From assembly GCF_902459465.1 (NCBI RefSeq), contig NC_047074.1, positions 11,160,001 through 11,224,000 on the forward strand: 64,000 nucleotides of DNA, in the 5' to 3' direction. The translations under genes were made by a program, and so were the position numbers. Each line of letters starts with the position of its first letter. Within the stretch, counting starts at the first letter, position 1. This document shows positions 1 to 64,000 of the stretch, one piece after another. This DNA comes from Asterias rubens (lineage: Eukaryota). Below the pieces are notes generated by a model. That model did not search any database. It saw only the letters and a list, made by a program, of their open reading frames with translations, and had not been told where the DNA came from.

Positions 1-180
1 AGTTTCCTTTATGGGAAGAAACCCAGGCAGTGTCTTTGAGTGAAGAAACCCAGTTCTTGGGAGACTTAACTCAGTTTCCTTGGGTGAATTAACCCAGTTT
101 CTCTGGGTGTACAAACCCAGTTTCCTTGGGTGAAGAAACCCAGTGTCCTTGGGTGCATAATAAGCTTGGTGCATAACCCA
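1..180. repeat. Degenerate ~24-bp minisatellite (AACCCAGTTTCCTTGGGTGAAGA-like, about 7 units), running off the window start
   Basis: Repeated aacccag..tgggtg units with internal dyad symmetry, downstream of the PIN4 stop codon. Confidence 0.8.
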
Positions 181-281
181 GCTGTGTGATTGCACTTTAA
201 GATTCTGCTTTACATTTTTTTCTTCTCTAAAAACAAACACCACGTTGAATCGATCCATCACGAACTATAGTCAACATTCTA

Positions 282-3200
282 TTATAATTTCTTTCCCTCA
301 ACCATGATTATGTGATATCCATGTTTCGTCTTGACCGGCGGATTCGTGTAAATAGGCTTATCTGTCGTACTCGTAGCTAGCGCAAAGGCCGCATCCTGAA
401 ATGGTCCAACCATCGACCCCCGTGTCATCCAACCGAGATTTCCCTGGTAAAAGAATGGCAAGTGTTCATTTAGGTACAATCTCTACTGGTTGTAGGTTTG
501 TTGTTTGTTTATTTTATTTCTATTCATACATTCACTGTTTTGTGAATCCAAACTAATCAATACACGGTAATAAAATACAATACAAAATAAAGTTTGTTTA
601 TGTAATGTGTCTTTCTCTATGCAGTACATTGCATGGGCCCTAATAGTAGACAGTGCTAAAACCTGAGTAGCAAGATCAAGGCACTTAACGACGTTATCAT
701 TTTTCAACGAGCATAGATCATCCAACAAGATGCTTTCTTAGGCCTAACAGGTTCTCATTGGTATTTATACACCCGCGATAATGAAAGCAATTATGGTTTA
801 AATGCATTCTCTAAGACACACAGTGGCCAAGACCAGTGATCGACTGCACACAAATAATTTAGCCAACAGAACTCGAGCATAGACTGCTCTGTCACAAAAA
901 CAGACCTACACAACAAAAGCAACAGAAACAGAGGCAATTGCCTACTTGCCCTTGGTCATTGCCTTGGTGTCCCTTGAAAATTGCGATAACAGTTTGTAAT
1001 TTCCTAAAAGCGCAGCCTTTTATACAACAACAAAAATGCCTTGGTACTCTTATCCTTTAAAAAACGAAGCAGCAGGCCGGTGAAAGTCCACAATGTACTG
1101 AAACACTCTTTGCAATACTACAACATGTATTTGGTTTTACCCTTTTACACCGATAATACGTGTGTAAGTTAATTAAAATGTGTAAGCAGTGTATACTCAG
1201 GACTTTTCTGAGTTCTGTGAACAGAAGTCACAGGGCAGGCATTTTACTCGAGTGGTATTTGAACCCACGACCTTTGCCATCCAGACCAAATTTCTTACCA
1301 ACTAGAGCACCGTGATTGCATCTAGACCAAATTTCTTACCAACTAGACCACTGTGATTGCGCGGTGTTCACTTGTTGTATCCCAACATACATGTATGCGT
1401 AAAATAACAAATCTGTGAACATTTGAACTCACTTGGTCATCTATTATAAGTTGCAATAGAATAATGAAAGAAAATACACCTTTGTTGCACAAACGTGTTT
1501 GCTGTCAGATACCTAACAAAAGGCTTCAGGCCTGAAGTCTTTCCATATTTGAGTAAGAATAGTCTGATAGTTGATACTGTCAACAGCTCTCCATTGCTCG
1601 TTACCAAGTAAGTTTTTATGCTAACATTTATTTTGAGTAACTACCAATAGTGTCCAGTGCCTCTAGGGAGAACCCTGGTAATTGTGACTCGTACCCTCTG
1701 GGCCCAATGGGAGACTTTCTGGGACGATAGAGGGCAGCAGACTTACCGGGTAAATCCATTGTTCTCAGAATTATGCGCATGTTCAGAACTACGTAAACAA
1801 TGGAAATTTACCCGGAATGTCTGCTGCCACCTAGCGTTGGAAAGTCTCCTATTGCATAAAGCCTGTAGAGCACAAAAATTTGCCTATCATGAAATTTCTT
1901 CCTTGATAAAAACAAGATTACCATCAACATTTTAATTTGTTGCATATTGCTTGTTCCTGGCATTCAGCTGTTGCTTGCTTATCCTGAAAGTCACGCGGAA
2001 ATGTGGTTGGTCATCCGGTTTTTATGAAGGAAGACATTTCATGCTAAGCAAATTGTTGTGCTTACAGGCTTTATGAAATTGGGCCCTGGTTTAGTAATGG
2101 CTCACTCACCCCTTGTCCGGCCTTGTCTTCACTGTACTGTTCAGCCACTACATTGAATCGGATTCCAGACTGTAGCTTCTCCAGAGCCTCCATGGACTTG
2201 GAATGCTTCTCACACAGTATGTGCCTCACCTGTCAAAGGTTACATAATAAATTGGGAAATCAAATTTAAAATTACAATTCTGTATTTTTTTAAGACAACA
2301 AATCAAACAGAAAGTAAGTAACGTTTGCGGTGACACCATTTAAGAAATTTCTTTGGTGAGCAGTGGTGGCTCTCAGAAGAGCCATTTTTGATCAGTGTGC
2401 TCCGACTATCTTCTTGAAAAGACATTTAAAGGGGCACTTGAGCTGGGGTGATGCTTTAGTGATCGTCTGTCTGTCTGTCTCAATGATCTTCCCATCAAGG
2501 GAACTCACCATATGGGGATAAACTGGCAACAGCCAATCTCTCTCATACAAACATTGGTTTATTTCTATGATTTTGAGTTGCTAGTCACACAAAATCAAGA
2601 AAATGTGATTCAGTAACTAGACGACAATATTTATTCCAGTCATTATAAAATCAGTGGTTAGCTCTGAAGGATTCGAACCCACAACCGTGTAATCGCAAGT
2701 CCTGCAGTCTAATCACTAGAGTCTAGACCCCTAGCCTACATCACAAGCTCAAAAAACAGAGCTTCTCACTTAATGAGGTCAAAGGAAGACCTACATGTAT
2801 TATTGGCCAAGAGATAGTGAGCGTGGCACATACTGTAACACGTACACATATTTCGGATTGGAATACTTGCATTAATGAAGAGGGGGGGGGGGGGGGGGGG
2901 GGAGTTGTTTCGACGATGAACAAACCTTGACTGCAGTTCCTCCTTTCTTCACTTTGTCACCAGAGTCTCCATCTAACAGTAGATGAACAAACATAAAACA
3001 ATGAATTACTGATTCTAATTTGAACTTTTTCCTCTTTAAATTATTAAAAATTGACAACTGTCTGAATCTTGTGTACGAAATAAACCTCTCGTCTGCTCAA
3101 CTGAGTGGTTACAGTTAAACCCCTGTTTTCCGATATCCCTCCCTATGTTCCGACAACCTCTGTTCTGACAACCGCTGTCCGACACCCTTTTAAAGAATCC

Positions 3201-4756
3201 TTATCCTGACCCTAGTGTGTAAATCATCAGGGGTTTTCCGAACATAGATGCGTCGGAACATAGGGATGTCGTAATATACATGTAGAGCAGTCACCAAATG
3301 AGTAAAACAAAATTCGGCGTGGGCAGAGAAAACAGACCTGTTGCAAACTCGCTCGGACCCTGGTCTCTCTACTCTCTAGCTCCCCCTAGAAAACGTACAT
3401 TCATGTGTGGAACTATGATGAGGTTTGTTCAGTCTCCACTATGCATGAAATGAAGTTCGTGGAGACGGTCGATAGCGGAACAAAAAAATATCATTCATAA
3501 TCATAGTTTAGTTGCGATAACGTAACCCTCCACCCGACTACTTCTAGACACTATAAGGCTCCCCTGTGAGCCTTATATAAGTTAGTTTCTAGAAGTACCT
3601 CCGGATGGCTGCCAGGAGGGGAGGCTGGTCATCTCGCCACCTAGCAAGCTCGCCATCAACAAAGTCGCCCCCTGCAAAGTCGCCCCCCCTAACCGGCTCG
3701 CCCCAAGTTGTTACAAAGTCGCCCCCTGACAATGTCGCCCCCAAACAATGTCGCCCCCTAGCAAAGTCACCCCCTGACAATGTCGCCCCCAGCCAATGTC
3801 GCCCCCTAGCAATAGTTAAGGATTATTTCTGTAATATAATGGCTTAATTATTGTATCGGAAAGAATATAAAGTAAAGCCTACTTATCGTAAGACTACCTG
3901 TTTCTATAGTTGNNNNNNNNNNNNNNNNNNNNNNNNNNNNNNNNNNNNNNNNNNNNNNNNNNNNNNNNNNNNNNNNNNNNNNNNNNNNNNNNNNNNNNNN
4001 NNNNNNNNNNNNNNNNNNNNNNNNNNNNNNNNNNNNNNNNNNNNNNNNNNNNNNNNNNNNNNNNNNNNNNNNNNNNNNNATTGTAGCCTTAATTATTTTC
4101 CGAACAACATCTGGGGGCGACTTTGCTAGGGGCCGACATTGGCTGGTGGCGACATTGTCAGGGGGCGACATTGTTTGGGGGCGACATTGCCAGGGGGCGA
4201 CTTCGTTTCAACCAGGGGCCAGCCGGGTAGGGGGCGACTGGAAAAGTTTCCGTATGGGATGGTGCCACCACTTTTTCATTCGAAATAAAATAATATAGTA
4301 TCTAATTTACCTGATGGATATATCCCTTTTTGTAAAAATGAGTGAAAAAGTGGTGGCGCCATACGGAAAGTTATCCGGGCGACTTTGCAGGGGGTGACTT
4401 TGTTGGTGGCGAGATGACCAGCATTCCCAGGATGATCGGAGGGCCGCCTGGCGGCCGTCGAGAGGAGGGTTACGTTATCGCAACTATTCAAAGTTCTACT
4501 TCGTAAGAGTACTCTTGACCATTATACTAGTACGACATTACTTGGGAGTCTCCAAACTTCTACTAAGTAAGACTAAAGAGGAACTGAACCTCCTGGAAAT
4601 TGTCAACAAAAAATAACCAAATACAAAAATGAACAGACCTGCTGCAGAAGCTCCTCCTTTGCCTCCCTTGCCCCCTTTCGCTCCGCCTTTGGCACCACCA
4701 CCGCCTTTGGCTCCACCACCCTTGGCTCCCCCTCCTCCAGCCTTATTCTTCGGCAT
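282..4756 (-). CDS. PIN4: Parvulin-type peptidyl-prolyl isomerase (Par14/PIN4), 4 coding exons, 148 aa
   Basis: Exons 4756-4639, 2972-2926, 2229-2110, 443-282; all introns GT-AG with matching phases (447 nt). Basic Gly/Lys N-terminus, then [11 protein letters not shown]...[30 protein letters not shown]...[18 protein letters not shown], matching the Par14 signature. Confidence 0.97.
3511..4484. mobile_element. Foldback-like MITE with TA target site and GTCGCCCCC subrepeats; spans the assembly gap and contains a nested smaller MITE (~4243-4375)
   Basis: TIR gttgcgataacgtaaccctcc at 3511 and ggagggttacgttatcgcaac ending at 4484, flanked by TA; inverted arrays of aaagtcgccccc / gggggcgac on either side of the N run. 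Confidence 0.75.
3913..4079. other. Assembly gap (167 N)
   Basis: Run of n characters. Confidence 1.
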
Positions 4757-5040
4757 GATATCAAGAACTTTGTGTTTTTAAGGCTCAACAAAGCTTAAAA
4801 GTCAAGAGTGAAACAAGTGTAGTGTGGAAGTTTACACATGTGTGAACGTGGTGAATGAGAATCCTGAACGACCGGCCAATCACTGTTGCTCTTTCATTTT
4901 GCCAGACAGAATGGACAAATCAGCTATGTCGACTTATCGCAATCTGGCACTAACAACTCTGCTTTGCTGGCTGTCACACAACAAAATAGTTGTGGAGCGC
5001 AAAGCCGAAACCCGCGCAAGCTTCGAATTTGCCCATGTGA

Positions 5041-5169
5041 GGCCGTGTCCGAATTGGCGACTTCGGCTACAGCTACGGCTAGGGCGCGCGCGTCTGCCTA
5101 TTCTTCAACACTGACAGACGCGCTGATCTAGCCGTAGCTGTAGCCGAAGTCGCATATTCGGACACGGCC
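5041..5169. mobile_element. Hairpin MITE, PIF/Harbinger-like
   Basis: ~42-bp inverted arms (ggccgtgtccgaat.. / ..attcggacacggcc) flanked by a 3-bp TGA direct repeat (5038-5040 and 5170-5172). Confidence 0.75.
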
Positions 5170-5552
5170 TGACTACAGGGAGGTCAAACCTTGCGCGGGC
5201 AAGTCTTTACCTTGCGAGGGTTTCTACATTGCGCTCAACTTTGTTTTGGCTGCTGAAATCCTCCCAAAACAATCGTAAGTTCAAAACGTTTTCTTAAGGA
5301 ATGTGGGCCAGGAGACATAGAGTTTTGGAAATTATTTTATTAATCATTGTTTTCATGTTTCGTTTGGTGTAGAATTATTTCTGTACTTAGCATATTTCGT
5401 GAGTATTTACTTTATTTTACGACTTGTCCAAATTCCGGACACACGTATAAGCAATACAAAATCCCAATGCGCGAGCGTCAGTGTAACACATACATACATA
5501 CACACTGGACTAAAAAAATGCAGTGACGACAGTCAGTGACAAAATCGGAGAC

Positions 5553-5640
5553 CAGACAACTCGTCCGTCGGACAACTCGTCCGAGTTCAATTCTTTCGAG
5601 TTGTGCGAACGGACGAGTTGTCCGACGGACGAGTTGTCTG
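5553..5640. repeat. Inverted repeat with internally duplicated arms (cagacaactcgtccgtcggacaactcgtccg and its reverse complement)
   Basis: 31-bp perfect arms around a 26-nt loop. Confidence 0.8.
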
Positions 5641-5940
5641 ACATTCACAAAATCCCATGCATGCTGATGTACTGGGTGTACAACTAAACACTCAATAGGT
5701 CTAGTTTGTAATGTAGTACTTAGGGTATCTCTCCTCTATAATTATAGAGTGTAGTCAACACAAAAGTACCCTGCGCTTCCTTAGGTTCACTCCTGACTTG
5801 TCATATTATGACTCATGTGCTTGTCAAATGACAATGTCATGCTTTTGACTTTTGTGTAAAACTGTAAATGAAAAATCAAAACGAAAAACAATTACCAATA
5901 CCAGTCCAAAAAGGCATGACCAACATCAACAAGTCAATAA

Positions 5941-6445
5941 GCTGCGATAACGTAACCCTCCTCCTGACGGGAGGGAGGAGGGTTACTTACTTGAATCCAC
6001 CGACGCCATCACACAACTGGGGAGGAGATGGTGGTTCTGGTTACTGGGGCAGACAGCTTAGATAAGCTTATGTAGAGCCCCCCAACGTTCTTTAGGAATT
6101 TATCCACATGTCCCTTGAAAATGTTCACACTTGAAGCTTCAACTGCTTTTTGAGGGAGAATGTTCCAGTAGTTGACCACTCTCTGGGTAAACCAGAACTT
6201 CCTGAGGTTGAGGTTGGATCTTGATTTGTACAGTTTAAGTTGGTGACCCCTCTACTGCACGGTTGACAAATCAAAGAAATGTTCAGGGTGCAAGCCCTCA
6301 AGGCCCCTAAGTATCTTAAAGGTCTCGATAAGATCTCCTCGCAGCCTCCTGCACTCCGGGGTGGTCAATTTCACTTCCCTGAGTCTGTGAACGTAGTCTA
6401 GGTGAGATAGACCTCCAATCATTCGCAATGATTACGTTTCGCAAC
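5941..6445. mobile_element. Short copy of the 3511 MITE family, interrupted by a CR1 LINE
   Basis: Left TIR gctgcgataacgtaaccctcc at 5941; the right TIR is split into ggagggttac (ending 5986) and ttacgtttcgcaac (6432-6445). Confidence 0.65.
5987..6420 (-). mobile_element. 5'-truncated CR1-type LINE (ORF2 C-terminal end plus 3' tail)
   Basis: Minus-strand translation LSHLDYVHRLREVKLTTPECRRLRGDLIETFKILRG...*RGHQLKLYKSRSNLNLRKFWFTQRVVNYWNILP...VEASSVNIFKGHVDKFL carries the CR1 ORF2 C-terminal motifs (RRLRGDLIE, RGH..KL, RVVN.WN.LP); one in-frame stop; ends in a (GTAA)n tail. Confidence 0.85.
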
Positions 6446-6890
6446 TAGCTAGAGTAACCAACATGACCAAGTGACAAGTCCAAGTTTAGACACGGATGAT
6501 ATTTACCGAGTCAATTTTGTTACATTGATTGAGTAATTGGTCCAGTTGGAGCATATACCGTATACGTATCAATAACCAATTATCTAAATAAAGATCAAGT
6601 CGACAGACGACGGTCGGATTGCATATTGTACAGTTTAGGCTTTTTAGCAGAGTGCGTCTGTGGCCAGTCTGTGCTTGCAGTGATTTAGTGTATACAACTT
6701 TCACAAATTTAATGAATTGCTTTCAATTCATACGCCATGTCGGTGTCATTACATTTTTCCTAATATTGTGGTTTTTTTTCTTAAAATTATTTGCAGGGTC
6801 CTGCTTGCGAATATTTAATCTGGTGAAATTTGGAAATTCAGCATGTAGGGAAAATCACCATAAATAGAGAAGCAAATTTAAGTAACAAAC

Positions 6891-9302
6891 ATGTCAGACT
6901 CCTGGATAGGTCCCATGTTGCCCCCAAGTATCGCCAGAGATAGGAGAGGCATTGGAGGAGAAAGCCCCCAGGGTAACATTGGTCCAACCTTACCACCCCA
7001 TTTCAAGTCAAGTTCAGAGCAGAATTTATTGGGGAGCGGTGAATTCATTGAACGAGGAATAGGCCCAATGCCGCCTGGGAACTCAAACTCAAACCTCAAT
7101 AATGAAGATATCGGTCCCTCGTTACCACCCAATCTCAGAAGAGGTCAAGCACAAGAGGGACCGAGCCTTCCTCCAAGATCATTACAAAGAGACTCAGAGT
7201 CAGACTCGGGCACAGAAGAAACCTACGGACCTTCTCTTCCCCCAGCTTACTCTAAACCGGACCACATCCTAGGTCCAACTTTACCGCCAGGATTCAGAAG
7301 ACCCTGGGAAGATGCTCCGGAGTCAGATGAGGACTCTGAGGAAGACAGTTCCGAGGAGGAGGTCATTGGTCCGATGCCGGCCTCGGAGTATGACTATAGA
7401 CAAGGGAAATCTGCAGCTGAAGAGTTGGAAGCCAGAGCAGCTGCTATGAAGGATAAGCTCACACAAAAGGTACATTGTCTCATTTTGCAATGTTTCTCCT
7501 GGACCTTGTTCACCTCCCTTAACCCGGTCAGGTTGGTGTAGTGGTGTCTGCCTCGCGGACCTCGGTTCGAATCCCACAGGGGGTGGGGTGGGGGCTAATT
7601 GAGGGGGCTAATCATCCTTACTCGCAGCTAAGAGCTGAATTGCGAAGGACGCGGCTAAAACGTGTTCGAGAAGCAGGCATGCAAGGGCGCCTTCGGCTGC
7701 CAGCAACATCAACCCGTTATGACCACAGAGCACAGCCAAGATCAAAAGTGTTGAGTTACCTGCATAATTGCTTGGCATTCTTCGTGTCCTTTTTAAAATA
7801 ACTTCTTGTTTCATTTGTCAGGACGAAGACGTTGCACAATCCAGGGATTCTTGGATGACTGAGCTTCCTGAATTCTCCAAGAGTTTTGGGATGGGGCCTC
7901 GGACATTCCGTAAGAATGCTCGACCAGATGAGAAGGACAGATCAGGCTGGACTGAAACCCCAGCAGATAGGGCCAAGAAAGAACAGGTAAAAGAAGCAAT
8001 GGGGAAACGGCACAATTCATTTGAGTTCCGAGGCTGTAATAAAGCCATTTTATAGTCATTCGTGCGATGGTCAGGGGATGGAAGTATTGACGCGCGATCA
8101 TAAAAAGACAGAGTTTTTAGGCCTCAGCGATGACTATAAACTGTGTCGCGCGCCAAGATTTCCATCGCACCATCATCGCTCGACGGACTATAAACCAGCC
8201 TTCAGGGCTAGATGTCAAACAAAATAAGTTGAGAACTATTTGCTGTGTTTTTAGTTGACAGTAACTCAAAATGAAGAATGAAGAGTCTTAGTACTTGCAA
8301 TTAAGCTTAAAAGTCGTAGTCCTCTACAACATTAAGCAATGTGATAGACAGGAGTCTCTTGTAGGGAAATACAACGATAATACGAAATTACTGAAATTAA
8401 AACTACATTTTAACTTTCAGGAGAGAATGGAGCGAGCTGTAGCAGCAGAACAGGCGATGGCATCATCCTCCAAATCATCCAGGAAGAAGAAGAAAGATAA
8501 AAAAGAAATTAAAATGTCCGAAAGAGACAGGGGGATGGCCGAGACAGTACAGAAGCACAACGAGAGAGCAAGGGCGGAGTCGTTGATGGATATTCATTCT
8601 AAGAACAGGAAGAGAAAAATGGTCAGTCTCCAAAGCTTCAAGATATTTTCTTTTATGTTCACATTAGACCATCTGGGCCTTACAGAAGAAAGGGAATTCC
8701 GTGCTTACATCAAGCGCATTTCAGGGGTTAGCAGGGAATTTTTGCTTGTGCGCTTGTACAGTCAGCTTGTACAGTAGTAGTGAAGAATGACCTCAGTAAG
8801 CGCAAAATTTGGCAGTAAGCAGAGCCATGAAACAGAGCATTTCATAGAACTGTGAGCACAAAAAGTAGCCAAGCATGAAAAATGTATGCGAAACCGATTT
8901 AAGGTTACCAGTCGAAATAACACGTCATAAAATGTATGTAAAATTTGTGATTGGTAACCTGTCTGTTTTTGCTCAGCAGAAATTTGACCTGCAATGTTTT
9001 GTGCTTTAAAAGCAGCTATATTATATATGAAATCGGCCCAGAAAATACACAACACCCAGCAACAATATTAAATTTGTAATTTAGCTTGTGAAAGCTGTAT
9101 TAAACTTGTAAAAGTCAAAATGCTTGTTTTTTGTTTCCATCAGGCGGAGCAAGGTACTTCAGAGAATGAAAGACGTCCCTTTGACAGAGAAAATGATCTG
9201 CAGGTTAATCGGTTCGACGATGCCCGACGGAAGCAACTCTTAAAGAAATCCGCCCATCTGGGAGAAAAATTCAGCCACAGTACCGATAAAGTTTACTTGT
9301 AA
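6891..9302 (+). CDS. GPALPP1: GPALPP motifs-containing protein 1, 4 coding exons, 367 aa
   Basis: Exons 6891-7469, 7822-7986, 8421-8621, 9144-9302; all phase 0, GT-AG. Repeated GPxLPP motifs, acidic stretch, RDSWMTELP, SGWTETPADR, RAESLMDIH and RRPFDRENDLQVNRFD motifs. Confidence 0.93.
8049..8193. mobile_element. Small MITE in GPALPP1 intron 2
   Basis: TIR tttatagtcattcgtgcgatg versus catcgctcgacggactataaa. Confidence 0.6.
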
Positions 9303-9449
9303 TGTTAAAGATTTGGCCTTGGTGCCTCTCCAAAAGATTGCTGTAGATTTTTATTTTTTCCTGAGGGAAGTGCCCTTTGTAAAAGGAAAATAAAGTTGCC
9401 CTCTCACAGATAAAATTCCAGGCATTTCAGATAATCACCGAATGTCTGT

Positions 9450-9620
9450 AGAGTGGAAGTGTCGTGGCCAAGCAATTGAGAGCATCAAATGTAAGCTCTG
9501 CTGTATTTAATCTACAGAGTGTGGGTTAGAATCCCGGTCGTGACACTTTTGTATTTAATCAAGACACTTGACCATTGCATGCTTCATCCTTCAGACGGGA
9601 CGTAAAGCTGTAGGTCCAGT
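9450..9620 (+). mobile_element. tRNA-derived SINE (degenerate)
   Basis: A-box-like gtcgtggccaagc, B-box-like gggttagaatcccgg, then a gtgacact..caagacactt central block shared with the copies at 17065 and 37150. Confidence 0.6.
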
Positions 9621-11007
9621 ATGACTATCTTCAATCATGAAGGCTGCGTAAGAAAGGAATGAAACAAAAAAGGTGTGTAATGTACATTTAGGTCTGTGTT
9701 GGTTTGGTGGAGGGCAGAAGAATTTACAAACAAAGAAGAGAAAAACAATGTATTGTAAAGTACTTGATTAAGAAACACTGTCACAATGCACAGTTAGAAT
9801 AAAAAATGAAACTCTTATCTTATCACTTATTGTCTGAATATTGTAATGCTTTTATTGTTTGCTTTCAATTTTTGGAGGGAGTGGGTTAGGGAGTCAAATC
9901 CAGGAACATGATTTAATCAATCGGCAACATCTAATTCTAAAAATCTAAAATACTCTAATTATTCTTAACTACTGGAGAACAAGAAACAGACCCTAGACTA
10001 TTTTCTTGTAGAGGCAAGACAGCGTTTCCCCAAGTAAGGGGCACCTCGGTGAAGGGAGGGGCACCGAGGGGGCAAGGAGGCAATTGCCTCTGTTGCTTCT
10101 TTGAAGTATCTGGCTCGAATATACAATTTACAGCAATAAAAACTAATTTACTGACAATTTAAAGAATGCCTTACCTCGTGCTCGGAATTAACATAATTTC
10201 AAGGCATCAGACATTATTGGTAAAAGGGTTTCATGCAGGCTTAAAAAGAAGTGTTACTGTTGGTAGACTGCATACAAAAGCACAATTTAGTTCATAAATT
10301 AATTCTTAAGTGAACATTTTTAGTGGCGTAAAAAGTTTACTTTTGGCTGTAGAGAAATACGTGTATCAACCCCAAAGGTTGAAGCAAAGGCCAAGTCCTG
10401 ACATTTACAACTGTAAATGTAAGGACCATATCTACATTTAAAAAGAAACTTTGAATTGTAATGTTTTAGGTTTTAAAATAATGCGAGCTGTAACTGTCGT
10501 ACAGTCAGATATTTTTGCTGAAAACAAGAAGTCATAAAAAATCAACACTATTAGTAAAAAGTCTTTAAAAAGGGTTATTCAGGAGTCACGGAGCACCAAG
10601 TTACAATAAATATTGATGTACTATCAAGTTTTTTTCATGCAAATTAAGAGTTCCCGAAAAAGCATTTGAAAATCAAGATGAAAATTGTACAGGTCGAGGA
10701 GGTTTTTGTGATAAATAAAATGGAAATTTTCTTAGAATTTGAACATCATTGAAAATCACATTTTGTTATTTACTTTTCATCTGCAGCCATGATTTTCATT
10801 CCACCATTTAAAAAAACCCATAAACCTTTGTGTACAAACCATACATTAACACTAAGCCATCGGCTAGTTGGGTGTTCAAGTTGTAAGACATTTGCTCTGG
10901 CAATGCAAAGGTCATGGGTTCCAATCCCACCCAAGTGGGAGGGCTGACTGTGAACCGTTCAGATACATTCACCACACATGACACCCTAATACAGGCCAGT
11001 ATAGTTT

Positions 11008-11186
11008 CAGGCCTGTATGCTTCGTTTTTGAAAGGGTAAGGGCACCAAGGCATTTTCTCCTTGATAAATGGCACCCTATGAGGAAAATATACATTTTTAC
11101 TGTGGGGAGCATTTGAGGGGCACCGAGGCAATGACCAGGGACACGGAGGCAATCGCCTTTTTAGCCTCCATGAGGTATCAGGCCTG
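11008..11186. mobile_element. CAGGCC-ended MITE family (related pieces at ~930-1080, 10020-10110, 21370-21540, 27600-27660, 37020-37120, 37905-38080)
   Basis: Self-complementary caggcctg ends and a shared interior (ttgaaagggcaagggcaccaaggcattttc..gggcaatgaccagg). Confidence 0.6.
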
Positions 11187-11356
11187 TAGTTTGTCTATCA
11201 CTCAAAACCACAGTGGGTGAAACTGAAATGTGTCCAGTCACCAGATTTCACATTATTTTCAGCCCCAGTTCCTTTGCTCCTTCGACGCTCTACAGTCATC
11301 GGTTAAAATGCGAGCTTAAATTAAAATTTGAGATTTCCATGAGAAAGTGCTTCTCG

Positions 11357-18596
<7,240 letters not shown>

Positions 18597-19357
18597 GACT
18601 CCTTCAAATCCCGATCTCACTCCTCAGATCATATGGAGCAAAAGATGAATTGAGCAATTTGAATCTAAAATTTTATGGAGTAATAGATGTAATGAGTGTC
18701 TGCAATTGACAGATTGGGAGGTTTTTGGCTCGTCTCCTTACAGAAGTTATTATGCGGAGGGCCTCATGCAAAGTAGCATCAAATGATGTTCGAATATGGA
18801 GCCTGTAGGTGAAAGGATAAAATAGATTAAACCAACCATAAGTTGGATGATCAAACAATTTTTTAAAACAAAATTAAGAACATGAAATGAATCAAGAAAC
18901 AAAATAATAATGAATGGGACAAACCGTTGTATAAGATATCCCTGGCTGGTTGTGTAGGGCTTATTAAAGGATTTGGGTACTTTTTGTAACACAAAACACA
19001 ATGTCCACAGATTTGCATCAAACTTAAACCTTTTGAAGATATTGATAGTAGAAAGCGTACCTAAAAATATTAGTTGCTGAGGTGCTGTAGTTTTTAAAAA
19101 ATGAGTATAACAATGACATGAAAATACGTTTTTAGATGCTAAAATAATTTTCGTCTCATAATCACTGAGACGGAAATTATTTTCATGACATTGTTTTATT
19201 CATTTCTCAAAAACTACAGCACCTCAGCAAGTAATATTTTCAGGGCAAGTTGTCTACCATCATAATCTTCAAACTGTGTAAGTTTAATGTAAATCTGTGG
19301 ACATTGTCACTTGTGTTTTTTGTCCTACAAAAAGTACATATACCCTTTAATAGCTCC

Positions 19358-19474
19358 GTGACTATAGACCAAGTTAGCATGGTTAGTAGCTAGGTGACTA
19401 TAGACCAAGTTAGCATGGTTAGTAGCTAGGTGACTATAGACCAAGTTAGCATGGTTAGTAGCTAGGTGACTATA
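19358..19474. repeat. Perfect 36-bp tandem repeat, 3.25 copies
   Basis: gtgactatagaccaagttagcatggttagtagctag x3 plus gtgactata, with no mismatches. Confidence 0.95.
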
Positions 19475-20966
19475 ATATAAAACTGGGGCACTTTATTATT
19501 ATTTACATCTGCAGTCGCACTAGATACAGCACATACACTGATGATAGTGCTATGGACTGCAGATATCAACATTTTGAAAAAAACAGGCACAAGCAGCAGC
19601 ACCTGGCTCATTTAATTGTAAATGTAAGGTAACGCTCTGTGGTGAGGGTAAACCTTTGCCGGACAATGCCAGAGCGTTACAATTATTGTAACGCACAGCA
19701 CGCCCAGCATGTCCAGTTAAATTATTTGACTTTGTCTTGAGGACTATAATTTGAATCACAAAGAAAATGAAGAACTTCTCAAGTCACCAGCTGCGAAACT
19801 GGTCATGAATGACTGGCCACCAGGCAGTGCCAAAAAGTTGGTAGCACTCGGCATGCTGTAAGCAGCCAGCCAGAGGCAGATGATGGGGGAGCAGAGGGCG
19901 GGGGCTGTAGCCCATCGCTCGGAACCTCTGACACCACCTCTTGCCGCCCCCCCCCCCGCCCCATCCATCAAAAATGGAGAAACAAAATTCACAAATTGTA
20001 ATAAAATAAATGATTGAAATGAACAATTGAATAACATTGTTCCTCGGCCTGTCCCCGGCCCTCTCCCAAATAATGAAATTTTCTGTTATTGGTGGTCATG
20101 TTTGTAGTTACAGTTATAGAGAATATATTTGGCCAAAAGAGTCTGAAACTTACAGCAATTCCCAAGCAAAATGTACACTCAGCAGCTCTCGCTGTCACCG
20201 CCAGATTCACGTCAAAAGTAAATGCACGGAATGTTGCTGCACACATGCCTTTTGCATTGACACTTTTTTTTTTGCCTCGTCTACGTGTGCGACGAACAGC
20301 GCCACCAATTGACGAGTTTTGAGTGATTGTTGTTGATCCTGCTTTTGTTGACTTCATTCGATGATCGACTTGGGGTTTTGGGCTGGTATGTATTCTTGCT
20401 CTATTGTTGCTAGAATTATTTTTTAAATACACTGTGAGTGTGATCAATCTGTTCAGACCGTCCGAGATCCGATAAACAGCTTACTTTCTACATCTTTCCT
20501 CCATGCTTTCTACAAATCAGTGTCAGCTTTTGAGCTGAGCTGAGTGAACAGTGAAGGTAACGTTTATTTAGAGAACAGACAGGGGAGGCATTAAAAATAA
20601 TATAAACAAGCACTCCATTCATTGAGCATACATGTATTGAATGGTATTTATTGTGTATCAAAAACTGCTCATCATGACCGTGATATCTCATACATTCATT
20701 CATTCGAACCATGCATGATCGGGGCGGATCAATTGTTGAGGAAGAAGGGGGGGGAGGAAGAAGGTTTAAGTAAATTCGTAGGGGTAAAAATAATTACAGT
20801 TTTATAATTTTTTGAGATTTTTTTTCTATTTTTTATAATTACAGTGTACTGTAATATTGTGATAAGATGATTATTTAAAAATATGTAGGCCTACCATTTA
20901 TTTTGACCATGCACAGCAAAATCAAGACGACAACAGAGTGCAACGAAACAAATCTGACTTTCGAAG

Positions 20967-22350
20967 ATGGAAAAACACTGGGTTGAGGACCTGTTCCCTC
21001 CATTCTACACTTACACCTTGGACAAGTCGACAACATCACAAGAAGAAGAAGGGAAAGACAGTCCCAGCTTGAAACCTCATGATGATGAGGAGGAGTACAT
21101 CAAGCGTATTCAGGAAATGTACGACAGAGTTCGCATCGATCTGAATCAGATTGAAAAAGAACGACAACAGAAATGCATCCAGGTGAGGATGAGGTCAACT
21201 GAATGAATTGTTGCGATAATCTTAAATCTACGCCCTCCCTCCATTTTCCCGCTGTCGGGAGGAGGGTTTTGTACAATTATCACAACAACTGAATGAAAAG
21301 AAGCCAGTTGCTTTTCAGAGTTTAGACAATTGAGGAAGGCCCCGCGGGCCGTAATGTGAGGAGGCCCTTTCCACATTCCCAAATAGTGTTTTCAATGACA
21401 AATTACAGGCATGAAATTTCATCTTTAAAAAGGGCAAGGCCATTACAAAGGGCACTTCCATTGAAAAATCTTAAAATCAACGGAAAACTTGTAAAAGGGG
21501 CACCAAGGCCAAGACAAGAGAAACAGAGGCCATGACCTGCGTGCATGGCCTGCATGTAACTCCAGGACTTGTTGGTAACAATCTTCTTCCTTTCTTTACT
21601 ATGTAGGTAGGAGAGCCATTGTCTGAGCATCTTCCACAAAAGTCTCCAATCGTATCTCCTGATAAATCTAAGCTTGGAAGGAAAACGCCAACTAATAAAG
21701 AAGAATGTATCTGGACAGCTGAGGAGCTGGCGTTTCTACGCCAGGCGACTGAGGAGACAAAACAAGAGAAAACACGACTCCAAGCTGAGCTTAGCCTTGC
21801 GATAAAGCAAAGAGAGAAACTTGGACGCAAATGCAAGAGGCAGTCGGAAGCCCTTGCCGTTAAGAACACAGAGCTACTCGAAAAGACCAAGGAAACGGAG
21901 AGGCTATCCCTCCGCTGCCACCATTTAGAGAAAGAGTTAAAGCACTGCAGGATGATTACGAGACTTCAGGAAGAGGATATTGATGAACTTAAAGAGTCCA
22001 AACAAGAGCTCAAGAAGCAGTTCACGGCTTTAAGACATGAGCTCAGTGTCGAGAAGCTGACTGGAGTTAAACTCAAAGGAGAACTGCAACAGGTCGGAAA
22101 GAAGAACGCTTTGGAGACCATCGTCAGGGAGGACGGGATCCGCCTGGACTATGAGCGACAGATTAAGAGTCTCTACGAGGAACTTCAAGGTGCTAAAGAT
22201 GAACTTGATAAGGAGAAAAGAGAAAATACATCAACAAGGAAAGCTTTGGAACACTTGAGAATTCACTTTGCAAATTTCCCTGCTGTTAAGGATCAAAGTG
22301 AACCTCTGGGTAGAGAAAATGATGAACTGGGTCAATTAAACTTGTACTAG
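20967..22350 (+). CDS. CCDC160: Coiled-coil domain-containing protein 160-like, 2 coding exons, 319 aa
   Basis: Exons 20967-21182 and 21607-22350, phase 0. N-terminal KHWVEDLFPPFY and C-terminal YERQIKSLYEELQGAKDELDKEK..RKALEHLRIHFA resemble the conserved CCDC160 ends (KHWKENMFTPFF; YYELEMAKIRGEL..RALELLRKYYA, recalled from memory); heptad-rich middle. Confidence 0.8.
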
Positions 22351-22960
22351 TCTTAGCCTGCAAGATCACAGGGGAGGGGGTTGGCTGCAAGAAATTTGAT
22401 GAGCTGAGTGAATTAAACTTGTACTAGTCTGCAAGATCAGGGAGGGTGTGTAGGCTGCATGATAAACTGGGCCAATTAAACTTGTTCTAGTCTGGTCTGC
22501 AAGGTCATGGAAATGGTTGGCTTCAAATTAAAGACAATGATGAACTGGGTGAATTAAACTTGTACTAGTCTGCGAGGTCAGGGAGGGTGTTGGCTGCATG
22601 TAAAACACTGAACTGGGTGAACTAAACTTGTACTAGTCTGTGAGGTCGGGGAGGTTGTTGGCTGCATGTAAAACACTGAACTGGGTGAATTAAACTTGTA
22701 CTAGTCTGCGAAGTCGGGGAGGGTGTTGGCTGCATGTAAAACACTGAACTAAGTGAAATAATAAACTTGTGCTAGTCTGCAAGCATCGGGGAGGGTGTTG
22801 GCTGCATGTACATGTAAAACACTGAACTGGGTGAATTAAACTCGTACTAGTCTGCGAGGGTGATGGCTGCATGTAAAACACTGAACTGGGCCAATTAAAC
22901 TAGTACTAGTCTGCAAGGTCAGGGAGTCGGTTGGCTAAAACTTGTACTAGTTTACTAGGT
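22318..22960 (+). repeat. Minisatellite (~59-80-bp units, 9 full copies plus fragments) whose first unit is the CCDC160 C-terminus and stop codon
   Basis: Core tgaactgggtgaattaaacttgtactagtctgc..gggagggtgttggctgcatgtaaaacac; a further fragment lies at ~23020. Confidence 0.92.
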
Positions 22961-23973
22961 ATGAGGGGGGGGGGAGGGGTGGGGGTATCGGTTTATTCGG
23001 TTGCATACAATACAATGAAATGGGTGAATTAAACTTGTTCCAGTGCAGTCTGGGCCTAATTTCATGGCTCTGCTCATTACTGCCGAATTCTGCGCTTACA
23101 ATCACCATTCTCCGCTTACTGTGCAAGTGCCAAAAGAGGGAGTTGCTGCATATAAAACTACTGGGTTGAAATAAATCATCAGAATTTGAATGTGGTACCA
23201 TACCTCTGGACACTTTATTATAAATAACATGTCCTTAAACTAGCATTATCAAATCACTTACATGATAATAACATAGATATTTAATAGAAAAAATATTAAA
23301 TACTAAAAAAATTATAGATAAAAGCTGACTGTCGCTACCCTACTTATAATTATTATTACAAAATCATATAGTAAGGATTTACCAAAAGATAAAAGTACGA
23401 CTTGGAAAAAAAGGAAAATCTATAACAAATATTTCATACTGTAAAGATTTCAGTACTGTTGGATCAGTGCAACATGGTCGTTAGTCAATGCAACACTTTC
23501 ACACCAAAGCCCTGGGCCTAATGTCATGGCTCTGCTTATTACTGCCGAATTCTGTGCTTACAATCACCATTCTCCGCTTACTGTGCAAGCGCCAAATTTC
23601 TGTGCTAGCTGTGTAAGCGAAGAATGCGTAGTTAGTAACATGGAGTATGTACGACAGAAGCAAAAATTCCCTGCTAAACCAGGAAATACTTTTGACATTA
23701 GTGCGGAATTACCTGCTTCGGTAAAGGTCTATTTTTTGCTTAAAGTAAGAAGAGCCATGAAATTGGGCCCAGGTCACATGAGGCATTTTAAAATCGGTTC
23801 CAGGCAATCTCCATGAAAAGAAGCCATTCACATTTCAATGTTCACATAATTATTTGACATTGTTTGAAAAATGACTCATAAGCTACCCAAGTTGTCTTGT
23901 AGAATTGACTGCATTTGGTTGCCTTCAAATTGCCTGTAAAAGTTGTGACAAGGCCCTTATACTTCACACTTAA

Positions 23974-24262
23974 AGGAACACGTTGCCTTGGATCGGTCGA
24001 GTTGGTCTTTGAAAAGCGTTTGTAACCGTTTGTTATAAAATGCATATGGTTAGAAAGATGTTGTAAAAGTAGAATACAATGATCCACACAAACATGCCTC
24101 GAAATTGCTCGGTTTTCCTAGGAAACCATGCAATTTCGAGGCAAATTAATGTGGATCATTGTATTCTACCTTTCAAACATCTTTCCAACCATGCATTTTA
24201 TAACGAACCATTACAAACGCTTGTTATAGACCAACTCATCCGATCCAAGGCAACGTGTTCCT
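23974..24262. mobile_element. TTAA-flanked MITE family K2 (Kolobok-like); other copies at ~32027-32240 (partial) and 55225-55620
   Basis: ttaa|aggaacacgttgccttggatcgg ... ccgatccaaggcaacgtgttcct|ttaa. Confidence 0.8.
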
Positions 24263-25399
24263 TTAATAATGGGTTGGTGGAACCATCGATGAAGGAAAGG
24301 TTCTACATCTGGGAATGTTGAATAAACACCGAGGCAAAGGATTTGCAAGAAGTTTGTCTTATGACCATGTTGCTCTGAATTAACCTTTTTCTACAACGCT
24401 TATTAAGGACACACATTTAAACTATCCAGTCCACAGATATGGTTTGATATAAGAACAGGGCCTAATTTCATAGAGATGCTTAAGCACAAAAAGTGGCTTG
24501 AAGCACAACAAAATGAACAGCCAAACTACCATTTCACGAGTACACTTTGTGCCTGGTATCCTGCTCATTTCTGCTTAGCAGAATTCTTTTAAGCATATTA
24601 TGCTTAAGCAGCTTTATGAAATTGGGACCAAGGTGTGCTATGCACACGGTTAAAAAGAAACACTAAAATGCATTGCCAACTTATGCCAACCTTTGGTTCA
24701 GGTCAAACAGGCAATCAATTCTGCCAATCTCCGAGAAAAGTATCAAACCAAATTTCAATACTTTTCTTCGGGACACAGTATTGTTCCCAGAGCCCAATTC
24801 CATAGAGCTGCTATTGTGAAACATTATTCTGCTAAGCACAACTAAGCAGGCTCCCAGTTACATTTTGTGCATATAAAATGTTATCTTTACTGGTAACCTC
24901 ATTCTGGTAAGCATAAGTTTGTTTTGCTTAGCAGCTTTTTATACTTTGAAAAGCAGCTCTATGAAATTGGGTCCAAGCGCTCATGTTTGCATGCACTGCA
25001 GTTGAATGCCTCAAATTGCTTTGTTCCACTAAAAACAAAAAAGCAGCTGGCAGTGGTGTTGGTTTTCATTGCATCATTTCGAGGATTCGTTTGTTCGTAC
25101 CACAGCTTCTTAAAAAGGCTTTAAGTTTTAGTGAAAAATCTGAACAACAGAATTGTTACATTGACATTAATAAGAACATCTAAGAGTTGTTAACCTTTGG
25201 AAGCAATTGAACTGCTCTTTGCGTTAGTTCAGTTATGCGTTTCTATGGGGATGTTTTGTTGTGAAGGGGCGGTTTTAACAATTGAAAAACTTATATACTG
25301 AGTTTACAGAGTTTTACATGGCATGCGAAAAAATTGACTTTAAACTTTACGGAAAGCATTGAACTCTCTTATTGTTTTGTTTGACCATTTCAAACTGGT

Positions 25400-25940
25400 T
25401 TTGAACCGTACCAGCCTGCAATATGATTCAATGGTGTAGTGGCATCCACACAATACACAGTCAACCCTACTACTGTTTAACCATCGTCAACTAGTTTTAA
25501 ACTACATGTATACCAGACTGCAATATGATATTGTAATGTACATGTAGATGCATCCACAAAATACAGTCAACCCTCCTACTGTTTAACCATCATCAATATG
25601 ATATCATGGTGTTGATGCATCCACACAATACACAGTAATCCGCCTACTATTTGACCATCATCAACTAGTTTTGAACTACAATGTATACCAGCCTGCAATA
25701 TGATATCATGGGTGATGCATCCACACAAAACACAGTCAACCCTCCTACTGTTTGACCATCATCAAGATATCATGGGTGATGCATCCACACAATACAGTCA
25801 ACCCTCCTACTGTTTTCGTTCGGTGGTATCATCCACTGTAGTCTTAAATTTATAGATGCGCTAAGCCTGGCTCATATATATTATAATGTAATGAATGCAT
25901 ACACAGTACACAGTCAACCCTCTTACTGTTTGACCATCTA
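25400..25940. repeat. Tandem repeat with long and short units (about 6 copies of gcatccacacaatacacagtcaaccctcctactgtttgaccatc)
   Basis: Core recurs at ~25441, 25549, 25616, 25715, 25778 and 25895. Confidence 0.85.
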
Positions 25941-28900
25941 CATTTATGTTTACGCTGGTTTACTCAGCAGGACCCACTGTGGTTTTGAATGATATGTAAT
26001 AAACCACCGAGGAAACCGACTGGGTAAATTAAAGTTCCAAATTTGGTGTACACTAAAAAAAATTGGGGGGTAGAACAGGATTTGAACCTGCAACCACCAG
26101 ACCAACTGAGTTATCTAGCCATAATGTTGGCATTTTCTCAACTTTATAAGAAGCTATTTTTTTAACCTAGTTTGAATGATACTCTGGCTTCATGATGAAT
26201 GGGGATGTGTCTACACAATGTACAAGTTAGTTCTGTGCACAGTTGCTCCACCCTACAAAACCCATGCTGTTGAAGGGTTTCAAATGGTTGGTCAACTCGC
26301 TGGTATTTTCTTTAAAACCAGGAGTACCCAGGCACCAGTGTTGTAGTGGTGGGCTGTAAATTAAATTTAGTCCACCAAGGGTGGGTGAGTGGTTCAACAA
26401 AAAATTTCAAGTTGAGATAAGGGGCATTCAATGCTAAAGTGCAGTCTTGGGGAAATCTGTGCTGCGCAGCACAGTTTTATTGTGCTCGAGTGCTGGGCGA
26501 AATTTGTTAGTTCTGGACAGGCCCGCCAAGCACCGGCGCCCCCACCCATGGTGGCTAAATCACTGTCAGGCACAGATGAGTGTTTGGCCCCACCCCTCTA
26601 CCTACTGCTATGGACCGATCCGGCCTGTCAATCAAACTGTGCGCGTTCACCCATTTGACCAATCACAGCAATGATTGTGGTCGGACAAACTCGGTCATGC
26701 GTGCGCGTATATTTGGCACGCGCGGCAGAATCGTACAGAATGTCATTGGGAGTGCTCGTACACTAACTTGCTCACGTGCGCGGTGGACGGAGCTTAGTGG
26801 AAAGCCGGAACGGTCCATTCACGAAAGGGTTCAAGTTGATTACAGTGGAGTGTAGAGTATTAAAACGTTTACATACTGGGTGAGGGTAAATCTGTGCCTA
26901 TTTTTTTATTTATTTTATTTTAAATTTAATCGGATTTAACCATCTGCATTGTGCAGTGCATGTTGATTAATTTACTGGCATAAACCCTAATAAGACCATT
27001 TCAAGAGATTTAGGCTCGTTCAAGAGCTTTATGATTAATCTCTCAACAGTTCCACCAAAGAGAAAAGCAATAAGCATGGATTATATTCTCTGTAGAATCT
27101 TAAATTTGTGGTAGGTATACTTTTGCCCATTAAGTACAAAGTGAAGTGTTATCTTGTTTGATTAAAAAAAAAAAAACACATTAAACAAAATATCCTTAGG
27201 GAATAAATAAAAAATAAATAAAATACAAACTAAGAATACCAGGCACTCAGTTTGTAGAATTTAAATTCAAACTGAATTGATTGGCCATCAGGCCTGAAAC
27301 TTAATGTTCATGTAGGGCAAGGCGTCTTTGTTTACTTCTTAAAGGAGTACCTAGGATTCAAAGTGCCTCTAGCTACCGCGGGCGCAACCTTGGTAGTGTA
27401 GTTCGTAAAACACTGCTCTAGAATTGGAAGGATCATGGGTTTGAATCCCAACCGAGTAACATGCCTGTGATATTTTTTTTCACAGGACTAAGGAAAGTAC
27501 TGAGTATACAGTGCTAACACACTTCCGTGTATGGGTTCAAACCAAAATTTATAAGGAGTACCTCATCGAGGTAAATGACAATTTGCACTGGAAAAGTTGA
27601 AAGGGCAATGACCAGGCGGAGCATGGAGAAAAATGCTATCGTTGCCTCCATAAACTGTCAGACTTGTCCCTTGTTCACAATGTTTCAAAATGTGTTTCCA
27701 GTTACAAATAAACTTTCTTTGTAATACCAATAATACAAAACATAAAGCCTAAATTTTCCTTTGGGAAACAAAATAAAATAAATAAAGTAAAAAAATTCTT
27801 GAAACTGGAGCCAGCTCCTGTAACCCTCCCCGTTTAATAGTAAAATCTTAATTTTGTTACGGGTGTCCAGTTTCCCTAACTACCACCCTCTGGGTTATAT
27901 GTGACCAATTTCTAAAATTTATCGAAGAAACAATTCATACAATTTGGTTTTGCCCCACATTGATATAGTAGACTGTAGTCCTTTTCGCAAATACCCATTG
28001 CGCATGCGCTAACTGTTGAATGAGGTGCATGCTGGTCTAGCTAACGATCAAACTTGATGACTAGACTATCAAGCACCTCATTCCACGCCTAATGACCATT
28101 TACCGAGTATTAGCGATAAGGTCCATGCATATGATATCACTGAAGAAGGGCGCCCTCAACTAAGGGTCAAAAGGAGTTTGCATATTTACCAATCCTTCTG
28201 ACTATCAGAGTTATTGAGTAGTGCCTGCCCTCAGTAGAGCAAAACCAAGTCAAACTGATCTTCCATTCCTGATGCAATAATTTCATCAGTAACAAACAAA
28301 AAATTTGTTTAAATCTCTGTCCCAATATAATTTTTATGCTGCAAATAACCCTTTACAATTTCTTTGGCAACAAACATTTGGCAATCACGGGCACTCAGGC
28401 AAGGCTGCCTACATTTGAAACACTGACTACGAGAAAGAACGTCTTTTAAAAACCTCAGCCTTGCCCGAGTGCGTCAAAAGGGGGCCAAATATTAACAAGC
28501 CTTGATTGAGACTGTCTCATTTTTTTCATCGGTAAACAAAATAGTTCTTAGAACTTTGACATAAGATTTTGCAAATTTATTGGCTAAACATGTTTATCAG
28601 CAGTGAGCCAGTGACATACGATGAATATCACATAGAGTTTTAGCCGGTAATCTGTTTTGGTTAACACAGAAACTTTCTATGCTCAGGAGGTTTCTGTTTC
28701 GCCGGTCTGTAAAATTGTCCCCCAAAAAACCACAAAGATTTCTAAATGAGTTAATTTCCACTGTTGCAAGTCTCACAATGCTGGGACCTGTTAAAATGAA
28801 CTAAGTTGCCTTTGCATGTTAAAGAAGTGTAACAACTTTGTGTTGGTAATAAAATTTGAAAATAAAAAATAAAGCAGCGTCCAAAACAGCAGTTTTGAAA

Positions 28901-29184
28901 AAGATGCAATATTTGTTTTCCAAACATGGATTTATGGCTACGATGCAGATTCATAGCTTGGTGAAAACGACGATGATTTCAAAGAAGGGTATCCCATAAT
29001 GTTTGAAAACCTGCAAGACTTATAATGGAGACAGTACCAATCAAGGCTTAACTACAAATCAACAAAAAACGACCACTGTTTTTTTTCCTTCAGGCAAACC
29101 TTGTCTAATCATCACATACTCACTGCACTCTTTTTCTTTAGGACAAGGAGTCTAAAAAAAACATAAGCAGGGGTGTGGGTCCAA

Positions 29185-32100
29185 TCAGTGGTGGCCGAAG
29201 CCATGGTGATTGTGATGAGAACCGAAGCCATGATGATGACCGTGGTAGCCGTGATGGCCGTAATGGTGATGACCACTCCCCAAGGCTGCCCCGGCTACGA
29301 AGCCTAGACCCGCCAGAGTTGCTGCGTCGTAGCTGCTTTGGTGGCTAGGCTGTCAGATACAAGATATAATGTTTGATTAGTTTGAGGGCCATTTAGAACC
29401 CACAGGGCTTGTATCGATGACCCCTTAGTTGCAAATATACCACAAGTTACCATGTCATATCTGGGCTCAAAATTAACACTTGACCACATGTTCAAGGCCA
29501 GTGGTTTAGCTAATAAGATAGATCTTATAAGAGATGTTAAAGTCATTGGACCCTTTCGGTACAAAAAAAAAATAAAAGTTCACAGATTTACAAATAACTT
29601 ACAGGGTTTACAGAAGGTAATGGTGAAAGACTTCTCTTGAAATATTGTTCCATGAAATGCTTCACTTTTTGAGAAAACATTAAAACAATATAAATTCTCG
29701 TTAGCGAGAACTACAGATTTATTTTAAACACATGTCATGACACGGCGAAACGCGCGGAAACAAGAGTGGGTTTCCCATTATTTTCTCCCGACTCCGATGA
29801 CCGATTGAGCCTAAATTTTCACAGGTTTGTTATTTTATATATAAGTTGTGATACACGAAGTGTGGGACTTAGACAATACTGTTTACTAAAAGTGTTTATA
29901 TAACACCCAAGCAGATCCTTGCCATTTGATTGGAGGATTGTCCGTCACGTGATAGCAAATAAAAGTACCATTGCACGCTGAGTCACTCGCCGTGCTTTTT
30001 CGTTCCATCCGAAAAGTACCATTGCACGCTGGCACGCTGCCAGCGTGCAATGGTACTTTTCGGATGGAACGAAAAAGCTGAGTAAAAACATCACTGCGTG
30101 CGCGTGTCTTTGGTAACGCAGCAGGTGTTACTGCAAGAAAGCATAGTAAAATTACTAGCATTCGGCTTCTACAGTTGAAATTGTTTGTTTTGGAAGTTGT
30201 TTCTTTCAATCAAAATGACAAAGTTCTACTTGGATGTTATATAAAACAAATAATGAATGTTTTTCATTCGTGCAATGGTGCGAATATGTTCATTCGTTGA
30301 AAGCTGGAATGTTCCATTCAACTCGGCTCCGCCTCGTTGAATAGAACATTCCATCTTTCAACTCATGAACATATTCGCACCATTGCACTCATAAACATTC
30401 ATTATGTGTATAATAATGGCTTTAATCTAGATAGATCTTCTTGGCGTTTGTACAACTAACTTTGATTCTGGTCTGGTAAAATCAATTCTTGTCCAGTCAA
30501 AAATGTCTTGTAGACATTTCCCCCAAATTCAAGCCATGTCGTACTATGCTGCTTAATTTTGCTTAGCAGAAAGGTGTTATGCATACTTCTCTGCTTAAGC
30601 AGCAATTGGGCCCTTGCCTTCAACATGGACCAATGTACTAGGAACATAGTTCTTACCGTTGCATTGGGCACATAGACGTTCCTGCCTGGCTGAACGACAG
30701 TCAGATTGGAAACAGGCTGAGCTGGTTGCTGGATATATGTCGGCTGTCCTGGAGCGTACGTGTATGCCTTCAATAAACAAGAAATCCGATACGAGAAAAA
30801 TTATTAAAAAAAATCTTCTTTTTTTCGTGCCAGAATCAATGAATTATTGAACTTAAGTATAAATTCCACAATCTTTCCCTTCTTTCTCATAAGGGTGGGG
30901 AAAAAAACCTAGTAAAATCTGTGTTTCAAAGTTTCCTAAATGTTTAGACAAAATCTTTAAAGACTAACCCTTTCTCGTTGGAACTCTTTCCCTGTTGCAT
31001 AAAGCTCCAGGCCTTTTAGTCTTTTAATGCTTGAGTGAGAAATTACCTCTTTCTCAAAAACTATGCTACATACTGCTAACAATGATCTTGAGTAATTACC
31101 AATAGTGACCAGTGCCTTTAAAGCAAATATGAAGCTTACCCCTGGAGAGCTGTATGACATTGCGGACACAGCTTGTGCCTGAGTTAGGTAAGCTGGAGCT
31201 GAGCTGTAGATGGGTGGTGGTTGCTGGTAGCGATACTGTGCTGGGGACGGGGCTAAACTGACATGACTGGCATACGGAGCTGAACGATAATAAGAATAAG
31301 AATAGAAATAATAATGAAAATAATTCACAATAATAATAAAACGTTCTTATATGGCGCACTTCAAGACCAAAGGAGCTCTGAACGGCTTAACGAGAGAGCA
31401 GATTGAGTAGTCTGTTGGGAACTGCTCTCAAATAAGCAGGTTTTCAGATTCAGTCACTTCTTAGGAGAGCATTCCATAGCTTAGGGCCTCCACACGATCT
31501 TTACCCATAGCCCAAATCCATGCATTTATCAGGTATCAATCAATCAGTTTATTTCCAAAGTATCAAAATCACTATCAAAATCAAATCAAAGGCAATGTAA
31601 GTTGGAAGTTAAGTTGCTTGATAAGATTAATCAAATGAATAATAAGCATGGACTTAAGCGAAACTGTGGAGGAACCCATAAAGAAGCAAAGCTTGTAAGG
31701 TTATGGTTCCCTGAGCAAGCTTGTGCAGGGTATGCAACTGCAGTTTAGAAAAAAACACAGTTGGATGATATTAAGCGGTCATGCAGAAGGAGGGTTAACT
31801 TACATTGTGACGAGTAGGCTGGAGTTTGGGATGGGTGCTGATACAGAGCCGGATTGAATCCTATAGGAGGAGGCTGGGCAGGAATGGCAGGATTGGGTTG
31901 TCCACCATAACCTGTCAGCGCAAAAAAAAGAAAATACACATGTATTGTGTATACAAAATACAACACTTAGACCCTTACGGGAGACTGACATTATGACCAC
32001 GGTTCAATTTCATATAGAGTTGCTTAAAGGAACACGTTGCCTTGGATCAGTCGAGTTGGTCTTTGAGCGTTCTATAACGGTTTGTAAAAAAATGCATATA

Positions 32101-32466
32101 GGTAGAAAGATATTTTAAAAGTAGAATACAATGATCCACACAAATATGCTTGAAATTGCGTGGTTTTCTTTTTATCTCGTCGACTAGCACGCTCGGCCAT
32201 TTATGGGAGTAAATTATTTGACTCCCATGAATGGCTCCCATTGATTGCTTAGAATAGTAGAGTCCAAATTACCATTTTTGCACTACTTGGTTAACCCTAT
32301 TTCTACCTCCATGGATAAACGTGCTACCACGACTACTACAAGTTCCCTTGATGAGTGACAATCTAAACAAACAAACAAGCGCCTTCAGTCTGCTCAAGGT
32401 CATACCTGGAGGTGCACCATTGGGCCTCCCAGCCGAGTAGGCTTGCGGAGGGTAGTTCGGATTCAT
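29185..32466 (-). CDS. Unnamed 194-aa Pro/Gln/Tyr-rich protein with a Gly/Ala hydrophobic segment and His/Gly-rich C-terminal tail; 5 coding exons
   Basis: Exons 32466-32406, 31911-31804, 31279-31140, 30767-30657, 29349-29185; GT-AG, phases 1,1,0,0 (585 nt). Last exon PSHQSSYDAATLAGLGFVAGAALGSGHHHYGHHGYHGHHHGFGSHHNHHGFGHH* is under 60 aa and absent from the ORF track. An acceptor just upstream of 32473 implies an upstream 5' exon. Confidence 0.85.
29885..30420. mobile_element. Unclassified double-hairpin element in intron 4 of the His-tail gene; a related left end occurs at ~54730
   Basis: Perfect 41-bp-arm palindrome at 29994-30078, imperfect ~65-bp-arm palindrome at 30250-30405, and shared cagatccttg(c/t)catttgattgg block. 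Confidence 0.55.
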
Positions 32467-32535
32467 GATTTCTCTATAAAAACAAAACAAGAAACAAGTT
32501 TGTTGTTTATATTTAGTTGTTAGAAATCATGTTAA

Positions 32536-32915
32536 AGGCAGATGACACTATTGGTAATTACTCAAAATAATTATCATCATAAAACCTTTCTTGGTGACGA
32601 GTAATGGGGAGAGGTTGACGGTACAAAACATTGTGAGAAACGGCTCCCTGTGAAGTGACATAGTTTTTGAGAAAGAAGTAATTTTCCACGAATTTGATTT
32701 CGAGACCTCAAGTTTAGAATTTGAGGTCTCGAAATCAAGCATCTGAAAGCACACAACTTCGTGTGACAAGGGTGTATTTTATTTCATTCATATCTCGCAA
32801 CTTCGACAACCTATTGAGCTGAAATTTTCACAGGTTTGTTATTTTATGCATACATGTTTAGATACAACAAGTGAGAAGACCGATCTTTGACAATTACCAA
32901 TAGTGTTTACTGTCT
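32536..32915. mobile_element. TTAA-flanked MITE family K1 (Kolobok-like)
   Basis: ttaa|aggcagatgacactattgg ... ccaatagtgtttactgtct|ttaa. Confidence 0.8.
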
Positions 32916-33273
32916 TTAATTAAAAAAAAAATCAAGGTATTTACACACAAATGTATAGCGCTCTAACCAAGGAAAGTACCACAGCGCTTTACACAGTACA
33001 CACAATTAAACAACAAGAAAAGAAAAAAACAGAATAAGCCAACAAATCAATTGAACAAGTGGGTTTTTAGAGATTTCTTGAAGACTGCTAGCTAACGATC
33101 TCAGCAAAAACTAAATATTTTTTGTAAATAATATAGCCCAGTTGTTTGTCAGAAAAAAATGTTCCGGCAGCCATTTTCCATTTAAACAAATTTAAAAAAG
33201 AAAAGAAAAAAAAGCCCCTTCATTCCTCGTTTGTTTGTTTGTTTAAATTGTTTTGTCCAATTTGTTTAATTAA

Positions 33274-33620
33274 AGGCATTGTACACGTTTGGTAATTGTC
33301 AAAATAACAAGCCTGTGGAAATTTGGGCTCAATTGGTCATCGAATTTGCGAAAAAATGATGAAAAGAAAACACCATTGTTGGACGAAATTGTGTGCTTTC
33401 AGATAGGAAGTCTTCTAGCTAGAAGCTAATATTTTAGTGAGAAATTACCTCTTTCTCAAAAACTACGTTACTTCAGAGTCAGAGACAGAGGGAGTCGTTT
33501 CCCACAACAATGTTTTATACCAACATTTATAACAACAACCACAGGTCTCCAATGCTCGTGACCAAGTCAGTTTTTCAGTTAATAATTGTTTTGAGTTATT
33601 ACCAAACGTGTACCTTCCCT
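33274..33620. mobile_element. TTAA-flanked MITE, K1-related subfamily
   Basis: ttaa|aggcattgtacacgtttgg ... ccaaacgtgtaccttccct|ttaa. Confidence 0.7.
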
Positions 33621-34299
33621 TTAATTTATTGTGTGTTTGAAAAGTAGAAAAACAACAAATACATAGCAAAGTACACTGTGTTAAGGGTTTGTATAGGATT
33701 TCAGCCTACAGCTACACAACACCAACAAGAGTTCAAGAAGTCAACAAATCCATCATAATAATTCATAGCATAGTCATTATTTTCTCATTTCTGTACTACA
33801 AAATTAAAATACAAACTAGAATTCGTAAGTCTGTAGCCGAGATTAAGTAGTTAACATTTTAAAACCCAATCGCACAAATATAATCAAATAGCCGTATTCT
33901 TTATCTATAAACCACGAACGTTATCTGCGTTTTTTACATTTTCTAGATAATTCTGAGTTTGACATTTTGTGACGGCATTCCCCATCGTTTGACATTGTGA
34001 CTCGTTTTTGACATTAAATTATTTTGAAGCAGAGCTTTTTTTCAGTGGGATCGTTGACGAATCTGTAATAAAATCAAGCCAATCTGCTTTGGGTCAACAC
34101 TATCTATATGGAGATCTAAACTGAATCATTTTGTATATTACGAACCTTGGCTTTCGAAATCAGGTATTTTCAGGTCACATTTGCTGCTCTGCACTTCAAA
34201 GATTTCAGAATTTGTTGTGTAGAAAAGGCGAATCGCTAGCGTCTTCAGTTTCGAAAGGGCGCCCTCAGTTGCCGAATGTCAATTCGATTTGTTTTGTCG

Positions 34300-36073
34300 T
34301 TTTTGTTGTTGTTGTGACTCATTGATAAAACAAAAGAAGAAAAACTTACCACAAAAAGCTAAAACCGTAAACAAACAAACCTTCAAAATAAACAATCAAG
34401 CAAAGATAAAAAGGCGACAATTAATACACTTATGAATATTTAGTTAAACTTGAGCATGAGAAAAACGATGAACAGAACTATTTCTACCTCCATGATGGAA
34501 CCAAAACAAAGCAAATTAAGCCGACAAAACAAATCGAATTCGAATTGACATTCAAAAACATTTATTTAAAAGTGTATAATTGGGTTTGAACCATGGCGGT
34601 GGTCTGATCCCCATATAATGATGCGTAGTTGTGTGTGGGGATGGGGTCCCTGTCATCACAGAAGCCATTAAATTATAACTGTTAACCGCATCTGGACGTG
34701 TATTTTTTTCTCAACTTTTTTTTTGTAAAGCTTCTGTTTTGTAAATCATTGATTTGGAGAGATGCTATTGTCAGATTTTTGGCCCCAAACATTAAAAATA
34801 GAATTTTTTAAGTGAATGGTATTTCAAAGAGTACCCGCTCTAACGGAAAAAGTTTAACTTTTACTTTTGATGGTCAGGAACCATGACAAAAATTTAAAAC
34901 GCTTCTTTTAAAACACATAAGAATTGGTCACGTGATATAATTATTGTCGGGATCCCGACAAAAACACTGAGCACTTTCGACGAGCAATGGCTCGCAATGG
35001 CTCAAATGAAAGCTTGTAACTTTCTCGACCCTCATCAAAATACCTATTGAATTTTAAATCAAAATTTTTGGGTCAAATCGGCCAAAAATCTGACATAGCA
35101 TCTTTAAAATGTATAATTTGTTTCGCGGCCATTTGCTAAGACCATGGAGGTAGAATTTTACCTCCATGCTATAGACTAAGAGGACACAAGGGGGGCTCGC
35201 GGACTCGAAAAAAATTATTATTCACTCCTCCACCATGCATGGGCAGATTGAGAAGTCTTAGCTAATTAAGTATTATGATTTTAAATTGTCACAACTATAA
35301 CCTTATTCCCTCAACCATGCCTCAACAATGTTCCCCGCTTGATTTTTTACAAACAGAATCACTACTCGGCCAATTCCCCACTTCTTTGATACGATACGAA
35401 AGATGACATTGACGACGTCACCATTTACATGACGTAATGGTTTATTTATAGACTTATCCCGTGATAGTGGCTTTTTATTGGCCCTTTTCGAAACGCTGTA
35501 TTTCTATTGTGGGCTTCAGCTTAGACTAATGTGCCCGCTTGAATCCCGTACCGCAAGCACGTACTTAACAAAGCGAAAGCCAGAGTCGAAGCTGGTGCAC
35601 TAAGGTGGGAGCCGCAGTTTTAAAAAGGCCTACATGTACCAGCATGCACGTCGGGTTTTCGGGCGTTCGGCGGATCGGCAAAACAATGTTTTGTTATGTT
35701 ATTGGTCATACCCATCGATGTAAATTCATACACAGTTTCGTTTTATGATTTGCAGTCTAGTAGAACTGAGTAAAAAACGAGTTGTGGAACCGGGAAGTTG
35801 GTTTGAAATAAAGGCTAAAAAAAAAAGTAACAGTAGACATACTTGCAAGATCGGCCACAAATAAACTACGGTAAGTGTGTTCTTTGTTGTTCATTTTCAT
35901 GGAATTATTGAATTGAATGACATTCATTGATAATCAAATTGATTGATTGAGTCGTATGGTGAATGTTTTGCCCATTTTCCGGACATTGTGTTTTACATTC
36001 ATTAATCATACACCATACTGGCATAAAACATTGAGTTTCGTTGAACTGCTTTTAACAGGTTGAGAAGTGAGCA
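34300..36073. promoter_or_regulatory. Putative shared divergent promoter region of the His-tail gene and the PH-domain gene
   Basis: CpG-richer block ~35340-35800 with bZIP-like cores (gacgtcac, atgacgtaat); plus-strand donor cg|gtaagt after 35870 and acceptor aacag ending at 36058 define a non-coding first exon of the PH gene. Confidence 0.45.
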
Positions 36074-39000
36074 ATGGCGAGTTTAGAAGTGACAAGATCT
36101 CACGGTATCGCTAAAGCATCATGGATGCAAAGACAGAGTGAGTTTTTAAAGTTATTTTTTGGACATCGTAATTTTAAAATTGCATTTGTTTAATATAATA
36201 TTTGAATTGAATTTAACTATATTGTTATTTATTATATGATATCATTTAAGAGTTCACTACGGGACTATCTTACTTTTATGGAGTCATGACCTGTTAGTGT
36301 TAACCTTTAGTGTCATATATTTTAACTTAACCACAAACTGTTCCGTTGTATTTGTTGTAGTTGCCGAATTGTTAAAACTATAAAGTTATTAATTTAAAAA
36401 CTGGTAAAAAACTACTTAAAAATGTAAATCAGAACCTCATCCTTTTTTCCACTGTATCCTTTTTTATTTTCTTGTTTTAAAATTATTAAAAAAGACAAAA
36501 TGTTTCATGTTTTATCGCCGCCTCATCTTGGCAGAATTTTGATGTAATTTACATATTGTAGACTTATTTGTTCGTAGTCAGAATGGTCAACATTTTTGTT
36601 TCTGCCATATGTCATGTATTGTTCTTCTCAATACCCAAGGAAGACAATGTAAAAATCATCTTGAATTTATGATTTTTCCATTTCCTATCTCTTCAAGTTT
36701 GTCAAAATGTTATATTTACAGGCGTGACAGGCCACAGATTTCAGCTGTAATAAACTGATGAGAAAATAGCTTTACTTGCAACAAACTTAACTAAAATTAT
36801 GATGAAAATACTCACAGTTTTTTTTTTTCAACTCCGAATTCAGGTGACATTTTGAGCCGATGGAAGTATTCCTTTTGTGTTTTGTACCGGAACGGAAAGT
36901 TCAACTTCTACAAGGATGAAAAGATGACTTCTGAACAAGGATCTATCAACATCCCCAAGAGCTGTTATGCAGTCAATGTAAGCAAGGGGCTGCACATGGC
37001 GCAGTGGGTTTTAGAGCAGGCTTGATATTTCACGGAGGTAACGAAGGCGATCGCCTCTGTGACACCTGGTCATTGCCTTGGTGCCCTTGAATTGATCTAG
37101 AAGAAATTTGCTACCCTTGCCCTTACGTGCCTGTTAAGCATCAAATTCAAGTTCTGGTGGCAAAGTCAAAGGGGTGTTGGTTCAAATACCAGTCATGACA
37201 CTTGTTTCCTTGAGCAAGACACTTACAATGTAACTGTGAATGCTTCTCTTCGCCCAGGGTAAATGGGTACCTGTGAGGGCAGAAATGATTTGTGTGATTG
37301 ATTTAGCTTAGTGTGCTACAATGTACGTACTTGGCACTACAGGCTGTATACTGCCAAGGCAGCTGAGATGGTTGATGGAATGAAACAAATGACCTAGAAG
37401 TGATCAGGGGTAATAATGTGTCTGAGCGCCAAAATTCGGTTTTACAAAATGGCAGACCGTTTTTGTTGACAAAGTAAAAGAAAAACACACAATTTTGGCC
37501 GATAATTTTATTTTTTTATCGTGTTCTTATTATTCTGTTACAACCAGGCTGGTTTGGAAATCTCAGGATCGCCTACACCCCCGACCGGTAGAGACAAGCA
37601 TTGCCTTCTGGAGCTCAGATCCCATGAGATCAATATTCTGTTCTGCACAGACTCGGTCGATGACAGCGTCTCATGGAAGTCTTCAATTCTGGAGGTCAAA
37701 AACTCACTGGTAAGTTTCCTGTCTTTGATTTTGTGACAATTTTGTTAAAGTTTTGGAGATGTTTTCCCTCTTGAATTGTTACAATGCTCCATGAATTTTG
37801 CGAAAGTAGGTAAACTGCCGAGGAAAAGGAGGAGTCAGGTTTGCAACAATCCTGTCCACAGGTGTGATGTTATTTCAATGCAAGTCATGCCTACTTCACA
37901 AACATAGGTATGCTTCGTTTTTTGAAAGGGCAAGGGCACCCAGGCATTTTCATAATAAAGGGCACCCTATGAGGAAAATGTAAAGATGGCTACTGTCACG
38001 GCATTTCAAGGGCCCAATGGCATTGACCAAGGGGGCATGGAGGCGATCGCCTTCATTGCCTCTGTGAAGTATCGGGCCTGTATAAGGCTGTAACCCCCCC
38101 CCCCCCCCCCCTCCCCCCATTAAGTGCCCATAGTCATTGGTCGGTACAACCTAAACTAAAATAATTTTAAACATGATACATGATAAATAGAAGAATAGCA
38201 ATAATTTCAAATCTCTTGCCTTTTTTCCCCATTCAGACACAACCAGCTCAGCCTCCTGCTGCTGCACAACCCTCCTACATGATGGCCCCGCCCCCTTATT
38301 CCGCCACCCAGGCTCCAGTGCAGCAGGTAATGCTACCCCCAGTACAGCAGGTTGTGGCACCCCCTGTCCAGCATGTTCAGGTTAACCCATATGGGGGTTG
38401 CACAACCACCTACACAACTTACCAGGCACCCAACACACAGTACGTGGTTCCCCCGACCAATCAGACGGTGATCGTCAATGGGCGTACTTGCCACCAGAGA
38501 AGGACAACCTACCCGGTGCAGAACACAGTTTACACCTACCCTGGCCAAACGGTCTACACATACCAAGCCGGACAAAACAGTAAGTGCCTTAAATGAGACT
38601 TCTAAGATGTTTAGGGTTTAATAATATGTAATACTTTTTTTCCTTATATACATGTAGCGCTTTTTCACATCCTTGTTGGGGTGTATCAAGGCACTCAGTA
38701 TTTTGTCATGCAAGGTATGTGGGCCTACGATTTATAAGTATAAGAGCTATTCCTTTAAAGCACCATGTAATGGTTGGTAATGTGCTGTGGCGCAATATGA
38801 TGCCAGTCAAAACCAAAAAGACCAGGGCAAACCCCTTCTCTTTTCAATAAGTGCATCAGGGTTCTTTCAAGTGTGTTACACAGCACACAGGACCAACGGC
38901 TATACGTCCCATGGTAAAGTGTCTTGATTAAGAGCACAGGTTTCACGGCTAGGACTCAAAAAACCCACACTCTGCTGATCAGAAACACCAGTGAGTCCAG

Positions 39001-39104
39001 TACTCTTATCCACTTAGCCCTGACACGCCACGTATTAATGAATAATGTGTTCATTTGTCCATTTTTTCTCTTTATCTGTGTTTGCAGTTGTGACTCGCTA
39101 CTAA
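36074..39104 (+). CDS. PLEKHB2: PLEKHB/evectin-like PH-domain protein, 5 coding exons, 239 aa, no C-terminal membrane anchor
   Basis: Exons 36074-36137, 36844-36977, 37548-37709, 38237-38579, 39088-39104; phases 1,0,0,1 (720 nt). WMQRQSDILSRWKYSF..CLLEL..LFCTDSVDDSVSWK aligns with the evectin PH domain, followed by a P/Q/Y-rich region with PPPY. The 17-nt last exon (IVTRY*) is the least certain part. Confidence 0.8.
37150..37430 (+). mobile_element. tRNA-derived SINE with central block (ttccttgagcaagacactt..gggtaaatgggtacctg)
   Basis: B-box-like ggttcaaatacc followed by the central block shared with the other SINE copies. Confidence 0.6.
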
Positions 39105-42100
39105 TGCAACAAGCATCCCGTCTCATCTGGTCATGATTCTACTGTTTGTGAGGCAAGCTGAAAAATTATAATTTGTGCCAATTCGCTTTGGGAGCTAAGA
39201 GGGAAATAAATTGTAAATAGACTTAAACAAATTTAAAGCTTCTAATTTTAAAGTTTAACGATTGTTTGTAATGGCCTGCAAGTAGGCCTATAGAATATTT
39301 CCCGAGCTGTTTCAAACAGATGTTTCGATAAGTGCATAGCCACAATCGTGGGTAAACTGTTTGGTACAAAGACACCAAATGAACAGTGTATAAATGTTGA
39401 GTAATTTCTTTTGCTGATGTCGTATTGAACAAACTCAAGCACTTTTTGTGTATCATTGACACAGCAATTGTTAATTGCGATATAATAACAAATATTGACA
39501 TAATCAGTGGTTTCACCAAGCTCTTGTTCATAAAACAGTCACGAACAAAATGTATATTCATGATTGTGGCTGTGCACATACGTGTAGAATGTAAAAAGAA
39601 TTATATAATTAATTTATATTTCAGGGTGATTTGGTTCACCACCAGCTGATTATAGATGCCCGCTCGATTTATTGTATGGTCGTGACCTCGTGATACTTCT
39701 TAAAGACACTGGACACTATTGGTAAATGTCAAAGACCAGTCTCCTCACTTGGTGTATCTCAACATATGCATAAAATAACAAACCTGTGAAAATTAGAGCT
39801 TGATTGGTCGTCGGAGTTCCGAGATAACTATGAAAGAAAAAAACACCCTTGTCACTGGAAGTTGTGTGCTTTCAGATGCTTGATTTCGAGACCTCAAATT
39901 CTAAACTTGAGGTCTCGCAATCAAATTCGTGGAAAATTACTTCTTTCTCGAAAACTACGTCGCTTCGGAGGGAGCCGTTTCTCACAATGTTGTATACCAT
40001 CAACCTCTCCCCATTACTCGTCACCAAGAAAGGTTTTATGCACATAATAAACCTTAAGAATGAAAAAAATAGACAATGTAAATAATACTGCAGGAGCTTC
40101 TGTCATACCCATACCTAATAGAGGTCCACATGAAGTGTGCACACTGAGTTGACCACTGACCAGCAACTTGCGCAGTGGCGTACTCACCCGAACGACTCGT
40201 TTGGAAGTCTAGTCAACCGTCTGTATGGTATTCAACACCTCATTGCTTCCGCCTTTTACCGATAGTGTCACTGGTTCCCTTCTGTGCTTTACACATGTTA
40301 GCATGTTAACCATGGTCCTGAGGCTGGTTCCAAATGGTCGACCACAGTAGTCAACCAATGGTTGACCAGCATGCGTTCGAGTCAAAAATGTGAAAACCTT
40401 TAGTTAACCATGGAGCACACTCAAAATTCCTTGTGGCTTATACTAGTAGTACTAGCTCAAAGCCATTATTAATTAAGGATACAGCCATTTTCTTTATTAA
40501 AATTTTTTTAAATTATAAATGTGTCAATGCAGAGGGCTACAATCGAAAAGGCAATCAGTGTTGGGGCACTCTGACCTAAAGCCTTTCTGGCATTTTTTTT
40601 AAGAACACAATCCTATGATGCAAGAAGTATTGCTTTCAATATGCTCTAATTATTATGAATTTATTTTTCGGGGTAATCAGAATATATCGAACTGTATTTT
40701 AATTGGAATTGTACAATCATGGTGTTGTTGTGTTGTTGATGTTCACTAATAATTCCCAAAGTAATGTATGTTTTTTTCGTAAAATTTGTTGTAAATTAGA
40801 ATCGTTTAAAGTGAAATTCAGCATGTACTATACGCAAATACTCTAAGAAAATACAGAGTGCTTCAGATTTAAAGGTTATTTATGATAAATTTGTTAACTT
40901 ATAGTTTTACATTTCTTGAAAAAATGGAATTAGCTGACAGTGCTCACCCGACTAAAATTTGAGAACAGATCGACAAACAGGGGCATGTGTGCGTGTAAGT
41001 CAACTCAACGCAACCACATTACATGTTCTTTGAAACATTAATTCGTTTTGGTAGTTTACACACATAAAACAAATATTCTCAATTAATGCATCCATGGGGA
41101 GCATTTTTTGTTTTGTTCTTTTCTTTGTCTTTGCACCTTTTAACTGTTAAAACAGTATCCCATAGACTCTGCACAGAAAAATGTCGCCGTGAAGCTCCCC
41201 ATATCCCCTTGGTCTCGACAGGGTACCGAAAAAGAGCACACCATGCCAGCGGAACCTGCACACATGAGCCGAGAAACTAGACTTAGATTAAGCACATAAT
41301 ATAGCTCTGCTGGATTGCAGCAATATTTATGCTTTAAAAAAATTAGGCGATTACTGTGCATTTCATTATGTCTTGTGGACGCAATTTTTTTTTTTTAATT
41401 TGTATCTTTTGTTTTGTAAGAATTTTTCACATTTGCTTGCTTGCTTGCTTGCTTGCTTGTAGTATTTGAGAAAAAGTACAGCAGAATGTACACAATATTA
41501 AAAAAAGGATTTTAAAATTCCTACCATTAACCGTTTCTTTCAAGTACCTTTTGTTTTGTTTATAAATATAAGACATTTGATATGAACTGAATTTTGCCAA
41601 CAAGTATTCACAAGTGAATCAACTTCTTTTGTGTAGAAGAGAGAAGCGAGAGAGAAAAAAAACAACAATTTCGCAGATTATAAAGCCGGTGTAAAATTTC
41701 ACACTTTTTAATGGTAACGTTGTCAGTGGACTATGTTGTGAATTAAACACACCTGTCTTGGCAGTACTTGCTCATTTACAAAAATACAAACCACACACCA
41801 AACTTTTCCTCCTGCATGGACTTGAAAGAAGGAGGAAATAAATAAATCAACAAATTGCAGCACCAAAAGGACAGATTCATTGGTATACTACAAGAGTTGT
41901 ATTTTCTAGTCTTTATTAAAAATTAAAACAAGTATCAAAGTAAAGGTATAATTTATGATGGCTATGTAAAATATAGTACTACGTACATCATAAAGTCATA
42001 AAAGTGTAAACAATATTATAATGCGTAAAATGACTATTACTGAAATAACAACTTTTCTTTATAAAAAAATAAGCCTATTTGTAACGTTTCTATTGGCCAT

Positions 42101-42121
42101 ACAACGAATGGGACGGTGATG

Positions 42122-43031
42122 TCAGCTTTCCAGAGTTGCCCTCTCGTTGCCCTCTCCGGATTGCCCTTTCCTGGAAATATGAAGAGCGTCTAAAAAACAC
42201 AAAACCATTCAGATGACGTCTCAATTGTAAAAGATAAATCTTCTGCAGCTAATTTATTTCTTTACAAGATAGGAGAAGAATATGTGCATATCTTATACAA
42301 ACACAGCAAAGTAAAACACAATGAAATTATACATGCAAGACAGGATGTCTAAACATGTTTGTGCTTGACATAACCACAATAAAACGACTCATCTATCTTG
42401 ACCTAAACAAAGTAATGCATCATTCTCTGATGGAGTTCCAAAAACTAGCCCTCATACAAAATGAAAACTATAATCAAGAGCCACACTCCCTAAAAATTAC
42501 CAAAACAATGTTACCCCATTATTACCTAAAATTACCAATAGTGTGTGCTCTTTCCCGCTCATGTCAACGGGAAAAGAGTAACCTAAATGTCGTGGACACA
42601 AATTTTAAGTTGTTATAACTGAGTATAATACTAAGTAAAAAATTGTTTTATAATAAGATACAAAATTTGCATCGGCCTACGAACATTGAGGGAGCACCTG
42701 GTACCCCTATTATTAAAAAAAAAGGTAAATTGGTTGTGGCTTCTTCCAAAAATGATCTAAAGACAATATACATGTACCGGTAGCTCTATGCACTACCCTC
42801 ATGTGGGGCTCATACATCAACTTCATAGATCGACTGAGAGCGAGATGAGATTGAGGAGAGCTTTGGCAAGTTTAGGGAGGTCCACAATACACCTGCCGAC
42901 CCGCATCGGGAGCAGAAGATGAAATACTTACTGACCACTGTGTACGCCATCCGGAGCTTGCTGTGCACCCTGTAGTTTTTTTCGGGAACCCGTCGATGGA
43001 GCTTGCTAAGAGCAGAGGCGGGAATAGACAT
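42122..43031 (-). CDS. Putative 55-aa microprotein MSIPASALSKLHRRVPEKNYRVHSKLRMAYTVVNALHISRKGQSGEGNERATLES, 2 exons
   Basis: Exon 1 43031-42932 (ACC ATG context; donor A|GTAAGT), exon 2 42189-42122 (acceptor gttttgtgttttttag); phases match; downstream AATAAA near 41912-41917 on the minus strand. No family recognised. Confidence 0.55.
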
Positions 43032-43223
43032 GGTACCCTGTCTCTATCCGCAAGGATGACAGATTATTTCAGAACCAGTGAATTTATTGGATATGTGTTT
43101 GGATTTGTGCAAAAGGTGACGTTAGGCAGCTAGACACTTTCGGTCGTCTGCATAATAAACGTAGGTGAAAGGTAATTATTGGGCGAAGATTAGCCTCTAG
43201 GCATGAGGCCCCTCTCTGGCGTG

Positions 43224-43231
43224 TGACGTCA
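43224..43231. promoter_or_regulatory. Perfect CRE (TGACGTCA) ~190 bp upstream of the microprotein ATG
   Basis: gtgTGACGTCAga; a near-CRE tgacgtta lies at 43117-43124. Confidence 0.45.
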
Positions 43232-43454
43232 GATGTTCAGACTAGAGCAGGGATCGAGAAGACATACGTGAACCGGTGAAAACAGACGCAGCGCAACGTA
43301 CAAGAAACTACCAGTTGAGGACGTTGATGCTGAACCGAGATCCGTGGAAAGTGGCTATCAGCGGCACCAATGAAGTTTACGGAAGAAGACCTTTTGATCT
43401 TACATTCTACATTTTCCGACTTTTATTTTTATAAAACAGAGGGTAATTGTTGTT

Positions 43455-43760
43455 CTAGTACCAAACTGATGCGCAGTCCAGCTGAGTAACAGAAACAACA
43501 TCTATGTAGGCCTACCTGAATTTGTCTAGTACCAAATGATGCGACGACCAGCCGAGTCACAGAAAAATACTATAATAGGAATTTATATAGTAACAAAATG
43601 ATGCACAGCCTAGCCGAGCAACGTAAACAACATCTACCTGAATTTTGTCTAGTTTGCGATGCGCAGACCATCGGATTATTAACAGCATACTATACCTGTA
43701 TTCAGAATTTGTCTAGCACCAAAATGATGCGCAGCCAAGCCGAGTCACAGCAACTACCAT
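43455..43760 (-). repeat. Degenerate 61-71-bp tandem repeat (5 units) whose first unit is the laccase C-terminus and stop codon
   Basis: Plus-strand units start ctag/atag..aaaatgatgc..agccgagtcacag at 43455, 43526, 43587, 43649 and 43713. Confidence 0.85.
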
Positions 43761-46700
43761 ACATGAGTTCAGCGCCATAAACACATAAGACATGGAACTA
43801 GTAGACCGTAAGGCACTGCAAGGCATCTGGGATGGTGGGGGCTTGTCAGTTTCATTGCCATGTGGGTACCAGTTACCACAACGTGGGAAATCCTTCGGTT
43901 TGGGAGGTAGGTCTTGGTCCTTGCCGACATGCAACACAATCGCCATTCCTACCTGTAGGTTTTCAGAACAACAAATATTGCGCATTAAAGGCAGTGGACA
44001 CTGTTGGTAATTACTCAAAATAATTATTGGCATAAAACCTTACTTGGTGACGAGTAATGGGGAGAGGTTGATGGTATAAAACATTGTGAGAAACGGCTCC
44101 CTCTGAAGTGCCATAGTTTTAGAGAAAGACGTAATTTTCCACGAATTTGATTTCGAGACCTCAGATTTAGAACTTGAGGTCTCGAAATCAACTATCTAAA
44201 CGCACACAACTTCGTGTGACAATGGTGTGTTTTTCTTTCATTCATCTCGCAAGTTCGATGACCGATTGAGCTCAAATTTTCACAGGTTTGTTATTTTATG
44301 CTTATGTTGAGATACACCAACTGTGAAGGCTAGTCTTTGACAATTACCAATAGTGTCCATTGCCTTTAAACACAAGGATACGTTTATTGTTTAAAGACAA
44401 GTATCTCACTATCCAAACATGTGCAAAAAAGCAACGAATCTTATAAGAAAATTTGAGCTAGTTGTTAATCTCTTGATCTGCTGAGATCTTGAATATGGAG
44501 CTTTTAACAGCTTTATTCCACGTACTGCATCTTTGGAACTCCTTGCCTGGTGCACGTTTCTCTCCATCATACAATTTTAGACTGTTTTAGGAGGAACATC
44601 AGCATTCCTACCTCCAGCTCCCCTGAGTTCTTTCCACTTTGAATACGTTTTCCTCTTGTAGCCCCACACCAATGGGTTACTTTGAGCCTTATTTGAGGCG
44701 AACTTGCATACAAAAGTACAGTATGAATAAGGCAATTAATCAATTGGACACTATTGGTAATTCACTCAAAATAATTATAAGCATAAAAGCTTACTTGGTA
44801 ACGAGTAATGGGGAGCTTGAATAATAGTATAACACATTGTGAGAAACGGCTCCCTCTGACGTAATGTAACTTTCGAGAAAGGATTAACTTTCCTCGAATT
44901 TGATATCGAGACATCAGATTTAGAATTTTGAGGTCTCGAAATCAAGCACCTGAAAGCACACTATTTCGTGTGACAAGGTTTTTTCTTTTATTATGAACTC
45001 GCAACTACGTCGACATTTTTCACAGGTTTGTTATTGTATGCATATACGTTGAGATACACCAAGTGAGAAGACTGGTCTTTGACAATTACCAACAGTGTCC
45101 AGTGTTTTTAACTAACTCTTCGATACTACTTACGTCACTATGAAACTGTAGATGACAGTGGAATAGCCACCAGCCAGGATTATCGGCAGCGAAGCGGACG
45201 ACTGTGTAACCCCCATCCGGAATTATCACGGTATCCTTACGGGGTGCTTTCACGAAATTTCTATTGATGCCTCCTATAAACAAAATAACATATACATTTT
45301 TTGATTGATTTAGACCCTTTATAGTCTTAAAGTTTTGCGGTCAGAATAGAACCAGAGCTGTGCCGAAGGGAGCCGAATCATCTGACGTACTCGGAGCTCC
45401 GGATTACCAAACACGGTAGTATTACGTCATGCCATGCCTGCGCACACCAAGCGAAAGTAGTCGATTTTAGTGTCGTGCCGAGTCGACCGACTGTTTTGCT
45501 CTACTCCTAGCTCTCATGGCGGCGTCCACAAGAAAATCGTGTGGTGAACGAGTGGAGTGTCTACGACAGTATTGCGAAAGTATTTGAGGAAATGAAATTT
45601 CAAAGAGGGTTCTTCTGAAAGCCAGAACAGAAGATCGAGGGTTTGGGGTTGCCCATCGAAAAAGCACTCGTACGATAACAAAACAACGTCTCGAAGATTT
45701 ATTCGCGGCGGAGGGGGAGGAATCGTATAGCAGAGCACCGGAGACTCACGCCCGCAACAACAGCATGCGACGTCATCCCGGAGAGCTTGGCACGCCAGAG
45801 AGCTGAGACCGTGATTACTGCGTGCCGAAATGCCCGGTGACGTCACCCGCAGCTCTGAGTAGGCCGCGACACCGGCATGTGTGCCGCTGACACCCGTTAA
45901 GGTGTGTACAAAACACTCATGTGTCGTACCACTCTCGTAGTTGTTTCCTGTTTCAGTTTGTCTTGAATTTTCAATAGATTTTGCCGTCCCCATTAACACC
46001 TTAACATCTCTGTGTAGGCATCCCCCTGCTTCTCGATCCTACACACTGGTTACCCAACTGATGGCAAACATGTCATCAGGAACAAGGGGCATGGCACCTC
46101 TCTGGCAGTGCCCTCTTTCAGCAGAATGACACATTCCATCTATTTTTAGCCTGAGTTCGGGCGGTGTGCCCTTGGCCCACGTGAGCTGTCCGCACACGCC
46201 CTAACGATGAGAACACTGATAACAACATACTCGGAACAGGAACAACACAGTACAAAATGGCGCTACATCATCATCGTTTGGGTGGAAGATGAACAGCGAT
46301 CCTACGTGTTCTTGAGCATCAAAGAACATACCGTCCATACTTGCTAGACTTGTGGACAAGTCGTTAATCTGCCGCGGTGAGATGGTTGAGTTGTGGCGGT
46401 GCTCTCGCGAGATCACTACTCTCGCGCGAACTGATGATTTCCGACCTCCCCTCTTCATTAAATGGGACCGTAGTCGTGAGAGCAGTAGTCTCGCGGGGCC
46501 AGCAGTCTCGCGAGAATACCGCGGGAATCGCGGGAAGATTCGGAATATAGTCGGAACGCTATCACCGCGACAGACATTTAACGACTTGTCACAAGTCTAC
46601 ATACCTGCCTGGTCGAGTCTTTTCACTTCCTCAACGGTGGTCGAATCTCCTATCTTTCCCATTGCAACCACCTGGAAGCTGTATCCGTGAAGGTGCATGG

Positions 46701-49700
46701 GGTGACTGCCCTCAAACGGTATACCTTCATCAACTAGGACCAACTCGACCACCTGTATACATATACAATATGGATACCTAGGGTAAAATATTGTAACTGC
46801 TTCTATACATAAGATTACACGCCATGACATTTAGACGTATTTCACGTTAAAACGTATATCTGACAGCTAATCGATTTACAAATCGCTCAAGTTTAAAAAA
46901 AAAACTCACTTCTCCGAGGTCGACCTCCAAATAGTGAGTACACTCACAGTACGCCTCCTTGCAATGGTCTCTCTTTGCCTCCGTAGATTCGAAGCTGCAA
47001 AGCTCAAACTCCGGGATGTCAGCAAGCTGGGTCAAAGGTGGTGACCCCGGGGGTACAAAGGCCACGAAGTTGAGCTGTGACGTGTACACAAAATGACCAG
47101 GTTTCAGCCCGACGGGATAGTAGTCTGGGTGGTTGTAGTTAGGGTTGGTAATGTTTCCAAAATCCATCGCGATGTAGAAGGTTCTGTCGTTGTTCTCTAA
47201 AGACTCCGCCTGCTTTTCTATAGAAACAGACAGAGGAGGAACATCCGGGTGATTCAAGACGGATTGCACAGCATCCTTTTTGGATTTTGTTACAAAGAAA
47301 CTACATTAAATAATTATCTTAGCTTTTGGTCAATGTCCTCTTTAGAATTGCTCTAGTGTCCGCCAATGTGCGCGGCTTTTCTGATCTTGCGTACCCTACC
47401 GACGGTGGTGGTGAGAACCTTATCAATATTTTGAAAAAAACCTTTAAATTTTTTTTCACATATTAAAGTTTGTGGACGGTAACAGTGTGTTAGAAATAAA
47501 ACCCCGTGCAACCAAAACTTTTGACTCCAAAATTGTTTGTTTTATAAGGTGCGTAACTATCAAAACACACAGAAAACACAAAACGAAACAAAAACAACAA
47601 CAGAATTCCCCTCACCTATTGCGGTCAGCTGATCAACAGTCATGACAGTTTCCGAAGCTGGTAGATTAAACGGATTGAGAAGTATCCCTTCCGGGGCTAT
47701 CCCTGGATAATCCTCTGATGCCAGATCCTCTTCTCCTTCAACATTGTTGTAAACCACCATCGCTAGTCCCTGGACCCCACTGCAGAGACCTAATCCCTTG
47801 AACCTCATCCAGTATCTACCAACGGCCCTGTCAGCAGTCAGAACGAAGTCGAACCTCTCCCCACCGTAGATAACGTAACGCGCCACCTGGACGGGCTCGA
47901 ATGGAGACCCATCGCTGGCAATCACAGTCAGGTTGTGCTTGTCCAATGAGACCTCTATGGGACAATCTAAGATGGCGTTGCTGATAGTCCGGAAGCGATA
48001 CCTCTTACCGAGATCCACGTGAAAGACTTCCCTAGGAGTTTTGTAAGTCTGGTTTGAGTCACTCATGGTATACTCGATAGACTGCCCTCTGCCGTTCACC
48101 AGAATGGAATCCGGAGAACCACTGAGGGTGGAAAGGTGGTGCCCTGCGAACCGGTTTACGGTAACCTCGTGAAACCAGTCGTGGACGACCACCACGTGTT
48201 CCGGAAGATCGTAATCGTAAAGCCCGCTGTGCGGATCATCAGGAGCGGCTTGCTTAATGATCAGAGGTCCGAAGACTCCGTCGGATCGCTGCATACCTGT
48301 GTGAGAATGCCACCAGTGCGTTCCGGGGGTGTCCGCCAGGAACTCGTAGGTGAAGCTGGAGCGAGTTGGGATGTTGCACTGTGTGACCTGAGAGGTGCCG
48401 TCCATGTATGGTGTACCGCGTTGGTGAAGGCCGTGCCAGTGTATGGTAACGCCCTCAGCGTTCACCAAGTAGTTGTTGACCTGCACAGATAGTTGGTCGT
48501 GTTCACAAACCTAAAAAGAAGTATATTTTGTAACGAGAGTTTATTATAAAAATTTGAAGGTTCAAACATGTAGCAGAATGGTCAGAGACAACTACGCTTC
48601 CAACATCTTAGTCATGTTCCTTGTTTCCAGTAACAGTGAGGAATGCTATTATTCATTGTACAAACAAAGAACCAGACTACTTGACCTATCAACCTCATTT
48701 TGATTGTACGTTATGAGATATTAAGACGGCCGCCCCATGATCAATGTCTATAGTCTATCGTTCGGTAAAACGTAACGTAAAACATAACGCAAAACGTAAC
48801 GTTAAACGAAACGTAATGTAAAACGTAACGTAAAACGTAAGTCTGTAGCAGAATTAGTCCGAAAGTTGTCAACCACCACCTGAAGACTAAGTCCAGAGAC
48901 AACGCAAAATACCACTCGGTAAGTGCGGTATAGGGTCAGCTTGACCCAGGAGTTTTAGACTCTTACCAAGTAACGTTTTTGTGGCAAAATTTTGTTGTTG
49001 TAATCTGCACTATTTTCTAAGGGGGGGGGAAAATGTAAAACTCCAACCTGAATACTCGGTCCTGGGAACTGCTTGTTGACAACGGCTACAGCTCTAGGAG
49101 CCCCGTCCAGAGCCAAGCAATGTGGCCGGTAACAATCAGTCACATTGAAGGGACACTTGAAGCACGCCTTGGACATGCTGTAAGACCACTCAACGGTGAA
49201 CTCATAGCGGCAGGTCCGGGGCTTCGATGGCCAATCACAAGGTCGCATGCAGTGGTGTTCTACATCAGACTGGCTCAGTCCTTCATGTTAACAATAACAA
49301 ATAAAAACACGTTTTTACAAAATGGTTCAAGGAATACCAGTATACCTAATCAATACAGGATAATTTATGTTAAAAATACCCTTAAACCCAAAATAACTTT
49401 AAAAGGTGAGTGACCCTAAACACTATGTATGAACGAACTATCATATAGGTAATTCACTTACATGTGATCAATTTACCGATTCTGAAGCCAACACTTCTCA
49501 GGAAAGCTGCTAACTGTTTAACTACACCAGCACCCCGCCCCCCCAAAAAAAAAAAAAAAAACTATCGCGAAAAAGGCATTGGACACATTTGGTAATTGTC
49601 CAAGACCAGTATTCACTTTGAACCAACTGGTCATCAGAGTCGCAATAGAATAATGCAAACAAAAAACAAACACACTATTGTTGCACACAATTGGATGTGC

Positions 49701-50087
49701 GTCATTTAATGCCTGTTAGTATTTTATAATTAAATACGGAGAGCAATTTGAGTGATAAATTACCGCTCTCTCAAAGTCTACGTTACTTCAAAGAGAGCCG
49801 TTTCCCACAACGTTTTATACTATCAACAGCTCTCAATTAATTGCTCTTCTCGCGAAAGTAAGTTTTTATGCTAACAATTGTGTTTGAGTAGTTATCAATT
49901 ATGTCCAGTACCTTGACCAAACACCCCCAAACAAAAGAGATTATTTTACACAACGGTTGCACACACAAGAACGTGGGATTGTACCAACTTTACCTTTTAC
50001 CGTCTGAGGTCCATTAAGCAATGACGTGTACAGGATGATAGTCAGAGCACAAACACCAGAGCTGAGAGGACGATCTAACGTTGCCAT
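43713..50087 (-). CDS. Laccase-type multicopper oxidase, 7 coding exons, 678 aa, secreted, possibly GPI-anchored
   Basis: Exons 50087-49994, 49259-49048, 48510-47616, 47217-46910, 46752-46605, 45273-45134, 43952-43713; GT-AG, phases consistent (2037 nt). All four copper motifs present: [28 protein letters not shown]. Also a signal peptide and the Cys-rich N-terminal region of animal laccases. Confidence 0.96.
43989..44365. mobile_element. TTAA-flanked MITE family K1, intact copy in laccase intron 6
   Basis: ttaa|aggcagtggacactgttgg ... ccaatagtgtccattgcct|ttaa; 377 bp. Confidence 0.85.
46345..46599. mobile_element. Non-autonomous Academ(H)-type MITE at the laccase exon 5 donor
   Basis: TAG..CTA termini, ~36-bp TIRs, 9-bp TSD catacttgc (46336-46344) / catacctgc (46600-46608). 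Confidence 0.75.
48773..48840. repeat. (AAAACGTAACGT)-like short tandem repeat
   Basis: About 6 imperfect units in laccase intron 2. Confidence 0.8.
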
Positions 50088-52070
50088 CTGGTCGTTCGTC
50101 AATTGATTTGTTTCAAGTCAGTCGGTGAGTTTCTAGGCAAAAATAATCAAATTTCACAAGTTGATTAATAATGGTGAGTAATTTGTCAAATTAATCTTTA
50201 AAGGCATTGAAGCTACACAACTTCCCTACAGTAATATGATAACTTGCGAAATGTCGTGGCCATGACCCGGCAAGGTTGTAAACGGATGTAAACGAGTCGC
50301 TATACTCCTTATTCCCGTACATAATGCCCATTGAAGGCACTGGACACGTTTGGTAAGTATTGCAAAGACCAGTAGTCTCACCATGTGTATCGGGGAAAGT
50401 ACTGAGTATACAGTGCTAACACACATCGGTGTATTCGTAAACAACCAAAATTAATATTATTACTTAAGTTGCACAAACACCAAAATACAAAGTGGTGCAA
50501 AAACTGTTGAAAACATGGAACTATATAATAAAATGTGCATAGGTGACAAAATCACTTAAAACAAATATATACAATCATATGTAAATTGCATTGACAATTT
50601 AAAATAAGATAGCTTCGTATCACACACGCATGACGGTAAAAGAGAAAAATACCCTACCCCAAATTTCATGTCACTACAGTGAACTAGTGGCCATGGAGGC
50701 CAGAATTAAATTGATAAAGAATTTCCAGAGTTTTGAGTTCAGGTATATTTCAGGTGCTATAATGCGATAAAAAAGTGTTTGCTTAACCCAGCGACCCATG
50801 AAGGAGTTAACGCCGTAGGGCACTAGTTTCTATTTTTGTTAAAGGTAGTGGACACTATTGGTAGTTACTCAAATGCCAGAAAGTTTGTATAATACTCAGC
50901 GCCTTGAGTACCTTGTTTGGTACGTGCGCTGTAAGACTTCGATATTATACTACTATTGACCAAGTTAGCCAATAAAATCCATTTTGGCACGAAAATCCAG
51001 CTGGACCCAAAAACCTGACATAGGGACCTGTACTAATAATTAGAATGTTAAAACCTATGGTGTGTTTGTTCAGATGAACTTAGATTCATCTGTTCAGAAC
51101 AACAGAACAAGGTTTGTGTCCCTAAAAAGTTCACCACTTTATACACCTCAACATATCTGTATATAAGTGAGCACCGTCAGGCAAACGCATAAATATTTGG
51201 ACTCGGTGGCTAGCAGGGTTAATAAAGCCGTCTCACATTTATTAAAGGAACATTACAGAATTGGTGAGATGGAAACCTTGTCTATAAAATCGCTGATTTA
51301 AAACAAAACCTCAAACGGTCTAATGATGATAGTTAAAAGCATCCCTTGAAACATTTCTGTCTGAAATGTCATATTATTTGATGGTTTATTGAAACAGTGC
51401 AACACAGCGGCTAAAATCCAAAATGCACATTTTACAACACTATTGGTAATTGTTATTTGTATCTCATCATATTCATACAATAACAAACCTGTGAAAATTT
51501 GAGCTCAATCGGTCATCGAAGTTGCGAGATAATAATGAAAGAAAAAACACCCTTTTCACACGAAGTTGTGTGCGTTTTATAGAAGGTTGATTTTGAGACC
51601 TCAAGTTTTAAATCTGAGGTCTCGAAATCAAATTTGTGGAAAACTACTTCTTTCTCGAAAACTATGGCACTTCAGAGGGAGCTGTTTCTCACAATGTTTT
51701 TTTACCATCAACCTCTCCCCATTACTTGTCACCAAGAAAGGTTTTATGCTAATAATTATTTTGAGTAACAACCAATAGTGTCCACTGCCTTTAAGTTATA
51801 ATTAAGTGCTGTAGACGGCAAACCTTTCACTGTGAGCGGTCCTGTATGGCGGGTGAGCCGGTGTGGCAGAAGATTTTGTCCCCAGGAGATTCCATCCCCA
51901 TATACGGCGAAACTGTGTACAAACTCCTTCTCTCCTGTTAGTCTCTTGTGGATCCTTCTCCTCCAGCCCATGTTAATTTCCGGTTTTGGGGACAGAAACT
52001 CCGGCAAACAGAATTCCCTGGGACACCGGTGTGGCAGGGGATTCTTTCCCCTGGAGATGCCCCCATTACT

Positions 52071-52222
52071 GGGTGCGCTCGATTAGCTTCCCCGGGTCGA
52101 CCGCGGTGTGGTGGCGTTTTCTTTTTCCAGGACGAACGTGTGCAGATAATTACCCACGTTCGTCCTGGAAAAAAACCCGACACACACCGGGGTCGACCCA
52201 GGGAAGCTAAACGAACGCACCC
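52071..52222. mobile_element. Hairpin MITE (gggtgc..gcaccc), copy 1
   Basis: Near-perfect fold-back over 152 bp, nested in another repeat. Confidence 0.8.
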
Positions 52223-52647
52223 ATTGCAAACTTTGTTCAAACTGGGTACAAACTACTTCCATTTTGAGTGATCCTCCTCCAGCCCATGTTTATTTCCCAT
52301 ACGATGGAGGACAGAATCGGCAAACAGAATTCCCTGCGACACCCGGCAGTACCTCTTTGTTAAATACGTTCTGCATCAAGAGTCAAGATGAATGTGAAGT
52401 TCCACAGAATGCTGGTAATACCATAGAGCATAGAGATACAAATTGTATTGATGTGATTTACACCTGTCCGCATTTATAGGTCGTTTATCAAAAGGAAGAA
52501 TTCACTTTATAAGGTCCGACTAAATCACACTGACCTATATTTGGTATGCAGCGAAAAGGAGTAGGCCTGCACTCACACAGGAAAGTAAACAATGACTTCT
52601 CTTTGTGCCTCATCTACCTGCATCATCACACCGAACTCGTTTTCAGT

Positions 52648-52799
52648 GGGTGCTTTCGTTTAGCTTCCCTGGGTCGACCCCGACGTGTGGCGTTTTTTTA
52701 ATCTAGGACGAACGTGTGCAGATAAATACCCACGTTCGTCCTGGAAAAAAAACCCGCCACGCACCGGGGTAGACCCAGGAGAGCTAATCGAACCCACCC
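52648..52799. mobile_element. Hairpin MITE (gggtgc..caccc), copy 2
   Basis: Same family and length as 52071-52222. Confidence 0.8.
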
Positions 52800-53313
52800 A
52801 CTAAAAAAAACGTTCTGAAAATCAAGTCGAACACGTAAGTTTTGATGCTAACAATTATTTTTTAGCAAATTACCAATAGCATCCAGTGCCTGTGTTTAAC
52901 TTTTTGTTGTTGCAGTTGCTCAATTCGTTTGTGTATATCCAGCTCCTTGAAGCAGGGCCAATCTGTAACTATTCGTGCTTCATAAATGTATTTGTATTTT
53001 AAAAGCACTTACATATTAATTCATGGACAAGTTGTGGTTCATTCTGCGATCATGAACGCCACATATTTATTTCAAGACCGTATATTTCAAGAGGAAATAT
53101 ATTTTTATCAAGACCTCTTATTTCTTTGAATATTATACCATTCAGTTCAATAAGCCTCCATTGCGTGTTAGATTTGAATATTATTGTCTTTACTTTACAG
53201 TGACGTGCTTATTATAGACGCAATGTCACTAACATGTGAATTCATCAGACTATAGGGACAGTGCCAAATGATTCGGGGACAGCCTTTGCTGGTTTTACGT
53301 TAGAGACGGTTAA

Positions 53314-53675
53314 AGGCAATGGACACTATTGGTAGTTACTCAAAATAATTATTAGCATAAAACCTTACTTGGTAATGAGTAACGGGGATTGTTTGGTAGT
53401 ATAAAACATTGTGAGAAACGACTCCCTCTGAAGTGGAGTAGTTTTCAACAAATTTGATTTCTAGACAAAGATTTAGATCTTTAGGTTTCGAAATCAAGCA
53501 TCTGAAAGCAAACAACTCCGTGTGACAAGGGTGTTTTTTTTCTATTATTATATATATCTCGCAACATCGATGACTGATTGAGCTCAAAGTTTCACAGGTT
53601 TGTTATTTTATGCATAAATGTTGAGATACACCAAGTGAGAGGATAGGTCATTGACAATTACCATTAGTGTCCATT
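53314..53675. mobile_element. TTAA MITE family K1 copy
   Basis: ttaa|aggcaatggacactattgg; right end degenerate. Confidence 0.7.
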
Positions 53676-54204
53676 AATGGCAATTCAATATATGAAGACA
53701 TTTTGCTTGAAATCATCACTTTCATTATATTGACATTTGACCTTTGTTGACCTTTGACCCTTTCTTAAGCAAAGATGGCACCACTTAAAATTTTCTTAAG
53801 TAGTTGATTTTGAGTCAGCACAGTCTAAGGTACACATTGACACATGTTTGATCGTTGCACTCAAAATTTCATTTAAACGTCTAATTAGCACTAATTAAGG
53901 GCCTTCTTAAGTACACTTAGCACCATTATTTATTTTCTTAAATACGGAATTCATAGTCAGTGAACCATGGCATTTCAATATATGAAGAAATTTTGCTTGC
54001 ACTCAACAGTTAATTTAAATGGACTTTTGGTGCGTTTAGGGGGCTCCCCCCTCCCAACGCACCACTCGGTGCGCTTAAGAATTCACATTTTAAGGTTCCC
54101 ACGGGGGGCCCTGCACATCCTACACCTCAAACCTTTTGCACTCAATATTTTCAATAAACCCTGCTGGGCTCCCGGACTAGTTGTTTTACGTTAGAGACGT
54201 TTAA

Positions 54205-54564
54205 AGGCAGTGGACTTTTTTGGTAATTACTCCAAATAAATATTAGCATAAAACCTTACTTGGTATATGTAATAGGGAGACGTTGATAATACAAAACATT
54301 GTGAGAAAAGGCTATCTCTGAAGTGACGTACTTTATGAGAAAGAAGTAATTTTCCACGAATTTTGTTTCGAGACCTCAAGCTTAGAATTTGATGTCTCGA
54401 AATCAAGCATCTGAAAGCACACAACTTCGTGTGACTGAGGGTGATTTTTCTTTCATTATTATCTTGCAACTTAAATTTTCACTGAATCGTTTTCTTATGC
54501 ACATGTTGAGATACACCAAGTGAGAAGACTGGTCATTGACAGTTACCAATAGTGTCCAGTGTCT
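54205..54564. mobile_element. TTAA MITE family K1 copy (further partial or degenerate copies near 1370-1653, 13195-13508, 39704-40050, 44750-45107, 49575-49915, 51441-51790, 59510-59620, 59880-60188, 63179-63474)
   Basis: ttaa|aggcagtggac ... gtgtccagtgtct|ttaa plus the shared internal block (aaattgagctc..gagacctcaaattc..aacctctccccattact). Confidence 0.8.
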
Positions 54565-57500
54565 TTAACACCCTAACAATCCATGGATTGCTCGTCAGAA
54601 GGTTTCTACAATGTACATAAAAAGCTTGCACCTAACCATGTTGACATAGCAATTGTTTCTATAGTCCTGGGAATTTAAATGTAAGTGGTAACTTGTGCTA
54701 TAAGCACGTCATTATTTTGCTCTATATAGGATTATATAACTGACAACTGACATACAGATCCTTGTCATTTGATTGGTGGAACTTCATGCGACATTCACTA
54801 CTACTCCTATCCGCACCGGCGATCAAAAAGACCTATTCGCCCATGAGGAATAGCATTTCCCATTCAACAGTTAGGATCATGCTTGTCCCCAATGTTTTTG
54901 AGCATTACAGCGCCGCCGCGCCGCTGCTAAAACGCTGATTAAAATCTAACTCGCAAATGACTGATTTATTTCACATTTATTCTCATACTGTCATAAACAA
55001 GGCATTACAGTTTATACACAATGGAATACCGAACAGAGTAGTGTAGGTTTTTACAGTAAAAGAAAATGAAGAATATGGAGGCCGATTTGATAAGCCGAGG
55101 CTTGTAGTAATCAGGCTGTGAACAGACAGAGGCAAGATAAACGGACAGAGGACGTACAACTAGGAACCAAACAACTTATACAATTAATAAGCATGATGTA
55201 GAAAATACCTGGCAAAGTAGTTGAAGGAACACGTTGCCTTGGATCGGTCGAGTTGGTATTTGAAAAGCGTTCGTAACCCTTTGTTGTAAAATGCATAATA
55301 TATGGGTAGGAAGCAGTTGTAAAAGTAGAATATAATGATCCACACAATTAATATGCCACGAAATTGCATGGTTTGCCCTTTTACCTCGTCGACTAATACG
55401 GTCGGCCATTGATTGGAGTCAAATTGTGGGCTTTCATAATAAAGGGCCGACTCTGTTTTAGTTCGCAAAGTAAAAGGAAAACCACGTAATTTTTGGGCAA
55501 ATTTGTGTGGATACTTATCCTACTTTAATTTAAAGCATCTTTTAAACAGTGTATTTTATAACAAACGGTTACAAACGCTTTTTGTAGACCAACTCGTCCG
55601 ATCCAAGGCAACATGTCCTTTTAATGAAAAAAAGTTATAACTCTTTCCGGTGTGGCAGGAGATTCTGTCACCCCGGATATCCTGTCCATTAATTAGGCGT
55701 ACTGTGTACAAACGTCTTTTGGTAGCGCCCTCTTTTGACTAACCCTCTTCCAGCCCGCGTTAATTTCCCATGGGACAGTTTCCCATTGGACAACGGCATA
55801 AACTGTATAATGCCGGAAAACTAAAACTAAAATCAATGTCTTTTACAGAGACTGTATGCAGTGACGAACCATTTCATGTTGCCAAGAGGGAAGGGGAACC
55901 ATTGAGTGGAGGGGCTCCAGCCCCTGTACCCCCTTGTGGTTGAGCCACTAAGAAAATCACACCACTTACCTGTTGCTACAGACAGTTCTGTCCAATTTTG
56001 AGTTCAGCTGTAGTTTGATTATGGTTCTGGTGAATTAACTGCACAATCTCCACATATCGGCATATACACGTGCAGATTTTATACAATATAACTCCTTTGG
56101 GGCTAACATTCTTGAGGAGCCACTATACAATTAAAAAGGGTACTTCAGTTGCAGTTGAAGAAACTCAGTACATTTGGCAGACAAACCATTGAAAACAGCG
56201 GCATGGATTAGCATCGCCACACTGTCAAAAGGTATGACAGATTAGTGGCGTGTATCCAACGGTTGACGTACCGTCACGTTCAAAGTGCACACAATCAAAA
56301 CACTCATATTGCAGGTTGAACAAACCCATCCAAACACGTTGCACCTTTTAGTGTTTATATATCTCTCAAAGAGACTTAGGTTTTATGGTTAAAATATATA
56401 GGGCACTGTTTCACCATGGAGGAAGGAAAAGAAGGAGTTCGAATGAAGGGACTTCAAAAGTCGAACCCGTGGTACCGCGGTCGTTTAACGACACCTGGTA
56501 ACCACCCACGTACCATTACACAAACAATGGGCGACCTGGCGTGTTAGTTTGCGCGTGCGCACTTGGTTCTTCACCAAACTATGGCGTCGTATGTCGTATG
56601 GGTATACTAGAGGAAAAACTACCCCTTTTTTAGATGCGATAATATTTTAGGACGCTACCTAAATGATGAACACAATTGAATACCAACCACCCTCGTGTGC
56701 TTGTACCCAAATCTTGATCCACCGCTAGTGACCGGAAAGTTGCAAAAAATGTAAAAATATGCTATGATATGTCCATGTAAACACCGTAAACGGTAAATGA
56801 AAACGTGTGTATTCACAATTCTTGTCTCCAATGATTCAACTTTACACGAAGGCAACGGTGCAGAGCGGCGGTACCGCATGTTCTGTACAAAGAGATCTAA
56901 TCCTGCTCGTTAATCGGCCGTACAGCTGGAGGTCTCCTATTTTTTCCCCCACTGGTCATCCCTGACAGGGGCATCGTCAAGGTATTCTTGTGTTACTCTG
57001 CGATTTTGGGGGTCGTTCGAGCTCCTTCCCTTCCTTCCTACATGGTTTAACTGTGTAGGAAACAGGTAGAATTACCAATATAAAGTTTGAATGGCGCCTA
57101 CTTCAATTTGCAACGTCAACCTTTGACTTCCATCAGTCTTCTCAAAATGTGTTTATTTGTTTGTTTGTTTGTTTCCATTCATACATTTGGTGACCCTCAG
57201 TTTGGTTTTAGGTCAAATAATTGGAAAAGAGGACTTTGCTTTCGCTATATCTCTGATAATATTTATTCTGCAAGTCTGCATCGTGAAAACAGCTCAATCT
57301 GAAGTAATGTAGTTTTTGAGACAGAAGTTTTTATTCACTGAAATGTTTTAATTGAATTCGAGACTTAGCTAGAGGTCTCAAATTCAAGGCATCTGAAGGC
57401 ACACATTATTCTCTCGCAATTTCGACGACCAATTGAGTTAAATTTTCACATGTTTGTTATTTTATGCTATGTTGACAATGCACAAAGTTCTAGCCAGACC

Positions 57501-58358
57501 AATTACGTTTTATTTAGGACGAGTTCGGACGTTTTGAGAACTATAGTTTGGTGTAACCCAGCCTTTACTAAAAAAGGTTGGCAGTGAGTTGGATAATAAT
57601 AACAATGCCAAAACTTATTACGCGTATACATCCGCCAATATAGTGCTCAAGACGCCTAAAATACGTGTGAACGTGGACATGAACTTCAGAAAACTGTGTC
57701 ATTAAAATCTCACGTTTTTAGCATACGCGAAGTTACAATTTTTTCACGTCAAGTACGTACGTCGTCATACGCTGAGCATGCAATAATCCCTATGTGGCGA
57801 CGTCAACTAGAAACAACACAACTTTGTTGACGTTCACTTTCACACGTATTTGCTCCTCACGTAACGTGCAGCTAAACCTCGCTTATATTACGATACAATA
57901 ACTTGCGAAAAACCCTGGTCTAGCTGTCTCTAGACGGGATAAACGTGCTACAAATGGACCCGGTCTACGGAAAGGCCGCCTTGTTTTTACTCCCACTACA
58001 TATCAATTTAAATGTCAGGCCTATTTACGAGTCATGCGGGGGAAAAACTAACTACTGGAGAGTTAATTGTTTGGTTACAAGGTATCTTTAGTGGCAGTAT
58101 GGGGTTTGGTTACACAATAGCAAAAACGACAGAAAAAAATAATTTTGAAAGAAAGCCCCAGAGCAAAACCACCCACCAGTTACAGGCTACCTCCCCTAAA
58201 GGCAGGTCGAGTTTTTGATTGGCCCCCAACGGCATAATTAGGATGTTGTCATAAACTGTGTGTTGGTCTGACAGCTTCTTTAAAGTCACCTGGAAATATA
58301 ATAAAACATAAGAGTATATGCTTACGAACAATAAAACAATTTTTTTAGTAATTGTTTG

Positions 58359-58875
58359 TGACGTCAAAAAATGTTTTTCTTCATTCAGCAGCAATACACC
58401 TGGTCGGCAATGCCGGAATTTTTTTTTTTTTTTTTTTTTGAAACGTACAAACTCACGACTTGGTCGGTATGTACTTTGCAATTGTGTTTACTCTACGCAT
58501 TACAGGCAAAGTCTGCCTCGATTGACGTCACGAACAGCGCCCTCTCGGGTCGGGGTCTACTCTTAAATTTGTAAATAACATAAGAACTGATTGTTTAAAA
58601 CCTTAGTTAACTGTTTATTCACATTCCACACATCAAAACACATATATTAGTGACAAAAGCTTTATTTTGAAAAAAATGCCACTTCCAGGTGACTTTAAAG
58701 AGCTCCCCAAACTTCACGTCTTATCTCCCGTGTGCATCAAGTCTTGTGTTGTACAGCAAGATCAGCGGCGTAACTAGACATTTTCGTTTGGTGGGGCAAG
58801 TGAGGGCAAAGATTATCTCCCGTGTGCATCAAGTCTTGTGTTGTACAGCAAGTACAAGATACCCACATGACGTCA
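58359..58875. promoter_or_regulatory. Cluster of three perfect CRE palindromes
   Basis: TGACGTCA at 58359-58366, 58523-58530 and 58868-58875. Confidence 0.4.
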
Positions 58876-60209
58876 CGAAGTTGCACAACTGTTGTAAACG
58901 GCACCCGGATAACGGATATTTTAACAAGCCATTTGCGTGTGAGAATTGAATAGTGTTTGGCACAATGATGTTCTGGATTGCAAGTTTCCACTTAAATTTG
59001 AATTCCTCCGACTATCGAGACAATTGCTGTTTCACATGATTAGGGGCAAACTTTTGCGTATAGTTACTTAAGAGACGGTGACCCTCAGCTGGCTCAGATG
59101 TACCATTCTAAATTTGCTCAGCCCAAGCGGTCAGTGGTCTATCCAGGACTGCTGGGATGGGTAATTCAACTTGCACATGTTCTTGTTCAGGAAGTACGTC
59201 ATGCGTGTAGGGGGATCGGTGCGAGTGTGATGAATGATGGGACTGAGCATGGACCAATGAGCTTGCTTGATACGTTTGCCCATCCCAGCGCCTTTGGTTA
59301 AGGCACGGCTCTGGGGCCCGGGACGAGCGAAAATTCTGAATTTATGTTTAGGCCTATGGTCGTGAGGTCGCTAGTATAGCAAAGGCTTGCCTCACACCAT
59401 TTTACATGGCAACTGTCTCTATAGTCTGAGGTACTAAGAAAGTCATTTTACCGGACACTATTGAAATCTATTCACTCGCAAGTGTCTTAGAACGCCTGCA
59501 AGTTAAAGACACTGACAACATTTGGTAATTGTCAAAGACCACTCTTCTCACCTGGTGAATCTCAACATATATGTATAAAATAGCAAACCTGTGAAAATAA
59601 TGTGCTCAATATTGGTCGTCGAAGTTGCGAAAAAAATAACGGACGAAAAAATACCTTTGTCGCGCCATTTGTGTCCTTTCAGTCATATGCTTGAGTTAAA
59701 TTCTGGTCATGAGTTGGGTCTGTCTGTAAACGGAATGAACGTTCTACAAACGGACCCGGTCCGGTGTTCTCACCTTCAACCAAATAACAGTTTCATATCC
59801 AAAAGGGAAACTGACATAATTTTAACATAGAAATGACAACATTCATTCAGTCGATTTCGAAGCTAAACAGACATTGTAGACACTGGACACTATTTGTAAT
59901 TGTCAAAGACCAGTCTTCTCACTTGGTCGTCGAAGTTGTGAGTTGATAATGAAAGAAAAAAAAAACATTGTTAGACAAAGTCGTGTGCTTTCAGATGCTT
60001 GATTTCGAGACCTCAAATTCAAAAATCTGAGGTTTCGAAATCAAATTCGTGGAAAATTATTTTTTTCTCAAAAACCTAAGTTACTTCAGAGGGAGGTTGT
60101 TCTCACAGTGTTTTATACTATCAGCATACCAAGTAAGTTTATGATGCTAAAAATTATTTTGAGTAATTACTAATAGTGTCCACTGCCTTTAACGCATATG
60201 AAAATATTG

Positions 60210-60470
60210 AAGGTACGAAGTGACTCGGCTGTCGGAACAAAGTGACTCAGATAATGGTTTAATATACTATACTTCGCTCTCGGCTCATGGTACGAAGTGA
60301 CCATTTTGGTTACGGTACGAAGTGTCCCGAAGGTACGAAGTAGCAATGGTACGACGTGTCTGACGTCTCAGATTACGGGATAACGGACACTTCGTATAAA
60401 CTTGCAAAAGGTCAAAGTGTCCCAAATTTACGAAGATGGTACGAAGTTTGTGTGACATTCCAAATGACGA
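60210..60470. repeat. Dispersed GGTACGAAGT subrepeat array (transposon subterminal type)
   Basis: About 7 ggtacgaagtg-like motifs and one inverted cacttcgta. Confidence 0.6.
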
Positions 60471-60685
60471 CCCGCGCGCACCACGTCTATAGTGCGTCCG
60501 TAGTACGGGAAGACTTGCGTGACGTCTAAAGAACGGAATTGCTCTATTAACAACCCCCTGTCCTGCCATCTAATAAAGGTACGCAATATTACGTTATGTG
60601 TGCCTCAATGACACCTGTCGTTCTGTTGTTAGTGCACTGGTACTCTCACTCCTTGACTACTGCAACTGCCTTCTCACGGACTTAA

Positions 60686-61063
60686 AGGCAGTGGACACTA
60701 TTGGTAATTACTCAAAATAATTATTAGCATAACACTTTTCTTTGTGACAAGTAATGGGGAGAGGTTGATGGTATAAAACATTGTGAGAAACGGCACCCTC
60801 TGAAGTGCCATAGTTTCCGAGAAAGAAGTAGTTTTCCACGAATTTGATTTCAAGACCTTAGATTTAGAACTTGAGGTCTCGAAATCAACCATCTAAACGC
60901 ACACACCTTCGTGTGATAAGGGTGTTTTTTCTTTCATTCATATCTCGCAAGTTCGATGACCGATTGAGCTCAAATTTTCACAAGTTTGTTATTTTATGTA
61001 TATGTTGAGATACACCAACTATAAAGGCTAGTCTTTGACAATTACCAATAGTGTCCACTGCCT
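60686..61063. mobile_element. TTAA MITE family K1, intact copy
   Basis: ttaa|aggcagtggacactattgg ... ccaatagtgtccactgcct|ttaa; 378 bp, very similar to 43989-44365. Confidence 0.85.
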
Positions 61064-61374
61064 TTAAGCAACACGGTCTCAACCGCTTTACAGAAACACC
61101 GAAACAAGGCCCTCGACTGATCCATAGAGGCCGAAGTATTTCCCTTGCCACTCCTCTGCTCACGGATCTCCATTGCCTTCCAGTCGAACAGTGGATCTCG
61201 AAGACGGCACTGAACATGTTCAACCCTGTACCAAACACTTTCAATGTAACGCTTGCACGAGCAATTGAATTTTACAGATAAAGGAAATGCTCGGGGCGGG
61301 GCAGGGATATTTCAATAGATTCTGCCTCTATTAAGTTAATAATCAAATGAATAGGAAACGCGTCAATGTGTTGT

Positions 61375-61581
61375 TAGTCTTGGTGCAAGACGTTTCTCGT
61401 TCCCTTTTCACGTACACCGCGGCCAAATCACCGACAGCGCGCGCACCGACTCACCTAACTTATAGTCCACTCACCGCCCCGGAGAAGTGACTATAAGTCA
61501 GGTGAGTCGGTGCGCGCGCTGTCGGTGAACTGGCCGCGGTGTGCGTGAAAAGGGAACGAGAAACGTCTTGCACCAAGACTA
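61375..61581. mobile_element. Non-autonomous Academ(H)-type hairpin MITE upstream of the GPCR
   Basis: TAG..CTA termini, ~90-bp near-perfect arms, perfect 9-bp TSD atgtgttgt (61366-61374 and 61582-61590). Confidence 0.85.
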
Positions 61582-61827
61582 ATGTGTTGTATGAACGGTC
61601 CACTATAATGGATACTGCGTCTTATAATAGAAACGAAGTCACGTGACACGCTCTTCTAATGTATAGTTTGTCACTTACACGCTGGCAAAAAAATACTTAT
61701 TTGTATATAAGGCGTGGGTACTCAACTAGAGTTATTCAAAAAGATCTATTGGTAAACGTGCTCCACTGTTTTCAAAGAAATCCTCTTAAAAACGAACACG
61801 TAAAACAACTTGAAGTATTACCTAAAA

Positions 61828-62775
61828 ATGGCCGAGGGAATCTTGGTTCTTCGGGTGATCAAGACCATTGTAGGGCTACTAGGCATTCTGGGCAATGCTC
61901 TCGTCTGTCTGGTCATCTACAAAGTGACATCAATGCATACCACTACTAACTACTTCATCTTCAACCAGGCTACTATAGACTTCCTCGGCTCTGTGATGCT
62001 CCTCTTAAGCAGCAACATACCAGTACCGGTGTTTCTCGCTGATAACCTCGGTGGCAACTTACTCTGTCGCCTCTGGATTTCAGATTTTTTCTTGTGGTCG
62101 TTTTTCACCTCTTCAACACTGAACCTGGTGTCCGTTACTTTCGAGAGATACGTCGCCATCGTGTTCCCGTTCCAGCACGGGGTAATCTACGGGACTGTCC
62201 CGGTCCGTATTCTGATCGCAGGGGTCTGGATCATCGGTATGGCAAGTAGCTTCTACGATATCGCTTTCTACGCTGTAATCTACGGGTCATGCCATTCCGT
62301 AAGCGTCCCGGGCTCGCAGGCTATCGGCGTCATGATCTTCCTCCTGCAGTACTTTCTCCCGGTGTGCGCTATGCTCTTCGCTTACGTCCACATCATGGTA
62401 GTGCTGAAGCGGAAAGCGGTGAGTGTGGGCCCGCAACCGGTTACGGTCAGCAGTGTTTCGCACCCGGTAGACACCATGGAGAGATCGCTTCTACGGGCCC
62501 GTCGCAACACCCTCAAGACCCTGGTGATCGTCTTCGCCACGTACGTCGGATGCTGGTCCATGAATGCCGTTGTGTTCTTCATGTTTAACTTCGGCTACCC
62601 GCTGGATTTCAACGGTGCTGTATACATCGTTTCGGTGGCACTGGTTGCGTCTAACTCGTGTCTGAATCCGTTCATCTATGCCGTTAAATACAGACAGTTC
62701 CGCCGCGGATTCAGAATAGTTTTTGGTCTGCCGGTTACCAATGAAGACTTTGGAAATTCATCAACTGCTAATTAG
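61828..62775 (+). CDS. Intronless class A (rhodopsin-like) orphan GPCR, galanin/allatostatin-receptor-like, 315 aa
   Basis: First ATG at 61828 (aaaATGG); seven hydrophobic segments; GN (TM1), D (TM2), C-ERY (TM3), W (TM4), P..Y (TM5), CW (TM6), NPFIY and FR (TM7/H8). TATA-like tatataag at ~61704. Confidence 0.93.
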   Translation: MAEGILVLRVIKTIVGLLGILGNALVCLVIYKVTSMHTTTNYFIFNQATIDFLGSVMLLLSSNIPVPVFLADNLGGNLLCRLWISDFFLWSFFTSSTLNLVSVTFERYVAIVFPFQHGVIYGTVPVRILIAGVWIIGMASSFYDIAFYAVIYGSCHSVSVPGSQAIGVMIFLLQYFLPVCAMLFAYVHIMVVLKRKAVSVGPQPVTVSSVSHPVDTMERSLLRARRNTLKTLVIVFATYVGCWSMNAVVFFMFNFGYPLDFNGAVYIVSVALVASNSCLNPFIYAVKYRQFRRGFRIVFGLPVTNEDFGNSSTAN

Positions 62776-64000
62776 TTGGTTGATAATGTACAGTGTTCAA
62801 AATAGTCAGTTTTGTAAATCTTTATCTTTGGATTTAATGTTGATGTTTTAAAACACTTGCCCTACACTTGTCCACTTTACACGCTGTCATGCAGAAGCTA
62901 CAATCGTAACGGGTGGCTCACCTTTAGTCACGTTTTGTAGCACTATTGTGAATTGTTAGTAACAATTGAATGCGACAATTAGTCAGCATCCTGCGGGCAG
63001 ATACATTTTAAAGGCGGCTATCATCCTCTTTGGTAATTTTGGTAATGGTTTTGTTTTTCTAAATTATGTCTACAACACCATGTATAATGGTTATTAGCTA
63101 TGGAATCAACATTGCAAATGAGGTAGAGACGTTTTCCTATACTGCACACTGTGTATGGCGTTTGAGTATAGTATTTAAAGACAGTATACACTGTTGGTAA
63201 TTGTCAAAGACTAGCCTTCACAGTTGGTGTATTTCAACATGTGCATAAAATAACAAACCTGTGAAAATTTGAGCTCAATCGGTCATCGAACTTGCGAGAT
63301 AATAATGAAAGAAAAAAACACCCTTGTCACCTGAAGTTGTGTGCGTTTAGATGGTTGATTTCGAGACCTCAAGTTCTAAATCTGAGGTCTCGAAATAAAA
63401 TTCGTGGAAAATTACTTCTTTAAGGTTTTATGCTCATAATTATGTTGAGTAATTACCAATAGTGTTCACTGCCTTTAAAAGTATGATGGCATCGCAAGAA
63501 TACACACCCAATAGAAGGGCCACTGCTGATATTTAAACTACCGTAGACAATTGACTTCAGTTGCAATAACATCAGTTCAAGTTCTTATAGATTTGGATCA
63601 AACATGTATAAAGCATTAAGAGAGATAGCTCAGTCATTTTCGCGTTGTTTCAAAAGCAAGTTAACCGCTTCAGTTGAACCAAAGACCACGAAGGGAGCGA
63701 TACAGTACTTATCACGAATGTTTGTTTCTTCTTCTTTTCAATAATGGTTGAAAGACAAACAATCATGACAAAAGATAGGTCAACGTCAAGTTTAGAATGA
63801 TTTGAAGAAAGGAAGAGAGGGGTGGACGGTAGATTAGAAAAACTGATAAATGACAATTAAAGGCCAACCATAAAACTCCAATGTAATCAAACGAAAGACT
63901 TTGATCTCGAAGGCAATCGAGGGTTGTCAACGGCTCTTTGAGGTGGAATATTATGAACAGGACTATGACATGAAAGCATTACAATTGGCAAACGTCCTCC

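What the first reader, a model, noticed from the sequence alone, without database searches (positions are those of the whole stretch)
29185..39104. Head-to-head pair that looks like a split evectin (PLEKHB): PH half and anchor half
Evectins have an N-terminal PH domain, a PPxY-containing middle and a C-terminal Gly-rich hydrophobic anchor. The plus gene has PH and PPPY but no anchor. The divergent minus gene has no PH but has PPIY and DAATLAGLGFVAGAALGS, which aligns without gaps to the human evectin-2 anchor as I recall it (DLALGMLAGAATGMALGS, 8/18 identical). PH-gene exon 4 ends in phase 1 and minus-gene exon 2 starts in phase 1, so the blocks would fuse in frame if collinear. Possible explanations are inverted duplication with complementary loss, a co-regulated two-subunit version of evectin, trans-splicing, or a local inversion or misassembly.
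Basis: partly seen in the sequence, partly recalled or inferred. Interest (0 to 1): 0.75.

Follow-up and report, generated by a model that had tools for sequence, protein, structure and literature searches.

The report
Anchor-less starfish evectin beside anchor-bearing orphan gene
In the starfish Asterias rubens the evectin (PLEKHB) gene has lost its membrane tail, and the small starfish-only gene next to it ends in a segment nearly identical to that lost tail; the two are separate, normally spliced genes, not one broken or mis-assembled gene.

Summary
The window is Asterias rubens. The plus gene (ATG 36074, stop 39104) is the 239-aa PLEKHB2-like protein. It has a PLEKHB-type PH domain and a PPPY motif but no hydrophobic tail. 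Spliced RNA contigs from four runs join 38579 only to 39088, so no anchor exon was missed. The minus gene (32466-29185) is the annotated 194-aa "extensin-like" protein. It is Pro/Tyr-rich, has PPIY, a Gly-zipper hydrophobic segment and a 52% His tail.

New here:
- Five asteroid PLEKHB proteins and one brittle-star isoform all stop 5-9 codons into the last exon, which in a chiton and two metagenome-derived PLEKHBs continues into the anchor.
- The neighbour's segment matches those anchors: GFVAGAALG is 9/9 identical to the chiton, and 12/19 to the others.
- A PLEKHB last-exon HMM picks this exon alone out of the window's six-frame ORFs (E 0.002, next best 3.3). None of 400 composition-preserving shuffles reached the hhalign score.

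Against the split reading:
- The Pro/Tyr-rich regions are not significantly similar, and intron positions differ.
- An exhaustive profile search finds the neighbour only in asteroids and finds no PLEKHB.
- The head-to-head pairing occurs in Asterias (two assemblies) but not in Acanthaster or Patiria.

Misassembly is excluded and trans-splicing finds no support. Descent of the tail from PLEKHB is probable (about 0.55). A two-subunit evectin is unsupported.

The parts
35640..35869 (+). PLEKHB2-like gene, non-coding first exon (5' end is at or upstream of 35640)
   Evidence: Spliced RNA contig and the joint 35869>36058 (GT..AG) in four runs
36058..36137 (+). PLEKHB2-like exon with the ATG at 36074; start of the PH domain; ends in phase 1
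   Evidence: Joints; translation
36844..36977 (+). PH-domain exon; holds the RWK motif whose Lys aligns with evectin-2 Lys20
   Evidence: alignment to PDB 2dhi; Lys20 requirement from PMC8740049
37548..37709 (+). PH-domain exon (C-terminal half of the domain)
38237..38579 (+). Pro/Tyr-rich exon with PPPY (38288-38299) and the family-invariant YP.Q...Y.YPGQ..Y block; ends in phase 1
39088..39762 (+). Last exon: five codons (IVTRY), stop at 39102-39104, then 3' UTR. It is orthologous to the start of the anchor-coding last exon of chiton PLEKHB2 but is truncated
   Evidence: The only joint from 38579 goes to 39088, in four runs. No anchor relic in any frame downstream. Alignment
32467..35639 (.). 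Region between the two coding starts. It contains a ~390-bp interspersed repeat (32532-32919). No RNA depth at 35201-35600. The minus gene's 5' UTR exon must lie in here but was not mapped
   Evidence: acceptor site just upstream of the minus-gene ATG
32406..32466 (-). 'Extensin-like' gene, first coding exon (ATG at 32466); ends in phase 1
31804..31911 (-). 'Extensin-like' coding exon 2, Pro-rich (phase 1 to 1)
31140..31279 (-). 'Extensin-like' coding exon 3 with PPIY (31217-31206)
30657..30767 (-). 'Extensin-like' coding exon 4: the most conserved block (QPTYI..QPVSNLTVVQP.R.VYV.N)
   Evidence: Invariant among A. rubens, A. planci and an ENA fragment
29185..29349 (-). 'Extensin-like' last coding exon: evectin-type hydrophobic Gly-zipper segment (29328-29275), 29-residue His/Gly tail with 15 His (29274-29188), stop at 29187-29185
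   Evidence: PLEKHB last-exon HMM E 0.0019. The exon plus 3' UTR is fully held by RNA runs X1 and X2

Best explanation
These are two separate, intact, transcribed genes.

(1) The single starfish PLEKHB (evectin) orthologue keeps the phosphatidylserine-type PH domain, including the Lys aligned with evectin-2 Lys20, and the PPPY motif. In sea stars, and in at least one brittle-star isoform, a stop codon 5-9 codons into the last exon removes the tail anchor. By inference it works as a peripheral membrane adaptor: held on membranes by its PH domain alone and presenting PPPY to Nedd4-family WW-domain ligases.

(2) Its head-to-head neighbour is a small gene found only in asteroids. It has a disordered Pro/Tyr-rich N-terminal part with one PPxY, a 17-residue Gly-zipper hydrophobic segment, and a His-rich tail.
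- The hydrophobic segment is most probably homologous to the PLEKHB anchor, acquired by an old partial duplication or capture of the anchor-coding end of PLEKHB.
- By inference the protein is a PH-less, membrane-embedded PY-motif adaptor. If its topology matches evectin's, its His tail would face the lumen or the outside of the cell.

The adjacency is real in the genus Asterias but is not conserved in other sea stars. Nothing indicates that the two products are joined or must act together.
For: Gene models:
- Exact match to the NCBI 194-aa protein, and a 239-aa annotated neighbour.
- Splice joints in four RNA assemblies, with 38579>39088 as the only exit from the Pro-rich exon.
- The minus gene's last exon is held 1.00 in RNA runs X1 and X2.
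- dN/dS against A. amurensis is 0.24 (PLEKHB) and 0.32 (neighbour), on few substitutions.

PLEKHB identity:
- PDB best hits are the PLEKHB2 and PLEKHB1 PH domains at about 1e-15; the next hit is at 9e-4.

Anchor loss:
- Four asteroid cluster representatives (P0004-P0007), the A. rubens protein itself and brittle-star isoform X2 all end without it.
- The chiton protein continues ..QTTIVYTDNDYRRR.. into ..GFVAGAALGTMMW...
- The last intron is phase 1 in the starfish, the chiton and L011.
- There is no anchor relic downstream in four asteroid loci.

Anchor affinity of the neighbour:
- 9/9 identity to the chiton; YD..A..G.VAGAALGS is 12/19 identical to L011 and L015.
- hhalign probability 76-83%, E 1e-5 to 2e-5.
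- 0 of 400 segment-preserving shuffles reach the score: observed 34, maximum 25.
- A three-sequence PLEKHB last-exon HMM gives E 0.0019 over 2,872 window ORFs; the next best is 3.3.
- The nearest of 7.7 million Atlas clusters to the C-terminal part of both the A. rubens and A. planci proteins is 'PLEKHB2 (Fragment)' (a lead only).

Not an assembly artefact:
- Collinear at 83-95% identity with A. amurensis from 28.6 to 47.5 kb.

Functional inference:
- Evectin-2 PPPY binds and activates Itch, WWP1 and WWP2 (PMC5665887).
- The evectin PH domain alone localises to recycling endosomes, and evectins are type IV tail-anchored (PMC8740049).
Against: - The similarity is carried almost entirely by about 11-19 residues: hhalign score 34 of 37.5 comes from the anchor.
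- The Pro/Tyr-rich regions are not significantly alike (z about 1.4).
- At whole-database scale no PLEKHB reached E 1e-3 with the neighbour's profile. Scaled from the window to the whole genome, the HMM E-value would no longer be significant.
- Exon structures differ. The PLEKHB Pro-rich half is one exon followed by a phase-1 intron; the neighbour has four introns with phases 1, 1, 0, 0.
- The neighbour's hydrophobic stretch is shorter than PLEKHB anchors (17 versus about 22 residues). It is sub-threshold by Kyte-Doolittle (1.18 over 19 residues) and is not at the extreme C-terminus.
- The PPxY is not positionally conserved between A. rubens and A. planci.
- No membrane, ligase or metal-binding data exist for either protein.
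Confidence: 0.55

Rival explanations
1. Unrelated orphan with a convergent tail. The 'extensin-like' gene would be a lineage-specific Pro/Tyr-rich small membrane protein in the general style of CYSTM-, LITAF- or DAZAP2-like low-complexity proteins. Its Gly-zipper segment would resemble the PLEKHB anchor through selection for the same small-xxx-small helix packing. Its position next to PLEKHB in Asterias would be a rearrangement coincidence.
For: - No significant similarity outside the anchor.
- Different intron positions and phases.
- No PLEKHB hit in the exhaustive profile search.
- The pair is unlinked in Acanthaster and Patiria, while the neighbour keeps its own downstream gene.
- The Atlas look-alikes also include CYSTM, FAM168A, DAZAP2 and plant Gly-rich proteins at similar scores, all below 0.9.
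Against: - An exact 9-mer plus the flanking YD..A pattern shared with PLEKHB anchors of other phyla.
- No shuffle of the same composition approaches the score.
- No Pfam Gly-zipper family matches either tail, so this is not a generic motif.
- Convergence would have to combine with an a priori roughly 1-in-10,000 adjacency to the one gene that has lost exactly this segment.
Confidence: 0.3
2. Two-subunit evectin. After duplication and complementary loss the two products would still work together: the anchored PY-protein would tether or partner the soluble PH/PPPY protein on endosomal membranes, and the head-to-head arrangement would provide co-regulation.
For: - Complementary architectures.
- Both messages are present in the same RNA libraries X1 and X2.
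- Head-to-head orientation with 3.6 kb between the start codons and at most about 3.2 kb between the transcript starts.
Against: - The pairing is not conserved in Acanthaster or Patiria, so no constraint on linkage across asteroids.
- The intergenic distance nearly doubles in A. amurensis.
- There is no RNA signal at 35201-35600, so no tight shared promoter is shown.
- The evectin PH domain alone suffices for endosomal localisation in mammals (PMC8740049), so an anchor partner is not needed.
- There is no interaction motif or interaction data.
Confidence: 0.1
3. Artefact. A single evectin gene would be split by a local inversion or misassembly, or rejoined at the RNA level by trans-splicing.
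For: Only the complementary content of the two genes and the matching phase 1 at two exon borders.
Against: - The same order and orientation in the independent A. amurensis chromosome assembly.
- Each gene has its own ATG, stop and UTR.
- The neighbour exists as a stand-alone five-exon gene on another scaffold in A. planci.
- Anchor-less PLEKHB proteins are annotated in four asteroid species (A. amurensis, A. rubens, A. planci, P. miniata), and a fifth asteroid-like sequence (P0005/L009, unnamed) ends the same way.
- RNA contigs from four runs show only the 38579>39088 joint and no loose end there among those listed.
Confidence: 0.02

Closest known systems
Evectin-2 / PLEKHB2 and evectin-1 / PLEKHB1 (vertebrates), and invertebrate PLEKHB2-like proteins such as that of the chiton Liolophura sinensis
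   Same: Plus gene:
- PH domain closest to PLEKHB1 and PLEKHB2, with the Lys20-equivalent kept.
- PPPY just after the PH domain, followed by a Pro/Tyr-rich region with the YP.Q...Y.YPGQ..Y block.
- Last intron in phase 1 at the same place.

Minus gene:
- PPxY, a Pro/Tyr-rich region, and the G(F/M)VAGAALG(S/T) anchor core.
   Different: - The plus gene stops before the anchor.
- The minus gene has no PH domain, a shorter hydrophobic stretch lacking the MMW..L.W end, a 29-33-residue His-rich extension, and four introns where PLEKHB has none.
Membrane-bound PY-motif adaptors of Nedd4-family ligases (Ndfip1/2 type; from general knowledge)
   Same: A small membrane protein whose cytosolic part offers PPxY to WW domains. 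This is the mechanism I infer for the minus gene.
   Different: No sequence relation. Ndfip proteins have three transmembrane helices and several PY motifs. Binding by the starfish protein is untested.
CYSTM and similar Pro/Tyr-rich tail-anchored microproteins
   Same: A short protein with a low-complexity Pro/Tyr/Gln N-terminal part and a C-terminal hydrophobic segment. They appear among the Atlas feature look-alikes.
   Different: No Cys-rich transmembrane segment and no Pfam CYSTM match.
Plant extensins (the name NCBI gave the minus gene)
   Same: Only a high proline content.
   Different: No signal peptide and no Ser-Pro4 repeats; the gene is from an animal. The name is a compositional artefact of automatic annotation (sequence).

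Membership tests
PLEKHB / evectin (plus gene) | N-terminal PH domain of the PLEKHB type | tested here: met
   Pfam PH E 3e-7. The best solved structures are the PLEKHB2 and PLEKHB1 PH domains at 1e-15 to 4e-15; the next family is at 9e-4.
PLEKHB / evectin (plus gene) | Lys equivalent to evectin-2 Lys20 (needed for phosphatidylserine binding) and the Ile15/Leu16 positions | tested here: met
   RQSD(I/V)LSRWK aligns with RQSTILKRWK. The requirement is stated in PMC8740049. Lipid binding itself was not tested.
PLEKHB / evectin (plus gene) | PPxY motif after the PH domain | tested here: met
   APPPY at residues 137-141, invariant in the four asteroid cluster representatives of alignment A1 (P0004-P0007). 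Its role in evectin-2 is described in PMC5665887.
PLEKHB / evectin (plus gene) | C-terminal hydrophobic tail anchor (type IV topology) | tested here: not met
   The protein ends ..GQNIVTRY. There is no hydrophobic stretch, no alternative exon in RNA and no anchor-like ORF on the plus strand of the window.
PLEKHB / evectin (minus gene) | PH domain | tested here: not met
   No Pfam domain. No PH relic near the gene in A. rubens or A. planci.
PLEKHB / evectin (minus gene) | Anchor sequence of the PLEKHB type | tested here: met
   9/9 identity to the chiton and 12/19 to L011/L015. HMM E 0.0019 in the window. hhalign E about 1e-5 with 0/400 shuffles reaching the score. The similarity is short and is significant only at local scale.
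PLEKHB / evectin (minus gene) | Anchor at the extreme C-terminus and long enough to span a bilayer | tested here: not met
   17 uncharged residues followed by a 29-residue His/Gly tail. Kyte-Doolittle 1.18 over 19 residues, against an anchor of about 22 residues in the chiton.
PLEKHB / evectin (minus gene) | Family-level sequence similarity at database scale | tested here: not met
   A profile of the neighbour searched against 1.84 billion representatives found only asteroid sequences and one spurious Sushi-repeat protein at E <= 1e-3.
Extensin (the name NCBI gave the minus gene) | Signal peptide and Ser-Pro4 repeats of plant cell-wall glycoproteins | tested here: not met
   The sequence starts MNPNYPPQ and has no SPPPP repeat.
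Generic Gly-zipper membrane domains (Pfam) | Match to a Pfam Gly-zipper model | tested here: not met
   No such family at E <= 10 for the tails of P0001, P0002 or P0010.

The most novel reading that the evidence does not exclude
A natural fission of a bilaterian tail-anchored adaptor. In the sea-star lineage evectin would have been duplicated in inverted orientation and the copies lost complementary halves. One copy became a soluble PH + PPPY lipid reader. The other became a PH-less, PPxY-bearing membrane stub that gained a His-rich, possibly metal- or pH-sensing, luminal tail. Asterias would still preserve the original head-to-head arrangement, and the two products might still cooperate on endosomes.
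Probability: 0.3. Interest if true: 0.55.

Novelty: new variant of a known kind. Interest (0 to 1): 0.4.

Why it matters
Evectins are defined as PH-domain proteins held on post-Golgi and recycling-endosome membranes by a tail anchor. Sea stars, and probably brittle stars, show that the family can work without the anchor. This fits the mammalian finding that the PH domain alone reaches recycling endosomes, and it offers a natural test of what the anchor adds.

The neighbour is a cheap experimental handle. It is a 194-residue protein that carries the evectin anchor core without the PH domain, plus an unusual His-rich tail. If the tail's descent from PLEKHB is confirmed, the pair would be a clean animal example of duplication followed by complementary domain loss.

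Neither gene is newly discovered, since both are in NCBI annotation. The function proposed for each is inferred, not shown.

Tried and rejected
- BLASTP of the two proteins against each other in A. rubens/amurensis and in A. planci: nothing below E 0.8.
- Smith-Waterman with shuffles on the Pro/Tyr-rich parts alone: z 0.8-1.4, not significant.
- Exhaustive HMM search with the neighbour's profile: no relatives outside asteroids and no PLEKHB; one spurious Sushi-repeat hit.
- Metagenome scan with the neighbour's profile: 53 pattern matches, none confirmed.
- Search for PH-exon relics near the neighbour, and for DNA similarity between the two loci: only shared interspersed repeats.
- Search for an anchor relic after the stop codon, or elsewhere downstream, in four asteroid PLEKHB loci: none.
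- Pfam on the tails: no Gly-zipper or other family.
- Fetching the brittle-star locus and a 39.6-kb ENA asteroid contig for outgroup synteny: the first is not on record, the second has no DNA served.
- The original evectin paper (Krappa 1999) is not held. The human or rat anchor could therefore not be taken from a tool, and I did not use the recalled human sequence as evidence.
It is a 1-in-3 coincidence and involves the neighbour's N-terminal exon, not its anchor exon.
Full report
**What is there.** The window is Asterias rubens. The minus-strand model I built from splice sites is 100% identical over 194 residues to NCBI 'extensin-like [Asterias rubens]'. In the same assembly that gene has a 239-residue PH-domain gene head-to-head beside it.

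The plus gene translates to 239 residues from exons 36074-36137, 36844-36977, 37548-37709, 38237-38579 and 39088-39104. It has a Pfam PH domain and PPPY at 38288. The minus gene (32466-29185, five coding exons) has PPIY at 31217 and the peptide DAATLAGLGFVAGAALGS from 29328. A 29-residue tail with 15 histidines follows. A scan of all six frames found no other Gly/Ala-rich hydrophobic 18-mer in the 64 kb.

**The plus gene is a real evectin-family member and truly has no anchor.** Against all solved structures its best matches are the PH domains of PLEKHB2 and PLEKHB1 (1e-15 to 4e-15). The next family scores 9e-4. In that alignment the motif RWK lines up with evectin-2 R18-W19-K20. Lys20 is required for phosphatidylserine binding (PMC8740049).

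Spliced contigs from four RNA assemblies give one transcript: a non-coding exon ending at 35869, then the joints 36137>36844, 36977>37548, 37709>38237 and 38579>39088, and a last exon running to about 39762. No other listed joint or loose end leaves 38579.

Orthologues named PLEKHB2-like in A. amurensis, Acanthaster planci and Patiria miniata, a further asteroid-like sequence, and isoform X2 of the brittle star Amphiura filiformis all end without a hydrophobic segment.

**What was lost.** The chiton Liolophura sinensis has a 230-residue PLEKHB2-like protein that does carry the anchor..PGPQTTIVYTDNDYRRRHGLNGDMATGFVAGAALGTMMWTPMLFW. A metagenome scan with the family alignment returned 22 loci. 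Two of them (L011, L015) contain a last exon ending ..QTTV(V/I)YAD..RRYYDGTDVAMGMVAGAALGSMMWGPLLWW.

The starfish proteins end ..PSQTTVVYRR..SQSTTILYR or ..GQN(I/L)VTRY. These endings align with the first residues of that exon. The preceding intron is in phase 1 in the starfish, the chiton and L011. Asterozoan PLEKHB is thus truncated 5-9 codons into the ancestral anchor exon. No relic of the anchor remains after the stop in four asteroid loci. Two cDNA-like metagenome contigs (L007, L008) encode PLEKHB-like proteins whose C-termini lack the Gly-zipper, so the tail is labile in other lineages too.

**Does the minus gene's tail resemble PLEKHB anchors more than chance?** Yes, but only locally.
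- The core GFVAGAALG is identical in the chiton. YDAATLAGLGFVAGAALGS matches YDGTDVA-MGMVAGAALGS of L011/L015 at 12 of 19 positions.
- hhalign of the neighbour's alignment gave 76% probability and E 2.4e-5 against the chiton protein. Against the PLEKHB family alignment it gave 83% and E 9.7e-6.
- Almost all of that score comes from the anchor: 34 of 37.5.
- I shuffled the Pro/Tyr region, the linker and the anchor of the chiton protein separately, which keeps composition and layout. None of 400 shuffles reached the score (mean 13.9, maximum 25.4).
- An HMM built from the three tool-derived PLEKHB last exons was searched against all 2,872 six-frame ORFs of the window. It found the neighbour's last exon at E 0.0019, with the next ORF at 3.3.
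- As a lead only: the protein-language-model Atlas placed the cluster 'PLEKHB2 (Fragment)' nearest to the C-terminal part of both the A. rubens and A. planci proteins, out of 7.7 million clusters, at scores of 0.80 and 0.82.
- No Pfam Gly-zipper model matches any of these tails.

**What argues against a simple 'split evectin'.**
- Outside the anchor the two proteins are not significantly alike. BLASTP E values are 0.8 or worse, and shuffle z scores are 0.8-1.4.
- The exhaustive profile search of 1.84 billion representatives with the neighbour's alignment recovered only the A. rubens and A. planci proteins, an ENA fragment and a spurious Sushi-repeat protein. No PLEKHB reached E 1e-3. The HMM E-value would not survive scaling to the whole genome.
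- The exon structures differ. The Pro-rich half of PLEKHB is a single exon in both starfish and chiton. The neighbour has four introns with phases 1, 1, 0, 0. In the hhalign register its last intron lies about 7 nt from the PLEKHB one and in another phase.
- There is no PH relic upstream of the neighbour and no DNA similarity between the loci beyond interspersed repeats.
- The hydrophobic stretch is only 17 residues, against about 22 in the chiton. It is followed by the His tail instead of ending the protein.
- The brittle-star isoform already lacks the anchor, yet no extensin-like gene was detected outside asteroids. That timing does not fit a single asteroid-stage duplication with complementary loss, unless the brittle-star gene was lost or escaped detection.

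**Linkage.** A. amurensis has the same head-to-head pair. Its locus is collinear with the window from 28.6 to 47.5 kb at 83-95% identity, with about 2.7 kb extra between the genes. That excludes misassembly or a private inversion.

In Acanthaster planci and Patiria miniata, PLEKHB lies between a class-I tRNA-synthetase gene and a 309-316-residue gene. The A. planci extensin-like gene is on another scaffold. It keeps the same convergent downstream neighbour as in the window, at 21.6-22.3 kb. The pairing is therefore specific to the Asterias lineage or was broken in valvatids. I could not polarise this, because the brittle-star locus and a 39.6-kb asteroid contig were not retrievable.

**Are both genes functional?** Both are present in the same RNA assemblies. 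Against A. amurensis, dN/dS is 0.24 for PLEKHB and 0.32 for the neighbour, on few substitutions. Between A. rubens and A. planci the neighbour keeps several blocks: the N-terminus, QPPPIGFNP.LY, APAY.TQA, the block QPTYI..QPVSNLTVVQP.R.VYV.N, AGLGF.AGAAL and HHGFGHH repeats. The PPxY motif sits at different positions in the two species.

**Most likely mechanism (inferred, not shown).**
- The starfish PLEKHB would act as a peripheral adaptor. Its PH domain would bind acidic lipid, and its PPPY would recruit and activate Nedd4-family ligases. This follows evectin-2, where PPPY binds Itch, WWP1 and WWP2 (PMC5665887) and the PH domain alone reaches recycling endosomes (PMC8740049).
- The neighbour would act as a PH-less, membrane-embedded PY-motif protein. 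With evectin-like type IV topology its His-rich tail would be luminal or extracellular.
- I put the homology of its hydrophobic segment with the PLEKHB anchor at about 0.55 and convergence at about 0.3. Functional cooperation of the two products is about 0.1 and is not exclusive of homology. An artefact or trans-splicing is about 0.02.

**Novelty.** Both genes are already annotated, and the name 'extensin-like' is a compositional artefact. I found no paper linking PLEKHB2 with echinoderms. Three points appear to be undescribed: anchor loss in asterozoan evectins, an evectin-type anchor core in an asteroid-only gene, and their adjacency in Asterias. I rate this a new variant of a known kind, of moderate interest.

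**Limits.**
- Only three anchor-bearing PLEKHB tails were available.
- The host organisms of the metagenome contigs are unknown.
The neighbour's own splice joints and 5' exon therefore rest on the NCBI model, its conservation in A. planci and A. amurensis, and word content in RNA runs.

Noticed in passing
window 32532-32919, 39700-40048, 13195-13512, 43985-44369, 51458-51794, 54201-54568, 60682-61067, 63171-63421: A ~390-bp interspersed repeat family in both orientations, also present in A. amurensis. RNA-assembly word depth there is enormous (up to about 2.5 million at 39.6-40.0 kb), so it is a very abundant, transcribed SINE-like element. One copy lies between the two genes and one in the PLEKHB 3' UTR region.
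   Followed up: partly
window 21607-22347 (+): Exon(s) of a coiled-coil gene (weak ATG16 Pfam hit in the A. planci orthologue), 58% identical over 250 residues to the gene convergent with the extensin-like gene in A. planci. This side of the synteny is conserved between Forcipulatida and Valvatida.
   Followed up: partly
window about 43500-47500 (-), by collinearity with L004 17731-22934: A multicopper-oxidase gene (three Cu-oxidase Pfam domains in the A. amurensis product) lies downstream of PLEKHB in Asterias. In Acanthaster and Patiria the downstream gene is instead a 309-316-residue protein without Pfam domains.
   Followed up: no
L007 94-735 and L008 1-663 (JGI metagenome contigs, cDNA-like): Two intronless PLEKHB-like open reading frames of unknown host. 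Their C-termini end ..GGPMFYGPLWW and ..GTGVYPFFW, without the Gly-zipper core. The evectin tail therefore seems to have been remodelled independently in other lineages.
   Followed up: no
window 38086-38124: A long poly-C tract in the intron before the Pro-rich exon. The reads tool skipped it as a repeat.
   Followed up: no
window 29274-29188 (-); P0002 residues 151-183: The His/Gly tail is built of HHGFGHH-like units (15 of 29 residues are His in A. rubens; longer and ending in Cys in A. planci). Metal or pH sensing is an obvious but untested idea.
   Followed up: partly
P0006 and P0007 C-terminal regions (..PGQTCMYTCQPSQ..): Valvatid PLEKHB proteins carry two conserved Cys near the truncated C-terminus; Asterias has Cys at other places. 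Lipid modification as a substitute anchor is conceivable but was not examined.
   Followed up: no
   Followed up: no
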